Origin: an archaeon | Lineage (GTDB): Archaea > Iainarchaeota > Iainarchaeia > Iainarchaeales > GCA-2688035 | Assembly (NCBI GenBank): GCA_041645325.1 | Contig: JBAZQI010000001.1 | Location: forward strand, 8,945-72,944 | DNA length: 64,000 nt | Reading direction: 5' to 3' | Translations under genes and position numbers: made by a program | Part shown: one piece after another, positions 1 through 64,000 of the stretch | How positions within the stretch are numbered: position 1 is the first letter of the stretch | How the letters are laid out: the number at the start of each line of letters is the position of its first letter | The notes under the pieces: generated by a model | The model's database searches: none | What the model was told of the DNA's origin: nothing | The model's input: the letters and a program-made list of their open reading frames with translations, nothing else

Positions 1-292
1 TGAGCGCGTAGTACAAATCCCTGATGCTTACCGTTGCCTTTTGTTCTATGACCTTTTTTATTTCCGCGGCAACAAGCATTGTCTGCATGAATTTCCTTGT
101 GTGTGCAATGTTCAGGAATTGCCTTTCACTTTTTTTGTCGCCCAGCTTTATTGTTTTGCTTTTTTGGTCAAAGTAAATGTTGTTAAGTGTCCTTACCGGC
201 AGCTCGTAGCCCGGGTTTTCGCCCTTGTTTATCTGCCTGAGCACGTCCTCGCCCGCGCTTTCCAGCCTTTTGATTACTTCAGAGTCCTTCAT
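1..292 (-). CDS. top6A: DNA topoisomerase VI subunit A (Spo11-like), N-terminal 97 codons, continues beyond window start
   Basis: ATG at 292..290 overlaps the top6B stop (ATGA). The frame stays open to position 1. Translation MKDSEVIKRLESAGEDVLRQINKGENPGYELPVRTLNNIYFDQKSKTIKLGDKKSERQFLNIAHTRKFMQTMLVAAEIKKVIEQKATVSIRDLYYAL resembles Topo VI-A N-termini. Fits the canonical top6B-top6A operon order. Not in the ORF track because no stop falls in the window. Confidence 0.6.
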   Translation of the reverse strand, partial: MKDSEVIKRLESAGEDVLRQINKGENPGYELPVRTLNNIYFDQKSKTIKLGDKKSERQFLNIAHTRKFMQTMLVAAEIKKVIEQKATVSIRDLYYAL

Positions 293-2034
293 TCCCCTTC
301 ACCCTCTTCCTTCAGGGCGCTTTTTCTCTTTTTGCCCTTTTTTTTCTCCTTTGCCTCTTTTTTTGCGTCTTTTTCAAGCTCTTCGTCAGTCAGTTCTGCT
401 TCAACCTCTTTTTCCTGCTTTTCCTCAAGCTTGAGCCTTTTCATCACTATTTCGTGCAACTTGCTTTCTATTGCCTTTACAGGCTTTCCTGTGAGATCGT
501 GCAGCGCTATTGCAACCTCTGTTGCGTATTTCAAGAACACCTTTTTCTTGGCCTGCTTTTCCGCTTCCCTTCTCTTGCCGGCAACGTACTGGTAAATTCT
601 CCTGCCTGTGTCCATTATTGCAAGCCGCAGCTCTTCCATTACTGCGTCGTCATCTGTAATAGCCTGCTTTCCTGCGCCGGTATAAGGGATGTGCACAGAC
701 AAAATGTGCACAAACACTGTCAAGGGCGCGCTGTTCATGTCCCTTATTCCGTAGCGTTTCCAGTCAACGCTTTGCACTGCCTTTGTCAAAGCGCAGCCCC
801 CGCCGTCAAACAGCAATGGCACCCTGTTTGCAAACCTCATCACTTCAACCCTTTTGATTTCGGTTTTGGTGCCGTCGCTGTTTTCAATCGTCTCGCCGCT
901 GCCCCTTCCGGCATTTCCCCCGAAGGCAACCGCAACCTCAACCTGGAACGCTATTCCCTCGCTGTAAACCTGGGGCTTTCTTTCAACAACGCTCAAAAAC
1001 TCGGGCTGGACTATTTCCCTGAGCGATGCTTCTATCCTTTCCTGCCCGATTGGCCTCAGCGCGTCAGTTCTCGGCGCAATGAACTGCATTCCCTTTATCG
1101 CCTTGACAATCTCCTCTGTTTCGTGCCACTCCAGCTTTTTCGGGTCCTTGTTCAGGTCAAAAGAAACCTGCTTTGTGATCTCTTCAATTGATTTTTCGCC
1201 CATCCTGTCAAAATCATTCTTCAAAAATGACGAAACCTTTCTCGCCTCGGTCGCCTTGGCCATTGTGAGGATTTCGTCAACAGTTGTGCCCTTGGGGTGC
1301 GGCTTGACCTCAAAGCTTCTTTCGGGAACGGCCTTTGACGTTCTTGCAAAAACATTTTTTGTCCCGTCAGGCTCGACAAAAATTATCGTGGCATGCGGGT
1401 TTGCTATGGCAGTTCTCCTCAGGTATTCCAGTGGGCCCTGCTCGCTTTTCTGGTACTTCACTTCCTTGAATTTTGCCTTGACTGCAGTGCCCTTAAAGTC
1501 CTTTTTCGTTTCCTCCATCTTGATTATTTTGGCCTCGTTTTTTTTCGGGTCAATTGTAAGCTCTGCCACAAGGGTTCTTTTTCCATCCCCCGTAATCACC
1601 TGTATTGGCTTGCCTGTAGTCATCAGGGAAAGCATGGTGCATCCGCTTGCTCCGATTCCCTGTTGGCCCCTGCTTTGCATCAGCCTGTGGAACTTTGTGC
1701 CCGCAAGCAGCTGCGCAAACGCCTTTCCAATAGTGTGCTCGGTGAGCCCGGGCCCATTGTCCTTGACCATTACCTCATAGTATTCTTCGCCAAGCTCGGA
1801 GAGTCTTACCTCTATTTCAGGCAAAACCCTTGCCTCTTCACATGCGTCAAGGGAATTTGTAACATATTCATGAATTATTGTCGTAAGAGTCCTGATTTTT
1901 CCCGTCAGGCCGAGCATCTGCTTGTTTTTCTTGAAGAACTCTGCAACAGAATGCTCCTTGAATTCCTTGGCAAGCTGTTCGGCCGTAAGGCCTGCGCCAT
2001 TGCCGCTTTCCTTTTCCGCCTTTTCCTCCGGCAT
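289..2034 (-). CDS. top6B: DNA topoisomerase VI subunit B (GHKL ATPase)
   Basis: 581 aa. N-terminal Bergerat-fold motifs (EYVTNSLDACEEA; MVKDNGPGL; GQQGIGAS), an H2TH/transducer-like middle and a lysine/glutamate-rich C-tail. Confidence 0.9.
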   Translation of the reverse strand: MPEEKAEKESGNGAGLTAEQLAKEFKEHSVAEFFKKNKQMLGLTGKIRTLTTIIHEYVTNSLDACEEARVLPEIEVRLSELGEEYYEVMVKDNGPGLTEHTIGKAFAQLLAGTKFHRLMQSRGQQGIGASGCTMLSLMTTGKPIQVITGDGKRTLVAELTIDPKKNEAKIIKMEETKKDFKGTAVKAKFKEVKYQKSEQGPLEYLRRTAIANPHATIIFVEPDGTKNVFARTSKAVPERSFEVKPHPKGTTVDEILTMAKATEARKVSSFLKNDFDRMGEKSIEEITKQVSFDLNKDPKKLEWHETEEIVKAIKGMQFIAPRTDALRPIGQERIEASLREIVQPEFLSVVERKPQVYSEGIAFQVEVAVAFGGNAGRGSGETIENSDGTKTEIKRVEVMRFANRVPLLFDGGGCALTKAVQSVDWKRYGIRDMNSAPLTVFVHILSVHIPYTGAGKQAITDDDAVMEELRLAIMDTGRRIYQYVAGKRREAEKQAKKKVFLKYATEVAIALHDLTGKPVKAIESKLHEIVMKRLKLEEKQEKEVEAELTDEELEKDAKKEAKEKKKGKKRKSALKEEGEGE

Positions 2035-2043
2035 GCAGTCACC

Positions 2044-2574
2044 TCAAAGAGTGAATTTTTCCATTCCCTTTCTTTCCCTATTAAGAAAATCCATTGCCTT
2101 TTTATGGGTTGAGCCGGACAAAAGCATTTCAACTCCTTTCCTCGCAAGCCCGACAGACTCGGGGTTTCCGATTATCGCAACCGTTTTCCCCAAAACACTT
2201 ATTTTTGTGCCTGTCGCATTTTCAATTGCATCCCTTGCCCTGCCCCCTGTTCCAATAACCCTTGCCTTCTTTGTCTGGATTGCCTTTTCGCTTCCCCCGA
2301 CAACATCTGAAACTTTTATGATTTCAAGCAGCATTTCCTCGCCAAGCAAAGCAAAGGCATTTTCCGGCGAAAAACCCCGGCCAATTGCCTTTACCACATT
2401 CACCGCGTCGTAAAAATTTGCAGTGTTTTCCTTTCCCTCAATCTCAACATCGCCTGTTTCGCTGTCCACTTCAATCACAACGCCGGCAAGCTTTTCAAGC
2501 CTTCTCTTTACCTTGCCCTCAGAACCAATCAAAACGCCGATTCTCTCCTTGGGAATCCTTATAGTCTCAAACAA
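2044..2574 (-). CDS. KH-domain RNA-binding protein (two KH modules, aDim2/Pno1-like)
   Basis: Two GXXG KH loops (IGSEGK and IGTGGR). The ORF-track N-terminus (to 2643) is encoded by a copy of the AAGCCTTGGG repeat, so the start is placed at in-frame TTG 2574 (LFETIRIPKE...). The start is uncertain. Confidence 0.65.
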   Translation of the reverse strand: MFETIRIPKERIGVLIGSEGKVKRRLEKLAGVVIEVDSETGDVEIEGKENTANFYDAVNVVKAIGRGFSPENAFALLGEEMLLEIIKVSDVVGGSEKAIQTKKARVIGTGGRARDAIENATGTKISVLGKTVAIIGNPESVGLARKGVEMLLSGSTHKKAMDFLNRERKGMEKFTL

Positions 2575-2640
2575 GCCTTTTTGCTCATGCAAAAAGCCTT
2601 GGGAAACATGCTTCGCAAATTCAAAGGGCAAAAAAGTCAC
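2572..2640. repeat. copy of AAGCCTTGGGAAAA modular hairpin repeat family
   Basis: caagcctttttgctcatgcaaaaagccttgggaaacatgcttcgcaaa... Shares modules with the copies at 30826, 36455, 45323 and 17337. Confidence 0.6.
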
Positions 2641-2805
2641 CAATATATAGTAATATATACTATATAATGGGGAAAGATTTTAAAAGCTGAGCCAATAAAA
2701 AGGCGTCTTACAGCCTCTTTTTTTCTTCAGCAAGAGCTGCCTTATCTAGGTTATTGTTTAAATACAGGGAAGCATTATTATTTACAAAAGAAGGGCGTTA
2801 AAAGC

Positions 2806-3456
2806 ATGATTTTCAACGAATGGCTTGACATTCTTATCTACAGGAAAAAGCCTGTTGACATTTCAAAAACAGGCTTGGCTGAGGGCCTGAAGCATGTTGC
2901 AATTGCAAGCGCAATAACAAGCTTTCTTGTCGGCATCTCAACATGGATTTCCCTACCTTTCATGTCAGAACTAGCAGGCTCAGAAGCCGGGGGCTACGCC
3001 CTATTTGGCGCAACGGCCGGGCCTTTAATGCTGGTAATGTACACAGTCCTGGGTCCGATTTCGACAGTAATCAGCTCGCTTATAATTGGCGGCATTCTGC
3101 ACATTTTCTCGCTGATTTTTGGCGGAAAAGGAAAATACGAAAACTACGTCGGGGTGCTTGCAAAAATTGACGCTGCGCTGCAGGGAACAATAGGCGTCCT
3201 GCTTGCCATCATACTGATTGTGGTTGCCCTCTTGGGAGCAGATGCCTATTTCGCATCAATGCCCCTTATCATTGCAATAGGCCTTATAATGGGCTTCTGG
3301 TCGCTTGTGCTTGCAGTGCTTGCTACGCAAGCCGTGCAAAAGCTTTCGCTTGGCAAGGCCATTTTGGCAGTTGTTATCATCCCGTTGATAATAGGCACAG
3401 TGCTGCTCGCTTTGCTGATTGCGCTCCTGTCTATGCTGTTTCCGCCAGCTATATAA
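2806..3456 (+). CDS. Yip1-family polytopic membrane protein
   Basis: 216 aa with five hydrophobic segments and a Yip1-like topology. Preceded by a TTTAAATACA TATA-like box at 2756-2766. Confidence 0.5.
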   Translation: MIFNEWLDILIYRKKPVDISKTGLAEGLKHVAIASAITSFLVGISTWISLPFMSELAGSEAGGYALFGATAGPLMLVMYTVLGPISTVISSLIIGGILHIFSLIFGGKGKYENYVGVLAKIDAALQGTIGVLLAIILIVVALLGADAYFASMPLIIAIGLIMGFWSLVLAVLATQAVQKLSLGKAILAVVIIPLIIGTVLLALLIALLSMLFPPAI

Positions 3457-3496
3457 GAACAGGGCTATTCGGTCACTCTTTTTGCAAAAAAGGCTT

Positions 3497-3572
3497 TTTT
3501 TTGCCTTAAAATAGCTTTAAATACAAGAAAACCCTAATTCTATTAAAAATTTCGAGGGAGGTGAAAAGCAAA
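3497..3572 (+). promoter_or_regulatory. conserved promoter/5' leader block (TATA-like TTTAAATACA + GGAGGTGA SD), duplicated at 4308-4375
   Basis: About 85% identity over roughly 70 nt between 3497-3575 and 4308-4378. Both end at the ATG of a membrane-protein gene. Confidence 0.55.
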
Positions 3573-4265
3573 ATGGATTTTGGAACAGCAATAGGAAAGC
3601 CTTTCAGCAACATAACAAACCTGGTCATTGGAATAGTGCTCATGATTATTCCAATAGTGAACATCCTCACAATACCTGGTTACCTGCTAAGGGTTGCAAA
3701 GAAAACCATGGATGGCGACAAAAAACTGCCAGGCTTTGGCAACTTTGGCGAATTGGTAATAAGCAGCATCAAAATGATAGTCGTCGGAATAGTCTACGGC
3801 ATAATAGGCATGATTGTGGCCTTTATTCTGATGCTCATACCGTTCGTGGGAGCTGTACTGGTAATCATCTGGTACATTGTCCTAACGTTCATAATCTACG
3901 CAGCAATGATGACCCTTGCGCAGACAAATGACATTGGTGCAGCGCTCGGCATACCGACAGTCACAAAGAAGGCGCTAAAAGGAAGCTTCATTATTGCAGT
4001 CATAGTGGCAGCAATAGTGACAGGCATAATAGCCTCCATAGTAGCCCTTGTGGTCATTCTCATAACTGGTGCATCATTATTGCCGCTGCTAATGAGCATG
4101 TCAGACCCGTCACTTATCATGGACCCTGCAATGGCAATGGAACTATTCACAGGCATAATGGGCATGTTCATGATACTGATGCCAATAATGATAATATTGA
4201 GCTTCATCCTAAACGTGTTCTTCATAACCATTGTCGCAGAAGCATACAAGAAAACTGCGGCATAA
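3573..4265 (+). CDS. polytopic membrane protein (DUF4013-like)
   Basis: Hydrophobic 230 aa. The N-terminal PIVNILTIPGYLLRVAK segment resembles DUF4013. ATG 3573 sits 10 nt after GGAGGTGA. Confidence 0.5.
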   Translation: MDFGTAIGKPFSNITNLVIGIVLMIIPIVNILTIPGYLLRVAKKTMDGDKKLPGFGNFGELVISSIKMIVVGIVYGIIGMIVAFILMLIPFVGAVLVIIWYIVLTFIIYAAMMTLAQTNDIGAALGIPTVTKKALKGSFIIAVIVAAIVTGIIASIVALVVILITGASLLPLLMSMSDPSLIMDPAMAMELFTGIMGMFMILMPIMIILSFILNVFFITIVAEAYKKTAA

Positions 4266-4307
4266 ATATTTGGTTTAAAGCGAAGAACACCCTTTTTCTT
4301 TTTTTTT

Positions 4308-4375
4308 CACTAAAATAGCTTTTAAATACAGGAAAACCCTTTTATATCTAAAATTTCAGGGGAGGTGAAAAGCAA
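4308..4375 (+). promoter_or_regulatory. second copy of conserved promoter/leader block
   Basis: cactaaaatagcttttaaatacaggaaaaccc...ggggaggtgaaaagcaa matches the 3497-3572 block. Confidence 0.55.
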
Positions 4376-4702
4376 ATGGCAATTAAATCAATTACAAGGA
4401 TTGACCCTGTGCAGTACGGGAAAGTGCTGGCAGTGCTATTGGCAATTATATACCTGATTATGGGGCTAGTAATGACCCTGTTTATGGGATTGATTGGCGG
4501 AATCATGGCAATGATTCCAGAGGCTGGTGGCGGATCATTTGCCGGTTTCGGTGTCGGTCTCGGCATAGGCGGCGGCTTGGCAATGACCGTTGCCATGGTT
4601 ATTTTCGGAGCAATCTTTGGCTTCGTAATGGGCGTAATCGGCGCTTTCATCTATAATTTTGTCGCAAGCAAGGTAGGCGGAATAAAAATTGACCTTGAGT
4701 GA
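4376..4702 (+). CDS. small glycine-rich membrane protein
   Basis: 108 aa with two TM segments and a GxGxG-rich loop. Has a strong SD and the duplicated leader; followed by a T12 tract (terminator-like). Confidence 0.45.
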   Translation: MAIKSITRIDPVQYGKVLAVLLAIIYLIMGLVMTLFMGLIGGIMAMIPEAGGGSFAGFGVGLGIGGGLAMTVAMVIFGAIFGFVMGVIGAFIYNFVASKVGGIKIDLE

Positions 4703-4703
4703 A

Positions 4704-4740
4704 TGCTTTTCGCTTTCCCTTTTTCTTTTTTTTTTTTAAA
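4704..4740 (+). terminator. oligo-T tract (archaeal-type terminator) after 4376..4702
   Basis: ttttcgctttccctttttcttttttttttttaaaag contains a run of 12 T. Confidence 0.4.
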
Positions 4741-4856
4741 AGCCTTTTGCCGTGGGCAAAAGCCTTGGGAAAAAGCTTCGCAAAAAAACAGGCAAAGCCA
4801 CCGCACCTGCGAAGCAAACCAATTAAATACATTCCAGCTCAAAATTCATTATTCGT

Positions 4857-5071
4857 GCCGGCGTGGCTGAGCTCGGTTGAAGGTGCTCCGCTCGAAAAGG
4901 CCTTTTTTCCTGCTGGAAAAAAGCCTTGGGAAAACCCAAATTGCTGATGCAATTTGAGGCCTTTTCTTAGAAAGAAAAGCCCTGGGAAAAGAAAGCAATG
5001 CTGATGCATTGCTAAACGCGAGGAACGGAGTAGGTCGAAAGGCCTCACAGGTTCAAATCCTGTCGCCGGCG
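4857..5071 (+). tRNA. tRNA-Ser(CGA), class II, with a ~128-nt intron at 37/38 (4897-5024)
   Basis: Acceptor GCCGGCG/CGCCGGC. D-arm GCT-GAGCTCGGTTGAA-GGT. Anticodon stem CTCCG(4886-90)/CGGAG(5026-30), loop CTCGAA|intron|A. Variable arm GGTC-GAAA-GGCC. T-arm ACAGG-TTCAAAT-CCTGT. Discriminator G. No encoded CCA. Confidence 0.6.
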
Positions 5072-5072
5072 A

Positions 5073-6509
5073 TTAGAGTTTTCTTACAGTTCCCTTGTTT
5101 GCATCAACTTCAATTAGGTCGCCTGTTTTGATTGCTTTTGTTGCAAGCCTTGTTCCGACAATGCAGGGGATGCCGAATTCTCTGGCAAGAATCGAAGCGT
5201 GGGATGTGAGACCGCCTTCGTCTGTAACAATTGCAGCGGCCTTGCTTGCGATTAAAACCATTGTTGGCTGTGTCATTGTCGTAACCATTACTTCGCCTTT
5301 TTTGAATTCCCTTAAATCCTTTTCAAGCGTTGGCAAATCCCTCACCAAAATAACCCTTGCTTTGCCTTTTGCTTTGCCAGGGCATGCAATTGTTCCGCTT
5401 ATTTCCGTCACAGAGATTTCTTTTTTGAAGCCAACTTCTTTTTCCGCAACCAACAATGCTTCTTCGCCTGAAAAAAAGCGCAGTTGCAGGTTGTCCAGCC
5501 AAAAAAGGTAAAATTTTTTTCTATTGGCGATTTCTTCTTTGCTTAATTTAATTTCACGCTCCAAGAAATTCAAAACGTCCTCAATGTTATAAGTCCACAT
5601 AAAATCATCAATCGTTTCTCCAACCCTTGCCGCAATTTCCCTGAACATGTTTTGGAACAAGAATTCAGCACCGCCCCAAACTGCTTTTGTTTCCATCCTG
5701 TCAATTGCGGACTTTTGGAAAATAAGGGCAAGTTCCGACGCTTGTTCGCTCCCTTGCAGGCCGGCCAAAATTTCCTTCTGCTTGTTTGCAAGCTCAATGC
5801 TTTTCCGCCGTATTTCATTTGTTTTCAGCAAGACCTCTGCTTCGCTTATTTTCCCCAATGGCAGGGCTTTTTCTTTTAGGAAACTTACAGCCGTGCTCTC
5901 ACTATATGTGTTAAAGAAAAGCCAGGGGTGTTTTTTTGCGTGCTCTAAAAGCGGTGTTTCATCGCCTGGCAAAGCAGCCTTTAGAAAATCTATTTCCTCC
6001 CTTTTAATAGCATCCACTTCACAAGGGGTCGTTAAAATAGTGAAATATGAGCTAATCTGCTCTTCTGAAAATGAATTCTGGTTCAGCAGCTTCTTCAATG
6101 CTTTTTCCGCCGGCTTGAGGAACTCCGGCTGTGATGCGGAAAAACAGGGCAGCAGCCTTTCATACGCGGTTACATAATGGTTGAACAGCTTGGCAAGCCC
6201 TTCGTTGCCCAGCTCCCTTAAATCCATTTTCTCCTTTTCGCTATACAATTCAAAAAAATTTTTTCGCGCGGCATTTGACTGTTCTAAAACCTTCCTGAAG
6301 AATGACTCCGCCAAAAGCTTTTTGCCTTCTTTCACGGTTTGCAGGTTATCATATTTTTTTACGTAATTGTGCAGCTGCCTGTTTTCAACCAGGGAAAAAC
6401 TGTTTTTTCTTACCGCCCCAAAAAAATGTCTCTGGGTGGCGTAATACCTGGTCCAGCACTCAGCAGAAATTGCGCTATGGCTCTCACCCCAGTCAAAAAT
6501 CCATTCCAA
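5073..6509 (-). CDS. PEP-utilizing-enzyme mobile-domain protein (PEP synthase/PPDK-like C-terminus, novel N-terminal region)
   Basis: C-terminal ...GGLTSHASILAREFGIPCIVGT... is a phosphohistidine swivel domain. The N-terminal roughly 380 aa was not recognised. Confidence 0.65.
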   Translation of the reverse strand: MEWIFDWGESHSAISAECWTRYYATQRHFFGAVRKNSFSLVENRQLHNYVKKYDNLQTVKEGKKLLAESFFRKVLEQSNAARKNFFELYSEKEKMDLRELGNEGLAKLFNHYVTAYERLLPCFSASQPEFLKPAEKALKKLLNQNSFSEEQISSYFTILTTPCEVDAIKREEIDFLKAALPGDETPLLEHAKKHPWLFFNTYSESTAVSFLKEKALPLGKISEAEVLLKTNEIRRKSIELANKQKEILAGLQGSEQASELALIFQKSAIDRMETKAVWGGAEFLFQNMFREIAARVGETIDDFMWTYNIEDVLNFLEREIKLSKEEIANRKKFYLFWLDNLQLRFFSGEEALLVAEKEVGFKKEISVTEISGTIACPGKAKGKARVILVRDLPTLEKDLREFKKGEVMVTTMTQPTMVLIASKAAAIVTDEGGLTSHASILAREFGIPCIVGTRLATKAIKTGDLIEVDANKGTVRKL

Positions 6510-6626
6510 CTTTTTCCACCCCTAAATAGGTTAAGAATAAAAGAATAAATAAGTTGCCCCTCTTTTCAAGGCTTGCCTACGTTTTTCCGAATGTCTTTTA
6601 TTAATTTGCAGGCCTAATAATTTCGG

Positions 6627-7052
6627 GTGGTTGCCTTGGATGAATGCATTTTCTGCAAAATCGTTTCGGGAAAAATTCCCGCAACAAAACTTTACGAGGA
6701 CGATTTGGTCCTAAGCTTTCTTGACATAACGCCTGCCGCCAAGGGCCATGCCCTGGTAATTCCGAAAAGGCACTATGCCACGCTTTTGGATATGCCGCAC
6801 GAGGAACTAAAGCAGGTTGCTGAGGCAGTACAAAAAATAGCGGCTGCTACAATGGTTGCCCTGCCTGGCGTTGAAGGCTTTAATGTTTTGCAGTCAAACA
6901 ATGAGGCCGCAGGCCAGGTCATTCCGCACGTGCACTTTCATGTGATTCCAAGGCATAAGGAAGACAATATCAATTTTGCATGGGAACACGGCAAGGCTGA
7001 AATGGAAGAACTGAAAAGGTATGCGGCGCTTGTCAGGCAAAAAATCAGGTGA
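6627..7052 (+). CDS. HIT-family nucleotide hydrolase
   Basis: Histidine-triad motif HVHFHVIPR; N-terminal CIFCKI. Confidence 0.85.
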   Translation: MVALDECIFCKIVSGKIPATKLYEDDLVLSFLDITPAAKGHALVIPKRHYATLLDMPHEELKQVAEAVQKIAAATMVALPGVEGFNVLQSNNEAAGQVIPHVHFHVIPRHKEDNINFAWEHGKAEMEELKRYAALVRQKIR

Positions 7053-7214
7053 TGATATGCCGGATGATGAGCAGGAAGGTTTGAGACAAAAAAGGCAACT
7101 GAAGAACCAGTATGACGATTTTTTGCACAAGATTCAGCAGGAAAAGATGAAAGAGCTTTGGGGCGGCAAAGAAGACGAGGCTTGGGAAAATGCTTGATTC
7201 CTGTGTAGTTCTTA

Positions 7215-8723
7215 CTATTCCGCCTTTTTGAACAAAATTTCGCCTTTCTTCACTTTGGTGCCTGCCTTCAGCAGGTTGAATCTGCATTCTTTCAAAGAGC
7301 CTGCTTTCACGCCTATTTGTGCATTGATTTTTTCGCTTGTTTCAGGCATGAATGGCTGCAAAAGAATTGAAATTATGCGCAGCGAGTCAGCCAAAGAGTA
7401 AAGCGTGCCATTTCGTTCCTTTTCTTCCTGTTTCCAGGGCTGTTTTTCGTTGATGAACTGGTTGCAGGCAGTTACGAATGAAAAGATTTCCGCAAGTGCG
7501 TGGTGCAGTTCCAGTTCTTTCATATGCTTTTCAATTTTTTCAAGATTAAGCTTTTTCTGCAGTTCCTTGTCAATTGTTCCCATTGGCACTGTTCCCTTGC
7601 AGTATTTTTCAATCATCACAATTGTCCTGTTCACCAGATTTCCCAATCCGTTTGCAAGCTCGTTGTTCAGCCTTTCTTTCAGCGCTTCCTCCGAGAAATT
7701 GCCGTCCTGCCCGAAAGGGATTTCCCTTAAAAGGAAGTAGCGCAGGGCATCCACGGTATAGCTGTCTGCAAGCGCTATCGGGTCTATTACAGTGCCCTTG
7801 CTTTTGCTCATCTTTTCCCCGAATTCGGTATTGATGAAGCCGTGCACAATAATGTTTGGCAGTTTAATTCCTAATGCAAGAAGCATTGTTTTCCATATAA
7901 CTTCGTGGTGCCAAACGATATCAGAGCCCACAACGTGTGTCGCCGGCCAGAACTTTTTAAATTTTTGATTTGGATATTCCACCGTGGATAAATAATTTAT
8001 CAGAGCATCAACCCAAATTGCAACGGTTAGGCCTTTGTCAAAAGGCAGTGGGATTCCCCATTTTACTTTTTCCCTTGTTATTGTCAGGTCTTTCAGCGGC
8101 TCTTTTAGCCTGTTTAAAATTTCATTCCTTTTTTTTTCCGGCCAGAGAGAATCTGGATTATTTTGCAGGTCTTCAACGAGTTTTTTTTGATATTTGCTCA
8201 TCCTGAAAAAATAACTTTTTTCCTTTACTCTTTCAGCCTCTTTTTTGTGCACAGGGCACTTTCCTTCAACCAAATCCTTTTCCATGTAAAATGTCTCACA
8301 GTCAACGCAGTAGTTTCCTTCATATTCCCCTTCGTATATATCTCCCTTTTCATAGAGTGCTTTCAGTATTTCATCAACCGTTTTTTCATGCCTCTTTTCG
8401 GTCGTCATTATAAAGTCGTCATAGGAGATGTTGAGAACCTTGCACAGTTCCCTGAACAGGTCGGAGATTTCTTCAACAAACACGCTGGGCTCTTTTCCTG
8501 TTTTTTCTGCGGCTCTCTGGATTTTCAGGCCATGGCAGTCTGTTCCTGTGCTAAAGTACACTTCGTATCCTTCAAGCCTTTTCCAGCGAGCAATGGTGTC
8601 AGTAACTATCTTTTCGTATGCATGCCCCAAATGAAACCGACTTGAGGGATAATCTATGGCCGTACTTATGAAAAAGGTTTTTTGCATATTACAACACTTC
8701 AAATAACAATCCTGGTAAATCAA
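7215..8723 (-). CDS. metG: methionyl-tRNA synthetase (short form)
   Basis: HLGHAY (HIGH) and KMSKS motifs. Zinc knuckle CVDCETF...CPVH. Confidence 0.9.
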   Translation of the reverse strand: MIYQDCYLKCCNMQKTFFISTAIDYPSSRFHLGHAYEKIVTDTIARWKRLEGYEVYFSTGTDCHGLKIQRAAEKTGKEPSVFVEEISDLFRELCKVLNISYDDFIMTTEKRHEKTVDEILKALYEKGDIYEGEYEGNYCVDCETFYMEKDLVEGKCPVHKKEAERVKEKSYFFRMSKYQKKLVEDLQNNPDSLWPEKKRNEILNRLKEPLKDLTITREKVKWGIPLPFDKGLTVAIWVDALINYLSTVEYPNQKFKKFWPATHVVGSDIVWHHEVIWKTMLLALGIKLPNIIVHGFINTEFGEKMSKSKGTVIDPIALADSYTVDALRYFLLREIPFGQDGNFSEEALKERLNNELANGLGNLVNRTIVMIEKYCKGTVPMGTIDKELQKKLNLEKIEKHMKELELHHALAEIFSFVTACNQFINEKQPWKQEEKERNGTLYSLADSLRIISILLQPFMPETSEKINAQIGVKAGSLKECRFNLLKAGTKVKKGEILFKKAE

Positions 8724-8757
8724 TAAAAAGGAAACTTTGCTTATAAAGCAAATGCCT

Positions 8758-9534
8758 TTACCTGGTGTTCATGTTGATGTTCCCAAATCTTCTGTTTCTT
8801 TCATCGATGTTTGATATTGCTGCATTTAGCGCTCTCGTTTTCGCACGGTGTTGAATGTAAGGCTTTAACGAATTAAGCAATTCAACAAGGTAAAATTTTT
8901 TGCTTATTACCAAACTCCAGTAATCTCCATTGTGCACGTATCCTTCGCGGGTAACATATCCTTTCCTTGCACCAAGACACAACTTTCTGCATTTTATCCC
9001 GAATTTTGGAAGTGTTTCAAGTATTTTTTCTAATAATGCTTTGTCATAATTTCCCAAAGCATAAACTGCCTGCCCTTTGGAAATGCCAATGTGCCCCTCT
9101 GCGTCTGTAAATCCCGCTAAAAAGGAGAAGAAAACATCTTCTTTTTGGAAGATCCAATCTGGGGCAACTTTACTTAATAAGAAGCTAAAACTTAAGGGGA
9201 GACCAACTCCGATACTTTTGGCTCCTCGTTTGTTTTTCTTTGAGATCCAAAGTGTAGAATACTTTTGGAACATGCTTTGAATCAGTTGCAGTTGTTCTTC
9301 TTTCGTTGTGCCGCATTCAATTGAGATTGTTTCACTATTTTTACCGCCTGTTCTTGCTCTCAAATCACCTATCCTAAAGCCAATTAGGTAAGCCTTTTCC
9401 AACAAATTGCCGCTAAAATCCTTCCGAGGATAAATCATTTGAGCACCCGCAGGGGTTCTTGTTTTTATCCCGTACTCTATCAATTTCTGTGCACAGTGCT
9501 TCTTGAAAATCCATATAGCTTTTCTATTTCCCAA
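8758..9534 (-). pseudogene. LAGLIDADG homing endonuclease domain (two motifs), 3' part of a frameshifted HTHx4-LAGLIDADG gene
   Basis: LIGFRIGDLRAR and LAGFTDAEGHIGISKG motifs. Its first residues (KKHCAQKLIEYGIKTR) complete the fourth HTH repeat of the upstream ORF in another frame. Confidence 0.7.
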
Positions 9535-10151
9535 CTGGAAAGCCTTTTCTTGCCGTAGAGTTCCAGCAGGGTTTCTTTACTTGGCACATTTTGATTTGGG
9601 CTTCTGGGCAGTCTTGCCTTGATTCCAAACTGCTTAAGCCTTTTCCAGATAGTAGCTTGACAGCAGTTGTATTTCTCAGCTATTTCAAAGGTTGTCAAAC
9701 CCTGTTTTATGTAAAGTTCAATTAGTTCCTTTTTGGTTATTTTTACAAAGCGGCCGTTTGAAGGCTTGGTCTTTATTTTATATTCCCTAAGCCTGTTGAG
9801 AATTGTAGTCATTTTGCAGTCAAACACTTTGGCTATTTCGCTTGGGGCAAGTTTTCTCTTTTCGTATAATTCAATCAAGTCCTCTTTTGGGATTTTTATC
9901 TTCTTTTTCTTTACAAAAAGTTTCACTGCTTCAGCAGTTGTTCTGGGCTTAATGCCATAAAATTTCAGCCAGTAGCAGATTGAGCCGGCGGTTCGGTCAA
10001 AAAGTTTCCCTATTTCTGATGTAGGACGTTTCTGCCTAGTGTACAACTCTTCCAACACTTCTTTCGAAATTTCAGCTTTCACTCTCCCACCGCACAAAAT
10101 ACGGTTTTGCCGTTTAAAATCGCTTTGAAAGAGCAGGTTTCCGCTAATCAC
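9480..10151 (-). pseudogene. four tandem ~45-aa helix-turn-helix repeats, 5' part of the frameshifted homing-endonuclease gene
   Basis: Repeats KE(V/D)L(E/I)ELY..(K/R)....EI.K......TI..RLK.(Y/F)GIK(P/T/A)R appear 4 times. GTG start overlaps the stop of a 34-codon upstream ORF (GTGA). Confidence 0.6.
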
Positions 10152-10252
10152 TGAAACCCCTCCCTATTCATGTTTTGCAGCAAGTCGTCAAAGGAAAAGC
10201 CGTCGCTGAATGGATTGCCTTTTGTTTCTGAAAGTTTTTGAGAAAAACTCAT
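10148..10252 (-). CDS. small acidic ORF (34 aa) translationally coupled to the HTH-LAGLIDADG gene
   Basis: MSFSQKLSETKGNPFSDGFSFDDLLQNMNREGFQ. Its TGA stop overlaps the downstream GTG start. Confidence 0.25.
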   Translation of the reverse strand: MSFSQKLSETKGNPFSDGFSFDDLLQNMNREGFQ

Positions 10253-10690
10253 CCATCATCACCTCCATTCAGAATGAATTTTTTCGTGGACGTCTCTGCT
10301 GCTTTTGGAGGCATTAAATCCTTTGTCCTGAGCGCAGCGAAGGCAAAGGTTTAAGCCGAGAAAAGCAGAGTCCTAAGAAAAAATTCGAAATTGGATGTGA
10401 TGGGGTTTTAATCAAACCCTTTTATTCCTTTCTGGTAAGGGTGCAGTTCGCTTTCCAAATCCTTTCTCCTTTGGCCGGTTTGCTTTCGCAATTGCTTACC
10501 TATAATTATTTCGGCGCACTAATACTTAAAGGGAATTTTTTCATACCCAACACGAATTTTTTGGTTCCCGACACAATAGCCGGCGGAATGCCATATTTTT
10601 TTTGGAATAAGGGAATTACCGGAAGCCTGCTCTCTTGGGGTGTGCTTTTAAAGGGAAAAAAGGGTATTTTTTTTATGGTGGGGGGAGAAA

Positions 10691-13600
10691 ATGGCGCTTG
10701 AGGAAGATGCTGATGATGAATCTGATTTTTCCCCTGATTTTTCTGCAAAAGCGGGGAAGGCTGGTGCGAAGCAAATTTCCCCTGATGAGGGAAGCGAAAG
10801 CCCCTATGTTTCCAAGTTTCTTGAATTTTTTGAGGCCAATTACAAGAAGGAATTGGAGCGGCTTGTTGAAAACTATCCTGACAAGAGAAGCCTTGAGGTT
10901 GACTTCAGGCTGCTTGAGCAGTTTGACATAGAGCTTGCGGACGCGATTTTGGACTCTCCTGACCTGCTGCTTGAAGCCGCAAAGGACGCGATTGAGCAGA
11001 TTGAGGTTCCTGCGCTTGAAATTGAAATCTTTTCTCCGCATGTGCGCTTTTTCAACATCCCGAAAGAGCATGAGCCTTTGGTGAGGGACATAAGCGCTGC
11101 ACAGCTTGGAAAGTTTATTGCGGTTGAAGGTGTTGTAAGGCAGATTACCACTGTGCTGCCAAAGCTCAAGGTTGCGGTGTGGAAATGCAGGCACTGCGGC
11201 AACACTTACGAGAAAGTGCAGGATGACCAGCAGCTCAAAATGCCTTCTTTCTGCGAATGCAGGCACAGGGACTTTGACCTTGTGCCGGAGCAATCCGAGT
11301 TCATTGACAGCCAGCGTGTTGAAATACAGGAGCCCTTGGAAAGGCTGAAGGGAAACGAGCAGGCCTCTACATTGCAGGTATACATTGCCGACGACCTTGT
11401 CAACAGGATAAGTGCAGGGGACAAGACAAGATTTACAGGGGTACTGAGGCTTGCGGTGCCGGACAAGAAGAAAACAGTTTACGGCAGGTACCTTGAGGCC
11501 TTTCATTTGGAGGAAACCCAGCGCGAATTCCTTGACGTTGAGATATCGCCTGAAGAGGAAAAGGAAATAAAGGATTTGGCGTCAAGCCCTGACATTTATG
11601 AAACGCTTATAAAAAGCATTGCGCCCGCAATTTACGGCCACGAAAAGGTCAAGGAATCAATCATCCTGCAGTTGTTCGGCGGCGTCAAGAAGAACCTGCC
11701 CGGCAACCAGACTGTGAGGGGAAACATCCACGTTTTGTTGGTGGGTGACCCTGGTTGCCTTGTTGCTGATGAAAGGATTGTGCTTGGCAATGGTGCAATT
11801 GAAAAAATCGGCAGCATTGGTTCAAGGCACTTGGAGGAAATAAACCTGCAGGTGCTCACAGGGCAGGGTGGCGCGAAAAGGGATACAGCAACTGTTTTCC
11901 ATTATTACAAGAGCCAGCCTGTGATTGAAATAGTTACAGAGAGTGGAAAAAGCATCAAGGGAACGCCAAACCACCCTCTTCTGTGCATTTCAAAAGAAAA
12001 CAGCCGTGTTGCAAGAAATTGGAAGCGCCTTGACGAATTCAGAGAAGGGGACAAGGTTGCGGTAGTGACTGGAATTCCCTGCACGATTACCCGTTACATT
12101 GAGACTGGCTTTAACCAATTGCCGCCTATTGGCGGGAGCAAATTCAAGGGTTCCTTACCTGAAAAGGTTACACCGGAGCTGGCTTCTTTTTTGGGTTATA
12201 TGGTTGGAGACGGCTGGGTTAGAAACTATGAAACGGCCTTTGTTGTGGCGGATAATGAAAAAGAGCTGTTGGAGCCGCTTCTCAAAATGTGTGAAAACCT
12301 GTTTGCGATAAAATCCTCTGTTGTAAGAAGAAAGCTTGAGGGAAGAAAAGTCTGGCTGAATTATGCAAGCATTTATTCGAAAAGCATTTCGCAAAACTTG
12401 CTCTTTTTGAGGGAAAAGCGTGTTCCAAACCCCATACTTAAGTCAGGCAACAAGGTTGTGGCATCCTTTTTGAAATGGCTTTTTACCGCAGACGGTTGCG
12501 TTTTCAACAATGGGCGGGGGAGGAGAGCTGTTTCATTTAAGGCAAAAAATATTGAACTGCTAAGGGACCTGCAAGTGCTTCTCCTCAGGTTTGGCATTCA
12601 CGGCAGAATAACTGGGAATTCACTTCAAATAAGGCGGGGCAGGGACATCATAAAGTTTGCGAAAAAAATCGGGTTTGCTTCAAAAAAGAAACGGGCTACA
12701 CTAAAAAAACTCGCGGAAGAAGCAAAGTCTTTTGCAGGGTTTAATTCCCAACGAAGCGAAAAAATAGTAAAAATTATTCAGCATGAGCCGGAAGATGTTT
12801 TTGATATTGAAGTTCCTGGCAGTCATCGTTTCATAGCAAACGGTGTCATCTCGCACAACACAGGCAAATCTCAGCTTCTTCAGGCCGCAAACACCATTGC
12901 GCCCAAAAGCATTTACACCGCGGGAAAAACCACGAGCGGCGTTGGATTGTGCATTGCGCCTGATTCTTTGGTGCTGAATGGCAATGGCTTTAAGAGGATT
13001 GAAGACTTTGTTGAAGAAAATTTCTGCAATGAAAAAGCGTTTGAGGAAATTCCCGGCGCATGGTCAAATATTTTTGATGGAAAGAGCCTTTCTTTGGACA
13101 ATGGGCTAAAAGCCGAAGAGGGAAAAATTTCCAAGATTTGGAGGCTAAAAGCCCCTGAAAAAATGTTTAGGGTGAAGACAAGGCTCGGAAAGGAGCTTGA
13201 GCTCACGCCGCATACTTCTCTTGTTAGACTAAAAGAGGGCAATGTTGGCTGGGTTGAGGCGCAGGAAATAAGCGAAGGCGATTTCATTGCCTGCGCAAGA
13301 AAACTGCCTGAAGGCGGCAGAAAAAACATTCCTGCAATCGGCATAATTGCGCATGACAAAAACGTGCGGATAAAGGACAATGTTGCAGTGCAATTGAAGG
13401 AAATAACCGACGGGCTTATGGCAAAGTACGGTTCTTTGCAGGAAATAGCCAAAAGCATTGGCAAAAGCAGGAATACGCTTTATTCAATCAGGAACAAAAA
13501 ATTCTATCACGGCATTTCTTTGAAGAATTTTGTTGAACTTGGCAAAGAGGCAGGATTTTCATTGGAAGCGCTTTCAGGGTGTGTTTCCACGATTTTCATA

Positions 13601-15577
13601 AGCTATGGAAAGGAAATGAAAATTCCGCGATATTTGGATAACGAGCGGCTTGCTTATTTGGCCGGCTTGGCTTTGGGTGACGGCAGCCTGTATGAGGCCG
13701 ATAGAAGTGCGTCTTTGAGGATTTTCAGCGCTTCACCGCAGCTTTTGCAGGAAGTTGACAACATTGCCCTGGATTTGTTTGGCTTGGAAGCTGAGAAGAT
13801 TGATGATGGAGTCAGGGTTCCTGCCAGGAGAATAAAATTCAGGGCTGTTTGTGAGCTTTTGAAGGCATTTGGCCTGGATAAAAGGAAAGGCAAAATAAGA
13901 ATTTCGCATCTTGCCTCGGAAATGCCTAACAATATTCTTTCAAAGCTCTTGCAGGGCTTGTTTGACACCGACGGCTGGGTTTGCAGTGGCAAAGACAGTC
14001 ACTGCATTGGCATGACAACGATTAGCAGGGATTTGGCGCAAAGCGTGCAGCTTTCTTTGCTAAAATTCGGCATCAGAAGCAAATTAAGGGAAAGAAAGAA
14101 AGCCGGCGTGCTTGCCGTTGGCAGAAAAATCTCTGTCACAAGCAGGCACAATCAGTATTGCATTGAAATAATGGGCAAAGAAAGCGTTGGGCTGTTCAAA
14201 GAGCACATCGGATTCAACCTTGCGCGAAAAAAAGAGAAATTGCAGGAACTTGCAACAAGCGTTCCAAAAGGCAACACAAACATTGATGTTGTTCCGCAAA
14301 TTCAAAGCCTGCTGAAAGCGGAGAAAGCAGAGTGGATTTACAGCAGTGGCAGGTCAAACATTTCAAAGGAAAAGCTGCAAAGGCTTGCAGGCGAGCAAGC
14401 ACTTGGCAATTCATTGTTGAAGCAATTGGCGGAATCTGATGTGATGTGGGAGCAAGTTGCGGAAAAGGTTTGCATAGAGTCGGCATACCCTTTTGTTTAT
14501 GATTTCTCGGTTGAAAAAAACCATAATTTTGTTGCAAACGGAATTTTTGTGCACAACACTGCATCTGCAGTCAAGGACGATTTTGGCGAGGGCGGCTGGA
14601 CATTGAAGGCTGGTGCGCTTGTTTTGGCCAGCGGCGGGGTTTGCATGGTGGATGAGCTTGACAAGATGGAGGCAGAGGACAGGAGCGCAATGCACGAGGC
14701 AATGGAACAGGGCATGATTTCAATAGCAAAGGCTGGCATTGTCACAAGGTTCAAGTCCGACACAAGCATCTTGGCCGCGGCAAACCCAAAGATGTCAAGG
14801 TTTGAGCCCTACCAGCCTTTCATTGAGCAGATTAATTTGCCGGCTTCGTTGATTTCAAGGTTTGACCTTTTCTTCATGATAAAGGACGTTTTGGACAAGA
14901 CAAAGGACGAGGCAATCACGGCGCACATCCTCAAAACGCACAAGGGCGGGGAAATGATTTCACAGTACAAGCAAAAGGGCAGGGTCATGCTGAAACAAGA
15001 CCAGGATGACATTGACCTTATTTCCTCGCCGCCGATACTGCCGGAATTGCTGGGAAAATACATTTCCTATGCAAGGCAAAACGTTTTCCCGATAATGAGC
15101 AAGGAGGCAATACAGCTCATTGGTGATTTTTACATCGGGCTGAGGGACATTGGGCGAAAAGAGGGAAGCTATGCGGCAACCCACAGGCAGCTTGAGGGCC
15201 TTGTAAGGCTTTCAGAGGCAAGCGCAAGGGTGCGCTTAAGCGACATTGCGGAAAAAGAGGACGCTGAAAGGGCAATAAGGCTTGTGAAGGCTTCTTTGAG
15301 CGATGTTGTCACAGACCCTGAAACAGGCAAGATTGATTATGACATCATTATGACCGGGCAGACTCACACCCAAGTTACGAACATGCGCAAAATCCTCACC
15401 ATCCTGAGGGAAAAGGCGAAAGAGCAGGACAATGTGCCGTTGCAGGATGTGCTCAACGAAGCTTCTGTGCAGGGAATTGACGCGGAAAGGGCGCGTGACC
15501 TCATAGCAAAGCTCGAAAAAAACGGCGAGCTCTACAGGCCAAGGCACAATTTCCTCAAGCCGACGAGAAACGAGTAA
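10691..15577 (+). CDS. mcm: MCM replicative helicase precursor carrying two inteins (mature about 724 aa)
   Basis: N-terminal OB/zinc (CRHCGN..CECRH). Walker A GDPG|intein|TGKSQLL. Walker B/arginine-finger region GALVLASGGVCMVDELDKM after the second intein. C-terminal wHTH. Confidence 0.9.
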   Translation: MALEEDADDESDFSPDFSAKAGKAGAKQISPDEGSESPYVSKFLEFFEANYKKELERLVENYPDKRSLEVDFRLLEQFDIELADAILDSPDLLLEAAKDAIEQIEVPALEIEIFSPHVRFFNIPKEHEPLVRDISAAQLGKFIAVEGVVRQITTVLPKLKVAVWKCRHCGNTYEKVQDDQQLKMPSFCECRHRDFDLVPEQSEFIDSQRVEIQEPLERLKGNEQASTLQVYIADDLVNRISAGDKTRFTGVLRLAVPDKKKTVYGRYLEAFHLEETQREFLDVEISPEEEKEIKDLASSPDIYETLIKSIAPAIYGHEKVKESIILQLFGGVKKNLPGNQTVRGNIHVLLVGDPGCLVADERIVLGNGAIEKIGSIGSRHLEEINLQVLTGQGGAKRDTATVFHYYKSQPVIEIVTESGKSIKGTPNHPLLCISKENSRVARNWKRLDEFREGDKVAVVTGIPCTITRYIETGFNQLPPIGGSKFKGSLPEKVTPELASFLGYMVGDGWVRNYETAFVVADNEKELLEPLLKMCENLFAIKSSVVRRKLEGRKVWLNYASIYSKSISQNLLFLREKRVPNPILKSGNKVVASFLKWLFTADGCVFNNGRGRRAVSFKAKNIELLRDLQVLLLRFGIHGRITGNSLQIRRGRDIIKFAKKIGFASKKKRATLKKLAEEAKSFAGFNSQRSEKIVKIIQHEPEDVFDIEVPGSHRFIANGVISHNTGKSQLLQAANTIAPKSIYTAGKTTSGVGLCIAPDSLVLNGNGFKRIEDFVEENFCNEKAFEEIPGAWSNIFDGKSLSLDNGLKAEEGKISKIWRLKAPEKMFRVKTRLGKELELTPHTSLVRLKEGNVGWVEAQEISEGDFIACARKLPEGGRKNIPAIGIIAHDKNVRIKDNVAVQLKEITDGLMAKYGSLQEIAKSIGKSRNTLYSIRNKKFYHGISLKNFVELGKEAGFSLEALSGCVSTIFISYGKEMKIPRYLDNERLAYLAGLALGDGSLYEADRSASLRIFSASPQLLQEVDNIALDLFGLEAEKIDDGVRVPARRIKFRAVCELLKAFGLDKRKGKIRISHLASEMPNNILSKLLQGLFDTDGWVCSGKDSHCIGMTTISRDLAQSVQLSLLKFGIRSKLRERKKAGVLAVGRKISVTSRHNQYCIEIMGKESVGLFKEHIGFNLARKKEKLQELATSVPKGNTNIDVVPQIQSLLKAEKAEWIYSSGRSNISKEKLQRLAGEQALGNSLLKQLAESDVMWEQVAEKVCIESAYPFVYDFSVEKNHNFVANGIFVHNTASAVKDDFGEGGWTLKAGALVLASGGVCMVDELDKMEAEDRSAMHEAMEQGMISIAKAGIVTRFKSDTSILAAANPKMSRFEPYQPFIEQINLPASLISRFDLFFMIKDVLDKTKDEAITAHILKTHKGGEMISQYKQKGRVMLKQDQDDIDLISSPPILPELLGKYISYARQNVFPIMSKEAIQLIGDFYIGLRDIGRKEGSYAATHRQLEGLVRLSEASARVRLSDIAEKEDAERAIRLVKASLSDVVTDPETGKIDYDIIMTGQTHTQVTNMRKILTILREKAKEQDNVPLQDVLNEASVQGIDAERARDLIAKLEKNGELYRPRHNFLKPTRNE
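11756..12859 (+). mobile_element. intein 1 (368 aa) inserted in the MCM P-loop, with LAGLIDADG homing-endonuclease domain
   Basis: Begins with Cys directly after GDPG and ends ...VISHN followed by T. Internal motifs LGYMVGDGWV and LKWLFTADGCV. Confidence 0.85.
12950..14557 (+). mobile_element. intein 2 (536 aa) in MCM AAA+ core, with LAGLIDADG domain
   Basis: Begins CIAPDSLVL... and ends ...GIFVHN followed by T. Motifs LAGLALGDGSL and LQGLFDTDGWV. Confidence 0.85.
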
Positions 15578-15647
15578 AAGCCCGTTATCCTTTGCCCAAA
15601 AGCGATAAAATAGTTATTTAAGCACTAATTCCCTTTTTTCTTTTGCC

Positions 15648-16469
15648 ATGCAGAGCGTTCTTGTAAAGCTTGTTGCCCTTTTTCTGGCAACACAGGCAAT
15701 CGGCCTTGTTGTCGGCTCTTCCCTTATTGCCGATATTGAATCAGGGCAGATGGAACAGCCCACCGTGTTCACCGACAACCCTGACGACCCTGTGAATGCA
15801 CTTGCCTTAATCGGCGGCATTCTTCTTTTCACCTTGCTGCTGCTGTTATTCATGAAATTTTTCAAGGGCGCCGGCCTGTTCAGGCTGTTTGAATTCTTTG
15901 TGGTGTTCACGGCTTCCATAATAGTTTTCAGCGTCTTTTTGCCGGGACTTGCCTTTCTTTTCGCTTTTGAGCTTGTTGCACTGAGGCTTCTTTTGCCTGA
16001 AAATGTTTCAATCAGGAACCTTGCCGCAATCATTTCCGTTGCAGGCGTTGGCGCACTCATAGGAATTTCCCTGGGCGTGATTCCTGTGCTTGTTTTCCTG
16101 ATCCTTTTGTCGGTTTATGATTTCATCGCGGTTTTCAAGACAAAGCACATGGTGAAGCTTGCAAAAGGAATTTCGAACAAAAACCTTGCCTTTACGGTTG
16201 CAATTCCGACCAAAGAGCACCAGTTTGAGCTTGGCACAGGCGACCTTGTCCTGCCGCTTGTTTTTGCCGTAAGCGTCATGAACGCAAGCATAGTGACCTA
16301 CCCTTTTTTCATTGTCCCTGCTTTGATGGTGCTTGCGGCCTCCCTCATCGGCCTGCTTTTCACAATAGGCTGGGTGAGCAGGCACATTGGGAAAGCCTTG
16401 CCTGCATTGCCTCCGCAGGCAGTGCTCATGATAATCGCCTGGCTTGCCTCAAAGGCAATTGGCTTTTAA
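15648..16469 (+). CDS. presenilin/signal-peptide-peptidase family intramembrane aspartyl protease (archaeal PSH-like)
   Basis: YD motif (LSVYDFIAV), GxGD motif (LGTGDLV) and PAL motif (KALPALPP) in successive TM helices. Confidence 0.75.
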   Translation: MQSVLVKLVALFLATQAIGLVVGSSLIADIESGQMEQPTVFTDNPDDPVNALALIGGILLFTLLLLLFMKFFKGAGLFRLFEFFVVFTASIIVFSVFLPGLAFLFAFELVALRLLLPENVSIRNLAAIISVAGVGALIGISLGVIPVLVFLILLSVYDFIAVFKTKHMVKLAKGISNKNLAFTVAIPTKEHQFELGTGDLVLPLVFAVSVMNASIVTYPFFIVPALMVLAASLIGLLFTIGWVSRHIGKALPALPPQAVLMIIAWLASKAIGF

Positions 16470-16584
16470 AAAAAGTTAAACAACCCTTCTTCTGCTTTTC
16501 TTGGAATGGCCATGAATTCCACTGGACTGGCCCTGGGCTCTTTTGAAATCGCGCTCGGCTGCTCTGAGATTTTGCAGGTATTCT

Positions 16585-16632
16585 CTGCGTTGCTTGGCTT
16601 GTGCCCTACTGCGTTGCTTGGCTTGTGCCCTT
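16585..16632. repeat. perfect 24-bp tandem direct repeat (2 units)
   Basis: ctgcgttgcttggcttgtgccct(a/t) occurs twice. It lies inside a 74-codon basic minus-strand ORF (RAQAKQRSRAQAKQR). Confidence 0.6.
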
Positions 16633-16750
16633 CTGTGCCTTTCAAGAAGTGCCTTCGTTTCGTTCCTATCCCTGATTGCCTTTGTAACCCTTACTACCAT
16701 TTTCTTTTCACCTTATATTATACTTCTTTTTTCATATTTTTAAACCTTTG

Positions 16751-17299
16751 TCACATGCCAAGCAGGTGGGCAAGCCAGGGAATTGACTCCATTCCTACGA
16801 ATCCTACCACTGCCACCAAAGAATACCTTAAAACCTTGCCAACCCAGGTTGCAAAAAAGAACCTTCTCAAATCGTACCTTATTATTCCTGCGGCGATTCC
16901 CACAATATCAAAAGGCAATGGCGTGAAAGCAAAAATGAAAATTATTGACATTCCCTTGTTGGCAAGCTTCTCCCCGATTTCAAATGTTTTTTCAACCTGC
17001 CCTTTCTTCATTTTTTTCAGCGTGTTTACGCCGACCATGCCAACCAAATATCCCGACATTTCGCCGATTGCCGCCGCGGTGCCTGTGACTATGCCGACGA
17101 GCAGTGCCGTGCCAAGGTTTGGCGCAAAGGCGGCCACGACAAACACCACCGGCTCCACAATAATGGGAAAGAAAATCGTGGCATTTGCAACTATTGTAAA
17201 AAGAAACAGTATGATGATGCCCCAGGGGTTGCCATAAACAAGGTCCCTGAAGAATTCCGCCGCTGCCTGCGGGCTTGTCACAAAAATGGAAAAATCCAT
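16751..17299 (-). CDS. DedA/VTT-domain membrane protein
   Basis: TVP38/DedA-like hydrophobic core. The start is set at MDFSIF rather than the upstream MCNCNSY. Confidence 0.7.
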   Translation of the reverse strand: MDFSIFVTSPQAAAEFFRDLVYGNPWGIIILFLFTIVANATIFFPIIVEPVVFVVAAFAPNLGTALLVGIVTGTAAAIGEMSGYLVGMVGVNTLKKMKKGQVEKTFEIGEKLANKGMSIIFIFAFTPLPFDIVGIAAGIIRYDLRRFFFATWVGKVLRYSLVAVVGFVGMESIPWLAHLLGM

Positions 17300-17336
17300 G
17301 TAGCTATTACAATTGCACAATTAATAATGTTTTCTT

Positions 17337-17575
17337 TAAGCCTTTCTTTCTAAAGAAAGAAAGCCTTGGGAAAGAAAGAAGCCTTTTTTGCTTGGGCAAA
17401 AAAGCCTTGGGAAAGAAAGAAGCCTTTTTTGCTTGGGCAAAAAAGCCTTGGGAAAAGAAATTTTCCCTTTTTTTTTCGCCAGCCCCAAGCAAAGCATGGC
17501 TTTGCGGGCCTCGTACCCTGCAGGGCACTCGGTTTTTCCAAAAGGCTGTTGGGAAAAACGCCTTCGGCAAAAGGG
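17337..17575. repeat. array of AAGCCTTGGGAAAG / GCTTGGGCAAAA modules plus palindromes upstream of aIF2-beta
   Basis: (aaagccttgggaaagaaagaagccttttttgcttgggcaaaa) occurs twice plus a partial copy. Palindromes ctttctttctaaagaaagaaag, gcaaagcatggctttgc and ccctgcaggg are also present. Confidence 0.65.
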
Positions 17576-17620
17576 TTAAAAATGCTCGCAGGGGTTAATT
17601 GGTTTATAGGCCAAAAAGTG

Positions 17621-18034
17621 ATGAAAATGGATTATGATAAAATGCTTGAGCGGCTTTACGCAGGGCTTCCTGAGAGCACAAAAAAGCATGAGCGTTTTGA
17701 GATGCCGCTTGCGGATTCTTTTGTGCAGGGCAATAAGACCATCATAAAGAATTTTTCGGCAATTCTCAAGGCAATAAACAGGGATGGCAAGCACATGTTC
17801 AAGTTCATTGCAAAGGAAACAGCCACCTCCGCCGCAATTGATGACAACAACAGGCTTGTTTTGAGCGGAAAGTTTGACCATGGGCAGGTTAACGGCCTTA
17901 TAACGAGCTATGTCAACCAGTTTATTCTGTGTCCGGAATGCAAGAGGCCTGACACAAAGGTAATGGAAAAGCAGGGCATCAGGATGCTGAAATGCGAGGC
18001 CTGCGGCGCAATAAGCAGCGTAAAAGGGCTTTGA
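17621..18034 (+). CDS. eif2b: translation initiation factor aIF2 beta subunit
   Basis: C-terminal zinc ribbon CPECKRPDT...CEACGA. The ORF-track extension upstream of 17621 is repeat-encoded and is rejected. Confidence 0.85.
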   Translation: MKMDYDKMLERLYAGLPESTKKHERFEMPLADSFVQGNKTIIKNFSAILKAINRDGKHMFKFIAKETATSAAIDDNNRLVLSGKFDHGQVNGLITSYVNQFILCPECKRPDTKVMEKQGIRMLKCEACGAISSVKGL

Positions 18035-18348
18035 AGTATAAAAGGAGGCTGGTTCAAATCCTTTGCAAGGTTCACGGTTTTGGGCAAAGCGAGGTTCTTG
18101 CCGTTTGCGACAAGGAATTGTGCGGCAAGACCCTGAAAGGGCCTTTGGCTGATTTTGCCGTAAGCAAGTGGTTTTACGGCGGGGAAGGGCTCTCCGAAAA
18201 AGAATTGAGGGCCAGGCTGCGCGAGTTTGAAAACATAAACATTGTGGGAAACAAGGCTGTTTCCATTGCATTAGCCGAAGGCGTTGTTTCCGAAGAAAAC
18301 GTCATTGACCTTTCGGGCGTAAAACATGTGCAAATATTTAAAATCTGA
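17992..18348 (+). CDS. hypothetical protein (C-terminus ...GVKHVQIFKI)
   Basis: 118-codon ORF overlapping the aIF2-beta 3' end. Its last 7 codons plus stop are duplicated downstream of the TA cassette. Confidence 0.4.
   Translation: MRGLRRNKQRKRALKYKRRLVQILCKVHGFGQSEVLAVCDKELCGKTLKGPLADFAVSKWFYGGEGLSEKELRARLREFENINIVGNKAVSIALAEGVVSEENVIDLSGVKHVQIFKI
18325..18344 (+). repeat. direct repeat DR1 (catgtgcaaatatttaaaat), the 3' end of ORF 17992..18348
   Basis: 19 of 20 nt identical to 18948-18967. Both copies encode HVQIFKI followed by a stop. Confidence 0.7.
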
Positions 18349-18441
18349 CTTGCTTTTTTTTTTGGCGCGGTGCATTTTCCGTTGTTTTAAACTGTCGGTT
18401 TTTTATAGTTCTTTTTGCATTTATCCTATTGGTGTTTGCTT

Positions 18442-18630
18442 ATGGCTAACGTGACAATGGAAATGCTTTACAAGGAAATAAAATCGCTTAGGAAAGAGGT
18501 TGAAACAGTGAAAAGCGTTCTTATTTCGGAAGAAAAAGTCAGTGCCAAGGAATTGGCTGCAATCAGGGCAACAGAAAAAGAAATGCTTGCCGGCAAGGAA
18601 AAGCCCTTTAAAGAAATATTTGGCTGCTGA
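18442..18630 (+). CDS. putative antitoxin of RelE/ParE-type TA pair
   Basis: 62 aa, coiled and acidic (MANVTMEMLYKEIKSLRKEVE...). Located 20 nt upstream of the toxin. Confidence 0.45.
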   Translation: MANVTMEMLYKEIKSLRKEVETVKSVLISEEKVSAKELAAIRATEKEMLAGKEKPFKEIFGC

Positions 18631-18649
18631 CAAGCGCTTAATTCTGGCG

Positions 18650-18943
18650 ATGTTGAAAGGCGGTTTTTTCTTGTTTGAAGCAAGGTTCAGCAACAATTCG
18701 GAGAAATTCATCAAAAACTGCGATGAAAAAATAAAGCAGCGCCTAAAACAATTGTTTTTGCGCTTGCAAGATGCGCCTGTTCCCGCAAAAGAATTTGACT
18801 TGAAAAAGATTGGCGGAAAAGACGACACTTACAGGATAAGGCTGTCAAGCTACAGGGTAACCTACACCGTCTTTTGGGAACAAAAAATCATCAGGGTATT
18901 GTTTATTGAAAGAAGGAAAGAAAGCACTTACAAACAGTTGTGA
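18650..18943 (+). CDS. RelE/ParE-family toxin
   Basis: C-terminal YRIRLSSYRVTYTVFWEQKIIRVLFIERRKESTY matches the RelE/ParE signature (R..Y...I.VL.I..RK..Y). Confidence 0.7.
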   Translation: MLKGGFFLFEARFSNNSEKFIKNCDEKIKQRLKQLFLRLQDAPVPAKEFDLKKIGGKDDTYRIRLSSYRVTYTVFWEQKIIRVLFIERRKESTYKQL

Positions 18944-18947
18944 ACAG

Positions 18948-18967
18948 CACGTGCAAATATTTAAAAT
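18948..18967 (+). repeat. direct repeat DR2 (cacgtgcaaatatttaaaat)
   Basis: Duplicate of 18325-18344, located just after the toxin stop. Confidence 0.7.
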
Positions 18968-18999
18968 ATAGTTGAATGTGAATTGGTAAAGGAGTATGC

Positions 19000-19329
19000 A
19001 TGCCGAGCAACAAAAACAGGAAAGACAAGACGAGTTCTGAAAGCATTGGAAAGCTGCGTTTTCCCAACAAGGAAAAGTGCGAGATTTTTGGCGTTGTGTC
19101 AAAGCTCATGGGCGCAAACCAGGTCAAGGCAGTCTGCCAGGACGGCGTTGAAAGGGGCTGCAGGATTCCCGGCAAGCTCAAAAAGCGCGTTTGGGTAAGG
19201 GAAGGCGACCTTGTGATTGTCAAGATTTGGGATTTCCAGCCAAGCAAGGGCGACATAATGTGGCGCTTTTTCGGGAACCAGGTTGAATGGTTCAAAAGAA
19301 AGGGCGTGCTTGAAGGCCTGCCAATCTGA
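19000..19329 (+). CDS. eif1a: translation initiation factor aIF1A
   Basis: S1-like OB fold: ...GVVSKLMGANQVKAVCQDGVERGCRIPGKLKKRVWVREGDLVIV.... Confidence 0.9.
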   Translation: MPSNKNRKDKTSSESIGKLRFPNKEKCEIFGVVSKLMGANQVKAVCQDGVERGCRIPGKLKKRVWVREGDLVIVKIWDFQPSKGDIMWRFFGNQVEWFKRKGVLEGLPI

Positions 19330-19381
19330 TTCTTTTGCTGAAAGAAATGGCTTGCCTGAAGGCCTGCCTTTGTGAAAACAT

Positions 19382-19939
19382 TCAGACATCAACCATTGCA
19401 AGCCTGATTCTTCCATCCATATTCTGGCCAAGGACAATTATGTTATGCTCAAACATCTTCCCGATGGATACCTTGGCACAGCAGTCTTTCAGTTCACCCA
19501 AAGCAGCGCGCAGTTTTTCCAAGGAAATGCCTTTGTTCAATGGATGATTAGTGAAACGCTTGCAAATCAAGGCTTGTTCCCTTTTAAGATAAGAAGAAGG
19601 CAAGCGGGATTTTTTGGCTTCAAGAAAATCAACCAATTCTGCAACTGATGGCTTTTCAAAATATTCTTGAATGCCTGTTTCATATGAGCAGGCTGGTTTC
19701 ACCAAAACAAACAATTTTGGATTGCCAAAATCCCCAAAAGAATGCATAAGCACAGAATAGGCTTCGTTGGCAACACGCAGGTCAAGAGGCCATCTTTTTG
19801 CAATAAGCCTCTTGTGCTGGCCGGTGCCAACAAGCACTTTTTTATCACGATTCACAAGCATTGAACCCGTATTCAGGTTTCGCACAAACGCCCCTGCCCT
19901 CTGCTCAAAATTCTTCAGGCGCCTTTTTCTTCCCCTCAA
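19382..19939 (-). CDS. hypothetical protein (no recognised domain)
   Basis: 185-aa ORF with a basic N-terminus. Lies between aIF1A and a secreted-protein gene. Confidence 0.4.
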   Translation of the reverse strand: MRGRKRRLKNFEQRAGAFVRNLNTGSMLVNRDKKVLVGTGQHKRLIAKRWPLDLRVANEAYSVLMHSFGDFGNPKLFVLVKPACSYETGIQEYFEKPSVAELVDFLEAKKSRLPSSYLKREQALICKRFTNHPLNKGISLEKLRAALGELKDCCAKVSIGKMFEHNIIVLGQNMDGRIRLAMVDV

Positions 19940-20029
19940 GCCAAATCACTATCTAATAGATTGTGCTTTTCTGCTTTAAAGACAATGCAGGAGCACGTTG
20001 CTATTCGTTAGCATTCTGCCGAAGGCACT

Positions 20030-20110
20030 TTTTCCCATGGCTTTTTTGCTCAAACCTTTTAGCAAAAGGTTTACGAAAAATGTTTCGCAAGCAAAAAAGG
20101 CTTTTGCCTA
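20030..20110. repeat. hairpin-module repeat region (AAAGGCTTTT family)
   Basis: aaaccttttagcaaaaggttt, cgaaaaatgtttcg and aaggcttttgcctaagc hairpins. Confidence 0.45.
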
Positions 20111-22146
20111 AGCAAAAAAACCATTATTTAAACATCGGTGTGCATAATTGTTTAGGCGATTTTGTTTTGGATTCCAGCACAAATCTTTTGCTTGGTTTTG
20201 TTGCGGTCATGGTTGCCGCCGTGGCGGTAATCGCATACCCTTATATGGCGCCGATTGATGTGCCGGCTGGCCCTAACTGGCATATCGGCCCTTCCGGCCC
20301 GGAATTCAAGGAGATTCCGCGCTTTCAAAGCTATTCTGATTTGAAGGCAGCTTTTGAGGAAGCGGGGAGCGGCGTGCGCAATGGCATGTGGGAAACAATG
20401 GGCGGCGTTGCAGTGCCAATGGCCGCCAATGCTGATTCTGCAGGCAAAGCCGTTTCGGAAGAACAATCTTCGGATTTTTCCACAACCAATGTGCAGGTGC
20501 AGGGTGTTGATGAGGCTGACATTGTGAAGACTGACGGAAAGTACGTTTACAATTTTGCCGGTGAAGAGCTTGTGATTACCGACGCTTACCCTGTTGAGGG
20601 CTCTAAAATTGTTTCGGAAACAAAGCTTGGCGGATTATCGCCGATAGAAATGTTTGTTTCCGGCGACAGGCTACTGCTTTTTGGGAGCGAATACGTTAAT
20701 TATGGCTGTGAAGACTGTGATGGAATAAAAGGCGTTTCGTCAATTGAGCGAATGCCTTACTTTTGGGGCGGCAGCAGGGCTGTTGTAAGGCTTTATGACA
20801 TTTCCGACAGGGCTTCTCCTGTGCTTGAAAAAGAGCTTGAGTTTGAAGGCAGTTATTTGGCCTCAAGGCTTGTCGGGGAAAATGCTTACTTTGTTGTGAA
20901 CAGCTGGCCGAGCTACAGGGAATGCGATGAAAGCAATGAAGAATGCATGATTCCCCTGATGGCTGATGATGGCGTTGAGAAAAAGGTTGCGGAGGCAACC
21001 GAAATAGGCTACCTTCTGCCGATGCCTGCGCAGAGCTTTGTGACCCTTGCCTCAATGAACCTTGGTTCCGGCGCGCTTGAAAAGGAAACAATTGCCGGAA
21101 GCGCGCAGGGCGTTTTTGCCTCGCAGGAAAACATTTACCTTGAGGCAAGCGTGTGGATTCCGAGGGAAACACTGCTGCCTGAGGGAACGCCCGCCGGCGA
21201 GATTGAAAGGGCTGTTTGGGGTGACACCGAGGAAACAGTTGTGAACAAGTTTGGCCTTGCCGAAGGCAAGATTGGTTACATTGGGCAGGGCAGGGTTCCA
21301 GGCCGCGTCCTGAACCAGTTTTCAATGGACGAATTTGAGGGAAATTTCAGGATTGCCACAACCATCGGGTGGAATGGCTCAAATTGCCTGTATGTTTTGA
21401 ACAAGGAAATGGAAACAATCGGAAAGCTTGAAGACCTTGCGCCAGGCGAAAGCATTTACAGCGCGCGCTTCATGGGCCCAAAGGCTTACCTTGTAACCTT
21501 CAAAAAGGTTGACCCGTTGTTTGTCATTGACCTGTCAAACCCTGTGGAACCAAAGGTCTTGGGCAAGCTCAAGATTCCCGGTTACTCCGATTATTTGCAT
21601 CCAATAGATGAAACGCACATAATCGGAATAGGCAAGGAAACAATTGAGTCGGCAAAAGGCGACTTTGCATGGTACCAGGGCATGAAGATGGCTATCTTTG
21701 ACGTGAGCGATGTTGAGCACCCTGTGGAAATGCACAAGATTGTCATCGGGGACAGGGGCACTGACAGCTATGCATTGCAGGACCACAAGGCTTTCTTGTA
21801 CGACAAGGAAAAAGAGTTGCTTGTTTTGCCCATAATGCTTGCTGAGATTCCGGAAAGCGACAAAAAGCCCTTGGATGAGGGCCAGTCATGGCCTGCTTAC
21901 GGAGAATACGTTTTCCAGGGCGCTTTTGTTTTCAAGGTGAACCTTGAAGAGGGCTTTGTGCTCAGGGGCAGGATAACCCACATAACCCCTGAAGAAGAGC
22001 TCAAGAGGGGCTATTACTTTGGCGACGATTACAGCGTGAAAAGGGCGCTGTACATAGGCAATGTCTTGTACACGCTGAGCGGAAAAATGCTGAAGGCGAA
22101 TGACCTGGGCACTTTGGAAGAACTGAAGGAATTCAGCTTCGAATGA
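20080..22146 (+). CDS. secreted/cell-surface beta-propeller protein (COG4880-like), N-terminal signal anchor
   Basis: Charged N-terminus followed by a TM segment (LLLGFVAVMVAAVAVIA). Repeated motifs of the VDEADIVKTDGKYVY / DGK.YL type suggest beta-propeller blades. The start is placed at ATG 20080; the ORF-track start at 19963 runs into repeat DNA. Confidence 0.55.
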   Translation: MFRKQKRLLPKQKNHYLNIGVHNCLGDFVLDSSTNLLLGFVAVMVAAVAVIAYPYMAPIDVPAGPNWHIGPSGPEFKEIPRFQSYSDLKAAFEEAGSGVRNGMWETMGGVAVPMAANADSAGKAVSEEQSSDFSTTNVQVQGVDEADIVKTDGKYVYNFAGEELVITDAYPVEGSKIVSETKLGGLSPIEMFVSGDRLLLFGSEYVNYGCEDCDGIKGVSSIERMPYFWGGSRAVVRLYDISDRASPVLEKELEFEGSYLASRLVGENAYFVVNSWPSYRECDESNEECMIPLMADDGVEKKVAEATEIGYLLPMPAQSFVTLASMNLGSGALEKETIAGSAQGVFASQENIYLEASVWIPRETLLPEGTPAGEIERAVWGDTEETVVNKFGLAEGKIGYIGQGRVPGRVLNQFSMDEFEGNFRIATTIGWNGSNCLYVLNKEMETIGKLEDLAPGESIYSARFMGPKAYLVTFKKVDPLFVIDLSNPVEPKVLGKLKIPGYSDYLHPIDETHIIGIGKETIESAKGDFAWYQGMKMAIFDVSDVEHPVEMHKIVIGDRGTDSYALQDHKAFLYDKEKELLVLPIMLAEIPESDKKPLDEGQSWPAYGEYVFQGAFVFKVNLEEGFVLRGRITHITPEEELKRGYYFGDDYSVKRALYIGNVLYTLSGKMLKANDLGTLEELKEFSFE

Positions 22147-22156
22147 ATTCCATTTT

Positions 22157-22975
22157 CTATTTTCTTTTAATAGTGATTATTTTGTCCGGGTCAATTTCAA
22201 GCTTGCCAGCGTTTTGAAGCGCTTTGCCTTCATCATTTAAGACCACTTTTGTTGAAAACACTTCCGGGCAGCGCCTGTAAAGCAATCTGCCTGCATCTAA
22301 TTCAGAAATATTTTCATGCCGGCTGGGTTTAAAAGAAAATAAAATTCCTGCCCTGTGCATTTCAAGCGGCGTATAGAGTACCATAAATAAGCGGTCTCGC
22401 CTGGTTGCTTGACGCGGCTCTTGAGAGGGAGCCAGATTGGGCAAATTATTTGGGCCAATTAGGCGCAAGATATCGCTGGACTTATTGTGGATTAGCGCAA
22501 GGGTCTGATTCAGCGCTACCGCAATCTTTGCTATCCTATTCCTGAGCAGCTTTGCATCCGGAACAAGCATCACAAGCCCCAGGGGTTTTCCGCCTGCTTT
22601 AATCTCAAAAGGAATCCCGAAAGAAGCATAATTGTTAATGCTGACCATTGCCCTAAGCTCTGCAAATTGTTTTTGGCGCGCTCCTTTTTTGGAAAGTCGC
22701 ATGGCCTCTTCAAGGCTTACTCCTTTTGGCGCTTTTATTCCGGCGAAATACAATGCTCTTTGTTTTCGAATCCATTTCAAATAAGGCGCTTCCCTTTCGG
22801 CATTTGGTTTCCCAGGGCCGACGGGAATTTGCCCGCCTTTAGGCATCAACCAATATCTGCGGCTCCCTCCGTGTTTCATGGTTAATAACACAGCGCACTT
22901 GGAATAAAAATATTCTGATGCCGGATTTTCCCTGCCAATTGGTAATTTAAATTGCTTTAGCCAATTATTTTTCAT
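22157..22975 (-). CDS. hypothetical protein (272 aa, unrecognised)
   Basis: Long ORF on the opposite strand between the propeller gene and the RIO kinase. Its start codon overlaps the RIO ATG (CATG), so the true start may be Met33. Confidence 0.4.
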   Translation of the reverse strand: MKNNWLKQFKLPIGRENPASEYFYSKCAVLLTMKHGGSRRYWLMPKGGQIPVGPGKPNAEREAPYLKWIRKQRALYFAGIKAPKGVSLEEAMRLSKKGARQKQFAELRAMVSINNYASFGIPFEIKAGGKPLGLVMLVPDAKLLRNRIAKIAVALNQTLALIHNKSSDILRLIGPNNLPNLAPSQEPRQATRRDRLFMVLYTPLEMHRAGILFSFKPSRHENISELDAGRLLYRRCPEVFSTKVVLNDEGKALQNAGKLEIDPDKIITIKRK

Positions 22976-23735
22976 GCAGAGCGAAGGGAAGGAAGATTTT
23001 GATTTAAGGAAATTTGTGCCGGAAGAAGAGGCAAGGAAAACATTTGCAAAGGTCTTTGACAGGCGTACGATTCAGGCTTTGCACAGGCTTGCCACGAGGG
23101 GCTATTTTGAAATGGTTGAGCATGTGATTAGCACTGGCAAGGAAGCGCATGTGTTCCAGGCTGTGGACAAAGCCGGCAATGCGAGGGCCGTGAAGGTTTA
23201 CAAAACCGGAACCTCTGATTTCAACAGGATGCGTGTTTACATTGACGGCGACAGGCGCTTTGGCAAGGTCAAGGGAAGCAAGCGCGATATTGTTTTAGCG
23301 TGGACGCAGAAGGAATTCAAGAACCTTTTGCTTATGAACAAGGCAGGCGTTGCCTGTCCCATGCCAATCGTTTTTTTTGAGAATGTGCTTGTGATGGAAT
23401 TCATCGGGAAGGGGGGAAAAGCGGCGCCGACTTTGAGGGAAGCGCCTGCCAGGGACATAAAAAAGGCTTACAAGGCCATGGTTGGCTTTCTTGCAAGGCT
23501 GTTGTTCAAGGCAGAGCTTGTCCACGCCGATTTCTCGGAATACAACATTTTGAACAACAATGAAAAGCTTGTGGTCATTGACGTTGGGCAGGCTGTTCTA
23601 ACTTCGCATCCTGAGGCAGAGGCCTTTTTTGAAAGGGACCTGAGAAATGTCGCAACCTATTTTTCAAAGCACGGGCTTGAGAAAACCCCTGAACAGGTAA
23701 AGCAGGATGTCAAGGCAATGGAAGGCAAAATTTAG
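22974..23735 (+). CDS. RIO-type serine protein kinase (Rio1-like)
   Basis: Motifs STGKEAHVF, VKVYK, LVHADFSEYNIL and IDVGQAV. Confidence 0.8.
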   Translation: MQSEGKEDFDLRKFVPEEEARKTFAKVFDRRTIQALHRLATRGYFEMVEHVISTGKEAHVFQAVDKAGNARAVKVYKTGTSDFNRMRVYIDGDRRFGKVKGSKRDIVLAWTQKEFKNLLLMNKAGVACPMPIVFFENVLVMEFIGKGGKAAPTLREAPARDIKKAYKAMVGFLARLLFKAELVHADFSEYNILNNNEKLVVIDVGQAVLTSHPEAEAFFERDLRNVATYFSKHGLEKTPEQVKQDVKAMEGKI

Positions 23736-24031
23736 GGCTGTTTTATTTTCAATTCGCTTTCTTTAAGGGCAGGCAGCACTTCTTGAAATGCTTTTTCCGC
23801 ATTTTCTTTATCAACTGTTTTTGCAGTAGTTTTGCCGCTTGCATTCAGGTCAATTTGCATCCCCTGCAGCCTTAAAATTAGAAGCGAAGGGGTTTCAATT
23901 TCAATTAGAGCGCCTTTCTTTTCAAGCAATTTTGCCGCCTTGCCCAATTCAAGCCTAAAGTGCTTTTTTGGCATGAACTGGATGTTTTTGCCGCTGTTGC
24001 ATTTCTTGCATAAAAAATCTTCAAAGAGCAT
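23732..24031 (-). CDS. hypothetical 99-aa protein downstream of PP-loop ATPase
   Basis: Reads directly after the 24032..24685 stop. N-terminal CKKC motif. Confidence 0.35.
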   Translation of the reverse strand: MLFEDFLCKKCNSGKNIQFMPKKHFRLELGKAAKLLEKKGALIEIETPSLLILRLQGMQIDLNASGKTTAKTVDKENAEKAFQEVLPALKESELKIKQP

Positions 24032-24685
24032 CTAATTTCCACCTTCTTTTCTTGCATTGAACGCTTCCAAAACAAGCCGTTGTACAGGCAGTTTTTTCTC
24101 AAATTCCTCAATTACTGCTTTTTTTGCCGCAGTGCTTGGCTTTTCCGGAATTGAACAGCAGCTGCTTGGCAGAATGCTTATTTCAAAAGTTCCCATTCGT
24201 TTTGCGATTGCCTCTATTTCAAGCTTGTCCATGCCCAGCAAGGGCCTTATTATCGGAATCTTGGCAGCACCTGCCTCTGCACTGAGATTGGGCAGTGTCT
24301 GCGATGCAACCTGGCCGAGGCTTTCGCCGCTCAGCAATGCGCTGGCGCCCTCTTCTTTTGCAAGTTTTTCGGCAATTCTCAGCATCATTCTCCTGCATAA
24401 AACGCAGTTGAATTTCCTTTCGCAGTTTTTTGCAATCTCGGCAAGAACCTTCCCAAAAGGCACTATCACCAGCTTTATTTTTCTGCCAAACCTTTTTTCC
24501 AAATGCTCTGCAACATCCCTCGCTTTCTTTTCGCTCCTTTCATCCGCAAAAGGCACAGTGCAGTAATGCAGTGCAACAACATCCAGGCCCTGTTCCAAAG
24601 CAAGCCCTACTGCCGCAGCACTGTCAATGCCTCCACTCAAAAGCGCAACAACCTTCAAACTTTTCTTTTCCGCTCTCTTCGCCAT
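24032..24685 (-). CDS. stand-alone PP-loop ATP pyrophosphatase (ThiI C-terminal-domain-like, no THUMP)
   Basis: SGGIDS P-loop and a CVLCRR cysteine pair. Confidence 0.65.
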   Translation of the reverse strand: MAKRAEKKSLKVVALLSGGIDSAAAVGLALEQGLDVVALHYCTVPFADERSEKKARDVAEHLEKRFGRKIKLVIVPFGKVLAEIAKNCERKFNCVLCRRMMLRIAEKLAKEEGASALLSGESLGQVASQTLPNLSAEAGAAKIPIIRPLLGMDKLEIEAIAKRMGTFEISILPSSCCSIPEKPSTAAKKAVIEEFEKKLPVQRLVLEAFNARKEGGN

Positions 24686-24806
24686 TAAATAGAGAATAAT
24701 GGCTCAGGGTTATTAATTTTTCCGATTTCATTGCGCTTCCTTGGGCCGCGGTGAACTACGGGTTAATAGTATACTATTATATTGATTTTGGCTGTTTGTC
24801 TTTGTT

Positions 24807-25079
24807 ATGTCCACTACAATTAGTTTTGTTGCAGAGCCTTCTTTTTCAAAGGCAATTGATGCCGTTGTTTCTAAAACCGGGCTTTACCAAAGCAAGAGCG
24901 AGTTTGTGAGGGATGCAGTTAGGGAAAAGCTTGAGCGGGTTGTGTCATTGCAAAGCGATTTGGCTGCGGTTAGGGCTTCAGGGAAAAGGCTGTTGCAAAA
25001 ATCTGTTTTTAAGGGAAATCTTTCTGCGGTGGAAAGGGATGCTTTGGCTAAAGCGTATCTAAAATCTCGCCGGGCGTGA
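24807..25079 (+). CDS. ribbon-helix-helix (CopG/Arc-like) DNA-binding protein
   Basis: SKSEFVRDAVREKLER RHH helix. Confidence 0.5.
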   Translation: MSTTISFVAEPSFSKAIDAVVSKTGLYQSKSEFVRDAVREKLERVVSLQSDLAAVRASGKRLLQKSVFKGNLSAVERDALAKAYLKSRRA

Positions 25080-25103
25080 AGCACGGCATAAATTTCTGCG
25101 TTT

Positions 25104-25571
25104 TCACAAAATCTTTTTTGCTTCTGCAGGGTGTGACCATAATTTTTCTTGCATTATTTTCCGGATTGCCTGCAGGAAGCCTTTCGCTATTTTGATTGTT
25201 GTGTCCGCATCTGACTCTTGGATTTCGCTGTTCCTTTCCAAGCCATACATGAGGTCGTGTCTCTGCAATCGAAGGGCATTGAGTTCGCTTAGGTATTTTC
25301 TTTCAATTTTGCCGCCGTATTTTTCGTTGATGTAAACATAAACTGCAAAGTGGCTTCTTTCCTTAAAGCCGTCCTTGAACAGCAGCGCTCTTGCTGAATG
25401 AAACATGGATGCGTAAGCGCTGATGATTGCGCTTTCAAACAGGTTGTGTTCGAATTCGGCTTCGGCAAGATCCAGCTTGTGCTCAGCCATTTCAATTGAA
25501 GATTTTGCTTTTTCCGGGTCGGGTTTCGATTTTGCCAGCAGGCCTTGTTCCAGGCATTGTTCAGTGTTCAT
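25104..25571 (-). CDS. HEPN-domain protein (toxin component of HEPN/MNT pair)
   Basis: Rx4HxY motif (RLQRHDLMYG). Its start overlaps the MNT stop. Confidence 0.75.
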   Translation of the reverse strand: MNTEQCLEQGLLAKSKPDPEKAKSSIEMAEHKLDLAEAEFEHNLFESAIISAYASMFHSARALLFKDGFKERSHFAVYVYINEKYGGKIERKYLSELNALRLQRHDLMYGLERNSEIQESDADTTIKIAKGFLQAIRKIMQEKLWSHPAEAKKIL

Positions 25572-26116
25572 GTAACCACGGGCTTTTCCCCAAACAAAAC
25601 AATGGAGTCATAAATGACATTTTCATAAAATACTTTGTCCTCAACAGCTTTCTTTTTCCAATCTGACAGCGAGAAGAGCGAAAAATTGGTTTCTTTGCCG
25701 AGTTTGTTTGTAAAACCAAAGTCGGTTTTGGCTTTTTGGCTGGAAATGACAAGCAGGTCAATGTCGCTTTTTTCGTCATTTGTCCCCTTTGCAAAGCTGC
25801 CATACAGCAGAATAGAAATAGGGTGCTGCATTTTTTTCACGGTTTGCTCCACAATTCTGGAATCTGCAATTTTGTCCAGGTTAAAGAGAATCTTCCACTG
25901 CCTGCACAAAGGGTTTTCCAAGTCAGCCCGGTATTGGTAAGTCTTGCCAATGATTTTCAGGCAAGCAATGCCTTTATTGCGCATGTAATCTAATGCGGTT
26001 CTTGTGGCTCCTGGGCTGAGGCACGTTTCCCTTGCCAGCCCCCTGACGGAAAAGCTTTTCATGGGCTCGGAAGTCAAAACGCGAATTGCCTTTATCAGAG
26101 CATATTTTTCCAGCAT
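25568..26116 (-). CDS. minimal nucleotidyltransferase (MNT) with N-terminal wHTH
   Basis: ILLYGSFAKGTNDEKSDIDLLVIS (GSx9-13DxD). The ORF-track start at 26182 is probably too long; Met23 sits about 25 nt downstream of a TATATTTAAATATA box. Confidence 0.7.
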   Translation of the reverse strand: MLEKYALIKAIRVLTSEPMKSFSVRGLARETCLSPGATRTALDYMRNKGIACLKIIGKTYQYRADLENPLCRQWKILFNLDKIADSRIVEQTVKKMQHPISILLYGSFAKGTNDEKSDIDLLVISSQKAKTDFGFTNKLGKETNFSLFSLSDWKKKAVEDKVFYENVIYDSIVLFGEKPVVT

Positions 26117-26467
26117 AACAATACAAAATACAATTGTATATTTAAATATAACGATGGGTTCATAGTTTACAATATAAAACAAGGGCTTTGTTGTTATGGG
26201 CGCTGCCGTGAATATTCCTTTGGAACGCGAATATTGGTATTCACGATTTTTTTCTTCGGTCTTTGCCGGAACGCCTTTCGGTTATTCCATAAATAGCGTC
26301 TTCAGGATGTGGGCTGGTAATTGCATATTCAAAACCTATATCCCGTACTCTTCTGTCCTTTCCTGTTCTTCTATCAAGCGGGTTTTTTACGCTTCTTCTG
26401 TCGATTGGCTTGATTGGCTTTAACGGCATTTAATTATCGCCATTAACCTTTTTGTTTTCCCTTCTTT

Positions 26468-27346
26468 TTATTCCTTTCTTTCTGCTTCTTTCATCAAGCT
26501 AATAAAAATCTCCCCGAACCATTCTTCCTGCCAGGCGTTTATTTTGCCGCTGTTTGCAAGGAACAGGATGGGGATGAAGCAGTTTATCATTGCAATCGGC
26601 GTGTTTTCTTCAAGCAGTGCCGAGAACATTACCAGCCCTTGGCTGTCCGCCATTTTCCTGATTTTTGTGAATACCTTGTCAACCTGTTCCGCCGCGCCTC
26701 CCTTGTTGAATTCAAGCCTGAATTCCGGAAGTTGCTTGTCGCGCAGGATGTTTTTCTTTTGCTTTGTTTTTTCCAAAATTTCGCCAATGCTTGCAACCAG
26801 TTCGTCAAGGGAAATCCTGCCTTCCCTGAACTGCCTTTGCCCCCTAAGTTCGGGAATGGCTTCTTCAATCATTGCAAGCTCTTCCCTGTTTATTTCCTTT
26901 GCCTCTGTTTCGTCCTCTTCTTCCACACTGCTCAATTTTATGCTACGCGCCTTGAGCTTGAGCAGTATGGCTGAAGCGAGGATTGCATTTGCCGGAATGC
27001 GCAAGTCTTGTTTTTCAAGCTGCTGAATCTTCTGCCAGTACAAATCGGCGAGTTCGACAACATCAATGTTCCAGGGGTCCATTTTGTTGCTTTTGACAAG
27101 CTCTATAAGTATGCTTTTCCAGGCAGGCTGGTCAATCAAATCCACAAGGTACTGTTTTTCCTGGCCTTGTGGCACGGCTTCAAGGGTGTTTGGGTCTATT
27201 TCCTGGTGGCTTTCTTTCCCAAAATCCTCTGTGCCGCCTTCTTTCCCAAAGCTTTCAGTTTCGCTTTCCTTGCCTTCCAGCTCAGAGTCATTTTCGCCGA
27301 TTTCCCCTGCTTCAGGCTCTTCGTCAAAAACTTTAGGCATAAACAA
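26468..27346 (-). CDS. scpA: segregation and condensation protein A (kleisin ScpA-like)
   Basis: Acidic N-terminal extension followed by ...DPWNIDVVELADLYWQKI... and a C-terminal winged-helix region. Confidence 0.65.
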   Translation of the reverse strand: MFMPKVFDEEPEAGEIGENDSELEGKESETESFGKEGGTEDFGKESHQEIDPNTLEAVPQGQEKQYLVDLIDQPAWKSILIELVKSNKMDPWNIDVVELADLYWQKIQQLEKQDLRIPANAILASAILLKLKARSIKLSSVEEEDETEAKEINREELAMIEEAIPELRGQRQFREGRISLDELVASIGEILEKTKQKKNILRDKQLPEFRLEFNKGGAAEQVDKVFTKIRKMADSQGLVMFSALLEENTPIAMINCFIPILFLANSGKINAWQEEWFGEIFISLMKEAERKE

Positions 27347-27443
27347 AATAGCCCTGAAAGGGTATTTAATAGTTTTCCCAAAACCAGGCCTTCAGCTTTG
27401 GGGGCCATGTAGTGCCTTAATTTGCCAAAGGTTTTTTTACGAA

Positions 27444-28697
27444 TTATGTGCCTTCTTGCCAGCTTGCAAGGTATTTTTTTTGCTCTTCGGTCAGTTCATC
27501 AATGGTTATGTCCATTGCCTTGAGCTTTAGCTGTGAAATTTCCTTGTCGACTTCCGGGGGCAAAAAGTGGACTTTTGGCCCGAGTTTTCCCTTGTTTTTT
27601 ACGCCGTATTCAAGCGCAAGGGCCTGCCCGCAAAAGCTGAGGTCCATTACTTCCGATGGATGCCCTTCTGCAGCCCCCAGGTTTACAAGCCTTCCTTCTG
27701 CGCAAAGATAAATTTTTCTGCCGTTTTTCAGGACGTATTCGTCGAGCTGCCATCTTATTCTTCTTTTTGATTTTGCCATTTTTTCGAGGCCTTTGACGTT
27801 TATTTCGCAGTCAAAGTGCCCGGAGTTTGCCATTATTGCCCCGTTTTTCATTTTTTCCATGTGCTGCGTGTCTATGACATGCTTGTCGCCTGTAACCGTA
27901 ATGAAAATGTCTCCCAAGGGCGCTGCTTCTGCAATCGGCATTACATTGTGGCCGTCCTGCCTTGCCTGAAGCGCCCTCACTGGGTTCACTTCGCAGACTG
28001 TTACTTTGGCGCCAAGGCCTTTTGCCCTGAGGGAAACCCCTTTTCCGCAGTCGCCGTATCCCGAAACCACGACGTTTTTTCCGGAAAAAAGCACGTTTGT
28101 TGCGCGCATTATGCCGTCAAGAGTGCTTTGGCCTGTTCCATAATAATTGTCAAACAAATGCTTTGTCAAATTGTCATTCACCGCAATAATCGGGTATTTC
28201 AATGCCTTGTCTTTTTCCATTGCCTTGAGCCTTATCACGCCTGTTGTTGTTTCCTCTGTTCCCACTATAAGATTTTTTATCATTTCAGGCCTTTTGCTGT
28301 GAATCTCTGAGATTAGGTCGCAGCCGTCGTCAACTGTTGCATTTGGCTTGAAGTCCAGGACCTTGTTCAAAAACCTGTAATAGTCCTCTGTTGTTTCGCC
28401 CTTGTATGCGAAAACATTAACGCCGTCTTTTGCAAGCGCAGCCGCAACATCGTCCTGTGTGCTCAGCGGATTGCAGCCTGTTATTGCCACTTCCGCGCCG
28501 CCTGCAATCAGCGTTTTTACGAGGTTTGCGGTTTCTTTTGTCACATGCAGCGCCATTCCGACGCGCAGGCCTTTCAGGGGCTTTTCTTTTTCAAAGCGTT
28601 TTCTTATTTCCCTGAGGGCAGGCATGTTCTGCTCTGCATATTCAATGTTCATTTCGCCTTGTTTTGCAAGGCTTTCGTCCTTTACTTCAAATGCCAA
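27444..28697 (-). CDS. ahcY: S-adenosyl-L-homocysteine hydrolase
   Basis: NAD-binding GYGDCGKG plus typical SAHH blocks (HMTIQTAVLIETL-like ...TTTGV...). Confidence 0.9.
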   Translation of the reverse strand: MAFEVKDESLAKQGEMNIEYAEQNMPALREIRKRFEKEKPLKGLRVGMALHVTKETANLVKTLIAGGAEVAITGCNPLSTQDDVAAALAKDGVNVFAYKGETTEDYYRFLNKVLDFKPNATVDDGCDLISEIHSKRPEMIKNLIVGTEETTTGVIRLKAMEKDKALKYPIIAVNDNLTKHLFDNYYGTGQSTLDGIMRATNVLFSGKNVVVSGYGDCGKGVSLRAKGLGAKVTVCEVNPVRALQARQDGHNVMPIAEAAPLGDIFITVTGDKHVIDTQHMEKMKNGAIMANSGHFDCEINVKGLEKMAKSKRRIRWQLDEYVLKNGRKIYLCAEGRLVNLGAAEGHPSEVMDLSFCGQALALEYGVKNKGKLGPKVHFLPPEVDKEISQLKLKAMDITIDELTEEQKKYLASWQEGT

Positions 28698-28778
28698 AAA
28701 ACCCTCTCCTGGAATGTTCTCTTTTTAAAATTTAGAGCCAGCAAACTCTTTTAAAGCAAAGCAGGAAACAGTTCTTTA

Positions 28779-29177
28779 ATGGCCGGGAAGAAAAAGCGCT
28801 CTGCGAATGGGTTGCGCATAATCCCATTCCCTTTTGGGAAATCAGTATTGAAGCTGCCTGAAAGCAGAGCGCGGTATGATACGTTGGCTGCTTGTGGGAA
28901 AGGCATTGTGGCTTTGGAAAAGAGAATATTTGAGGCAAAGAGCATTCTTGATAGGACCAAACTTCAGATAAAATTGCACGGCAAGAAAATTGAATGGAAT
29001 TCGGATGCCATTGCTTTTTTCAGGAGAATTCTCAAAGAGCCTGTGATAAGGCAGGCTGGGAAAACCAGAGCGAGGATTGCAGCGCGCATCAGGGATTTGA
29101 GGAAAGCGATTGAGGAAGAGCGCGCTGAGATGGCTGCTTTGGAGAGAAGGCTGTCTTTGTTGAAGAAAAATCTCTGA
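28779..29177 (+). CDS. hypothetical basic coiled-coil protein
   Basis: 132-aa ORF filling an otherwise empty 500-bp gap. Confidence 0.3.
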   Translation: MAGKKKRSANGLRIIPFPFGKSVLKLPESRARYDTLAACGKGIVALEKRIFEAKSILDRTKLQIKLHGKKIEWNSDAIAFFRRILKEPVIRQAGKTRARIAARIRDLRKAIEEERAEMAALERRLSLLKKNL

Positions 29178-29213
29178 TTAGCTGCCTTGCTATTTTCTTT
29201 TTGGCTCTTTGAA

Positions 29214-30119
29214 TCAGAATCTTACCATGTCCTTGAATTCATTGAACCTTTCATTGATTTCTTTTTTTGTCAGGGTTTTGAGCCTTTCCATGCCCATGCC
29301 TTCCGCGTTGAATGATGCCACGGTTGAGCCGTAGATTATGGCTTTTCTCATCAGGTCCTCGTTTACTTTTCCCTGGCTTGCAAGGAATCCCATGAGTGCC
29401 CCTGCAAAGCAGTCGCCGCAGCCTGTGGGGTCAACAACGTCTTCCAGAGGATATGCCGGTGCAACAAAGCTTCCTTGTTCCGTTGTAAGCAGTGCGCCGT
29501 GCTCCCCTTTCTTGATTATTGCAAGCTTTGAGTCAAGCTTGAGTATTTCTTTTGCCGCCTTCACAAGGCTCGGCGTGTTAAAAAGCATTCTTGCTTCGCC
29601 GTCGTTCATCAGGCAGATGTCAGCTTTTTTTACAACTTCAAGGACTTTGTCCCTCTTGTGTTCAATGTAGTAATTCATGGTGTCAGCTATTACAAGTGTC
29701 GGCCTTTTTTCCATTTGGCCAAGCACAGAGAGCTGGTCTTCCGGGTCGTTGTTGGCCAAAAGGAGGAACCCGGCTTTCCTGTAAGCTTCCGGAAGCCTTG
29801 GCTTGAAGTCTTTCAAAACATTGAATTGCACGTCAAGGGTTTTTGCAACATTTATGTCCATGCCGTATTCGCCTTTCCAGTAAAATGTCTTTCCGGGCAG
29901 GAGTTCAAGGCCTGCAAGGTCAATTCCTTTTTTTTTCAGAAAATCCATTTCTTCCGTTGGAAAGTCAGAGCCGACCGCGCTTACAATGCCGGGCTTTGCG
30001 AAGAACGAGGCGGCAACGCTTGCATATGTTCCAGAGCCGCCAAGCGTTTTTTCGGCTGAGCCAAAAGGCGTTTTTATTGAGTCAAGTGCGACGCTTCCGA
30101 AAACAACAAGGTCAACCAT
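29214..30119 (-). CDS. PfkB-family carbohydrate/nucleoside kinase (ribokinase-like)
   Basis: DTxGAGD-like motif DPTGCGDCFAGALMGFL and N-terminal GG motif. Confidence 0.8.
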   Translation of the reverse strand: MVDLVVFGSVALDSIKTPFGSAEKTLGGSGTYASVAASFFAKPGIVSAVGSDFPTEEMDFLKKKGIDLAGLELLPGKTFYWKGEYGMDINVAKTLDVQFNVLKDFKPRLPEAYRKAGFLLLANNDPEDQLSVLGQMEKRPTLVIADTMNYYIEHKRDKVLEVVKKADICLMNDGEARMLFNTPSLVKAAKEILKLDSKLAIIKKGEHGALLTTEQGSFVAPAYPLEDVVDPTGCGDCFAGALMGFLASQGKVNEDLMRKAIIYGSTVASFNAEGMGMERLKTLTKKEINERFNEFKDMVRF

Positions 30120-30776
30120 TTATTCAATCCCCCTGAGCGTTTTTTTCACATTCTTCATGTTTTCTTCAATCTCGCCGTTTGCGTCAATGACTTTCAAAAG
30201 CCCCTTTTCCCTGTAGTATTTCACGAGTGGCGCGGTTTTTTCCCTGTAGGTTTCAAGCCTTTTTTTAACGGTTTCAGGCTTGTCGTCATCCCTCTGCACC
30301 AAAGAAGAACCGCAGGCATCGCATTTTCCAGCAACCTTTGGCGGAATGTTTTTCACATGGTAGATTTTTCCGCACTTGCCGCAGCTTCTTCTCCCCGAAA
30401 GCCTTTCAATGATTGTTTTGTCGCTTGCCTCAACATCAAAAGCCGCGCTTAGCTTCAGGCCGAGCTTTTCAAGTATCCCCTCAAGCATTTCCGCCTGTGC
30501 GCTTGTCCTTGGAAAGCCGTCAAGTATAAAACCCTTTTTTTTGCCAAGCGCCCTGAGCTTGTTTTCAACAAGCTGCGCGACAAGGCAGTCATCGGCATAC
30601 TGACCTGAGGCCATTATTGCCTTCAGTTTGTTGCCCAGCTCAGTGCCGCTTGCAGCCTCTTCCCTCAGCAAATCGCCTGTGCTGATTTGTGTCAATCCAT
30701 GGGATTCGCAAAGCCTTTGCGCTATCGTGCCCTTTCCTGCTCCAGGCGGCCCCAAAAAAACAAGTCTCAAAACCAT
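30120..30776 (-). CDS. adk: adenylate kinase (zinc-lid type)
   Basis: GPPGAGKGT P-loop. Zinc lid CGKCG...CDACG. Confidence 0.9.
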   Translation of the reverse strand: MVLRLVFLGPPGAGKGTIAQRLCESHGLTQISTGDLLREEAASGTELGNKLKAIMASGQYADDCLVAQLVENKLRALGKKKGFILDGFPRTSAQAEMLEGILEKLGLKLSAAFDVEASDKTIIERLSGRRSCGKCGKIYHVKNIPPKVAGKCDACGSSLVQRDDDKPETVKKRLETYREKTAPLVKYYREKGLLKVIDANGEIEENMKNVKKTLRGIE

Positions 30777-30825
30777 TCAATCGCCAAAATAGTTTCCTGA
30801 CAAAGAATTGTAGTAATGCTATTTT

Positions 30826-30942
30826 AAGCCTTTTTGCTTCGGCAAACCTTAGAGATGCTTTGGCATCTCTTACGGTTTCTGAACCTTACAGGTTCAGAAA
30901 AAGCCTTGGGAAAAAAACGCGCCTGTTGGCGCTAAGGCTTTT
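30826..30942 (+). repeat. full-length copy (~115 bp) of AAGCCTTGGGAAAA hairpin-module element
   Basis: aagcctttttgcttcggc-aaaccttagagatgctttggcatctcttacgg-tttctgaaccttacaggttcagaaa-aagccttgggaaaaaaacgcgcctgttggcgctaaggcttttt. About 88% identical to the reverse complement of 36455-36576. Confidence 0.75.
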
Positions 30943-31864
30943 TCTTCGCCCAAAAGTCAATTACCATCTGCTGGATTTTTGGGGAAAAGCTCCTTACCTT
31001 TTCCGCCCTCAAAACCTTTGTTTCAAAGCCAAGTTCTTGCGCCGCCCCTTCAATTTCCGCAATCGCCTGCTCCGCTCCCCTGTCCCTTTCCACGAACCTG
31101 TAAAAGTGCACAATTCCCCCTTCAGGCTTCAGCGCCATCAGCGCCTCCTGCAGGAAATTTTCCCCGCCTTTTGGCAAGGGCATAACAACGCGGTCGCATT
31201 TTCCAGCAAGCCTTTCAGGAACAATTTTTTTCACATCCCCAAAAATCGGCTCTATTTTGCCCTGGCACTTGTTCAGCAAAATGTTATGTAGCATTTCCCT
31301 GTGGGCTTCCGGGTTGAGCTCTATGGCATAAGCCTTTTTCATTCCCGAAAGCCTGGCAAAAACTATTGGAAATGGCCCAACACCGGCAAAAAATGCGCCG
31401 ATTTCCTCGTTTTCTTTTATCAGCCCCGCAATCCTTTGCCTTTCCGTGCTTAATCTCGGGCTGAAGAAAACCCTGCCCAAGTGCACCTCAAACCTGCAGC
31501 CGCTTTCCTTGTATGCCGCAACCTTTGACTTTTTTCCGGCAACAACCTTTACAGGCTGAACCCTGTACTTTCCCTTGTGCTCCCCTGAAATCATGCACAC
31601 TGTTTCAAAATGCCTGTTCATGGAAAGCAATGCCTCGCCAATGACCTTTGCCTTTTTTTCAAGCCCTTTTGGCACCTGTATTACCGCAATGTTCCCTACT
31701 GAGTCAAAGCTGGCAATAAGCTTTTCCATTTCCTTTTTGGAAAGCTTTCCCTTCAGGGCCTCCTTGAGGTTGCGCGGCTGCCTTTCATCCCGCCCGTAAT
31801 GCGATTTTTTTCCCACGGCCTTTTTTGCCTGGTGTTTTGAAGCCGGCTTTTTTTCCTTGCTCAT
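30932..31864 (-). CDS. Trm5/TYW2-family SAM-dependent tRNA methyltransferase
   Basis: Met-10+ domain, FFAGVGPFPIVFA SAM motif and a lysine-rich N-terminus. Confidence 0.7.
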   Translation of the reverse strand: MSKEKKPASKHQAKKAVGKKSHYGRDERQPRNLKEALKGKLSKKEMEKLIASFDSVGNIAVIQVPKGLEKKAKVIGEALLSMNRHFETVCMISGEHKGKYRVQPVKVVAGKKSKVAAYKESGCRFEVHLGRVFFSPRLSTERQRIAGLIKENEEIGAFFAGVGPFPIVFARLSGMKKAYAIELNPEAHREMLHNILLNKCQGKIEPIFGDVKKIVPERLAGKCDRVVMPLPKGGENFLQEALMALKPEGGIVHFYRFVERDRGAEQAIAEIEGAAQELGFETKVLRAEKVRSFSPKIQQMVIDFWAKKKP

Positions 31865-31906
31865 GATACCAATATAAAAGAATTAACTTGTTAAAAATTC
31901 CTTTGG

Positions 31907-32740
31907 ATGGACCTCTCGGCTATTTTGTACGATTTTTTTGGCAGCAGGATTGCCGGCCACGGCCTGTACAGCCCTGTTGAATACCTTGTCTACGGCGCAA
32001 TAATGCTTGCGCTCCTTTTCTTCATAATTTTCCCGCTGCTTGACAGGAGGGGCGTAAAATTCAGCGAAAAATTTGCGCTTGCCCTATTGCCCTACGTTCT
32101 CCTCGGTTCTGCCCTGCGAGTGCTCGAAGATATGTCTTTCCTGCCGCGCAGCTGGAATCCCCTGGAGGCAGGCTACTATTTTGTAACGCCTGGCATTTAC
32201 CTTTTCATTGCCATTGTGGCAATTGCCGCGCTTTTGGTTTCGCTTTTTGCCTCAAAAAAATTCAGGGTTTCTTTTTACAAAATTTTTGCTGCCATTGGCC
32301 TTGTGCCGGCCATTCCCCTGCTGTTTTTTGAAATGCTGAACTTCAGGGCATGGCTCGGAGTTCTTGAAGTATTGCTGTTCGCATTCGCAACAGTTGCCTT
32401 GCTTGTCTTTGCTTTCAAAAAGCTGAAAAAGCAAATCCTTGAAAGCGGCCTGAACCGGCTGGGTGTCGCTTCGCAGGCCCTTGACGGATTTGCAACCCTT
32501 GTCGCAACGCAGTTTTTTTTCTGCGGCGAGCAGCATCCCCTGTCCGGTTTTTTGCTGGACTTTTTTCCCCTAAGCTTTGTCATTGCAAAGCTCGGCCTTG
32601 TGCTCCTGATTTTGTATTACGTGGACAGGGAGATAAAGAATGAAAACTTGCGCGGCTTCATAAAGCTTGTGATAATAGTGCTTGGCTTTGCCACAGGCCT
32701 GCGCGATTTGTTAACCTTGGGTGTGGGCACCTGCCTTTGA
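31907..32740 (+). CDS. polytopic membrane protein (archaeal DUF63-like)
   Basis: 277 aa with 6-7 TM segments. Confidence 0.5.
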   Translation: MDLSAILYDFFGSRIAGHGLYSPVEYLVYGAIMLALLFFIIFPLLDRRGVKFSEKFALALLPYVLLGSALRVLEDMSFLPRSWNPLEAGYYFVTPGIYLFIAIVAIAALLVSLFASKKFRVSFYKIFAAIGLVPAIPLLFFEMLNFRAWLGVLEVLLFAFATVALLVFAFKKLKKQILESGLNRLGVASQALDGFATLVATQFFFCGEQHPLSGFLLDFFPLSFVIAKLGLVLLILYYVDREIKNENLRGFIKLVIIVLGFATGLRDLLTLGVGTCL

Positions 32741-32789
32741 ATTGCAAACAGCATTGCCTTGTGGCATATAAAGTTTATACATTGCCACT

Positions 32790-32965
32790 TTTGCGAAGCA
32801 TTTTTCCCAAGGCTTCCGAGTACCCTGCGGGGTACGAGGCAAGAAAAGCTGTTGCTTTTCTATGTTTTGCTGTTGCAAAAAAGGCTTTGCGCGAAGCGCA
32901 TTTTTCCCAAGGCTTTTTTGCTGTTGCAAAAAAGGCTTTTTGATGAAACTTTTTTTCAAAAGTTT
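32790..32965. repeat. inverted-orientation copies of TTTTCCCAAGGCTT repeat with hairpins
   Basis: gcatttttcccaaggcttccgagtaccctgcggggtacgagg ... gcgcgaagcgcatttttcccaaggcttttttgctgttgcaaaaaaggc. Confidence 0.6.
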
Positions 32966-32983
32966 CTTGAAGAATAAGGGCTG

Positions 32984-34654
32984 TTATCCCCTCAGTGCCC
33001 GCATTACCGCAAGCAGGCCTATTATCATTGCCGCCAAAAATCCGGCTGCGCCTATGTCAGCCGTGTTTCCCATTGCGGTTTGGATGTTTGTGAACAGCAT
33101 TATTCCGGAACCAAGGATGAGCGCCGACACTATGAGGCTTATGCTTATGGTGTTGCTGCTTTTTTTGAGGCTCCTGCTCAGCTCGTCAATGTTTTTGGCT
33201 TCTATCGAAACCTTGAGGTCGTCTTCCTCAAGCTTTTTGAATATTTTTAACATGCTTTCCGGAAGCCTTTTTATGAGCCTGTCGAATTCAAAGTAGTTGT
33301 CCCTGAAGGCCCTGATTAGATAACCCGGCTTGGTTTTTTCTTCCATTATTTTTTGGATATATGGCGTTGCCTTTTCAACGAGGTTGAAGTTCGGATCAAG
33401 CGTTTCCACCGTGTTCTGGGCAACGCTTATGCTTCTCAGGAAAAGAAGGTATTCCTGCGGAACCCTTGCCTTGTGCTTTACCATTGCCCTTATCAAGGCG
33501 TTTCCAAACCCTTCAAAGTCTATTTTTTCGTAGCCTATGTCGTAAAAATAGTCCATTATGTCCGCGAGGTCCAGCATGAATTTTTGCTCGTCGTCAAGGC
33601 TGTCAATGACACCCATTGCCTGCAACTGCCTTGTCAGGCCCTTTACGTTTCTTTCAACTATCAGCACAATCATTGCCGCAACGTTGTTTATTGATTCCTC
33701 GTTCAGCCTGCCTATCATGCCGAAATCAACAAGGCTCAGTATCGGCTTGTTTTTGCGGATGTGCACAAAAACGTTTCCGGGGTGAGGATCTGCCTGGAAA
33801 AAGCCGTAGACAAGCATCTGCCTGAAAAAGCAGTCCGTGTAAAGGCTTGCAATCTCTTTTTTGAGCTGGCTTTTCTTGCTGTGAAAAAACTTGCTTATTT
33901 TCCTGCCCTGCACCCTTTCAAGCGTCAAAACCTTCGCTGTGCTGTAATCCCTGTAAACCTTTGGAATCACAATGTTTGCATCATTCCTGAAGTTCATTCC
34001 AAAGTGCTCGGCGTTGGTGGCTTCCCTCTTGTAGTCAAGCTCTTTCATTATTGTTTCGCCGAATTCCTTGGCTATGTTTGTCGGATTGTAGTAGTGCGTT
34101 TCCGTGATGTTTTTCTCGACAAGCTCTGCAATGAACTTCATTATGCGGAGGTCTTCCCCGATAATGCGCGTTATGTTGGGCCTCTGCACTTTGACCGCAA
34201 CACGCCTTCCGTTGTGCATGGTTGCAAGGTGCACCTGGCCTATTGATGCCGCGGCAACCGGCGTTTTTTCAAAGTGCTTGAATAGCGTGTCAACCGATTT
34301 GCCGAGCTCTTCCTTTATGATTTTCTCGGTCTCCTCAAAAGGAAAAGGCGGTACGTTGTCCTGAAGCTTTTTCATCTCTTCAATGTACTCTTCTTTCACA
34401 AGGTCCGGCCTTGTGCTCAGCATCTGCCCGAATTTTATGAACGTGGGGCCGAGCTCTTCAAAGATTTTGCGCAGTTTCACAGGCCCAGGGATTTCTTCCT
34501 TGCATTCCTCGCTTCCCTCAAGGCATTTCAGGAAGGGGTACTTTCCCTTCATCTGCGTTACTTCCCTCGAGGTCTCCCATCCATACTTGAGGAAAACCCT
34601 CATTATTTCAAGGAATCTCTTAATGTCCCCCGGCGTCTCAAGAAAGCTGAGCAT
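32984..34654 (-). CDS. ABC1/UbiB-family atypical kinase
   Basis: AAASIGQVH, VAVKVQRP and HADPHPGN motifs. Two C-terminal TM helices. Confidence 0.85.
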   Translation of the reverse strand: MLSFLETPGDIKRFLEIMRVFLKYGWETSREVTQMKGKYPFLKCLEGSEECKEEIPGPVKLRKIFEELGPTFIKFGQMLSTRPDLVKEEYIEEMKKLQDNVPPFPFEETEKIIKEELGKSVDTLFKHFEKTPVAAASIGQVHLATMHNGRRVAVKVQRPNITRIIGEDLRIMKFIAELVEKNITETHYYNPTNIAKEFGETIMKELDYKREATNAEHFGMNFRNDANIVIPKVYRDYSTAKVLTLERVQGRKISKFFHSKKSQLKKEIASLYTDCFFRQMLVYGFFQADPHPGNVFVHIRKNKPILSLVDFGMIGRLNEESINNVAAMIVLIVERNVKGLTRQLQAMGVIDSLDDEQKFMLDLADIMDYFYDIGYEKIDFEGFGNALIRAMVKHKARVPQEYLLFLRSISVAQNTVETLDPNFNLVEKATPYIQKIMEEKTKPGYLIRAFRDNYFEFDRLIKRLPESMLKIFKKLEEDDLKVSIEAKNIDELSRSLKKSSNTISISLIVSALILGSGIMLFTNIQTAMGNTADIGAAGFLAAMIIGLLAVMRALRG

Positions 34655-34693
34655 TCAATTCCCCTTTCAAATCTGCTTTTTCAGTTTCCTTTA

Positions 34694-34930
34694 TCATTTA
34701 GCCCTGTGAAGTTTATCAACTTCTGCAGGCGTCAATTCTGACAATATTGGTATTAGACTAAGACTGACATTTTTGTCACGAATCAACTCGTTGAGTCTTT
34801 TTGGACCCCCTTCTGTTGCAAGAATTCTTCTGAATTCTTCCAGATCCATCCTTTTGCTTGGTGTTGTTATGAGTGGGCTCGTTTGTCTTTTTCCTCGACC
34901 ATAACTACGAATTCTTTTAACTATTCCCAT
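34694..34930 (-). CDS. hypothetical small protein
   Basis: 78-aa ORF abutting the upstream gene. Confidence 0.3.
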   Translation of the reverse strand: MGIVKRIRSYGRGKRQTSPLITTPSKRMDLEEFRRILATEGGPKRLNELIRDKNVSLSLIPILSELTPAEVDKLHRAK

Positions 34931-35283
34931 TAAGATCTCTCCCTTTTAGATTTTTTCTTTTTGCCGGACTTTTCAGCTTTTCTTTTCTTATTTTCAAGGA
35001 TCGTGATCTGCCTTGAAAGGTTCTGAATAACGCGGTTCATTTCCGCAAGGTCATTGCTGCTGTAAAGCCTTGTCTTCAAAGCCTTTTTTTTCATCCTCTT
35101 GCGCATTGTTTCAAGCTGCCTTTGCTGTTCCGCAAGCCAGGCGTAAACCATTTTTTCGCCTTCGTTCGAGCTCAGCTTTTTTGATTTCTCAAGCCTTTTC
35201 ACGGCCTTGTTGAAATTGTCCCCGCTTATTTTAACGAGCCCCAGGGCAAAATTCATCCCGTCCCTTATAACATCTTTCGGCAT
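34930..35283 (-). CDS. coiled-coil protein (phasin-like?)
   Basis: ATG 35283 sits 9 nt after GGAGGT. Sequence MPKDVIRDGMNFALGLVKISGDNFNKAVKRLEK... with a lysine-rich tail. Confidence 0.45.
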   Translation of the reverse strand: MPKDVIRDGMNFALGLVKISGDNFNKAVKRLEKSKKLSSNEGEKMVYAWLAEQQRQLETMRKRMKKKALKTRLYSSNDLAEMNRVIQNLSRQITILENKKRKAEKSGKKKKSKRERS

Positions 35284-35557
35284 AAAAAAACCTCCGGTAA
35301 CGTTTGATTGGTTATTAAATGGAATTCGCACTTAATAAAACTAACTATTTGCTGAGCGGTAAAGTAAACGTCGCCTAGCATATACAATTATTACGAAGTA
35401 GAGCTGGCGGGCATTTCAGAGCTGAGAAAAATATGGGTCGAGAGCCTGCAAAGCCCGAGCCGTTAAATCGCTGTTATGCAAAATTGAGCGATAGCGAGAA
35501 GTGCAACGTCCACGAGAAATGCGAAGCATTTCGAAGGCGTATAATGCAGGGGCAAAA

Positions 35558-35890
35558 TTACTTATTCTTATTAATCAATTCTATTAACGCTTTTCTTTTC
35601 CAAACTACTAATTTATATTCTTGGCCAGAAACCAATTTTATAAGAATTCCATTTGGAACTATTCCCAGAGTATTTCTTGGTTTTACTTCTTGTATTTGGT
35701 TTAATGGAACCTCTAACGTTTGTTTCTGAATATTGATTGCATGGGGCTCAAAAATAAGTCGCTGATTTGTAATTTTCAATCTGCCGCCAACAGCTTCTAT
35801 TCCTCTGAACAAATTTGCAGCCCTATCAACAAGAATTTGTTCATTTTTCTTTGGTTCGAATGTCATAGTATATTTTGCCCCTACCGGCAA
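35558..35890 (-). CDS. bacterial-PH/GRAM-like domain protein
   Basis: ITNQRLIFEP... segment typical of bPH_2/GRAM folds. Confidence 0.4.
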   Translation of the reverse strand: MPVGAKYTMTFEPKKNEQILVDRAANLFRGIEAVGGRLKITNQRLIFEPHAINIQKQTLEVPLNQIQEVKPRNTLGIVPNGILIKLVSGQEYKLVVWKRKALIELINKNK

Positions 35891-35901
35891 AGCCGGAAAA
35901 A

Positions 35902-36303
35902 TCAGCTTCCTTTTTTCCTGACTACCTTTACCTGGTCGCCCCAGCGCACGTACTCCACCTCAACGCCTGAGGCAAGGCCCTGGATGTCAGCCGGCTTTTT
36001 GACGTCAAAGGTCTCATAGGAGGTCAAATCCATTATCTGCGCAATGTCGCCCATTACGGCAACGACCTGTGCACTACCCTTGACCATTATCGGAACCTCG
36101 GCATCCATGCCGGTTGACTTCAAAAGGCCGCGTTTGTTTCCCAAAAAAACGTCTATGGCCACGATCCTTGCCTTTGCAGAACCGTGCTTTCCCGGCTTTG
36201 ACTTGTCGGCTGTCTTGACCTGGCAGACAAAACCGTCAATAAGAACATAGCTGCCTGGTTTCAGGCTTCCTATATTGGTAAACTTCTTTTCCCCTTCAGT
36301 CAA
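35902..36303 (-). CDS. eif5a: translation initiation factor 5A (aIF5A)
   Basis: Hypusine loop TGKHGSAKA and SH3-like plus OB domains. Confidence 0.9.
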   Translation of the reverse strand: MTEGEKKFTNIGSLKPGSYVLIDGFVCQVKTADKSKPGKHGSAKARIVAIDVFLGNKRGLLKSTGMDAEVPIMVKGSAQVVAVMGDIAQIMDLTSYETFDVKKPADIQGLASGVEVEYVRWGDQVKVVRKKGS

Positions 36304-36353
36304 AAAAACACCTTGAATACATTAGCCAGCTTCACTTTAAATATCTTTTCGCT

Positions 36354-36434
36354 AGCCGCCACAGCCGGCTGGTCTGAGTGCCATCTTCGCGCCTTTGTGG
36401 CGCTCGATGCCACAGGCTCGTTGTTGCTCGCCAA
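36354..36434 (+). repeat. family-2 repeat copy A (AGCCGCCACAGCCGGCTGGT ... GGCTCGTTGTTGCTCGCCAA)
   Basis: Conserved 5' and 3' ends shared with copies at 39356, 39755 and 53277. The central hairpin is gcgcc-tttgt-ggcgc. Confidence 0.6.
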
Positions 36435-36454
36435 TTAGCCGTTACGCTTGAAAG

Positions 36455-36576
36455 CCGGGCTTTGCGCCATCAGGCGCATTTTTCCCAAGGCTTTTTCTGA
36501 ACCGGTAAGGTTCAGAAACCGTAAGAGATGCCAAAGCATCTCTAAGGTTTTCCGCAGAAAAAAGGCTTTGCGCCCT
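36455..36576 (-). repeat. full-length copy of AAGCCTTGGGAAAA element (reverse orientation)
   Basis: Reverse complement aligns module by module with 30826-30942, including the agagatgc/gcatctct and tctgaacc/ggttcaga hairpins. Confidence 0.75.
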
Positions 36577-36747
36577 TGCAACCTGTTTTGCAGTCTGCCC
36601 TTTTTTGGCTGCTTTTTTGCCGGTTCCTGCCTTTTGCCCGGCTGCAATGCTTTTAAGAAACCTTTTTGTTATTTATTTGATTATTCAATTATATATTCCT
36701 TGTTGGTGTTTCCCTTGGTTTTGGATGATGTAAAGAAAAGGTTTGAC

Positions 36748-37185
36748 ATGGTTATCAAGAATGAGAAGCGGAAAAACATAGCTGTTTTTGTCGACGGCCC
36801 GAACATCCTGCGCAAGGAGCTTGGCATTAACCTGGTTGACATAAAAAAGGTTTTGGAAAAATACGGCAACCTTAAGATTGCCAGGGTTTTCCTGAACCAG
36901 TTTGCCTCAAACAAGCTTGTTGAGGCTGTTGTCAACGAGGGATTTGAGACAGTGCTGACAGTGGGCGACATTGACGTTGCAATGGCCTGCGATGCTACTG
37001 AGGCAATTTTCAACAAGGCAATCCATTCCATTGCGTTTGTGACGCGTGACTCTGACTTTTTGCCTGCAATGATGAAGGCAAAGCGCTATGGCAAGCAGAC
37101 AATTGCGGTTATGGCTGAAGAGGCCTCGGCGGCAGCCTTAAAAAACACTGCCGATGTAGTAATTGTGCTGGGTGCATCAAAATGA
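36748..37185 (+). CDS. NYN/LabA-like (PIN-like) domain protein
   Basis: IAVFVDGPNI...TRDSDF motifs typical of the NYN fold. Confidence 0.6.
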   Translation: MVIKNEKRKNIAVFVDGPNILRKELGINLVDIKKVLEKYGNLKIARVFLNQFASNKLVEAVVNEGFETVLTVGDIDVAMACDATEAIFNKAIHSIAFVTRDSDFLPAMMKAKRYGKQTIAVMAEEASAAALKNTADVVIVLGASK

Positions 37186-37670
37186 ACATTCCTGTCGGAA
37201 CAATTGAAGAGCAAAGAAAGGCCTTTTCCGAGTCAAACCCTTTTGAAAAGCTTGCAGGGCTCTTGAGAACCGGTTTTGACGGTTACCTTATAGCCACAAT
37301 CGAGGGTGTTTCCGGCCTTGAAGAGGGCCTGCTTTTGATAAGGGACAAAGAAATCACGGGCGCGGTTTTTGAGGCGCTGCGCATCAACAAGCAGCTTTTT
37401 GGGCCAGAGGCATTGCGCCTTGTTTTCAACCTGCTAAGGGCAAAGAAAGGCGTTTTTGACGTGAACAGGCTCAGCAGGCAGCAGATTGATTTGATAATTG
37501 CCTTCAATGAAAAGCTTGTGCTTTCCAAGCCCTTGGATGAATCCTTGCTTTTGAAGCTTGAGCCGTCTTCCTACCAGCCTGCGCTTGTTTCAAAGGCGTT
37601 TGAAATAGAGCTTGAGTCAACGGATTCAAGGCACGGCCTTCTGGAGAAAATGGGGCTTGGGTCAATCTGA
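37182..37670 (+). CDS. hypothetical protein (possible roadblock/LC7-like fold)
   Basis: 162 aa. The GYLIATIEGVSGLEEGLLLIRD segment is weakly roadblock-like. Overlaps the NYN stop (ATGA). Confidence 0.4.
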   Translation: MNIPVGTIEEQRKAFSESNPFEKLAGLLRTGFDGYLIATIEGVSGLEEGLLLIRDKEITGAVFEALRINKQLFGPEALRLVFNLLRAKKGVFDVNRLSRQQIDLIIAFNEKLVLSKPLDESLLLKLEPSSYQPALVSKAFEIELESTDSRHGLLEKMGLGSI

Positions 37671-37788
37671 AACCAGGTGCAGTGGAAAAAAGGGGGCTGT
37701 GATGCTGTTTTTTAAAGGGCTTGGAGCAATCCGCCTTCTTTTTTAATTGGTTTCGCTGTTGCCAGTATTATATCGGTGGCTTTGAAAT

Positions 37789-38250
37789 ATGCGGGGTTTG
37801 AGTTATTTTTTCACGAGATTTGCGGCAAAGGTTCTTGATTTTGACCACACTTCCCTTCCCGAACAGCAGTTTGCAATGATTCAGGACATGCTTGCAAACG
37901 AAACAGTGCAGGTCAAGGGAAAGGATATGCAGGAGCTTTTGTCCTGCCTCAAAAGAAAGCACCTTGTCAACAGCATTACCATAAGAAGGCTCAGGGACGG
38001 CATTGTGTTCAGCAGCAACGGCAACGGCCAAGTCGAAAGCAATAACGCCTCGCAGATTGTCGACTTTGTAAACAAGACCTTTTCTTCCGCTGACCTTGTG
38101 ACAATGCGCACTGAAAAGGAATGGGTGATGCTTTTGCCTTTCAACGGCAGCATTTTTGTGGTAAAGGCAAACAGCGCCCTTTCCGGAATAGAGCTAAGGG
38201 CTCTTGCGCGCGAAACAGAGTCCTTGCTGAAAAAAAGGGCAATTGCCTGA
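37789..38250 (+). CDS. hypothetical protein
   Basis: 153-aa ORF upstream of MinD. Confidence 0.35.
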   Translation: MRGLSYFFTRFAAKVLDFDHTSLPEQQFAMIQDMLANETVQVKGKDMQELLSCLKRKHLVNSITIRRLRDGIVFSSNGNGQVESNNASQIVDFVNKTFSSADLVTMRTEKEWVMLLPFNGSIFVVKANSALSGIELRALARETESLLKKRAIA

Positions 38251-38315
38251 AAATGCCAAAAAGCAATATTTTTTAACATTAAAGGGCTATAATACCGCAA
38301 CAGGGTGATTGATTA

Positions 38316-39110
38316 ATGGGGAAAATAATAACAATTGCATCGGGAAAAGGCGGCGTTGGAAAAACAACGCTCACAGCAAACGTAGGCATAGCGCTTGCCC
38401 AAAAAAACTTCAAAGTGCTTCTCATTGACGCCGACATTGCAATGGCAAACCTGAGCCTGCTGCTTGGAATGCAGTCCTCGCCCATAACGCTCCATGATGT
38501 GCTCGTCGGAGAGAGCGATGTTGAAGACGCAATATACGAGGGGCCTGCGGGTGTCAACTTTATTCCAAGCGGCTTGAGCCTTGAATCCTACAGGCGCGTT
38601 GACACAGAGCGCCTTGAAGGCGTGGTAAGGAAGGTTGCGGCAAAGTACGATTTTGTGCTCCTTGACGCGCCTCCGGGAATAGAAAAAAACGTGATGTCCG
38701 CGCTTGCCGCGGCCGACGAAGTTCTCCTGATTACAATGCCCCTTTCCCCAAGCATTGCCGACATGCTCAAGACAAAGATTGTGAGCCAAAGGCTTGGCTC
38801 AAACCCGATTGGCATTGTGGTAAACTTCAGCACCGGCGAAAAAGGCGAAATAAGGAACGAGGACATAATGAAAATGCTTGAGCTGCCTGTTTACGGCACA
38901 ATCCCTTACGACCCGGAGGTAAGGCGGAGTTACATGCAGCAGAACGTGCAGCCTGTCATGATCAGAAAGCCCACAACCCCCGCCGCAATTGAAATGAGAA
39001 AGATTGCCGCAAGGATTGCGGGAGTGAAGGCGCAGGAGTTCCTTCAGGGCGCAAAGAAGCACGAAGGGTTTTTAAGCAGGTTGCTGGCAAAATTCAGAAA
39101 AGGCAAATGA
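38316..39110 (+). CDS. minD: MinD/ParA-family P-loop ATPase
   Basis: Deviant Walker A SGKGGVGKTT and a switch region; 264 aa. Confidence 0.85.
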   Translation: MGKIITIASGKGGVGKTTLTANVGIALAQKNFKVLLIDADIAMANLSLLLGMQSSPITLHDVLVGESDVEDAIYEGPAGVNFIPSGLSLESYRRVDTERLEGVVRKVAAKYDFVLLDAPPGIEKNVMSALAAADEVLLITMPLSPSIADMLKTKIVSQRLGSNPIGIVVNFSTGEKGEIRNEDIMKMLELPVYGTIPYDPEVRRSYMQQNVQPVMIRKPTTPAAIEMRKIAARIAGVKAQEFLQGAKKHEGFLSRLLAKFRKGK

Positions 39111-39133
39111 TTCTTGTAAGGGGGACCAATTTT

Positions 39134-39352
39134 ATGGCAAACAGACCATTTGACATGCTCAATGACGCATTGGGAAAAGAAGTACTCATTGTGCTCAAAG
39201 GAAACACGCTGGTAAGGGGAACGCTCAAGGCGTTTGACGTGCACCTCAACCTCGTGCTGGACAATGCGGAACAGCTGGAAAACGGCGAAACAAAAACAAA
39301 ATACGGCAAGCTCATGGTAAGAGGCGACAGCGTAGTCCTCATAAGCGCATAA
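39134..39352 (+). CDS. Sm-like archaeal protein (SmAP/LSm)
   Basis: Sm1/Sm2 motifs ...VLIVLKGNTLVRGTLKAFDVHLNLVLDNAEQL...MVRGDSVVLIS. Confidence 0.85.
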   Translation: MANRPFDMLNDALGKEVLIVLKGNTLVRGTLKAFDVHLNLVLDNAEQLENGETKTKYGKLMVRGDSVVLISA

Positions 39353-39355
39353 AAG

Positions 39356-39439
39356 AGCCGACACGTCCGGCTGGTACGAGCAAGGGCCCTATTTCGCTCC
39401 CTTTTGGTCGCTCAATAGGGCGGCTTCGCTGGCAAGTCC
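39356..39439 (+). repeat. family-2 repeat copy D (diverged 3' end)
   Basis: agccgacacgtccggctggtacgag ... central hairpin ccctatt/aataggg. Lies 4 nt after the Sm stop. Confidence 0.55.
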
Positions 39440-39541
39440 TTCTTCTTATGGGAAAAAAAACTTTGGAAAAAACCCGTGTTCAATGTCACGAGTTCACTTC
39501 GTTCGCATTTTTAACCTTTTCTTGAAACTATTTTTCATTAA

Positions 39542-39613
39542 GGGCCCTTGGTCTAGTGGTATGATGCTCGGTTGGCAATCGGGAGGTCGCGGGTTCAATT
39601 CCCGCAGGGTCCA
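39542..39613 (+). tRNA. tRNA-Ala(GGC)
   Basis: Acceptor GGGCCCT/AGGGTCC with the G3:U70 alanine identity pair. Anticodon loop TTGGCAA. T-arm GCGGG-TTCAATT-CCCGC. Discriminator A. Confidence 0.85.
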
Positions 39614-39639
39614 AAACCCATTGAGCCCAAGCGAAATGG

Positions 39640-39732
39640 GTTCTCCTGTGGCAGTTGTAATTTTCCAAAGGCTTTTGTGCAACAGCCTTTAACAAAGGCT
39701 GGCGAAAAATGCTTCGCGAGCACAAAAGGCTT
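39640..39732. repeat. AAGGCTTTT-family hairpin modules inside the insert downstream of tRNA-Ala
   Basis: ttccaaaggcttttgtgcaacagcctttaacaaaggctggcgaaaaatgcttcgcgagcacaaaaggctttt. Confidence 0.55.
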
Positions 39733-39754
39733 TTCAATTCCCGCAGGGTCCAAA
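39733..39754 (+). repeat. 22-bp duplicate of the tRNA-Ala 3' end (ttcaattcccgcagggtccaaa)
   Basis: Identical to 39594-39615. Lies 117 bp downstream of the tRNA. Confidence 0.75.
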
Positions 39755-39823
39755 GCCGCCACTGCCGGCTGGTCAGGGTACGATTGCCTTCGGCAATCCT
39801 ACAGGCTCGCTATTGCTCGCCAT
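39755..39823 (+). repeat. family-2 repeat copy B
   Basis: gccgccactgccggctggtcagg...gattgcc-ttc-ggcaatc...ggctcgctattgctcgcca. Confidence 0.6.
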
Positions 39824-39932
39824 TGTGCAAAGTGAAATGGTTTTTTTGCCAAAAGTGCCGCAAATTGGCTTTAATGTTGTTTTTGGCAGCTGACGAAAGC
39901 TTTTTTTAGGCGGTAGGCGTATTCTATTTGAA

Positions 39933-41597
39933 ATGGTTTCCAAAAAGGAGCTTCTTTTGAAGAGCATCCGCGAACTGCTCGCCTTGAACGTTTCCGACAA
40001 GGAAATAGCGATGAACCTCAAAGAGGTTGGCATTGACGAGGCCAATGCAAAAGCCCTTATTCTTGAGGCAAGGCAGCCAGAGGCGCCTGCGCAGGCCCAG
40101 GAGCCTGAGGCAAAGTCTGTTCCTTTCTTTGGCGGCTTTGGGCTGAAAAAAGAGGGCAAAAGCGTTTCGCCTGAAGAAGAGGCAAAAGAGGTTGTGGCTG
40201 AAAGGGAGCAGGCGACTGAAGACCTTGCTGCCGAATCCGTTGAGGGTGAAGAAGAGCCTGAAGGAGGGTCGGAAGAGATTGCGGAAGGCCTTGGCTTTTG
40301 GGACAAATCCGGGGAAAAAAAGCCGGCTAAGGGCAAGGCGGAAAAGAAAGCGCCTTTTGCCTCCGTTGAAACGCCGCCGCTTGGGATTTTTAAAAAAAAT
40401 TCCCTTGATTCGGAGGACGGGGCGGATGAAGCAGGCGAGGATGCCCCTGCAAGAAAAGAAAAGCCAAGCCTTGTCGAGGACATCCTGGTGAGCAAGCTTT
40501 GGGAGAAAGGAATTTTTGCAACCGTAAACCAGAAGCTTGCTGAAATGGAAGACCTCAGAAGGGACCTTGATGCTGTGCTTGACAAAAAGGTTGCGGATGC
40601 AAGCAAAAGGGAAATGGAAAAAATAAAGGTTTTGTTTGACAGCCAGCGCGCGCTTTTGGTGAGCAAGGTTGATTCCGAGCTTGAGGCAAAGGCAAAGGGC
40701 TTTGCGGAAATGATTGAGATGAAGCTCAGGGAAATGCGGGGCATAAACAAGCAGATTGCCTCCCAGATTGAAACAGTGAAGGAAATGGAGCGCGGCTCAA
40801 AGGTCAGTGCCGATGCCATTTCACAAAGGCTGGAGGAAGCCGACAAGCTCAAGGAACGCATTCTCTCCTCGCTGAACGGCGAGCTCATAAACACCAGGAG
40901 CGAAAGCAGGTCCCTTGTGGAGGAAATGGGCAAAAAGCTCGGTGACATGGATGAAAGGATAAACAAGACGCTGCAGCTTGAAAACCAGATTGTTGAAGGG
41001 CTTGTCAAGGAAGCCGAGCGCAGGGTTGTAGCCCTGCTTGAGGAAAAGTCCGCAGAGTTTTCAGCCGAAACCAAGAGTAGAATCGAGGATATTGGAAAAC
41101 TCAAGGATTCCTTCAAAGCGGCCCAAAAAGCCGAGTTTGCAGAGACCGAAGAGGGCATTGCCGCAAAGCTTTCCTTGTTTGAGGAAATGATTGGCAAAAA
41201 CGGCCGGGCCCAGAAGGCCGAGCTTGCAAAGGCGGAAGAGGGCATTGCCGCAAAGCTTTCCTTGTTTGAGGAAAGGGCTGACAAAAAGCTTGAGGCGCTG
41301 GACAAGCTGCAAAAGCAGATTTCCCTGGATTTCAAGCCTGAAAAATTCAGGCAGACAATGCAGGAGCTCAACGAGTTCAAGGCCCAGTTCGTTGACGCAA
41401 TAAAGCAGAACGCCGAAAGCTTCAACGAGGGAATAAAGAATCTGAACCAGCAAAGCCAGGTGATTGAAAGGCAGTTCATGTTACGTGCGGAAAAAATAGA
41501 CAAAAAGATTGCGGAACTCGATGCCTTTGAAAAAAGTTTCGCAAAAGAAATGGGCCTTGCAATAGAAAAAATCCCGAAAAAGGGCAGCGGGAAATAG
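39933..41597 (+). CDS. long coiled-coil protein with acidic N-terminal region and internal 29-aa tandem repeat
   Basis: 554 aa with predicted heptad-rich sequence. A 40-bp perfect DNA direct repeat at 41148-41187 and 41235-41274 encodes EEGIAAKLSLFEE. Confidence 0.55.
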   Translation: MVSKKELLLKSIRELLALNVSDKEIAMNLKEVGIDEANAKALILEARQPEAPAQAQEPEAKSVPFFGGFGLKKEGKSVSPEEEAKEVVAEREQATEDLAAESVEGEEEPEGGSEEIAEGLGFWDKSGEKKPAKGKAEKKAPFASVETPPLGIFKKNSLDSEDGADEAGEDAPARKEKPSLVEDILVSKLWEKGIFATVNQKLAEMEDLRRDLDAVLDKKVADASKREMEKIKVLFDSQRALLVSKVDSELEAKAKGFAEMIEMKLREMRGINKQIASQIETVKEMERGSKVSADAISQRLEEADKLKERILSSLNGELINTRSESRSLVEEMGKKLGDMDERINKTLQLENQIVEGLVKEAERRVVALLEEKSAEFSAETKSRIEDIGKLKDSFKAAQKAEFAETEEGIAAKLSLFEEMIGKNGRAQKAELAKAEEGIAAKLSLFEERADKKLEALDKLQKQISLDFKPEKFRQTMQELNEFKAQFVDAIKQNAESFNEGIKNLNQQSQVIERQFMLRAEKIDKKIAELDAFEKSFAKEMGLAIEKIPKKGSGK

Positions 41598-41608
41598 CCT
41601 GTTTTGAA

Positions 41609-41680
41609 TGGGCCCGGGGAGAATCGGACTCCCGATCTTATCCATGTCAAGGATACGTCATGCCACTAGACCACGAGCCC
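41609..41680 (-). tRNA. tRNA-Val(GAC)
   Basis: Minus strand reads GGGCTCG-TG-GTCT-AGTGGCA-TGAC-G-TATCC-TTGACAT-GGATA-AGATC-GGGAG-TCCGATT-CTCCC-CGGGCCC-A. Confidence 0.85.
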
Positions 41681-41712
41681 AGCAATAACAAAGGTTTCCT
41701 GAAAAACCTTAA

Positions 41713-42684
41713 TTAACCTTTCCCTGCAATCCTTTCAGCCATTTTGCATGCCTTGCATTCCTTTTCGCTTGATGGCTCGCCGCATTTTTCGCATGAAAAA
41801 AGCTCTTTTTTTCCAAGTTTCTCAAAGGCAAGCGGCTTGACCTGCTGGAAGAACCGCATTATGCTGAACATTGTTCCCGGATAGCTTGCCTCAAGGTGGT
41901 TCAATATGCCCCTGAAATCATTCCTTTTTGCCTGCCACTTGAACGGGCAGCATTGGCCTGAATAATGCATTATGCCTGCGAATTGCGCGAAGGAAATCAC
42001 TTCGTTTTCAGGGCAAAGGCAAAGCGGCTTTATCCTTGGGACCATTCCGCCAGTGCCAGGGCTTTTTGGCCCAAGCCTTGCAAAATGCAGCAGGTCGGCA
42101 TCGCAGACATTCATCAAAACGCTTTGGGCCTCGTCGTCAAGGTTGTGGCCTGTGGCAATCTTTGCAGCGCCCATTTTTTTTGCATGCTTGTTCAAAAGCT
42201 GCCTTCTTAGCACGCCGCAGTAAGCGCACGTGCTTCCAATCTCTTTTTTTGCGCCTGTTTTCCTCATCACATCAACCATTGTGAAGCCGAATTCTTCCGC
42301 AAAAGAAACTCTTGTGAAAGGCACCTTCCATTTTTTGCAGTTTTTTTCCGCAATGTCAAGCGCCTTGTCCCTGTAGCCCGAAATGCCCTCATCAACAAGC
42401 AATGCCTCTATCGGATTGCTTTTTCCGAAAATCTTTTTCAGGATGAACAGCGTTGTTCCCGAATCCTTGCCGCCGGAATAAGCGACAACGATTTTTTCCC
42501 TTCCTTCAACAAGCCTGTTTTCCCTTATTGTCCGCCTTACCCTCTTTTCAAAAAAATGCAAAAAGTGCTTTTTGCAAAAGCGGTGCGGGCCGTAAGAAAG
42601 GGAAATAACCGCTTTTTTCTTGCACTCAACGCACTTCTGCTGCATAACTGAAATGGGGCTGCAAAGGAATTTTAAAAGAAGCAT
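41713..42684 (-). CDS. PP-loop tRNA 2-thiolation protein (NcsA/TtuA/Ctu1-like)
   Basis: N-terminal CxxC...CxxH zinc finger, SGGKDS PP-loop, C-terminal CEKCGE...CKACK. Confidence 0.75.
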   Translation of the reverse strand: MLLLKFLCSPISVMQQKCVECKKKAVISLSYGPHRFCKKHFLHFFEKRVRRTIRENRLVEGREKIVVAYSGGKDSGTTLFILKKIFGKSNPIEALLVDEGISGYRDKALDIAEKNCKKWKVPFTRVSFAEEFGFTMVDVMRKTGAKKEIGSTCAYCGVLRRQLLNKHAKKMGAAKIATGHNLDDEAQSVLMNVCDADLLHFARLGPKSPGTGGMVPRIKPLCLCPENEVISFAQFAGIMHYSGQCCPFKWQAKRNDFRGILNHLEASYPGTMFSIMRFFQQVKPLAFEKLGKKELFSCEKCGEPSSEKECKACKMAERIAGKG

Positions 42685-42725
42685 TTGCGTATTTCGGAAA
42701 ATTTAAATATGGCAAAAATCATAAT

Positions 42726-44255
42726 GTGCATGGAATGAAAAGGATTTTTTTCGCACTATTTTTTTTCCTTATAATATTCAGCGCCTGCCATGCAGACGGC
42801 GGCATCATGCCAATGCCTGACTATGAGGACAGCGTTTTCATGCCGGAGCAAAAGGCAGTTATCATTTGGGATGGCTCAACAGAAGAGATGATACTTGAGT
42901 CAAAGATTACAACGGCGGATATTGCAAACTTTGCCTGGCTTATTCCAATTGAGTCAAGCACAAAGCCGGTTGTGGAGGCTGCGGACGAGCAGGTTTTCTT
43001 TGACCTGGCTGAACTGTTCAGGCCAAAGGAAAAGGACTTGGCAAGGGGAATTTTCCCCCAAGCCGGAACTCTGTCTGACAATGGAGGCGTTGAGGTCGTG
43101 GAAGAGCTTAAGGTTGACATTTATGACATTGCAATCCTCAAGGCAACAGATTCAGGCGCATTGATTGAATGGCTTAACGGCAATGGCTATTCTTTCCCAA
43201 GCGCTTTTCCAAACCTCCTTGACGAGTTTGTGCAGAAGGGCAATGTTTACTTCATTGCGAACAAGATAAACCTGCAGAACAAGTACCCTGGCTTGAATCC
43301 AACAAAGCAGGATTTTGAGTGCGCGCAGGCCATTGCCTCTGACCCCTGGTTGGGGCAAAGCTTTTATGGGAGCGTGGATGAAATTGCAGGGCGAATTGAA
43401 TATACCGGTATGATAGACGACCCTAGATGCGCTGGTGCGTCAGCGGAGCCAACGGCTGTGCTTGTTTCCCTCAGGCTTGGTATTGCAACGCCCCTGAAAA
43501 TAACTTTCACGCCAAGCAGGCCTTTTTATCCCATGAAACTAAGCAGCCTGAACTTGGGTGATGGCAAGGCCCTTGTTTACTTTGTTTCAGGCAAGGCGTT
43601 CAAGGACAGCACCGGCATTTTTTCTACAAAGAACATGCTTCAATTCCAGGGCGACTATCTTTCAGAGTATGGCATAAGCAATGGCGATTCAATAACTCTG
43701 CTTGAATGGCAGGGCAGTTACTCTTCTTTGGAGCAAGATTCTTTCTTTGAAGAAACGCCTTTTGTCCCGGAGCTTGACCCGAACTTTGTGCCGTTGCCTG
43801 AAATAACCGCAGAGTATGCTGTTGGCTTTGTGTTATTCTTTTTCTTCTTTTTTGTGCCACTTGCAATTCCATTGGTGCTGATTCCGTTCCTCTTCGGAAT
43901 GCTCATCAAATGGCTTTTGGATGAAAAAAAGAAGAAGAAAAGCTTTTTTGCAAAGTGGAATGGCCTGCCTTCCTGTGCATTGATTGCATTCTTTGCCCTG
44001 CTTGGGCCCCTGTATTTTGCGCTTATCTTTTCAATCGGTTTCCTTTACTCGACTACCTTGGAAGAAATTTTGAATGCTGTTTTTATTTTTGCTTTTATTT
44101 TCTTGCCCTATTATGCCTCGATGGCTTGTGGTTTCCTTTTCAAAAAAACAAGGCCTATGTTTAGGTTTGTACTGATTCCCCTTGCAGTTTACATTGCTTT
44201 CTTTGCGGTGCTGCTGTTATTCTCTGGCATTATTTTTGGGATTTGGCCTGATTAA
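42726..44255 (+). CDS. exported protein with signal peptide and C-terminal multi-TM anchor
   Basis: N-terminal hydrophobic leader ending in a cysteine (FSAC). Roughly 340-aa soluble region followed by 4 TM helices. Confidence 0.5.
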   Translation: MHGMKRIFFALFFFLIIFSACHADGGIMPMPDYEDSVFMPEQKAVIIWDGSTEEMILESKITTADIANFAWLIPIESSTKPVVEAADEQVFFDLAELFRPKEKDLARGIFPQAGTLSDNGGVEVVEELKVDIYDIAILKATDSGALIEWLNGNGYSFPSAFPNLLDEFVQKGNVYFIANKINLQNKYPGLNPTKQDFECAQAIASDPWLGQSFYGSVDEIAGRIEYTGMIDDPRCAGASAEPTAVLVSLRLGIATPLKITFTPSRPFYPMKLSSLNLGDGKALVYFVSGKAFKDSTGIFSTKNMLQFQGDYLSEYGISNGDSITLLEWQGSYSSLEQDSFFEETPFVPELDPNFVPLPEITAEYAVGFVLFFFFFFVPLAIPLVLIPFLFGMLIKWLLDEKKKKKSFFAKWNGLPSCALIAFFALLGPLYFALIFSIGFLYSTTLEEILNAVFIFAFIFLPYYASMACGFLFKKTRPMFRFVLIPLAVYIAFFAVLLLFSGIIFGIWPD

Positions 44256-44350
44256 AACTAACCTTTAAAAATGCTTGGGATTAACTAATCCTTATTGAAA
44301 AACCAGTCTTTAAATGCTTCTTTCAGGCTGTTTTTTTGAAGTGATTTTCA

Positions 44351-44956
44351 ATGGGCGCAGCAAAGCACATTCAGGAAACGTTCCAAAAGGAATTCAAGGG
44401 CCAAAAGGACGACTTGTTCAACTACAAGGCCTTGCAGAGCGAGCGCCTGATAGGCTTCAGGAAGGAAAAAAAATCCGTTGTGCGCCTGGAAAAGCCGACA
44501 AACATTGCCAGGGCAAGAACGCTTGGCTACAAGGCAAAAAAGGGCTTCGTTGTTGCAAGGGTCAGAATCAGAAAAGGAAGCGGCCTGCACAGAAGGCCTG
44601 TTTCGGGAAGAAGGCCAAAAAGAATGGGCACCCAAAAGCTCACAAGAAGGCAGAACATCCAGGCAATGGCCGAGCAAAGGGCAAGCAGGAAATTTGAAAA
44701 CTGTGAAGTGCTTAATTCTTATTACATTGGCGACGACGGCAAGATGCATTATTACGAGGTCATTCTTGTTGATACCTCAGCGCCGGAAATAAAATCCGAC
44801 AGGGAAATAAACTGGATTTGCGATCCAAACCAGAGGGGCAGGGCATTCAGGGGCCTGACAAGCAGGGGCAAGAAAAGCAGGGGCCTGCGCAGAAAAGGCA
44901 ACGGCGCGGAAAAAATCAGGCCTTCTTTGAGAGCGCACCACAGGCAAGCAAAATGA
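44351..44956 (+). CDS. rpl15e: 50S ribosomal protein L15e
   Basis: Basic 201 aa with L15e blocks (ARVRIRKGSGLHRRPVSGRRPKRMG...). Confidence 0.85.
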   Translation: MGAAKHIQETFQKEFKGQKDDLFNYKALQSERLIGFRKEKKSVVRLEKPTNIARARTLGYKAKKGFVVARVRIRKGSGLHRRPVSGRRPKRMGTQKLTRRQNIQAMAEQRASRKFENCEVLNSYYIGDDGKMHYYEVILVDTSAPEIKSDREINWICDPNQRGRAFRGLTSRGKKSRGLRRKGNGAEKIRPSLRAHHRQAK

Positions 44957-45004
44957 ATTGCCTCCTTTTTTAATCCTTTTTTTGCACTATTTTTCTTGGT
45001 TTGA

Positions 45005-45658
45005 ATGAATCTGCCGACGCGCGAACAATGCCTTGCATTGCTTGAAAAATACAATATTCCCAGGCACATTGTAAGGCACTCGCTTGCGGTTGAAAGGGTT
45101 GCGGTTTTTCTTGCAAAAAAATTCAACGAAGCAGGCATTCCAGTGGATGCCGGGCTTGTGAGCAGGGGCGCGCTCTTGCATGACATTGACAAGATTGAAA
45201 CCTTGAAAGAGGGCTTTGGGCACCTGCACGGCAAAATGGGCAGGGAAATCCTTGAAAAAGAGGGCTTTCCTGAAATCGGAAAAATTGCGGAGGCGCATCA
45301 TTTGGAAAGGGTGCTTTCTCTGAAGCCTTTTTTCCCGCGGGAAAAAAGCCTTGGGAAAAGTGCGCCTGTTGGCGCAAAGCCTTTTTTGCTTGGGCAAAAA
45401 AGCCTTGGGAAAAGTGCGCCTGTTGGCGCAAAGCCTTTTGACTGCTGGGAGGAAAAGATTGTTTATTATGCCGACAAGCGCGTCAACCACGACAAAATTG
45501 TTTCCCTTGACGAGCGTTTTGATTATTTGCTCAAAAGATATGGCATTGAAAAGGGCATTCGCCGCACATTCCTGCATTGCAAACCTCTTGTGGAAAAGCT
45601 TGAAAAGGAGATTTTCTCAAAAATAGATGCAGGTCCTGAATTGGAGGGATTGTCTTGA
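45005..45658 (+). CDS. HD-domain phosphohydrolase carrying an in-frame repeat-element insertion
   Basis: H..HD..K metal motifs (RHSLAVE, LLHDIDK, YYADKRVNHD). Residues encoded by 45323-45440 (KSLGKSAPVGAKPF, twice) derive from the AAGCCTTGGGAAAA repeat. Confidence 0.7.
   Translation: MNLPTREQCLALLEKYNIPRHIVRHSLAVERVAVFLAKKFNEAGIPVDAGLVSRGALLHDIDKIETLKEGFGHLHGKMGREILEKEGFPEIGKIAEAHHLERVLSLKPFFPREKSLGKSAPVGAKPFLLGQKSLGKSAPVGAKPFDCWEEKIVYYADKRVNHDKIVSLDERFDYLLKRYGIEKGIRRTFLHCKPLVEKLEKEIFSKIDAGPELEGLS
45323..45440 (+). repeat. two tandem partial copies of AAGCCTTGGGAAAA-GTGCGCCTGTTGGCGCAAAGCCTTTT module, in-frame within the HD gene
   Basis: Direct sequence repeat with ttttcccgcgggaaaa and gcgcctgttggcgc palindromes. 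Confidence 0.75.
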
Positions 45659-45990
45659 GTGGAATGAAAAAGGAAAAGCCCGTGAGAAAGCTTTTGCGGA
45701 AATGCCAGCGCGCAAAAAGGCGTTACATTTTGTTCAGCCTTGCCCCGGGCTCCTGCGCCAATGCAAAACAGGCTTTTGACCTTGTGATGGGCTGTTTTTC
45801 TGATGAGCAAAGGAAGTGTTTTGGGACTTGGTTTATTGAATTCAACCCCAAGAAAAGCCTTGGCATTTTGAGGTGCAGGCTTGATTGCCTTGAGGAAACC
45901 AAGAGCGGGCTTGATGCAATTCCCGAAAGGTTTGGGGCAAAAATTGTCAGGGCAAGCGGCACGCTGAAAGCTTTAAGGCGCGGAAAATAG
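45655..45990 (+). CDS. RNase P protein subunit Pop5 (Rnp2)
   Basis: RRYILFSL...SGTLKAL pattern. Sits at the head of the psmA/exosome cluster, as in other archaea. Confidence 0.65.
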   Translation: MSGMKKEKPVRKLLRKCQRAKRRYILFSLAPGSCANAKQAFDLVMGCFSDEQRKCFGTWFIEFNPKKSLGILRCRLDCLEETKSGLDAIPERFGAKIVRASGTLKALRRGK

Positions 45991-46087
45991 TCGAAACTTG
46001 CCTCTCTAAGAACCTTTTTATAACTTCCGTTCTTCAAATTATAAAGTATAGGGAAAAGGGAAAAAAGAGTGTTTTTTTGAGGGGTTT

Positions 46088-46816
46088 TTGATGTATCCTG
46101 GTTCTCGGAAGAGCAGCGCGTACGATCGTGTTTCCACAATGTTCAGTCCTGACGGCAGGCTGTACCAGGTTGAGTATGCGAGCAAGATTGTTGAGCAGGG
46201 CACTTTGGGCGCTGCTGCGATTTACGACAAGGGCATTGTTTTTTCCGCGGACAAGAATGTCACAAGCAGGCTTTTGAAGCCTGCGAGCATTGAAAAGATT
46301 TTCAAGGTTGACCATCACATTGGCGCGATAAGCAGCGGCCTTGTGGGCGATGCAAGACGGCTTGTGCAGCTTGCGAGAAAAGAAGCGCAGGAAAACCGCA
46401 TGTATTACGACGAGGACATTCAGGTTGAGACCCTTGTGAAGCAGATTTCGGGAATAAAGCAGCTGTTCACGCAGTATGCCGGAATGAGGCCTTTTGGGGT
46501 TTCGTTCATAATCGGCGGCGTTGATGAAAGCGGTTCAAGGCTTTTTGAGACCGAGCCTTCGGGCGCACTGGCGGAATATTCCGCGATAACGATTGGAAAG
46601 GGAAAGAAAGAGGCAATGGCTTTTCTTGAAAAGAGTTACAAGGACGGCCTTGGCTTTGACCAGACGGTTTCATTGCTTCTTGAGGCGCTGGAGAAGGGCC
46701 TTGGGGAAAAGGAAAAGCTTGACGTTAACAGGTTGGATTTCGCTTTTGTTGAAAAAGGGAAGCCTTTTGAAAGGGTTTCCCAGCAAAAGCTCAAATCTTT
46801 TTTAGGGAAAAAGTAA
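46088..46816 (+). CDS. psmA: proteasome alpha subunit
   Basis: YDRVSTMFSPDGRLYQVEYA N-terminal signature. Confidence 0.9.
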   Translation: MMYPGSRKSSAYDRVSTMFSPDGRLYQVEYASKIVEQGTLGAAAIYDKGIVFSADKNVTSRLLKPASIEKIFKVDHHIGAISSGLVGDARRLVQLARKEAQENRMYYDEDIQVETLVKQISGIKQLFTQYAGMRPFGVSFIIGGVDESGSRLFETEPSGALAEYSAITIGKGKKEAMAFLEKSYKDGLGFDQTVSLLLEALEKGLGEKEKLDVNRLDFAFVEKGKPFERVSQQKLKSFLGKK

Positions 46817-46843
46817 AGGAATTTGAAAGAGGTTTTTTGACCA

Positions 46844-47539
46844 ATGGTCAAACTGGAAGAGGCTGTGACCGCAAGGTTTGACAGCCATGGTGAAAAATTT
46901 GAGATTCTCGTTGATCCGGACCTTGCGTTGGAGCTGCGGAAGGGAAAAAACGTGAGCATGTCGGATTTGCTTGCTGTTGAAACGGTGTTCAAGGATGCCG
47001 CAAAGGGAAGCGAGCAGAGCCCGGCTGCCTTAAGCAAGGCGTTTGGCACAACCAATGTTTTTGATGTTGCAAAGAAGATTGTGAAGGACGGTGAGGTCGA
47101 GCTTACAACGGAGCAAAGGCGCAGGATAAGGGACGCCAAGGTAAAAGAGGTTGTTGAGTTCATTGCAAGGAATGCGGTGAATCCGCAGACCAATGCGCCT
47201 CACCCGGTTCAGAGGATTGAGAACGCTTTGGTTGAGGCAAAGGTGAAGATTGACGAAATGAAAAGCGTTGAGGAACAGCTTCCGGCCATTTTGAAGGAGC
47301 TGAAGAAACTGCTTCCGATTTCGATGGAGCAAATCCAGATTGCGGTTAAGATTCCCGCAATTCACGCCGCAAAGGCAGAGCACGTGCTGCACAAGTACAA
47401 GATTATGAAGGAGGGCTGGCAGGGCGATGGCAGCCTTATTGCTGTTGTTGAAATGCCGGCCGGCCTCAAGCAGGATTTTTTGAACGACCTGAACAACCTG
47501 TGTCATGGTGACATTGAGACAAAAATTTTGGAGAAGTGA
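46844..47539 (+). CDS. SBDS-family ribosome maturation protein
   Basis: FEILVDPDLALELRKG FYSH domain. Confidence 0.85.
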   Translation: MVKLEEAVTARFDSHGEKFEILVDPDLALELRKGKNVSMSDLLAVETVFKDAAKGSEQSPAALSKAFGTTNVFDVAKKIVKDGEVELTTEQRRRIRDAKVKEVVEFIARNAVNPQTNAPHPVQRIENALVEAKVKIDEMKSVEEQLPAILKELKKLLPISMEQIQIAVKIPAIHAAKAEHVLHKYKIMKEGWQGDGSLIAVVEMPAGLKQDFLNDLNNLCHGDIETKILEK

Positions 47540-47545
47540 TTTTGG

Positions 47546-48217
47546 ATGGATAACGAAATTCAGGCTGTAGCGCCCCAAGAGGGTGCAAAGGCCGAACACA
47601 AAAAGAAGATGATTGTCGTGCCGGGCGACCTGGTTACCGAAGAGAGAAAAAAGCTTGGTCAGCATGTCTTTATTGAAGACGGGAAGGTTTACTCGGATGC
47701 TTTGGGAATAACTTACCCTGATTCCGAGATTGCGTATGTCGTGCCTTTGGCCGGTGTTTACATTCCGCAAAGGGACGATCTTATTGTCGGGATTATTGAA
47801 AGGGAAACAGTGAAGGGCTATATGGTCAACATAAACAGCATTTATCCGAGTTACCTTTCGGCTGACAAGTGCAGGGATGTTCTTCAGAAGGCAAGCGTTG
47901 TGAGCGCAAAGGTTGATGCGGTGAATGAGATAAACGAGGCCGAGCTGTTTGATGTCAGGGTTTTTTACGGCGGAGAAATCCTTTCCGTGAACCCTTCAAA
48001 GGTGCCGAGGATAATCGGGAAAAACGGGAGCATGCTTTTGGTTCTCAAGGAGGGCACGGGCTGCAACCTGCTTGTCGGCAGGAACGGCTGGGTCTGGATA
48101 AAGGGCGGCGACGTGAAAAAGCTTGCCGATGCAATCAAGCTTATCGAGTCCGAAGCCCATTTGGACAACCTTACAGTGAAGGTTGAAGCGTTTTTAAAAG
48201 GGAAAAAGGTGAATTGA
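47546..48217 (+). CDS. rrp4: exosome RNA-binding subunit Rrp4 (S1 + KH)
   Basis: S1 fold PGDLV...VYIPQRDDLIVGII; KH GxxG IGKNGS. Confidence 0.85.
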   Translation: MDNEIQAVAPQEGAKAEHKKKMIVVPGDLVTEERKKLGQHVFIEDGKVYSDALGITYPDSEIAYVVPLAGVYIPQRDDLIVGIIERETVKGYMVNINSIYPSYLSADKCRDVLQKASVVSAKVDAVNEINEAELFDVRVFYGGEILSVNPSKVPRIIGKNGSMLLVLKEGTGCNLLVGRNGWVWIKGGDVKKLADAIKLIESEAHLDNLTVKVEAFLKGKKVN

Positions 48218-48218
48218 G

Positions 48219-48956
48219 ATGGCTAAAAAACAGGAAAAAATAGAGTATGTGAAAAACGGGAAGAGATTGGACGGAAGAAAGGTTGACGAATTGAGGCCTG
48301 TAAAGATGGAGGTCGGCGTTTTGTCGAATGCCGACGGTTCGGCTTACCTTGAGTGGGGGCAGAACAAAGTTCTGGTCGGGGTGCACGGCCCAAAGGAGGC
48401 TTTGCCAAAGCACAAGCAGAACCCCTACAAGGGCCTTGTGAGGTACACTTACAGGATGGCTACCTTCAGCGTTCCTGACAGGAAGAATCCGAGGCCCGGA
48501 AGGCGCGAGTCGGAGATAAGCAAGGTTTCAGGCGAGGCTTTGGAAAAGGCAATTTTCCTTGAAAAGTTTCCCAATACTGCAATAGACATCTATGTTGAGA
48601 TTTTTGACAGCAATGCAGGCACCAGGGTCGCGGCCTTGACTGCGGCAAGCCTTGCGCTTGCTGACGCAGGAATTCCGATGAGGGATTTGGTGTGCGCTGT
48701 CGGCGTCGGAAAGGCGGGCGGCGAGATAATCCTTGACCTGAACAAGGACGAGGAGGACGCGCCTGACGCGGTAGACATTCCGATTGCCATAATGCCGCGC
48801 ACAGAGGAAATAGTGCTGCTGCAGATGGATGGCTTGCTGACAAAGCCTGAGTGGAACAAGGCTGTAAAGCTCGGCATTGAGGGCTGCAAGCGGATTTATG
48901 AGATGCAGAAGCAGGCTTTGAGGAAAAAGTATGCCGAAGCGGAACAGGAGATGTGA
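48219..48956 (+). CDS. rrp41: exosome catalytic subunit Rrp41 (RNase PH fold)
   Basis: GRKVDELRP...ADGSAYLEWG RNase PH signature. Confidence 0.9.
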   Translation: MAKKQEKIEYVKNGKRLDGRKVDELRPVKMEVGVLSNADGSAYLEWGQNKVLVGVHGPKEALPKHKQNPYKGLVRYTYRMATFSVPDRKNPRPGRRESEISKVSGEALEKAIFLEKFPNTAIDIYVEIFDSNAGTRVAALTAASLALADAGIPMRDLVCAVGVGKAGGEIILDLNKDEEDAPDAVDIPIAIMPRTEEIVLLQMDGLLTKPEWNKAVKLGIEGCKRIYEMQKQALRKKYAEAEQEM

Positions 48957-49741
48957 TTTGGATGGAAAATATCATTTGGGATTTGAGAACGGACAATGTT
49001 GTTTCCCTGATAAAGGATGGGAAAAGGGCTGATGGCAGGAAGCTTGACGAGTACCGGAAGATTGAGGTTGTGAAGGGAATAAGCGAGAATGCCGACGGAA
49101 GCGCAATGGTAAAGCTTGGCAGCACAGGGGTTGTTGCCGGCGTAAAGCTTGTGCCCGGCCAGCCTTATCCGGACAACCCTGACGAGGGCACGATAAGCGT
49201 TAGCTTGGAGCTTTTGCCGCTTGCCGATCCAACCTATGAGGTTGGTCCGCCCAGGGACGACGCAATAGAGATTGCGCGCGTTGTTGACAGGGGCATAAGG
49301 GAAAGCAAGGCTATTGATTTCAAAGGCCTTTGCATCCGCGAGGGCGAACTGGCGTGGATTGCCTTTGTAGACTTTTATGTCACAAACAACGATGGCAACG
49401 CCTTTGACGCCGGAAGCATTGCATGCCTGGCCGCGTTGAATGAAACAAGGTTTCCAAAGCTTGACGGCGATGCCATTGTGAAGCACGAGTACAGCGGCAA
49501 GCTCAAGCTCTCAAAGCAGCCTTTGCTTTCAACCTTTTCAAAGATTGGCGGCAAGATTGTCGTTGACCCTTGCCTTGCCGAGGAAAAGGCCCAGGAGGCA
49601 AGATTCAGCTGTGCGGTTGCCGATGACAAGGCATTGTGCGCTTTCCAGAAAGGCGAGGGCGGTTCTTTCAAGGCAAGTGAAATAGACGAATGCATTGAAC
49701 TGGCTTTCAAGCACGCAAAGGAAATAAGGAAACTGGTGTAA
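48953..49741 (+). CDS. rrp42: exosome subunit Rrp42 (RNase PH-like, non-catalytic)
   Basis: Second RNase PH-like ring subunit; overlaps the Rrp41 stop by 4 nt. Confidence 0.85.
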   Translation: MIWMENIIWDLRTDNVVSLIKDGKRADGRKLDEYRKIEVVKGISENADGSAMVKLGSTGVVAGVKLVPGQPYPDNPDEGTISVSLELLPLADPTYEVGPPRDDAIEIARVVDRGIRESKAIDFKGLCIREGELAWIAFVDFYVTNNDGNAFDAGSIACLAALNETRFPKLDGDAIVKHEYSGKLKLSKQPLLSTFSKIGGKIVVDPCLAEEKAQEARFSCAVADDKALCAFQKGEGGSFKASEIDECIELAFKHAKEIRKLV

Positions 49742-49754
49742 GGGGTTTTGCAAG

Positions 49755-50105
49755 ATGGGCAACACGAAAAAAGTCGGAACAGCGGGGCGTTTTGGCTCGC
49801 GCTACGGCATTGGAATAAGGAAAAAGCTTCTGAAGATTGAGTCCAAGCAGGAGAAGAATTACCATTGCCCTTTCTGCGGCTTCAAAAAGGTCGGGAGAAG
49901 GGCCGCAGGCCTTTATGTGTGCAGGAAATGCCAGGCAACCTTTGCCGGCGGCGCTTATCTGCCTTCAACCCTGCCTGGCTCGATAATCAGGAAAACTGTT
50001 TCGCAGAAGGGTTTTGCTTCAGAGGCAAAGGCGCTTGAGGCAATAATGGAGCATGTTTCCGAAGAGGAAGTTCAGGAAGAAAAGAAGGGAAGGGAAAAGA
50101 AATAG
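49755..50105 (+). CDS. rpl37ae: ribosomal protein L37Ae with C-terminal acidic extension
   Basis: CPFCG...CRKC zinc ribbon and an N-terminal basic block. Confidence 0.8.
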   Translation: MGNTKKVGTAGRFGSRYGIGIRKKLLKIESKQEKNYHCPFCGFKKVGRRAAGLYVCRKCQATFAGGAYLPSTLPGSIIRKTVSQKGFASEAKALEAIMEHVSEEEVQEEKKGREKK

Positions 50106-50122
50106 TTTTTGAGGGTGAAAAA

Positions 50123-50260
50123 ATGGCAAGCTACAAGTGTATAAAATGCGGGCATTTTGTTTCCGCGTTGCAGCCCGGGATGGTAAGGTGCCCTTCTTGC
50201 GCCAACAGAATCCTTTACAAGATGAGGGACAATGTTGCAAAAGACGTCAAGGCAAGATGA
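50123..50260 (+). CDS. rpoP: RNA polymerase subunit P (Rpo12/RpoP)
   Basis: 45 aa, MASYKCIKCGHF...CPSCANRILYK zinc ribbon. Too short to appear in the ORF track. Confidence 0.65.
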   Translation: MASYKCIKCGHFVSALQPGMVRCPSCANRILYKMRDNVAKDVKAR

Positions 50261-50495
50261 GTTCAGCCTTTCCCTGGAACTGTGTTTTTCCGGCAGGGAA
50301 ATGGCGGAGGCTTTGCAGAGGGCAATTTTGCCGGAGCTGAAGGAAAGGCATCTGAAAAGAAGCAGCGTTTCGCTTGGTATTAAAAAAGGAATTATTTCAA
50401 TTAATATCAGGTCGCAGGACGCTGTTGCAATGAGGGCTTCTTTGAACGGGTGCCTGAATTCAATTATTCTTGCAGAAAGTGTTATGGAGGTCTGA
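50232..50495 (+). CDS. putative KEOPS subunit Pcc1-like small protein
   Basis: About 80 aa with a beta-alpha-beta-like pattern. Sits where Pcc1 lies in other archaeal superoperons. The start is uncertain (overlaps rpoP). Confidence 0.35.
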   Translation: MLQKTSRQDEFSLSLELCFSGREMAEALQRAILPELKERHLKRSSVSLGIKKGIISINIRSQDAVAMRASLNGCLNSIILAESVMEV

Positions 50496-50497
50496 AG

Positions 50498-50848
50498 ATG
50501 GCTGAGATTGATAAATCAAAAATAGCGGAATTTGAGAGGGGGCGAGCCCAGCTGTTCGGCATCTCACAGCAGAAACAGCAGCTGCAGATTCAGAGCATGG
50601 CTTTGAAGCAGGCCCTTGAGGAACTGGAGAAAACAAAGGAAAAAAGGGTCTACAAAGCGGTTGGCAACATCCTTATACAGGAGGATACAGTCAAGGTCAA
50701 GAAAGAGCTTGAGGAAAAGAAGACTTCAACTGACTTAAGGCTAAAGACCATGCAGAAGCAGGAAGACAGCCTTATCAACAGGCTCAACAAGCTCAAGTCA
50801 GAGTTTGAGTCAGGCGCCAAGAAAGCCGAAAAAGAAGACAAAAAGTGA
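50498..50848 (+). CDS. pfdB: prefoldin beta subunit
   Basis: Two coiled-coil arms flanking a beta hairpin. Confidence 0.8.
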   Translation: MAEIDKSKIAEFERGRAQLFGISQQKQQLQIQSMALKQALEELEKTKEKRVYKAVGNILIQEDTVKVKKELEEKKTSTDLRLKTMQKQEDSLINRLNKLKSEFESGAKKAEKEDKK

Positions 50849-51861
50849 TGCCTTTGGTCAGGCCCCTTTCTTCATTCAAGGGCAAAAACATCCTGCTGGT
50901 AACCCATTCGGGCTGTGACGTTGACGCAATCTGCGCCGCAGCTTCGCTGTTTTTTTTCCTCAAAAGGAAAAATAGGGCTGAGATTCTTGTGCCAGAGCAC
51001 ATTGCCCTGCCGGCAAAAACCTTTGCAAAAAAGCTTGGGATCCCTTACAAGGTTGTGAAGAGCGCTTCGCTGAAGGGCTTTGACTGCCTTTTTCTGGTTG
51101 ACTTCAATGAACTGAAGATGGCGGGCGCCCTGGAACCGGAAATAAGCGCCTTCAAAGGGCAGATTTTCCTTGTAGACCACCACAGGCAGGCACAAAAAAG
51201 CATTGCAAGCCAGCAAAACAGCCTTGTTGACCCAAATGCCGTTGCCTCCTGCGAGCTTGTGTTTGACTGGCTTAAAAAAAGCGGCGTTGCGCTTGACAAA
51301 AAAACAGCAACATGCATTGCAGCAGGCATTGTCACAGACTCGGCTTTTTTTCTCACCGCAAACAGCAGGACCTTTGCAATAATGTCCGAAGCCATGGAAA
51401 AAAGCGGCCGCACTTTTTCATCAATTCCCCCGCTTTTTTCAGTGAAGCAGACCTTTGACGAAAAAGTTGCAAAGCTCAAGGCCGCAAAACGCGCCCGAAT
51501 TTTTCTCGTCTCAGATTACGTTGTTGTTGCATCCGACGTGGGCGCCTTTGAGGCAGATGCGGCTTCAGCGCTCACAAGAATCGGCGCAGACATTGCTTTT
51601 GTCGGGGATTCCAACGAAGGAAAGCTGCGAATAAGCGGCAGGGCATTGCAGAACGTGGTAAAAAAAGAAGGGTTTGACCTTGCAAAGCACGTTTTCCAAA
51701 GGTTTCCAAGTGAATTCGGCGGAAGCGGCGGAGGGCATGCCGGCGCTGCCGGTTTCAATGGCAAGGGCAAGGACATAAATGCCGCGCTGATGCAATGCGT
51801 TTCCCTCACAAGGGAATATTTCAAAAAAAGAAAGGGCTACAGGTTCAAGGAATACTCTTAG
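50845..51861 (+). CDS. DHH-family phosphoesterase (NrnA/RecJ-like)
   Basis: LLVTHSGCDVDAIC, FLVDHH and GGGH motifs. Confidence 0.75.
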   Translation: MMPLVRPLSSFKGKNILLVTHSGCDVDAICAAASLFFFLKRKNRAEILVPEHIALPAKTFAKKLGIPYKVVKSASLKGFDCLFLVDFNELKMAGALEPEISAFKGQIFLVDHHRQAQKSIASQQNSLVDPNAVASCELVFDWLKKSGVALDKKTATCIAAGIVTDSAFFLTANSRTFAIMSEAMEKSGRTFSSIPPLFSVKQTFDEKVAKLKAAKRARIFLVSDYVVVASDVGAFEADAASALTRIGADIAFVGDSNEGKLRISGRALQNVVKKEGFDLAKHVFQRFPSEFGGSGGGHAGAAGFNGKGKDINAALMQCVSLTREYFKKRKGYRFKEYS

Positions 51862-51864
51862 AAG

Positions 51865-52548
51865 CTACTTGGCCTTTTCCACAACCTTCAGCAGGTCCGC
51901 AGGCTCTTTCAGCACAAAATCGGCCTTTGATTTCGCCTTTACAATCTGCCCGTATTCCGCAAGCGCTGTTTTCATTCCCATTGCCTTTGCGCCCTTTATG
52001 TCCCTTTCAGGGTTGTCTCCGACAAAAAGAATTTCCTCCGGCTTCAGGCCGAGCTTTTTTATTGCCTGCCTGAATGGCAGCCTGCTTGGCTTCAGTCTTC
52101 CGGTGTCCTCCAAGGCGACAACAACGTCAAAAAATTCGGAAAGGTTCATTTCGGCGAGGCGCAGCCATGCCTGCATTCTCGGCGCATCGCTCACAATGCC
52201 CAGCTTGAGGCCGAACGATTTAAGCTTTATCAGCGTTTCCCTCACCCTTGGATAAGGGGCCATGCTTCCTGCCTTCATGCGCCTGTAGGCCGCAATGCCG
52301 CTCGCAAGCACCCTGTAATCAACCCCGCCATTGACCTTTCTTAAAAGCCTTTCAAAGATTCGCTGGTCTTCCCAGCCGAAGTCGTCGTACATTCTGAAAA
52401 GAATCCCGCAAGCTTTTTCTTCGCTTATGCCCAGGCCAGCCTCAATCATTGCCCTTATGGCAGCCGAACTGCACTGCCTCTTGAACTGCATGAAATCAAC
52501 AAGCGTATTGTCAAGGTCAAACAAAACCGCGTTCAACACCATGACCAT
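51865..52548 (-). CDS. HAD-superfamily hydrolase
   Basis: LFDLDNTLVD motif I; (S/T) motif II; K...GDNPERD motifs III/IV. Confidence 0.8.
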   Translation of the reverse strand: MVMVLNAVLFDLDNTLVDFMQFKRQCSSAAIRAMIEAGLGISEEKACGILFRMYDDFGWEDQRIFERLLRKVNGGVDYRVLASGIAAYRRMKAGSMAPYPRVRETLIKLKSFGLKLGIVSDAPRMQAWLRLAEMNLSEFFDVVVALEDTGRLKPSRLPFRQAIKKLGLKPEEILFVGDNPERDIKGAKAMGMKTALAEYGQIVKAKSKADFVLKEPADLLKVVEKAK

Positions 52549-52602
52549 AATTGGTCAAATTATCCTTTTAAACACTTCCGAACCAAAGCCAATTTACCGA
52601 AC

Positions 52603-52731
52603 ATGAACTGCCCAAAATGCGGAATGGAAATGAGACATGTTGACCTGGTGCAGGTTGTAGGCACAAATATTTTCATAACCCTAGAGTGCCCTTCCTGCCA
52701 TTACAGGGCGGAGCGGCAGGCAAAGCCGTGA
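52603..52731 (+). CDS. 42-aa zinc-ribbon protein
   Basis: MNCPKCGMEMRHVDLVQVVGTNIFITLECPSCHYRAERQAKP with two CxxC pairs. Below the ORF-track length cutoff. Confidence 0.4.
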   Translation: MNCPKCGMEMRHVDLVQVVGTNIFITLECPSCHYRAERQAKP

Positions 52732-52881
52732 TTCAGGCAACCTTTCTTCTTGGCTTTGGAGTTCTTCCGCCAAATATTATTCCCAGCCTTTGCATTCTTT
52801 GCTGTATTGTTTGCCTGCGCTTTATTCTTTTTTCTACTGCAGTCAGTCGTCTGAGCCCTTCTGTTATTGCCATATTTTTTT

Positions 52882-53208
52882 TCACTCCAGCTGCTTCAGC
52901 CTTACAAAACAGTTTTCGCAGATGAATTTTTCGTTGAAGTCAATGCCGTTCATGCCGCCTGTGCCGCAAAGGATGCAGATTTTTCCGTGCTGTGGCAGTG
53001 AAAAGTTTTCCGCCCAGGCCCTCAAAAGCTCCCATGAAACCCACTTTGGCATGAACAATTCGCGAAAAACGCTTTTGTCGTTCTTTTGAATGCGCTCAAA
53101 CTGGCTTGGCATGACTTTCCTGTGGAGGCCTTTCAGGAAATTCACCTTTTCCAAATCGCCTTTTCTCATCAAATCATTTACCGTCTGTTCAAAAAATTCA
53201 TTTGCCAT
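52882..53208 (-). CDS. hypothetical protein with C-terminal zinc ribbon
   Basis: CILCGTGG...CENCF. Confidence 0.45.
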   Translation of the reverse strand: MANEFFEQTVNDLMRKGDLEKVNFLKGLHRKVMPSQFERIQKNDKSVFRELFMPKWVSWELLRAWAENFSLPQHGKICILCGTGGMNGIDFNEKFICENCFVRLKQLE

Positions 53209-53235
53209 AAAACCACTTCATTCCCATTTTATCAC

Positions 53236-53276
53236 TTCAGGTAAATAACCTTTTTTCCATTCTTAATCTTTGCCCT
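53236..53276 (+). repeat. 41-bp direct repeat DR1, a duplicate of the 3' end (last 14 codons + stop) of gene 53353..53769
   Basis: ttcaggtaaataaccttttttccattcttaatctttgccct versus 53357-53397 tttaggtaaatgactttttttccattcttaatctttgccct. Both reverse complements encode RAKIKNGKKVIYLK followed by a stop. Confidence 0.75.
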
Positions 53277-53350
53277 AGCCGTCACGTCCGGCTGGTACGG
53301 GCACAACCTCGCTTGGGCTCGGTTGAGCCGGCTCGCTGCTGCTCGCACTT
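53277..53350 (+). repeat. family-2 repeat copy C, bracketed by the 41-bp direct repeats
   Basis: agccgtcacgtccggctggtacggg...ggctcggttgagcc...ggctcgctgctgctcgca. Confidence 0.6.
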
Positions 53351-53352
53351 AA

Positions 53353-53769
53353 TCATTTTAGGTAAATGACTTTTTTTCCATTCTTAATCTTTGCCCTTTT
53401 TGCGTATTTTTCCAGGTAGTGCACCGTGCTCTTTGAAATGCCTGTAACGCGCTCCACTTCGCGCAGGCTCTGGTAGTCCTTTCTCATTTCAAGCGCCTGC
53501 TGCATTTTCTCCAAAGGCATTGAAATCGGCCTTCCCGGCCTTGCCACTGTTTCCAAAACAACGCCTTTTTGCCAGAGCAATGCAACGCTTTTCTTCGGCA
53601 TTCTTGCAATGCAGCTTTTGCTTGCGCTCGCAGTTTCAAGCATTGCGCATTTTTTCAGGATTCCTTCAAGCAATTCCTTTTTTACCGGCCTGACAAAATG
53701 CAGTTTTGCCGCTTCCTTCGGAATATCCCTGGCGTCCATTCCCGGCAAAACAGAAAAAATCATGCACAA
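53353..53769 (-). CDS. HTH DNA-binding protein (resolvase/sigma-70 region 4-like HTH at C-terminus)
   Basis: SLREVERVTGISKSTVHYLEKY helix-turn-helix. Confidence 0.5.
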   Translation of the reverse strand: MCMIFSVLPGMDARDIPKEAAKLHFVRPVKKELLEGILKKCAMLETASASKSCIARMPKKSVALLWQKGVVLETVARPGRPISMPLEKMQQALEMRKDYQSLREVERVTGISKSTVHYLEKYAKRAKIKNGKKVIYLK

Positions 53770-53789
53770 ATATTAGGACAAAGCCTTAT

Positions 53790-54719
53790 TTAAGAATTAG
53801 CCCTTTTTCCCCTGACCTTTCCCGCAATCTTGCTTTTTGCCGCATACTTTATGCCGCTGAGCACGTCTTTTTTCCTGAAGGTTATCCTGTCGAAAGAAAT
53901 GCCCTGTTTTGTTTCCCTTACATACGGGCCTGCCCATTTCACATTGCCTTTGTCCTGCAGCGCCTCCAGAATGCCCTCAGGGCCTGCCTTGCCTTTCACT
54001 TCGAGCTTCACAATGCCCGAGCCTATTGCCTGCGGGTTGTGTGCGTCGCTTCCAGCCGTAATAAAGGCCGCCTTTTGCGCGAGCTCAAAAGGCTTGATGC
54101 CCCTTTCTATTATTTCCCTGCCTTTCTTGTCAAGCTTTTCCTTGCCTTTTGCGCCCAGCCTGCTAAGCCTTGTTTTTCTGCCAATCCTGCTTTTTTCCAG
54201 GAAGTCAAAAAAGTTCATGGGCTTTTTCACCCAGCTTGTTGAGTAAAAAAACGAGCCGACGTTGCCGAACATTCCGTTGAATGCCTCAACGCCGATTTTT
54301 TCCTTTTCCACAAGCGCGTTCAGCTTTTTTTCGCCCAAAATGAATGCCGCGCTGTCGTTTGAAAACCCCCAGGGGTGCGAAATTCCCAAAAGGAAGCCGT
54401 GTTTTTTTGCCAGCTCCAAAGCGTCTTTCACCAAAACCTTTTTGCCAAAAAGCTTTTCCAAATCATAAATGCCCTGGTCTTTGCCAAGCACCAGCATGTG
54501 CCCTGCCTCGCTTGTTATTTCCATTCCGGGAATCAGGGCAATGCCTTTTGGCTTTTCCTCAAAGAGCATTTCGTAGGCCAGCCCTGGCTTTTCGTAAGAG
54601 TGCTCTGTTATCGCTATGGCCCCAAGCTTTCTCGCCTTTACAGCTTTCCAGTACGCCTTTGGCTTCACGCCCTTTTCAAGCAGGTGCGTGTGAAAGTCTA
54701 TTGCCAGCTCCGCCATCAA
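53790..54719 (-). CDS. PHP-domain metal-dependent phosphoesterase
   Basis: IDFHTH...AITEHS...GSDAH histidine motifs. Confidence 0.75.
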   Translation of the reverse strand: MMAELAIDFHTHLLEKGVKPKAYWKAVKARKLGAIAITEHSYEKPGLAYEMLFEEKPKGIALIPGMEITSEAGHMLVLGKDQGIYDLEKLFGKKVLVKDALELAKKHGFLLGISHPWGFSNDSAAFILGEKKLNALVEKEKIGVEAFNGMFGNVGSFFYSTSWVKKPMNFFDFLEKSRIGRKTRLSRLGAKGKEKLDKKGREIIERGIKPFELAQKAAFITAGSDAHNPQAIGSGIVKLEVKGKAGPEGILEALQDKGNVKWAGPYVRETKQGISFDRITFRKKDVLSGIKYAAKSKIAGKVRGKRANS

Positions 54720-54773
54720 ATAAATTTGTTCAGAAAACTATTTAAATCAAGAAACGCCCTATCTCTTCCGGTT

Positions 54774-55487
54774 ATGATTGCTCCTTTCACCACTTTTCTG
54801 AACGCATTGCTTCTTGCGCTGATTCTTGCTGTTGTGCATCTTTTTTCCGAAAGGTACGCGGGCCATGCAAAAAAATTCCACGTCCAGACGCTTTCTTTTT
54901 CTGCAGGCCTTTTCCTCGGCCTTATTTTCCTCTACCTTTTGCCCGAGTTCTTCAAGGGAATTGGCCACGTGGGCGAAAGCATCTACATCCTGATGCTTGC
55001 GGGCTTTGTCTGCATGCATTTGGGCGAAAAGTACGTTTACCAGCACGTGAAGGACAAGAAGGAGAAGCTGCAGGACCTTGCCTCAATCCACGTGCTCGGC
55101 TTTTTCATAAACCATTTTATTGTCGGAATAACCCTGTTCCTTGCCTTCAGCATAGAGGGCCCGTTGTCCGGCTTCCTTATTTTCATTCCGCTGTTGCTGC
55201 ACACTTTTTCAAGCAGCCTTTCGCTTAACGACATTGACGAAAAGCTCAAGAGCAAAACCATTTCCTGTGCCGTGCTGCCGCTTGCCCCGGTAATCGGAGT
55301 TGCCTTTGCCTACATGATGAACCTCAGCCCTTACCTGTACTATCTGATGTTTTCCTTTGTCCTCGGCGCAATGCTTTACATTGCGGTTAGGGACACACTG
55401 CCGCGCAACGACCTGGGGAAGCCGTTTTTCTTCCTTACCGGCGTTTTGCTGAGCGTTCTCATCCTCACCCTAATTTCGGTCATCTGA
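54774..55487 (+). CDS. ZIP-family divalent metal transporter (ZupT-like)
   Basis: Eight TM segments and the HxxxE/HNFxxG-type motifs (HVLGFFINHFIVG). Confidence 0.7.
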   Translation: MIAPFTTFLNALLLALILAVVHLFSERYAGHAKKFHVQTLSFSAGLFLGLIFLYLLPEFFKGIGHVGESIYILMLAGFVCMHLGEKYVYQHVKDKKEKLQDLASIHVLGFFINHFIVGITLFLAFSIEGPLSGFLIFIPLLLHTFSSSLSLNDIDEKLKSKTISCAVLPLAPVIGVAFAYMMNLSPYLYYLMFSFVLGAMLYIAVRDTLPRNDLGKPFFFLTGVLLSVLILTLISVI

Positions 55488-55660
55488 AACCCATTGCCAG
55501 CTGGGAAGCAGACTGATTGGGGGAAGCAAAAGGCGGTTTGCAAAGCAGGAAGCATTTATTGCACGGTGATTTTTGTCAAAATGGGGTTTGGAATAAAAAT
55601 AATTACCTGCTGGAAAAGCAGTGGTTGGGAAATAAAAGCATTTGATGAGGAGGAGAAAAA

Positions 55661-55993
55661 ATGAGGTGTGTTTGCGGAAACAAATTGCAGGAAATAGAAA
55701 CAGAAATGGATTTTTTTGACGGCAACCTGATAATGAGGAATGTAAAGGCTTTCTATTGCAGCAAATGCAAGGAAGAGCTTTTTGATTCAAAAGAAGGCGA
55801 CAGGATGTTTGACCTGGTGTCAAAATTAAGCCCGCAATGCGCTTTTGAATCAAGAAAAAAAATTGCAAGGGTGGGAAACAGCTATGCCATACCTGTGTCC
55901 AAAGAAATAGCGGATTACCTGCAAATAAAAAAGGGCGGGGATATTCTCGTAAAAGTAAAAAGCCCAAAAAAGCTGGTAATAGAAATACAGTAA
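55661..55993 (+). CDS. zinc-ribbon + AbrB/MazE-like swapped-hairpin domain protein
   Basis: N-terminal CVCG..CSKC. C-terminal ARVGNSYAIPVSKEIADYLQIKKGDILVKV. Confidence 0.55.
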   Translation: MRCVCGNKLQEIETEMDFFDGNLIMRNVKAFYCSKCKEELFDSKEGDRMFDLVSKLSPQCAFESRKKIARVGNSYAIPVSKEIADYLQIKKGGDILVKVKSPKKLVIEIQ

Positions 55994-56109
55994 CAACAGC
56001 GCTTTCAGCGCCTTCCGCACCCAAATCATGCCGGTCCGTCAACAGGCCGCAAAAACTATGGGCGGCGGAATTGGCAGGAAATTCCACCTGCTTCAATGCA
56101 GGCAGGCAC

Positions 56110-56724
56110 ATGTTTAAATTGGAAAAAAGCCTTATTCTTCCACAAAAAGGTGTTTTCTTGCTGAACAATTTTTACGACAAGTTCATTTTTGCCAACGCCC
56201 TGAAATACAAGAACAACAACTTTTTCCTCGCTGACCTGCCGTTCCTTGTCTGCCCGGTGGAGCTGCTTTCAGGGCTGCTTGAAACACAGGACCAGGATTT
56301 TGAAAGAAAGCTTTACCTTGCGATAAGGGAAAGCGTTTCAAAGCACCTCATTCCGTCATTTGGCGCTGAATTTGGCCTAAGAGGCAAGCCTCTTGTTGAC
56401 TTTCTCGAAAAGTACTTTGTGGCTTCCGGCTGGGGCACAATAAGCAATATTGACCTTGACTTTGAGGCAAAAAAGGCGATTGTAAGGGTCTCAAACAACC
56501 CTGTGTCAAGCAGGCTCCATTTCCGCGCAGCAGCGCCGGCAGACCACATTCTCCGCGGCGTCCTGGCCGGCATTTTCTCGCGCGTCTTTGAGGAAAAAAT
56601 GGACTGCGTTGAAACCCATTGCTGTGCCCTGGGCGAACAGGAATGCGAATTCATAATAAAAAAACAGCACGATTTTGACTTCTCGGACAAAAGGGTAATG
56701 CGGCAGGTAGAACTGCTGCTATAA
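56110..56724 (+). CDS. V4R (4-vinyl reductase) domain protein
   Basis: C-terminal ...CVETHCCALGEQECEFIIKK with the V4R cysteine/CEF signature. Confidence 0.55.
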   Translation: MFKLEKSLILPQKGVFLLNNFYDKFIFANALKYKNNNFFLADLPFLVCPVELLSGLLETQDQDFERKLYLAIRESVSKHLIPSFGAEFGLRGKPLVDFLEKYFVASGWGTISNIDLDFEAKKAIVRVSNNPVSSRLHFRAAAPADHILRGVLAGIFSRVFEEKMDCVETHCCALGEQECEFIIKKQHDFDFSDKRVMRQVELLL

Positions 56725-56790
56725 CTTTTTTGCGCCAACAGGGTTCACATCTTTATAAGAATACTTTGCAGGAAATTTTTTCTTGTTGCA

Positions 56791-57534
56791 ATGATTCTTG
56801 GGATTTCAACAGGCTGTTTCTGGCAGTCCGGTTTGCCGGAACTCAAAATTCTGCGTTTTTTGAGGCGTCTCCCTGAGCTTGATGCCATTGAACTGGTTTT
56901 CGCTTTTCCCGAAGAGCTTTTTGATTTCAGACCGAAGCGCGAAGATATTGCGTTTTTGCACTCAAAAAAGCACGTTTCCCTGCATGCGCCTTTCAATGAA
57001 GTGGAATACAAGAATAATGCAAAATCCAAAAAACTTCTTGCCGCCCTGAATTCACTGGCACTGAAATGCGAAGCAGAGAATGTTGTTTTCCACGCGCACA
57101 CAATAAAGGATTTTTCCCTTTTTGAAGGCATTGATTTTGCGCCCCTGGCTGAAAACCTGGTCTCAAAAAAAGGCATGGAGCGGCTGGTTTCCGTGCAGCA
57201 ATGCAAGGATTTTTTGTCATCGCATGAAAACTTTGGCTTCTGCTTTGACGTCGGCGATTCCCTGGCTGAAAGAATCAAGCCAAAAGACTTTTTTGCCCTT
57301 AAGAACAGGCTAAAGGAAGCCCACATTCATTTTCCAAGTCTTGAAAAAGGCAAACTCAAACCTCACTGTCTGCCTTCAAAAACCGGCAAAAAATTCCTTG
57401 ACGAGGTTAAGGCAATCCCTTTTCCGGACGTCCCCCTCATATTTGAAGGATATTTTCCTTCAGCCGAACAGGATATTGCAACAAAAGAAATAGAACTATT
57501 CAAAACACTCATGGATTGCAAAAGCAAAATTTAA
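56791..57534 (+). CDS. sugar-phosphate isomerase/epimerase (xylose-isomerase-like TIM barrel)
   Basis: MILGISTGCF... VVFHAHT and the pattern of catalytic acidic residues. Confidence 0.55.
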   Translation: MILGISTGCFWQSGLPELKILRFLRRLPELDAIELVFAFPEELFDFRPKREDIAFLHSKKHVSLHAPFNEVEYKNNAKSKKLLAALNSLALKCEAENVVFHAHTIKDFSLFEGIDFAPLAENLVSKKGMERLVSVQQCKDFLSSHENFGFCFDVGDSLAERIKPKDFFALKNRLKEAHIHFPSLEKGKLKPHCLPSKTGKKFLDEVKAIPFPDVPLIFEGYFPSAEQDIATKEIELFKTLMDCKSKI

Positions 57535-57582
57535 TCCAATTCCCCCTCCTTTTTAAATAATTTCCATGCAATTACTCTTATC

Positions 57583-58422
57583 ATGGCATTGTCTTTTTCG
57601 ATTGTTGCTGCTAATCCTGCTTCCACTGAAGATTTCATTATTCTTGCTTTGAGCCAAAGGTTTCCCTTGTCAGCCAAGGAAATCTATTCTACCTTGAGAA
57701 GAGATGGTTTCGGAGCTTCTTATCAGGCTGTTCACAAGAAGCTGAAGGAATTGGAAAAAGATTCTATTATAGTTAAAGATGGCCGTAAATACCTGATTAA
57801 TAGGAACTGGATTTTGAATGCAAAATCTTTTCTAGAGCGAATGGACAGAGATCTGATTAGATCTGACAAGAAAGTTGAGGCAAAGGAGGCTGTTTGTCTT
57901 TCTTTTGATTCTTACAATGACTTTAGCACACATATGCTGGAAGAATTCGTAAAGGAAAGAGAGTTAGAACCAGGCGGAATTTGCGTAACCTGCCAAAAGC
58001 ACTTTTATTGGATTCTCAGCATCAGCAAGCGCGATTATGCGCTCTTGAGAAAGCTGGGTTCGGGTGGAAAGAGTTACATTGTTTGCGAGGGCAATTCTCC
58101 TATTGACAAATTGCTTGCTCCGATTTACAGAAAGCTTGGCTGGAAAGTTGTTACAGGCATAAATTACTCTGAAAATTACGACCTAATAGTCTACAGGGAC
58201 TGGATTCACCAGATTTTCTTCTCAGAAAAGCAAAAGAGAATAGTTGAAAAAGTTTGTAAAGAAGTTCACGGCTTAGAGGGCTTTACCTCAAATTTTTACA
58301 AAGAATACTTTGAAAACAAAGGCAAAATAAAGGTGATTATATTCAAAGACTGCGAATTGGCAAGGCAGCTGAGGGCAGATGTCCTAAAACACTTCAAAAG
58401 CGCAGGCCTAACCCCCAAATAG
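57583..58422 (+). CDS. wHTH + C-terminal unknown-domain protein, paralog A
   Basis: N-terminal LSAKEIYSTL....SYQAVHKKLKEL winged helix. The C-terminal domain aligns with 61674..62480 (about 25-30% identity by eye). Confidence 0.55.
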   Translation: MALSFSIVAANPASTEDFIILALSQRFPLSAKEIYSTLRRDGFGASYQAVHKKLKELEKDSIIVKDGRKYLINRNWILNAKSFLERMDRDLIRSDKKVEAKEAVCLSFDSYNDFSTHMLEEFVKERELEPGGICVTCQKHFYWILSISKRDYALLRKLGSGGKSYIVCEGNSPIDKLLAPIYRKLGWKVVTGINYSENYDLIVYRDWIHQIFFSEKQKRIVEKVCKEVHGLEGFTSNFYKEYFENKGKIKVIIFKDCELARQLRADVLKHFKSAGLTPK

Positions 58423-58501
58423 GTCTATGATGCCATTTTTACTTTATAAGAAAAATTTATATACAAGCGGCGTTTTATAATACCAATAAGGATGTTTTAT
58501 T

Positions 58502-59269
58502 TTGGTTGACATCGAAAGAACAAAGTTTGGGATTCAAGGCCTTGATAAAGCGCTGATGGGCGGGATTCCGCAAGGAAACATTGTGCTGGTTAGTGGCGGT
58601 GCAGGAACCGGAAAGAGCACCCTTTGCTTGCAGTTCCTAGTCAATGGTGTAACTGCCTTTGGGGAAAAAGCGCTTTACATTAGTACAGAGCAGACTGAAG
58701 GAGAGTTGCAAAAGCAGGCAAGTAGTTTTGGCTGGGACCTGAAAAGGCTTGAGGAAAAAAACCTTCTGAAAATTATTTTCTTTGACATCACGCACGGAGA
58801 CAATTTCCTGCAGCAAGTTGATTTAACTATTAAAGAATTCAAACCCAAACGCATTGTAATTGACAGCATGACCACTTTGACTGATTCCCTCATCATTGGT
58901 GGCATGAGTGAAGACAGTGCATTCTCCTTGGTTCAAGTCCTTGAATCAGTTTCGCCTATACCAAGAACGGAGCAAATAATCGCAAAAAGCATACTATACA
59001 AATTAATAGCAGAACTAAAAAAATACAAGCTTACCACGATTCTCACATCTGAACTCTACGAAGAGGCAAAACGCCTAAGCGCGGACGGAATATCAGAATT
59101 CATAACGGATGGGGTAATCATACTGCACTACATAGAAATCGGGGCAAGTGACTACAGAAGTATGGAAATAAGAAAAATGAGATACTCAGACTATGGCAAA
59201 GACGTAATACCCTACAACATCACTAGCAAAGGAATAGAAATTGTGGAAGAAGAAAAAACCAAATTCTAA
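58502..59269 (+). CDS. KaiC/RadA-like single-domain RecA-superfamily ATPase
   Basis: GIQGLDKALMGGIPQGNIVLVSGGAGTGKST Walker A. Walker B ...RIVIDS. Confidence 0.8.
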   Translation: MVDIERTKFGIQGLDKALMGGIPQGNIVLVSGGAGTGKSTLCLQFLVNGVTAFGEKALYISTEQTEGELQKQASSFGWDLKRLEEKNLLKIIFFDITHGDNFLQQVDLTIKEFKPKRIVIDSMTTLTDSLIIGGMSEDSAFSLVQVLESVSPIPRTEQIIAKSILYKLIAELKKYKLTTILTSELYEEAKRLSADGISEFITDGVIILHYIEIGASDYRSMEIRKMRYSDYGKDVIPYNITSKGIEIVEEEKTKF

Positions 59270-59492
59270 CCTATTTCTCACATATGTGGCAAAAAGCAGT
59301 TATATTACTTTCACATATATTACATACAATGACTGCTGATTTTCGTTCGAGCAAAAATCAGCTACTACCTACAGCAACTCGAAAAAAGGCAAAATCAGAA
59401 CCAAGCACCTAGGGCCAAGCACTATAACAGCACGGTCAATGGAAATGGAAAAAATCAGAATAATACACGAAATGATGAAGGAAGCGTAAAAA

Positions 59493-60017
59493 ATGTTTGA
59501 CGTAGTGAAAAAATTGTTACTTGCAAGACAACTCTCTTTAGAAAAAGGTCACATAAAATTACTTGAAGTGCCAGTAAATGTTATCCCTGTTTCTGTCATT
59601 GCTTACTTAGAGAAAATACTTATAGACACTTTTGGTTATGAAGAAGCGAGAAAGAAAATTTACCAAGGAGGCTATGAAGGGGGGCGAGATTTCTGTAATA
59701 AGTTTGTGGAAAGATATCGTATGAAAACCCCCCGGGAAATAATTGAGTGGGAGTTGAATATTGTCACAATGGCGGGGTGGGGTGAACTAGAGTTAAAGAG
59801 GTTAGATGCTAAAAAAGGGTCTGCTCTTGTGATTGTAAAAAACTCTTCTGTAGCTGAAATGTTAGGACCGTATGGTAAATCAATCGATTTTTTTATGGAA
59901 GGTTTTATGGCAGGCGGTAGTTCAATTGCGTTGGGTATGCCAATGAAGGTTACTGAAGTCAAATGTAAATCCAAGGGCGATTCTTTCTGTGAGTTTTTGT
60001 TTGAGAGCGAAATGTAG
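59493..60017 (+). CDS. V4R-domain protein
   Basis: C-terminal CKSKGDSFCEFLFE V4R signature. Confidence 0.55.
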   Translation: MFDVVKKLLLARQLSLEKGHIKLLEVPVNVIPVSVIAYLEKILIDTFGYEEARKKIYQGGYEGGRDFCNKFVERYRMKTPREIIEWELNIVTMAGWGELELKRLDAKKGSALVIVKNSSVAEMLGPYGKSIDFFMEGFMAGGSSIALGMPMKVTEVKCKSKGDSFCEFLFESEM

Positions 60018-60034
60018 TGGTCTCTGAATCTTGA

Positions 60035-60892
60035 TTGAGTGGTTTGATGTCAAAAATTTCACATTTTTTCCATCTTATCGTTCCACAGTACATTCCAATG
60101 GCACTTACCAGTCTTCTAGTAGGTGCCGTTTTTTCAATTAGTTCTTTGCCTGATTGGCGTTTTTGGATTGCAGCTTTTTCTCTTTCTTGTATTGTAGGTG
60201 GTTTCAACTCTTTTAATGCAATCGCGGATAAAGAGATAGACCGAATTAACAAACCTTATAGGCCAATTCCATCTAAGAAAATCACTGAGAGAGAAGCTTT
60301 GTTGTTCGCCGCTTTGCTATATTTTGTTGCTTTGTTTTCTGCGTTTCTTATTAACCTGGTTTTTTTTGTAATCATTTTTATTTCAACGCTTCTTACAATA
60401 GCATATTCTTATCCTGGTTTAGATTTAAAGAAACGATTCTTTTTTGGAACTCTTAGTGTAACCTTTTTCTATGCCGTCCTATGTCCATTGGCTGGATGGG
60501 CTCTTTATCCATTGGAAGAAATTCCCCTCTCTATAATTTTTTTCTTGTTCTTTTTTGGTTTAAGTTTGGCTATCTCAAAAGATTTTATGGATATGCTGGG
60601 AGACTCTTGCAACAAGGCTAACACCTTTCCTGTTAGGTTAGGATATAATCAAAGTATCGGCTTTGTATTTCTTTTCTTGACCTTTTCATTTGGCTTTTTG
60701 ATTTTTTTGGTCAGTCAAAAAATTTTACGTTCAGAATATCTCTTTATTTTGATTTTTTTCCCTCTATTGATTCTAAATATAAACATTCTCAGAAGGAAAA
60801 CTATTTTGTTTACTAAAAATAATGTGTTTGGAAGAACAATAATTCTTATAATAATCCTTGAATTAACTCTTATTTTGTTGGAAATAACCTAA
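60035..60892 (+). CDS. UbiA-superfamily prenyltransferase (DGGGP-synthase-like)
   Basis: NAIADKEIDRINKPYRPIPS (first Asp of the NDxxDxxxD motif replaced by Ala) and a second Asp-rich motif DFMDMLGD. Eight to nine TM segments. Confidence 0.7.
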   Translation: MSGLMSKISHFFHLIVPQYIPMALTSLLVGAVFSISSLPDWRFWIAAFSLSCIVGGFNSFNAIADKEIDRINKPYRPIPSKKITEREALLFAALLYFVALFSAFLINLVFFVIIFISTLLTIAYSYPGLDLKKRFFFGTLSVTFFYAVLCPLAGWALYPLEEIPLSIIFFLFFFGLSLAISKDFMDMLGDSCNKANTFPVRLGYNQSIGFVFLFLTFSFGFLIFLVSQKILRSEYLFILIFFPLLILNINILRRKTILFTKNNVFGRTIILIIILELTLILLEIT

Positions 60893-61488
60893 ATAGTTAT
60901 CTTCAGCGCTTCTAACCATATGTAGACTATGGTTTCTAAAACGATCAGGTTTACCCCTACTAGCCCGCCTAGGACGACGACTTGTTGTTTCCATCCTTTT
61001 ACTTTTTCGGTTGCAAATTTGTAGGCGAATACGAAGAGGCTTATTGCAAATATCCAGCCGATAAAGTTTACGAGTGGTGCTCCAAACCATATTGATTCTG
61101 GTGTCCATAGCCAAAATTTGTATGCAAACGCAAGGGGCTCAAGCATTATAATATCAAATAATGTTGCTGTTGTGGCAGTCATTGTTTCTATTTTAACAAG
61201 ATTTTTGATATGGAACTTGCTTGTTATTATATAGTAACCAACAAATATAACTGTGGCCCATGCTAACGGTACATAGAGCGGAACACCAAGTGCATAGATT
61301 GTATACGTTGCTGCATAGTAATATCTATGAAAAATAAAAATCGAGAAAAATTCTATCAGCCACCCCCACATAGCAGCTGGCACCATAAATAAGAGCGCAG
61401 TTTTTACGCCTTTTTTTCTTGAGAAAAAAACAAATGCCAGCAAAAAGGCGCCAATCCAAAAAAATTCAAATAAGAGATGCACCAACAT
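60889..61488 (-). CDS. aromatic-rich polytopic membrane protein (unrecognised)
   Basis: 199 aa, 5-6 TM segments. Convergent with the UbiA gene, with a 4-nt overlap. Confidence 0.45.
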   Translation of the reverse strand: MLVHLLFEFFWIGAFLLAFVFFSRKKGVKTALLFMVPAAMWGWLIEFFSIFIFHRYYYAATYTIYALGVPLYVPLAWATVIFVGYYIITSKFHIKNLVKIETMTATTATLFDIIMLEPLAFAYKFWLWTPESIWFGAPLVNFIGWIFAISLFVFAYKFATEKVKGWKQQVVVLGGLVGVNLIVLETIVYIWLEALKITI

Positions 61489-61673
61489 TAAATCGCCCTT
61501 TATAGCTTATTTTGTTTTCTTCAATTCCTCTAAATTATAGCCTCTCTACAGTAGCTAATTATTGAACTTCGTATTTTTTAACGATTTCTTTTCTGTTAAA
61601 TATATCTGTTTATGTCGATTAATTTTTCTTTGCCTGAGTTGGTGCAAGCAGTTCTGGTGTAAGGGACCGCATT

Positions 61674-62480
61674 GTGAGTATTCTCGGTGAGGAGTGGCCT
61701 CTTTCCGCGAAGGAGGTTTTTAACAGGGTTTGCAGGGCTTTGAACAAGACTGTTTCTTACCAGGCAGTTCACAAGGTTTTGAAGCAGCTGGTTTTTGAGG
61801 GTGTGTTGCGCGTTGACAGCGGCAAGTACCGGCTCGATGCTAGCTGGATTGACAACTTAAAAAAGATTGTCAATGAATTGGATTCGAAGTACAACTCGGT
61901 GGACAAAACCCATATTGTAGGGGGGAAAGTGATTAATCTTACTTTTAACAACTACAATCAGATGGGGCGGTTCTTTGTTTACAAATTTCTAAACGGAGAT
62001 TTCAATCCTGAAAACAGGCCTTCGCTTTGTCTGATGCAGCACACTTGGCCGACAATAGGCTTGTCGGACGAGGATTATGTTGCTGTTCGGAAGGGGCTGA
62101 AGAGAACGCTTCATTATTGCATCGTGGAGGGCGGCACTTTTCTGGACAAGTGGTTTGTCACGCTGCTTGAAAAGCTGGGGAAAAAGTGCGTAACTGGCAC
62201 TAAGCCGCCGGGCAACGCTGACTTGGTTGTTGAAGGCGATTACATTGCGCAGGTTTTCTTTCCCTATGATTTCAGAAAGAATTTCAATGCCCAGTACGAA
62301 AAAATAAAAAAAGCGGACCAACTTGACATATTCAACGTTTTCATCGAAATCCTGGGAAAAGACGCCAAAATTACCGTGCTCATAACGGAAAATCAGCTTC
62401 TTGCAGAGCAGTTGAGAAGAGAATCAATAAGTATTTTTAACAGAAGCGGAGCGAAAACTCAAAGCCAAAAATTGCATTGA
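61674..62480 (+). CDS. wHTH + C-terminal unknown-domain protein, paralog B
   Basis: LSAKEVFNRV....SYQAVHKVLKQL. The C-terminus aligns with paralog A (VEGG/VCEG...KLG.K.VTG...DL(V/I)V..D(Y/W)I.Q(V/I)FF). Confidence 0.55.
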   Translation: MSILGEEWPLSAKEVFNRVCRALNKTVSYQAVHKVLKQLVFEGVLRVDSGKYRLDASWIDNLKKIVNELDSKYNSVDKTHIVGGKVINLTFNNYNQMGRFFVYKFLNGDFNPENRPSLCLMQHTWPTIGLSDEDYVAVRKGLKRTLHYCIVEGGTFLDKWFVTLLEKLGKKCVTGTKPPGNADLVVEGDYIAQVFFPYDFRKNFNAQYEKIKKADQLDIFNVFIEILGKDAKITVLITENQLLAEQLRRESISIFNRSGAKTQSQKLH

Positions 62481-62673
62481 TTTGGGTTTGGGAACCCCCC
62501 CTTAGGGCATTTGTTTTTTTGGCCTTTTTGGTTTTTCTGGCGTGTCCTGGCTTGTCGGCAGGGGTAAGAGTGAAAGGGTTGCAAAAAGACAGCGGAATTC
62601 ATTTATAAGGAATGACCAGGCATTTCCAAATTCAAGCTTCGCGTTTCCATTCCTTAAACAGAATGCTCATGCT

Positions 62674-62985
62674 TCAGATTATTTCGGCAATTTTTTCGGA
62701 TTCTGGTCTGCGGTAAAGGCAGCCGTCTTTCTCCACAATGCAGTTTTTTGAAAACGCGTCCATTATTTTTTTCAGCTTGCCGTTCCTGATAAGCGTGTTT
62801 TTTTCAATGTCCTCCAAAGAAAAGTAGCAGTTTTTTTCGCGCAGAATGCAGAGCAATGCCATTACATGGCTTGGCCCGGCTTCCGGAACCTTTTGCGCAA
62901 GAATGCGGAGCATTGCCGCCTCCTTTACAGTTGTGCCAGCCACCCAAACCCCTTTTTTGTTTGAAGGCAGGGTGCTCGGGCGCAA
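62674..62985 (-). CDS. small winged-helix protein
   Basis: MarR/ArsR-like helix pattern in MLRILAQ...; about 80 aa from Met25. Confidence 0.35.
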   Translation of the reverse strand: MRPSTLPSNKKGVWVAGTTVKEAAMLRILAQKVPEAGPSHVMALLCILREKNCYFSLEDIEKNTLIRNGKLKKIMDAFSKNCIVEKDGCLYRRPESEKIAEII

Positions 62986-63291
62986 AGCCAGGCGAGCGCC
63001 CTGCCGCGAGCAGGCTCACAATTTCTTGGTTGCCCGCAAAAAGAAACGCGGCTTTCGGGCTATTATATCCATGGTTTAAAAAAGTTAAACCAGAAGGTTT
63101 ACTTGACACATAGCCTTTATTGCTCAATGCAAGAAATATGAAAAGGTATAGTGAAGGGATTATGCCGAAAATTATTTTTCTCATGACTGGCAGTTTTTTT
63201 GAATCTCCGCACCTATGCCTTCAGCAGGCGTGGCATTCAAGCTTCTATTTAAAAGAAGTTATATTGCAAATTTTATTGTGGGGACAAAATT

Positions 63292-64000
63292 ATGGTTGGG
63301 GTAATTGAACCGGTAATCCTGGCAGTTTTACTGATTATTCTGGGTGCCTTGAGCATTAGGATTGTCAGGCCGACAGGCAGGGCGATTGTTGAAAGGTTTG
63401 GAAAATACCACTGTTTTGCTACTCCGGGAATAAATTTTATTCTGCCGTTTATTGACAGGCTGTACCCGGTAAACATTACCGAACAGATAACAGAATTGGA
63501 ACAGCAGGAAGTCATTACTGGCGATAACCTTAATGCAATGGTTGACGCGCAGGTTTATTACAAGATTTTGTCAGACGAGGAAAATGTTAAAAAAAGCCAG
63601 TACAATGTTAACAAGGTTGACTATCAGATTGTCGCATTGGCAAGGACTACATTGCGCAATGTAATCGGTTCAATGACCTTGAAAGAGGTTAACAGCGCAA
63701 GAAATGTCATAAACGAAAAGCTTGGCACTGCGTTGGAAAAGGAAGCCTCCAAATGGGGTGTTGAGATTGTCCGTGCCGAATTGAAGGAAGTTACTCCTCC
63801 TGCCGCAGTACAGACTACAATGAACCAGATTGTGGTTGCGGAAAACGAAAAGATTGCAGCAAAAGACTTTGCAATTGCCCAGCAGACTCGCGCCGACGGA
63901 GAAAGAATGGCGACAGTGAAGATTGCTGAGGGAAACGCACAGGCAGTGCAAATTGAGGCTGCCGCAAAAGCATATCAGATAAAGCTGGTGAACGAATCCG
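63292..64000 (+). CDS. SPFH/band-7 (stomatin/prohibitin-like) membrane protein, 5' part, runs off window end
   Basis: N-terminal TM helix followed by IVRPTGRAIVERFGKY...GINFILPFIDR...ITGDNLNAMVDAQVYYKI...TLRNVIGSMTLKEVNSAR SPFH core. No stop before position 64000, so it is absent from the ORF track. Confidence 0.75.
   Translation, partial: MVGVIEPVILAVLLIILGALSIRIVRPTGRAIVERFGKYHCFATPGINFILPFIDRLYPVNITEQITELEQQEVITGDNLNAMVDAQVYYKILSDEENVKKSQYNVNKVDYQIVALARTTLRNVIGSMTLKEVNSARNVINEKLGTALEKEASKWGVEIVRAELKEVTPPAAVQTTMNQIVVAENEKIAAKDFAIAQQTRADGERMATVKIAEGNAQAVQIEAAAKAYQIKLVNES

Follow-up and report, generated by a model that had tools for sequence, protein, structure and literature searches.

Units of a Dispersed Hairpin Repeat in the Predicted Intron of a tRNA-Ser(CGA) Gene from a DPANN-Type Archaeon

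The 64-kb window (the whole stretch of DNA that was analysed, from an uncultured DPANN-type archaeon) contains a class II tRNA-Ser(CGA) gene at 4857-5071 on the + strand, interrupted by a 128-nt intron (4897-5024) at the canonical 37/38 position. The gene is probably best read as a functional-looking one with an endonuclease-type (bulge-helix-bulge, BHB) intron, in which units of a dispersed hairpin repeat are passengers and for which the intron is a sink. The kind of intron is known; it is the repeat cargo that is unusual. For the gain, growth and loss of archaeal tRNA introns, the main prior evidence comes from intron similarity in the Thermoproteales and one case of heterogeneity within a population. 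The locus described here offers a natural gradation within a single orthologous gene: no intron, one unit, and two units of which one is exchanged between close strains. It suggests that small selfish repeats can be sheltered in an endonuclease-type intron, since the splice signals sit outside the cargo.

The tRNA-Ser(CGA) gene and its predicted spliced product

The gene at 4857-5071 is missed both by ARAGORN in its default mode and by Rfam at the gathering threshold; in intron-detection mode ARAGORN reports a tRNA spanning 4856-5072, of which 128 nt are intron. Genes of this sort escape standard tRNA searches and Rfam, so the tRNA sets of such small genomes may be undercounted. The 5' exon (4857-4896, + strand, positions 1-37) comprises the acceptor strand GCCGGCG, the D arm, the anticodon stem strand CTCCG and the loop sequence CTCGAA, and the 3' exon (5025-5071, + strand) begins with A38 and continues with the anticodon stem strand CGGAG, a variable arm AGGTC-GAAA-GGCCT, the T arm, the acceptor strand CGCCGGC and G73. 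Two G-U pairs make for a weak D stem, and CCA is absent from the encoded 3' end.

Cuts made in silico after 4896 and 5024 yield an 87-nt product that ARAGORN calls as tRNA-Ser(CGA), with the anticodon loop CUCGAAA, the anticodon CGA, a 5-bp variable-arm stem and the discriminator G73 (the G at 5071), which is an identity element of tRNA-Ser. The product combines the long variable arm, Ser anticodon and G73 of a class II tRNA-Ser. The earlier note had called a class II tRNA-Ser(CGA) from the sequence, and its exact junctions (4896/4897 and 5024/5025) are reproduced; a shift of the boundaries by ±1 nt leaves the mature sequence unchanged because of the A run at the junctions. The cut that ARAGORN itself places, at 35/36 and 2 nt upstream, would instead give a Pro(CGG) tRNA. 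This placement is ruled out by the long variable arm and G73, which indicate Ser, and it also clashes with the geometry of the splice motif, whose two bulges fit only the 37/38 cut. A TATA-like box, TTAAATA (4823-4829, + strand), lies 28-34 nt upstream of tRNA position 1, is kept (as ATTAAAT) at all four orthologous loci, and is probably the promoter of the gene.

The predicted splice motif

The BHB that the junctions predict does form. Its 7-bp outer helix pairs 4884-4890 with 5026-5032, and its 4-bp central helix pairs CTCG (4891-4894, + strand; CUCG at tRNA positions 32-35 in the RNA) with CGAG (5019-5022). The two 3-nt bulges are AAA (4895-4897, A36 A37 ^ A, cut AA^A) and GAA (5023-5025, cut GA^A), giving an excised length of exactly 128 nt. 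The 3' strand of the central helix lies in an 11-nt intron tail, AAACGCGAGGA (5014-5024, + strand), that is not part of the repeat; this tail also contributes G5023 and A5024 to the 3' bulge, the third nucleotide of which, A5025, is exonic. In unconstrained ensemble folds, the pair probability of the central helix is about 0.8 for the window gene, and 0.53 and 0.58 for the orthologues L012 and L004, respectively. The helix is present in all three centroid folds, and A36 and A37 are unpaired with a probability of about 1. The pre-tRNA as a whole folds far more stably than its shuffles (z = −6.1).

A strict inner helix h', as in the hBHBh' form, is absent (inner-helix length 0 in the BHB scan), and the motif is consequently of the relaxed hBH-L type. 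Hairpin A of the intron begins at intron nucleotide 1-2, so that the 5' cut site lies in a bulge of 2-3 nt between this hairpin and the central helix, and 5-6 unpaired nucleotides precede CGAG. The missing h' lowers the claim of an intron only for endonucleases of strict specificity. Genes for EndA and RtcB were not found within the 64-kb window. A T6 run lies inside the intron at 4903-4908 and, as oligo-T tracts can terminate archaeal RNA polymerase, it could lower the yield of tRNA-Ser(CGA).

Transcription would probably start from the TTAAATA box, about 30 nt upstream of the tRNA. In the 215-nt pre-tRNA, the anticodon stem would extend into the 4-bp helix between exon nucleotides 32-35 (CUCG) and the CGAG of the intron tail, after which the tRNA splicing endonuclease would cut within both flanking bulges (AA^A and GA^A). 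An RtcB-type ligase would then join the exons into the 87-nt class II tRNA-Ser, and the excised 128-nt intron would be released, probably as a circle. We infer transcription, splicing and circularisation alike from the sequence.

The intron units and their relatives in the window

The body of the intron consists of two tandem units, each with an AT-rich hairpin A, a core AAGCCYTGGGAAAA and a hairpin B, followed by the non-repeat tail. Unit 1 (4898-4956, + strand) has a hairpin A of the form AGGCC-T6-CC/TGCT/GG-A6-GCCTT, the core AAGCCTTGGGAAAA (4921-4934) and a hairpin B, AAATTGC-TGAT-GCAATTT, at 4938-4955. Unit 2 (4957-5013, + strand) has the hairpin A AGGCCTTTTCTT/AGA/AAGAAAAGCC, the core AAGCCCTGGGAAAA (4977-4990) and the hairpin B AGCAATGC-TGAT-GCATTGCT at 4994-5013. 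One stretch of the intron, TGCTGATGCA, is duplicated, with copies at 4942 and 4999 and no further one in the window. The stems of hairpin B that are peculiar to the intron (AGCAATGC..GCATTGCT; AATTGCTGATGCAATT) likewise lack any other copy in the 64 kb.

With one mismatch at most, the core AAGCCYTGGGAAAA is matched at 15 places in the 64 kb, where 0.47 would be expected, and none of 100 shuffles reaches 15. Two of these matches (4921 and 4977) are inside the intron, in agreement with the claim of the earlier note that the intron is built from a dispersed hairpin repeat, and a repeat search groups both intron units with arrays at 17338-17460 and 45323-45430. The window holds about 15 units of this lineage-specific family, all of them intergenic except those in the intron and in an HD-domain gene. 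The units are non-coding, 41-59 nt in length, arranged in tandem chains and composed of exchangeable hairpin modules. Their stems vary while the 14-nt single-stranded core is fixed, and the pairing of hairpin A is preserved through at least six different versions of its stem. The dispersed cores are the more uniform ones, with nine exact copies of AAGCCTTGGGAAAA outside the intron.

One such unit (4738-4790, + strand) lies between the upstream gene and the probable tRNA promoter and consists of a hairpin A, the core AAGCCTTGGGAAAA and a small hairpin B, AGCTTCGCA; about 45 nt of it (4733-4776) are missing from the close strain L012. Other intergenic examples are the array at 17338-17460 (+ strand), with three 41-nt units, an array at 32790-32950 (− strand) in which family units are found with other hairpin modules, and a copy at 30826-30945 (+ strand) with a TTCTGAACCT..AGGTTCAGAA hairpin, the core and the hairpin B CGCGCC-TGTT-GGCGC. 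A consistent role of the units as terminators or promoters was rejected, given their presence on either strand between convergent, divergent and tandem gene pairs.

The polymorphism of units between strains suggests that the repeat is mobile. Neither a transposase (including Y1) nor a reverse transcriptase was found within the 64-kb window, neither terminal inverted repeats bounding a unit nor a clear target-site duplication was found, and viral contigs gave no match to the repeat, the tRNA or the intron hairpin. Candidate routes of unit movement are a trans-acting transposase, microhomology or gene conversion at AAGCCTTTT, or slippage. Stop trinucleotides in the units are 3-fold depleted relative to mononucleotide shuffles, a control that is confounded by homopolymer runs, and the depletion is not used as evidence.

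Orthologous tRNA loci

Pattern scans for the tRNA gave one archaeal match among genomes (L008) and one true orthologue among metagenomes (L012); apart from one unrelated tRNA, the remaining matches fell in bacterial loci that were tmRNA-like or tRNA genes. A neighbour-gene search of species-representative genomes yielded no relative, the tRNA is not syntenic at the more distant neighbour-gene homologues P0005 and P0007, and look-ups of exact proteins for more alleles returned nothing beyond the same contig. With L004, the loci form a series: the L008 gene has no intron, that of L004 has an intron of 67 nt with one unit, that of L012 has 118 nt and two units, and that of the window 128 nt and two units, a comparison of three genes with an intron and one without. 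On the Rfam tRNA model, the L008 gene scores 52.2 bits and that of L004 39.2 bits.

The window and L012 represent strains that are 90-94% identical. Their tRNA exons differ at 1 of 87 positions and unit 2 differs in its loop only, whereas in unit 1 the stem, the loop, the core and the entire hairpin B are different. Here L012 carries other modules of the family, and types that are common elsewhere (GCCTTTTTTGC..GCAAAAAAGCC; ATGCTTCGCA) are found inside its intron. The difference in unit 1 fits the replacement of modules, as opposed to point mutation.

The intron of L004 lacks unit 1 and is composed of one unit, orthologous to unit 2 of the window, and a 12-nt tail; no clear dispersed relatives of this unit were seen in the 15 kb sampled. 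The unit 2 core is AAGCCCTGGGAAAA in the window versus AAGGTTTGCGAAAG in L004, and the 3' half of the intron is about as conserved between the two as the exons are. The anticodon stem is CTCCG/CGGAG in the window and TACCG/CGGTA in L004, a set of paired changes, and the variable arm changes too, while the BHB strands are the same in each of the three genes that have an intron. The paired changes in the exon stems and the invariance of the BHB strands indicate that the tRNA-Ser(CGA) gene is kept under selection. L008 is only distantly related (two proteins compared, 48-58% identity) and contains no real copy of the repeat family; for these reasons the absence of an intron there gives no direction of change.

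Units inside an HD-domain gene

Two 54-nt units are found in frame at 45323-45436 (+ strand), inside an HD-domain gene (45005-45658), and are flanked by the direct repeat AAGCCTTTT, which is also the start of the unit itself. If translated, the insert would give the peptide KSLGKSAPVGAKPF. In relatives, the gene has 0, 1, 2 or many units at this one site, corresponding to 0, 18, 37 or 71 extra residues and always in frame; most orthologues have none, and the gene of a sibling assembly has one, although this 54-nt indel between sibling assemblies could be an assembly collapse. An in-frame addition that leaves the reading frame unbroken is what defines insertions like those of Rickettsia palindromic elements, and one such gene was seen. 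The HD-domain protein would tolerate the units at one surface-loop position. A BHB around the array was considered and rejected: of the candidates of suitable size, the sole one in frame would remove W-E-E, residues that are invariant, and the scan is too permissive in the low-complexity sequence of this array.

Sink, seed or source

In the preferred reading, the gain, duplication, exchange or loss of units would do the tRNA no harm because the splice signals of the intron lie outside them, and the intron would be a tolerated landing and expansion site, or sink, comparable to intergenic DNA and the HD-gene site. The intron looks like a recipient of the family rather than its source, as the hairpin B stems that it carries have no counterpart elsewhere in the window. 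The earlier note had proposed that the repeat family can invade or seed tRNA introns, or that the intron is a source of the family. Invasion fits the orthologues with 0, 1 and 2 units and the swap of unit 1 between strains that are 90-94% identical, while the idea of seeding is weakened by the position of the splice-helix 3' strand in a non-repeat tail and by the HD-gene copy with no usable BHB. Seeding would mean that the intron came into being when a unit landed in the anticodon loop of a tRNA-Ser gene that had none, and that the insertion happened to form a BHB or soon evolved one. The almost identical intron-less gene of L008 speaks for such a history, as do the start of hairpin A at intron nucleotide 1-2 in every intron-bearing orthologue, with no 5' non-repeat sequence, and the L004 intron of a single unit and tail. 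Moreover, the tail CGAG and the target CTCG are reverse complements, so that the tail could in principle arise by inverted target duplication, and transposition at the DNA level is an accepted idea for intron gain in the Thermoproteales, as summarised in PMC4090602 with reference to Fujishima 2010. However, the CGAG-GA tail belongs to no dispersed unit, the other two tRNA genes of the window (Ala and Val) are intron-less even though one lies directly beside a unit, the HD-gene units form no usable BHB, and L008, too distant and lacking the family, cannot show direction; that the repeat made the intron is, on this evidence, unlikely. Also unlikely is a bolder form of the idea, in which the unit is a new archaeal mobile module tied to tRNA splicing, one that makes BHB introns in anticodon loops (with the 0-, 1- and 2-unit stages as stages of birth) or uses the intron to release a stable circular RNA whose invariant AAGCCUUGGGAAAA core acts in trans.

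The notion that the intron is the source of the family fares worse. An intron that is necessarily transcribed and holds complete units in sense orientation might act as a master copy, its excised RNA or its DNA giving rise to the dispersed units, and the conservation of its 3' half at about the level of the exons between the window and L004 could be taken in the same sense. None of the dispersed units in the 64 kb carries the hairpin B stems of the intron, however, and the dispersed cores (nine exact copies of AAGCCTTGGGAAAA) are more uniform than the older intron unit (AAGCCCTGGGAAAA, or AAGGTTTGCGAAAG in L004). Unit 1 of L012 is made of module types common elsewhere, pointing to flow into the intron, and the 64-kb window contains no reverse transcriptase or transposase; a master copy in the intron is very improbable, and the proposal of the earlier note to this effect finds no support. 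A functional small RNA, such as a C/D-box guide, freed from the intron by splicing, with the repeats as an RNA-gene family, is suggested by loops that contain CUGAUGC, like a C box overlapping a D box, by a unit layout (a single-stranded core, two hairpins and compensatory stem changes) that resembles a structured RNA family, and by the stability of the pre-tRNA fold relative to shuffles. Yet the CUGAUGC of the window and L012 has changed to CUAACGC in L004, a lack of conservation in the box, and the intron does not present the C (RUGAUGA) and D (CUGA) boxes with C'/D' copies, conserved across orthologues, that mark a C/D-box sRNA. A permissive Rfam scan of 4700-5100 had a best E of 0.25 with all matches far under the gathering score, the best CD-box match reaching 13.2 bits against a gathering score of 85. 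The units are found on both strands, in all intergenic contexts and within a protein-coding sequence, and their copy number differs between near-identical strains, which is the behaviour of selfish DNA and leaves a small-RNA function improbable. The least probable reading is that the gene is decaying, with a bloated intron and the T6 run within it having inactivated tRNA-Ser(CGA), and tRNA-Ser(UGA) reading UCG. A CGA isoacceptor can be dispensable where a UGA isoacceptor exists, the D stem is weak with its two G-U pairs, and standard tRNA finders miss the gene; against this, three lineages retain intact exons and an intact BHB, the stems of the window and L004 differ by compensatory changes, the promoter box has been kept, and splicing in silico gives a normal tRNA-Ser, the near-identical gene of L008, which has no intron, scoring 52 bits on Rfam.

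Relation to known introns and repeats

Typical archaeal tRNA introns are short, and at 128 nt the present one is several times longer. The tRNA-Trp intron of Haloferax volcanii, a long canonical intron of about 100 nt, reportedly contains a C/D-box sRNA; the tRNA-Ser(CGA) intron is similarly long, canonical and structured in content, but has no conserved C/D boxes or guide arrangement, and Rfam finds nothing in it. Canonical archaeal BHB introns are substrates of EndA, the tRNA splicing endonuclease (review: PMC4090602). The intron shares with these the 37/38 site, the 4-bp helix between anticodon-loop nucleotides and the intron 3' end, the two 3-nt bulges with the cut sites, and exons that make up a normal tRNA, and differs in that its body is a genome-wide repeat and that h' is replaced by a hairpin abutting the 5' cut site.

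In the Thermoproteales, whole introns with their BHB are common to different tRNA genes (Fujishima 2010, as cited in PMC4090602). There, as here, a sequence repeated in the genome is found inside tRNA introns, implying movement at the DNA level and recent intron change; by contrast, the present repeat is mainly intergenic, lacks a BHB of its own, occupies one pre-defined intron and belongs to a DPANN-like lineage. The tRNA-Thr introns of Caldiarchaeum subterraneum are heterogeneous in the population, a case that involves a 1.8-kb element encoding a recombinase and a split of the gene (Sugahara et al. 2012, PMC3293823). In both cases one tRNA gene varies in its intron content between close natural genomes, and a mobile element is invoked, but the units here are non-coding hairpins of 41-59 nt and the gene is undisrupted. 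A literature search found no report of such small repeats inside a BHB intron.

The repeat itself resembles the Rickettsia palindromic elements and the MITE, REP and BOX classes of small repeats (reviewed in PMC10969869) in being short, hairpin-forming, high-copy, non-coding and mostly intergenic, with in-frame insertions in genes too, and it shares with BOX elements a modular build. It differs from these in its archaeal host and in its tandem chains around an invariant 14-nt core, and no terminal inverted repeats around a unit, clear target-site duplication or partner transposase were found in the 64 kb. MITEs are defined by terminal inverted repeats, a target-site duplication and a related autonomous IS that provides the transposase; the units seen in the window are internal hairpins. 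REPs combine a conserved palindrome that has a fixed head sequence with a Y1 (RAYT) transposase gene in the same genome; in the present family the opposite holds, with variable stems and a fixed single-stranded core, and no Y1 transposase was found in the 64-kb window. The units constitute an undescribed family of modular hairpin repeats in a DPANN-type archaeon, one that is found in frame in a conserved protein gene in the manner of the Rickettsia palindromic elements.

The tRNA-Ser(CGA) gene and its splice motif

The tRNA-Ser(CGA) gene at 4857-5071 (+) runs from GCCGGCG TG GCTG... to ...CTCCG CTCGAA, continues after a 128-nt intron with A CGGAG, the long arm and the T arm, and ends in CGCCGGC G. 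Over the whole window it was missed by ARAGORN in default mode and by Rfam at gathering thresholds, which returned only tRNA-Ala (39542) and tRNA-Val (41608). With intron detection on, ARAGORN places a tRNA with a 128-nt intron at 4856-5072; its Pro(CGG) call, cut 2 bases upstream, was rejected, as a 5-bp extra arm is implausible in a proline tRNA. Removal of 4897-5024 leaves an 87-nt product that ARAGORN calls tRNA-Ser(CGA), with variable arm AGGTC-GAAA-GGCCT, discriminator G and no encoded CCA, and the coordinates and intron boundaries proposed in the earlier note are therefore right. An upstream ATTAAAT box is common to the window and the orthologous loci L012, L004 and L008; its sequence shows an intact class II tRNA gene with a conserved promoter-like box.

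Both strands were scanned for a bulge-helix-bulge (BHB) motif, defined by an outer helix, a 4-bp helix and a 3-nt bulge, and one outstanding solution was found, excising 128 nt. Its 7-bp outer helix pairs TGCTCCG with CGGAGTA, its central helix pairs CTCG (4891-4894) with CGAG (5019-5022), and the bulges are AAA on the 5' strand and GAA on the 3' strand. Cuts placed behind the second nucleotide of each bulge fall at 4896/4897 and 5024/5025, the junctions at which such a motif had been expected. In the unconstrained thermodynamic ensemble the four central pairs have a probability of ~0.8 and the anticodon stem 0.85, with A36 and A37 unpaired, and the whole pre-tRNA folds far better than shuffled sequence (z = -6.1).

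The classical inner helix h' is absent from the intron BHB: hairpin A of the first repeat unit starts 1-2 nt past the 5' cut, while CGAG is preceded by 5-6 unpaired bases. The motif is a relaxed (hBH-loop) form, which broad-specificity endonucleases can cleave, among them epsilon2 of ultrasmall archaea (PMC3239211, PMC3488258); the host enzyme may differ. Genes for EndA and RtcB were not found in the 64 kb. A permissive Rfam scan of 4700-5100 gave nothing credible, and a C/D-box reading of the CUGAUGC loop was rejected because the C/D-like sequence is not conserved in L004.

The repeat family

With at most one mismatch allowed, the window has 15 copies of the core AAGCCYTGGGAAAA, where 0.47 would be expected, and 2 of the 15 lie in the intron. 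An oriented census gives ~15 true units, each of three parts. Hairpin A varies in stem sequence with pairing kept (TTTTTTGC/GCAAAAAA, TTTTTTCC/GGAAAAAA, TTTTGCC/GGCAAAA, TTTCTTTCT/AGAAAGAAA, TTTTCTT/AAGAAAA), and its position is also filled by unrelated hairpins, such as TTCTGAACCT/AGGTTCAGAA; the middle is the invariant single-stranded core; and the short hairpin B has a GC-rich stem in dispersed copies and a TTCG-like or TGWT loop. Within the intron, unit 1 (4898-4956) is followed by unit 2 (4957-5013) and then by an 11-nt tail (AAACGCGAGGA), which is part of no unit and supplies the CGAG strand; the BHB strands are thus exon nucleotides 32-35 and non-repeat intron tail. A repeat search of the window grouped both units with, among others, a three-unit array at 17338-17460 (41 nt per unit) and a two-unit array at 45323-45430 (54 nt per unit), which, together with the two cores, bears out the suggestion that the intron is built from dispersed repeat modules.

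Units occur on both strands and between convergent, divergent and tandem genes, ruling out a uniform terminator or promoter role. Further hairpin modules accompany the family, chained in site-dependent order (e.g., GCCTCGTACCCYGCAGGGYACTCGG, TTCTGAACCTTAYMGGTTCAGAA and TAAGAGATGCTTTAGCATCTCT), at 17508-17532, 32816-32840 (-), 30875-30900 and 36494-36520 (-) in the window, at 100-300 in L012 and at 3340-3500 in L018. In L012, a 356-nt module chain (52-407) stands in place of window 2702-3486, which includes a Yip1-domain gene. In the arrays, stop trinucleotides counted on both strands are ~3-fold rarer than in mononucleotide shuffles (36 vs 115), a depletion that may be a by-product, as the units contain homopolymer runs that confound such a control; all six reading frames of the array at 45323-45436 are open. 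The intron-less tRNA-Ala(GGC) gene (39542-39613) has a degenerate unit ~40 nt downstream (39650-39740); a repeat adjoining a tRNA gene is not enough alone to create an intron.

Orthologous loci and the direction of spread

Among relatives, the intron cargo consists of repeat units that vary in number and identity. L012, from a JGI metagenome, shares the flanks at 90-94% nucleotide identity and has a 118-nt intron with two units; L004, from an SRA assembly, is syntenic (neighbour proteins 55-93% identical) and has a 67-nt intron with one unit; and L008, from a more distant "uncultured archaeon" MAG, has no intron and 11 positions that are unlike the window exons. Rfam scores the tRNAs of L008 and L004 at 52.2 and 39.2 bits and misses the window and L012 genes, which have the two longer introns. 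L004 has the same CGAGGA tail and bulges as the window, and its anticodon-stem and variable-arm changes are compensatory. Its single unit comprises hairpin A AACCTTTCTTTT-AAAA-AGAAAGGTT, linker TGCGAAAGAA and hairpin B AGCAATGC-TAAC-GCATTGC.

L012 differs from the window at 1 of 87 exon positions, and its unit 2 only in the loop, whereas its unit 1 is put together from other family modules: hairpin A GGCCTTTTTTGC-TTCG-GCAAAAAAGCC, the commonest dispersed type, core CCCTGGG, and hairpin B ATGCTTCGCA, also present at four other window sites. With exons and unit 2 near-identical, point mutation could not have produced this difference at 6-10% divergence; dispersed copies could have supplied it by insertion, gene conversion or replacement. 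Unlike these common modules, the intron's own hairpin B stems (AGCAATGC..GCATTGCT and the unit-1 variant AATTGCTGATGCAATT) have no other copy in the window; they are conserved in L004, which marks them as its oldest part. The undispersed stems, the common modules in L012 unit 1 and the swap of that unit lead us to conclude that the intron is the likely recipient of repeat units rather than their donor. Of the two possibilities raised in the earlier note, invasion of tRNA introns by the repeat is thus supported, and the intron as source of the family is not. The intron may have come first, or it may have been born from a first unit. The unit just upstream of the window tRNA (about 4733-4776) is missing from L012. 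Cores are dense in the window lineage (window, L012, L018); one copy was counted in 15 kb of L004, and no real copy was found in L008.

The tRNA-Ser 3' end is an integration site in relatives (L004, L003 and L008 loci). In L004, the tRNA and a PEP-utiliser gene are separated by a 5.1-kb island (AbiEii, HNH/DUF6429, SWIM-like and unknown genes) that has the 12-nt direct repeat TGCCGCCGGCGT on either side (5826-5837 and 10967-10978). In L003 (about 1545-1620), only GCCGCCGGCGA is left, adjoining the PEP-utiliser gene, and the other flank resembles sequence downstream of the L008 tRNA (3703-3760). In the window this site is empty.

Insertion into the HD-domain gene

The ORF at 45005-45658 encodes an HD-domain protein (Pfam HD, 1.5e-11); the array at 45323-45436 encodes the peptide KPFFPREKSLGKSAPVGA-KPFLLGQKSLGKSAPVGA, which splits this domain. 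Orthologues (including those at L018 3001-3756, L019 483-1025 and L020 7081-7680) are mostly ~180 aa without insert; a sibling ENA contig encodes 199 aa with one unit, and the L018 protein (72% identical) is 251 aa long, the site being occupied there by 71 residues from a chain of several distinct hairpin modules. Every allele, with 0, 1 or 2 units or the multi-module chain, stays in frame. A copy of the direct repeat AAGCCTTTT borders the insert on each side; in L019, where the site is empty, the sequence is AGCCCTTTT. Compared over 33 kb, the window and the sibling assembly show 6 substitutions and a difference of one 54-nt unit in this gene; the unit difference reflects either real polymorphism or repeat collapse in assembly. 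The BHB scan found no usable motif spanning the insert, which is therefore probably translated.

Known systems and a possible mechanism

The BHB intron class and the 37/38 position are textbook (PMC4090602). Passages of the same source on intron transposition in Thermoproteales (Fujishima 2010) link repeated sequence to archaeal tRNA introns, as does population heterogeneity in Caldiarchaeum (PMC3293823). In bacteria, in-frame insertion is known for small hairpin repeats (RPEs, BOX, REP; PMC10969869), and the HD-gene insert resembles Rickettsia palindromic elements in entering a protein gene in frame, here in an archaeon. A literature search turned up no modular hairpin repeat of intergenic type that occupies a BHB intron, as a 0/1/2-unit series, in a DPANN-type archaeon.

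In the mechanism we propose, the tRNA-Ser gene would be transcribed, EndA would cleave the pre-tRNA at the two bulges, and RtcB would ligate the exons while the intron circularises; the cargo would be neutral. A DNA-level process would add and swap units; candidates are an enzyme, microhomology at AAGCCTTTT, gene conversion and slippage. No transposase, integrase or RAYT was found in the 64 kb, and viral contigs gave no exact matches to the repeat, the tRNA or the intron hairpin. Oligo-T tracts are termination signals in archaea (see also PMC7515710), and hairpin A contains a T6 run (4903-4908), so the cargo may be costly.

Genome context

The first 12,034 nt of the window are identical to ENA metagenome contig ERZ27249422 k141_267931. 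The genes are of archaeal type (Top6A/B, MCM with two inteins, exosome subunits, prefoldin and others), and two proteins have their nearest named homologues in Nanoarchaeota, Woesearchaeota, Micrarchaeota and Diapherotrites MAGs, which places the source among DPANN-type archaea. The inteins of the MCM helicase gene (10691-15577, 1628 aa) carry LAGLIDADG domains, and a free-standing LAGLIDADG-like ORF lies nearby (8758-9534). A duplicated 79-nt block (3494-3572 and 4298-4376, 77% identical), holding a TTTAAATA box and GGAGGTGA, precedes two small membrane-protein genes (DUF4013, DUF3566-like) and looks like a copied promoter and leader. A 554-aa ORF (39933-41597) without Pfam match contains a tandem duplication of 81 nt at 41120-41287 (copies 88% identical, spacing 87 nt). 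Adjoining HEPN-domain and nucleotidyltransferase genes at 25104-26182 (-) form a pairing typical of toxin-antitoxin/defence modules.

What the first reader, a model, noticed from the sequence alone, without database searches (positions are those of the whole stretch)
8758..10252. Free-standing HTHx4-LAGLIDADG homing-endonuclease gene split by a frameshift, preceded by a coupled mini-ORF and followed by metG
ORF 9480..10151 encodes four tandem roughly 45-aa HTH modules. Its fourth module is completed in another frame by the first residues of ORF 8758..9534 (…KKHCAQKLIEYGIKTR matches the module ending RLREYKIKTK / RLKQFGIKAR). That ORF then encodes a two-motif LAGLIDADG nuclease (LIGFRIGDLRAR; LAGFTDAEGHIG). 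A single-nucleotide frameshift near 9500-9520 therefore separates the DNA-binding array from the nuclease: a pseudogene, a sequencing error, or a programmed frameshift regulating nuclease expression. The composite sits directly upstream of metG on the same strand and divergent from mcm, whose product hosts two LAGLIDADG inteins. A 34-codon acidic ORF overlaps its start by GTGA.
Basis: partly seen in the sequence, partly recalled or inferred. Interest (0 to 1): 0.6.

Follow-up and report, generated by a model that had tools for sequence, protein, structure and literature searches.

The report
Frameshifted homing-endonuclease cassette at metG
This is a recently broken copy of a selfish DNA-cutting-enzyme gene that, in hundreds of ultra-small archaea and bacteria, always sits directly in front of the methionyl-tRNA synthetase gene and carries part of that essential gene along when it spreads.

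Summary
Two overlapping minus-strand ORFs (9480..10151 and 8758..9534) are one gene for a protein with four HTH modules and a two-motif LAGLIDADG nuclease. It is split by loss of one G (relatives CACAGAAAGTTG, window CACAGAAA-TTG, between 9484 and 9483). Intact 464-470-aa orthologues (79-81% identity) occupy the same mcm/metG/HIT locus.

The family is large: 556 clusters at 50% identity. It occurs in DPANN archaea and CPR bacteria. In about 68 of 80 genome loci it abuts or overlaps the metG start.

It behaves as a mobile cassette. Close relatives either lack it or keep only a 33-aa relic. A collinear relative without it has an unrelated 5' two-thirds of metG. About ten loci keep a truncated old metG 5' end upstream of the nuclease gene, cut near the HIGH motif.

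So the element is a nuclease gene plus a replacement 5' part of metG, preceded here by a conserved hairpin that sequesters the Shine-Dalgarno sequence and by a leader mini-ORF. The window copy is most likely a young pseudogene (dN/dS about 0.1-0.18, no other defect).

Not found in the searched literature; the nearest precedent is the fungal mitochondrial mORFs. A sister cassette type carries a conserved +1 frameshift inside the metG HIGH motif.

The parts
10258..10401 (-). Conserved long hairpin (leader). Its base pairs an anti-SD (AUCACAUCC, about 10401-10392) with the SD GGAGGUGAU (about 10267-10258) of the mini-ORF.
   Evidence: The fold energy is -52 kcal/mol with z -6.1. The arms are 94-100% identical in L001, L002, L038, L041, L045 and L090, although the HEG proteins there are only 36-81% identical. 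The consensus structure has 44 pairs and 96.3% of cells paired. Four pairs show double changes against 1.0 in shuffles (0/500). There is no Rfam family. The hairpin is absent from the HEG-less relative L087.
10148..10252 (-). Leader mini-ORF (34 codons, MSFSQKLSETKGNPFSDGFSFDDLLQNMNREGFQ). Its stop overlaps the longest HEG start as GTGA.
   Evidence: Homologous 32-44-codon ORFs starting MSFS.., each preceded by GGAGGTGAT, occur in L001, L038, L045, L097 and L098. An in-frame 2-codon indel is tolerated. L002 has an unrelated mini-ORF at the same place.
9480..10151 (-). 5' half of the HEG gene: an N-terminal tail plus HTH modules 1-3 and most of module 4. It ends at a premature TGA (9480-9482) caused by the frameshift. 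The public annotation starts it at GTG 10082.
9483..9484 (-). Site of the 1-nt deletion (loss of the G of Lys codon AAG) that splits the gene.
   Evidence: DNA alignment A4 with L001 and L002. The protein alignment gives the consensus SRSTVHRKLKEYGIK.
8758..9483 (-). 3' half of the HEG gene in the -1 frame: the end of HTH module 4 and a single-chain LAGLIDADG nuclease core. Motif 1 is at 9361-9387 (Asp263) and motif 2 at 9094-9120 (Glu352).
   Evidence: Pfam LAGLIDADG_3. The AF2 model and Foldseek hits to PI-PfuI and I-DmoI. D263, D350, A351 and G353 are invariant and E352 is at least 90% conserved in the family.
7752..8687 (-). 5' two-thirds of metG (codons 1 to about 312, including the HIGH and KMSKS motifs). 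This is the part that travels with the HEG (cassette-type allele, R-F-H-L-G-H).
   Evidence: It has no nucleotide similarity and about 45-48% aa identity to the collinear HEG-less relative L087. It is 77-83% identical to the HEG-bearing relatives L001 and L002.
7215..7751 (-). 3' third of metG (anticodon-binding domain), of host-lineage type.
   Evidence: It is 78.7% nt and 79% aa identical to L087, the same level as mcm and HIT.

Best explanation
**What the element is.** The window carries a newly inactivated copy of a mobile homing-endonuclease cassette that is specific for the 5' end of metG. The cassette has four parts:
1. A leader: a long hairpin that sequesters the Shine-Dalgarno sequence of a short leader ORF, which is translationally coupled to the nuclease gene.
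2. A gene for a single-chain LAGLIDADG nuclease extended N-terminally by 1-4 HTH modules (four here).
3. A replacement copy of the 5' portion of metG with its own start codon.

**Inferred mechanism.**
- The nuclease cuts nuclease-free metG alleles in or near the DNA encoding the HIGH signature.
- Repair copies the nuclease gene together with the donor's 5' part of metG.
- The right-hand crossover falls just after the KMSKS region. The recipient's own 5' end is displaced upstream as a decaying relic.
- This yields mosaic MetRS genes, including archaeal/bacterial chimeras.

**State of the window copy.** One G was lost in HTH module 4. The array and the nuclease are now in different frames. This is the early decay stage of the homing cycle.

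**Shown:** architecture, fold, retained catalytic residues, the family-wide metG linkage, presence/absence/relic polymorphism, mosaic metG, upstream metG relics, and the conserved hairpin and leader ORF.

**Inferred:** cleavage activity, the exact target, regulation by the hairpin, and that the frameshift is biological.
For: - **Intact orthologues in the same locus.** P0001 and P0002 are 81% and 79% identical.
- **Deletion pinpointed** by DNA alignment.
- **Purifying selection on the HEG.** dN/dS is 0.11-0.14 overall and about 0.18 on the window branch. All family-invariant residues are present, so the inactivation is recent.
- **metG linkage.** In about 68 of 80 genome loci from DPANN and CPR, the HEG stop lies -80 to +70 nt from the metG start. 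Four loci are in-frame fusions.
- **Discordant identities.** HEG and MetRS identities disagree, and HEGs sit in front of different MetRS types.
- **Patchiness among MetRS relatives of 57-65% identity.** L083, L090 and L091 have the HEG. L085 and L087 lack it. L088 retains only 33 C-terminal codons overlapping the metG start.
- **Mosaic metG.** L087 is collinear with the window at 75-79% nt identity, except for the HEG region and metG codons 1 to about 312.
- **Repeated replacement.** Within one host clade (MetRS C-terminal part 74-79% identical), four different N-terminal parts occur (45-83% identical).
- **Upstream relics of the metG 5' end**, truncated around HIGH, occur in L010 (E 5e-15), L073 (4e-11), L057, L068, L077, L013, L032, L039, L042 and L063. 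The false-positive rate is about 0.03 per locus, and a stricter form of the start motif gives 0 reverse-strand hits in all 93 loci.
- **Inter-domain chimeras.** MetRS of CPR loci L016, L009, L012, L015 and L060 has an N-terminal part 56-64% identical to the archaeal cassette alleles, but only 41-47% identical to other CPR MetRS. Their C-terminal part is CPR-like. The gene context of L016 is bacterial, with metG followed by tatD.
- **Nucleotide identity.** The HEG 5' part is 85-93% identical between the window, L001 and L002, against 70-78% for metG and HIT.
- **Fold** matches PI-PfuI and I-DmoI.
- **Leader hairpin and mini-ORF** are conserved with covariation.
Against: - No read data were available, so the deletion could be an assembly artefact.
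- No upstream metG relic was found in the window, L001 or L002. For this particular copy, the 'inserted into metG' history is inferred from relatives.
- Nearly all retrieved family members are intact and tightly coupled or fused to metG. That pattern would also fit a host-beneficial role.
- The cleavage site is unknown. The KMSKS-proximal breakpoint may only reflect where homology suffices for crossover.
- No relatives were found in viral contigs, so no vector for inter-domain spread is identified.
- Organism labels of many MAG contigs are unreliable.
Confidence: 0.75

Rival explanations
1. The frameshift is an assembly or sequencing error, or a minor strain variant fixed in the consensus. The organism would then carry an intact, active 464-aa nuclease gene.
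For: There is a single defect. All invariant residues are intact and dN/dS on the window branch is low. The source is a short-read metagenome contig, ERZ27249422 k141_267931.
Against: The deletion is not in a long homopolymer: GAAAGTTG became GAAATTG. Consensus indels are rare in short-read assemblies. Decayed and missing copies exist in relatives, so inactivation is expected biology.
Confidence: 0.13
2. A programmed -1 ribosomal frameshift (or transcriptional slippage) joins the HTH array to the nuclease and limits nuclease dosage.
For: The two frames overlap, and the nuclease frame is -1 relative to the HTH frame. Tight control of a toxic nuclease would be plausible.
Against: All close and distant homologues are single uninterrupted ORFs. 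The site C-AGA-AAT-TGA is not an X-XXY-YYZ slippery heptamer. The run of A is only three bases long. Relatives have a G at the missing position.
Confidence: 0.03
3. The protein is a domesticated DNA-binding factor (WhiA-like) that regulates or assists metG, not a selfish nuclease. The linkage to metG would then be functional.
For: The stop/start overlap with metG is tight and there are four in-frame fusions. Most copies are intact under purifying selection. Multiple HTH modules are present. An upstream palindromic element is conserved and could be an operator.
Against: Both catalytic acidic positions are conserved (D263 invariant, E352 at least 90%), unlike WhiA or maturases. Presence is patchy among close relatives and a relic copy exists. 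HEG lineages swap at one locus. metG is mosaic and upstream metG relics exist. More distant members sit next to unrelated genes such as lepA, a long class-I aaRS that is not MetRS, yebC and nifU.
Confidence: 0.09

Closest known systems
Single-chain archaeal LAGLIDADG homing endonucleases (I-DmoI; nuclease domain of PI-PfuI; I-OnuI family)
   Same: It has the two-motif monomeric LAGLIDADG fold, with Asp and Glu at the ends of the two motifs (GD-, AEG as in I-DmoI). These are the best structural matches, and Pfam LAGLIDADG_3 scores above its cut-off.
   Different: Those enzymes are encoded in rRNA introns or inteins and have no HTH array. This one is free-standing, has 1-4 N-terminal HTH modules, and is tied to a protein-coding gene's 5' end. 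Sequence identity is only 12-20%.
Free-standing homing endonucleases of T-even phages (Seg and Mob proteins; 'intronless homing' with co-conversion of flanking markers). Recalled from established literature, not read here.
   Same: The nuclease gene lies between or next to conserved genes. It is inferred to cut the nuclease-free allele nearby and to spread by repair that co-converts flanking gene sequence, giving mosaic neighbours.
   Different: Those are GIY-YIG or HNH enzymes in phage genomes. Here it is a LAGLIDADG enzyme in cellular chromosomes of DPANN archaea and CPR bacteria. It carries a complete replacement 5' gene segment and leaves a relic of the host's segment.
Fungal mitochondrial mobile ORF elements (mORFs): Allomyces macrogynus atp6; Glomus atp6, atp9, cox2, nad3 (PMC3630166)
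   Same: The element is an endonuclease ORF plus a foreign duplicated piece of the host gene that replaces the native piece. The native piece persists as an unexpressed relic. The ORF is sometimes in phase with the host gene. Hybrid genes arise by horizontal transfer.
   Different: This is the mirror image: the 5' end is replaced here, the C-terminal end there. The replicons are archaeal and bacterial chromosomes rather than mitochondria. The target is an aminoacyl-tRNA synthetase. The replaced tract is about 930 nt. Spread crosses domains.
WhiA (bacterial LAGLIDADG-derived transcription factor with an HTH domain). Recalled from established literature.
   Same: It combines a LAGLIDADG scaffold with HTH DNA-binding domains.
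   Different: WhiA has lost the catalytic acidic residues, has a C-terminal HTH, and is uniformly conserved in its lineages. Here the acidic residues are kept and the distribution is patchy.

Membership tests
LAGLIDADG homing endonuclease (single-chain) | Two LAGLIDADG motifs, each ending in a conserved acidic residue | tested here: met
   The motifs are LIGFRIGD263L and LAGFTDAE352G. D263 is invariant and E352 at least 90% conserved across 26-28 family members.
LAGLIDADG homing endonuclease (single-chain) | Tandem alpha-beta-beta-alpha-beta-beta-alpha fold | tested here: met
   The AF2 model has pLDDT 82.6, with the core at 84-98. Foldseek gives PI-PfuI at 1.9e-9 and I-DmoI, I-OnuI and I-AniI at about 1e-7 to 1e-6.
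LAGLIDADG homing endonuclease (single-chain) | Profile match above the curated threshold | tested here: met
   PF14528 LAGLIDADG_3 scores 32.3 bits against a cut-off of 22.5.
LAGLIDADG homing endonuclease (single-chain) | Site-specific double-strand cleavage of a long target | not testable with these tools
   This needs a biochemical assay. The target is only inferred to be the HIGH-motif region of metG.
Free-standing homing endonuclease gene (intronless homing) | Not embedded in an intron or intein | tested here: met
   There is no Rfam hit in 8500-10800 and no intein or Hint domain in Pfam. The gene has its own start and stop.
Free-standing homing endonuclease gene (intronless homing) | Sporadic presence or absence at a fixed genomic site among close relatives, with decayed copies | tested here: met
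   L083, L090 and L091 have it. L085 and L087 lack it. L088 keeps a relic. The window copy is frameshifted.
Free-standing homing endonuclease gene (intronless homing) | Co-conversion of flanking host sequence | tested here: met
   Comparison with L087 shows a sharp switch from no nucleotide similarity to 79% identity at metG codon about 312. Four N-terminal types sit on one C-terminal type.
mORF-type gene-segment-replacing element | Endonuclease ORF accompanied by a foreign copy of part of the host gene, with the native part left as a relic | tested here: inconclusive
   This is met in relatives: there are relics upstream of the HEG in about 10 loci, of a different allele type from the functional 5' end. 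In the window itself the foreign 5' part is evident, but no relic was found.
WhiA-like domesticated LAGLIDADG/HTH regulator | Catalytic acidic residues lost; uniformly conserved single-copy host gene | tested here: not met
   The acidic residues are retained. The distribution is patchy and HEG lineages turn over at one locus.
Programmed ribosomal frameshift gene | Frameshift conserved in orthologues and located at a slippery site | tested here: not met
   Orthologues are uninterrupted. There is no X-XXY-YYZ heptamer at the junction.

The most novel reading that the evidence does not exclude
The family could be a previously undescribed cross-domain gene-drive system for an essential translation gene. 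The nuclease would cleave the DNA encoding the HIGH signature of metG. It would spread together with a replacement catalytic-domain segment and create archaeal/bacterial chimeric MetRS.

In one cassette lineage ('type B', 8 independent loci), the protected allele carries a 1-nt insertion exactly at that point: CAT-CTT-[C/T]-GGC-CAC. The essential synthetase could then be made only by programmed +1 ribosomal frameshifting at a CUU/AUU-CGG site, which resembles Ty1 CUU-AGG-C and prfB CUU-UGA-C. The conserved hairpin that sequesters the Shine-Dalgarno sequence, plus the leader ORF, would throttle nuclease expression.
Probability: 0.35. Interest if true: 0.85.

Novelty: new variant of a known kind. 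Interest (0 to 1): 0.62.

Why it matters
- **A new habitat for this kind of element.** Homing endonucleases are known from introns, inteins and phage intergenic regions. A large family (hundreds of 50%-identity clusters) dedicated to one aminoacyl-tRNA synthetase gene, in the reduced genomes of DPANN archaea and CPR bacteria, was not found in the searched literature.
- **A concrete mechanism for horizontal and mosaic evolution of aaRS genes.** The cassette appears to replace the catalytic two-thirds of MetRS and to cross the archaea/bacteria boundary.
- **A cassette design that protects the host gene.** A nuclease gene plus a spare 5' gene segment lets a nuclease invade an essential ORF without an intron or intein.
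- **Practical value.** Natural LAGLIDADG scaffolds with modular HTH extensions (1-4 modules) are of interest for meganuclease engineering.
- **A possible recoding event.** The associated +1 site in metG would be a rare case of recoding in an essential archaeal gene.
- **Annotation.** The two window ORFs should be merged as one pseudogene. In type-B loci metG is currently mis-annotated as starting at an internal codon.

Tried and rejected
- **Link to the mcm inteins: rejected.** mcm in L001, L002 and L087 has no inteins, yet the HEG-metG unit or the empty site is at the same place.
- **Structured RNA, intron or tRNA in 8500-10800: none.** No Rfam or ARAGORN hit.
- **Hairpin as a repeated MITE: rejected for this window.** It is single-copy in 64 kb.
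- **Mini-ORF.** I first judged it non-conserved from L001 and L002 alone. I revised this after finding homologous MSFS... ORFs in L038, L045, L097 and L098.
- **Relic of the metG 5' end upstream of the window HEG: none found.** I searched all three frames of 10100-10700.
- **Viral carriers: none found.** The scan of 2.9 M viral contigs returned no relative.
- **Phe-for-Pro change (R-F-H-L-G-H) as HEG-type-specific immunity: not supported.** It follows the MetRS N-terminal lineage rather than the HEG type.
- **Literature searches: no prior description.** I searched LAGLIDADG + methionyl-tRNA synthetase, free-standing HEG + DPANN or aaRS, and HEG + Patescibacteria/DPANN.
- **N greater than C identity in distant comparisons is not evidence of transfer on its own,** because the catalytic domain is generally better conserved. 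I used only C >> N cases and the CPR-versus-CPR control.
Full report
**1. Observation**

On the minus strand, ORF 9480..10151 (223 aa) and ORF 8758..9534 (258 aa) overlap in different frames.
- The first ORF holds four ~45-aa repeats. They resemble each other far beyond chance: local scores are 10-20 sd above shuffles and 0/500 shuffles reach them. They hit several HTH Pfam families.
- The second ORF passes the Pfam LAGLIDADG_3 threshold.
- Inserting one base gives a 464-aa protein. Its junction, SRSTVHR-K-LIEYGIKTR, equals the consensus of homologues.
- DNA alignment with the two closest relatives shows the exact lesion. They read CACAGAAAGTTG and CACAGAAAGCTA; the window reads CACAGAAA-TTG. 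The G of a Lys codon is lost between window 9484 and 9483.
- An AlphaFold2 model (pLDDT 82.6) shows four three-helix modules followed by a double alpha-beta-beta-alpha-beta-beta-alpha core.
- The best PDB matches are PI-PfuI, I-DmoI, E-DreI and I-OnuI.
- The acidic residues that end the two motifs are conserved: D263 is invariant and E352 is at least 90% conserved.

**2. Status of the window copy**

- The window comes from ENA assembly ERZ27249422, contig k141_267931. The same deletion is present there, and the gene is called as 200-aa and 226-aa proteins.
- Orthologues P0001 (81%) and P0002 (79%) are intact and lie in the same locus: mcm, then HEG-metG, then HIT on the opposite strand.
- dN/dS between the three copies is 0.11-0.14. 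The window branch is about 0.18 (dN 0.043, dS 0.24).
- No other family-invariant residue is altered.
- The break is therefore recent or artefactual.
- A programmed frameshift is very unlikely. There is no slippery heptamer and no relative shares the arrangement.

**3. The link to metG defines the family**

- The family is large. The first search gave 507 hits. An exhaustive profile search gave 556 clusters at 50% identity with E <= 1e-30.
- Members carry 1, 2, 3 or 4 HTH modules, giving proteins of about 275, 325, 370-400 and 440-470 aa.
- A scan of one genome per species returned at least 152 relatives. I examined 80 loci, roughly half labelled DPANN archaea and half CPR/Patescibacteria.
- In about 68 of the 80, metG starts -80 to +70 nt from the HEG stop on the same strand. 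In four the two genes are one reading frame. Proteins P0072 and P0084 are such fusions.
- The CPR assignment is supported by gene context for L016 and L024. In both, metG is followed by tatD. L016 also has a LeuRS whose editing domain matches Pfam's leucyl-tRNA synthetase editing-domain family.
- More distant members (32-39% identity) sit next to other genes: lepA, a 1160-aa class-I aaRS, yebC, nifU and leuD.

**4. Evidence for mobility**

- Ten metagenome loci have MetRS 57-65% identical to the window's.
  - Three carry the HEG.
  - L085 and L087 have none within 5 kb of upstream sequence.
  - L088 retains only the last 33 codons of the HEG, overlapping the metG start.
- L087 is collinear with the window: mcm, a 227-aa ORF, metG, HIT.
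  - It is 75-79% identical in nucleotides over mcm, HIT and the last third of metG (window 7751..7254).
  - It has no nucleotide similarity over metG codons 1 to about 312, where aa identity is about 45-48%.
  - The switch lies 5-17 codons after KMSKS.
- Within the host clade defined by a 74-79% identical MetRS C-terminal part and the same neighbours, four different N-terminal parts occur:
  - with 'type A' HEGs (window, L001, L002);
  - with 'type B' HEGs, 37-38% identical to type A (L038, L041, L045);
  - with another HEG (L078);
  - with none (L087).
- The 5' part of the HEG is 85-93% identical in nucleotides among the window, L001 and L002. metG and HIT are 70-78% identical.

**5. The element is inserted into metG and brings a spare 5' segment**

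- About ten loci have, upstream of the HEG, a start codon followed by the beginning of MetRS (..KFYITTAIDY..).
- This fragment breaks off around the HIGH motif:
  - L057 after ..PHL;
  - L068 after ..PIH;
  - L039, L042 and L077 just before PH;
  - L073 and L010 at 12 and 18 codons after it.
- Chance is excluded. The loose pattern has 0.027 expected hits per upstream window. A stricter form of the start motif has 0 hits on the reverse strands of all 93 loci.
- In L010, L077 and L073 the relic is of a different allele type from the functional 5' end downstream. The functional 5' part is therefore foreign and the relic is the host's.
- This gives a natural left homology arm for homing, and it explains the mosaic genes.
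- Several CPR loci (L016, L009, L012, L015, L060) have a chimeric MetRS.
  - The N-terminal part is 56-64% identical to archaeal cassette alleles, but 41-47% identical to other CPR MetRS.
  - The C-terminal part is closest to CPR (up to 56% with L027).
  - This indicates inter-domain transfer of the cassette.
- The window, L001 and L002 have no recognisable relic.

**6. The leader**

- A hairpin of about 145 nt lies between mcm and the HEG (window 10258..10401; -52 kcal/mol, z -6.1).
- Its arms are 94-100% identical next to type-A and type-B HEGs, whose proteins are under 40% identical. It is absent from the HEG-less L087.
- Its base pairs an anti-SD (AUCACCUCC) with the GGAGGUGAU that precedes the mini-ORF in every locus examined.
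- Structure statistics:
  - 44 pairs, with 96.3% of cells paired;
  - four pairs with compensatory double changes, against 1.0 in shuffles (0/500);
  - slid controls reach only 39-57% paired.
- The mini-ORF (MSFSQK.SE.KGNP.S.GFSF...) is kept open in six loci, with an in-frame indel.
- In the window, L001 and L098 its stop overlaps the HEG start.
- I infer that translation of the nuclease is throttled by SD sequestration and coupling to the leader ORF. This step is inference.

**7. Comparison with known systems and novelty**

- The enzyme is a member of the LAGLIDADG family by motifs, profile and fold.
- Its lifestyle matches free-standing phage homing endonucleases, with intronless homing and co-conversion. 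That comparison rests on established knowledge, not on papers read here.
- The closest architectural precedent is the fungal mitochondrial mORFs. These combine an endonuclease ORF with a foreign C-terminal gene segment and leave the native segment as a relic (PMC3630166).
- The present element is the 5' mirror image of that design. It lives in archaeal and CPR chromosomes, targets an aaRS gene and crosses domains.
- Searches of the held literature found no description of it.
- It is not WhiA-like, because the catalytic residues are kept and the distribution is patchy.

**8. By-product: a +1 site in metG**

- In eight independent loci with type-B HEGs, metG reads M..KFYITTAIDYPSGKPH[L/I] in one frame and GHAYEK... 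in the +1 frame.
  - The loci are L038, L041, L045, L047, L057, L094, L097 and L098.
  - L094 is confirmed by two further assemblies of different sequencing runs.
- The junction is CAT-CTT-[C/T]-GGC-CAC, or CAT-ATT-C-GGG-CAC in L094.
- The 0-frame codon after the shift is the rare CGG in 7 of 8 loci.
- Both segments evolve as coding in their own frames. Variable columns by codon position are 5/4/9 upstream and 12/9/29 downstream.
- In L057 the upstream relic ends at exactly this CTT.
- This points to the HIGH codons as the insertion or cleavage point.
- It also suggests programmed +1 frameshifting in an essential gene. That remains unproven.

**9. Verdict**

- The window copy itself is an ordinary young pseudogene of a homing endonuclease.
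- The family it reveals is a new variant of a known kind of selfish element: a metG-specific cassette that replaces part of the gene. It has several testable and unusual properties.

Noticed in passing
L038 ~9190-9200; L041 ~3330; L045 ~9255; L047 ~3443; L057 ~9167; L094 ~4318; L097 ~4190; L098 ~4252: metG downstream of 'type-B' HEGs needs a +1 shift inside the HIGH motif: ..CCC CAT CTT [C/T] GGC CAC.., or CAT ATT C GGG in L094. This holds in 8 independent loci. Both frames evolve as coding, and the 0-frame codon is the rare CGG in 7 of 8. Gene callers hide the shift by starting metG at an internal TTG. It may be programmed +1 frameshifting, a scar at the nuclease cleavage site, or both.
   Followed up: partly
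window 10258..10401 (also L001 3359-3494, L002 5717-5837, L038 7546-7659, L041 1842-1954, L045 7761-7898, L090 3521-3628): A highly conserved structured hairpin, with no Rfam family, pairs an anti-SD with the SD of the leader mini-ORF. It is much better conserved than the surrounding genes. It is shared by cassettes whose nucleases are under 40% identical.
   Followed up: yes
L038 7780..7932 and L097 2757..2906: Type-B cassettes carry an extra conserved 49-50-codon hydrophobic small ORF (..P.GLEM.GF.WKSTE..YY.GFC.GI..W..P) between the leader mini-ORF and the nuclease gene.
   Followed up: no
window 10691..15577; L004 and L057 mcm: The window mcm carries two LAGLIDADG inteins. The mcm of close relatives L001, L002, L087 and L045 has none. 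In L004 and L057, the mcm tblastn matches break at residues 342 and 419, and at 342, respectively. This suggests insertions, so intein content probably varies independently of the metG cassette.
   Followed up: partly
window ~7018..7242: About 200 nt between the metG stop and HIT has no counterpart in L001 or L002 (11-15% identity in the alignment). It contains a 58-codon ORF on the plus strand (7021..7197) and a 46-aa gene called on the minus strand in the public record.
   Followed up: no
window 53362..53772 (minus strand): There is weak similarity (25.7% over 140 aa, E 3e-4) to the HTH-repeat part of the nuclease. This may be another protein with tandem HTH modules.
   Followed up: no
L076 (lepA), L079 (1160-aa class-I aaRS), L067 (yebC-like), L066 (nifU/iscU-like), L054 (leuD-like): More distant members of the HTH-LAGLIDADG family (32-39% identity) abut the start of other conserved genes. 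The family may have diversified to other targets using the same upstream-of-start arrangement.
   Followed up: partly
L013, L033, L043, L056; proteins P0072, P0084, P0196: In-frame fusions of the nuclease ORF with MetRS give single ORFs of about 800 aa. These are either read-through products or gene-calling across an internal metG start.
   Followed up: no
L016, L009, L012, L015, L060, L025: CPR-labelled genomes have a MetRS whose catalytic part is archaeal-cassette-like and whose anticodon-binding part is CPR-like. These are apparent inter-domain chimeras. Many MAG titles in the set (for example 'Gammaproteobacteria', 'Methanosarcinales', 'Chloroflexi') look unreliable.
   Followed up: partly
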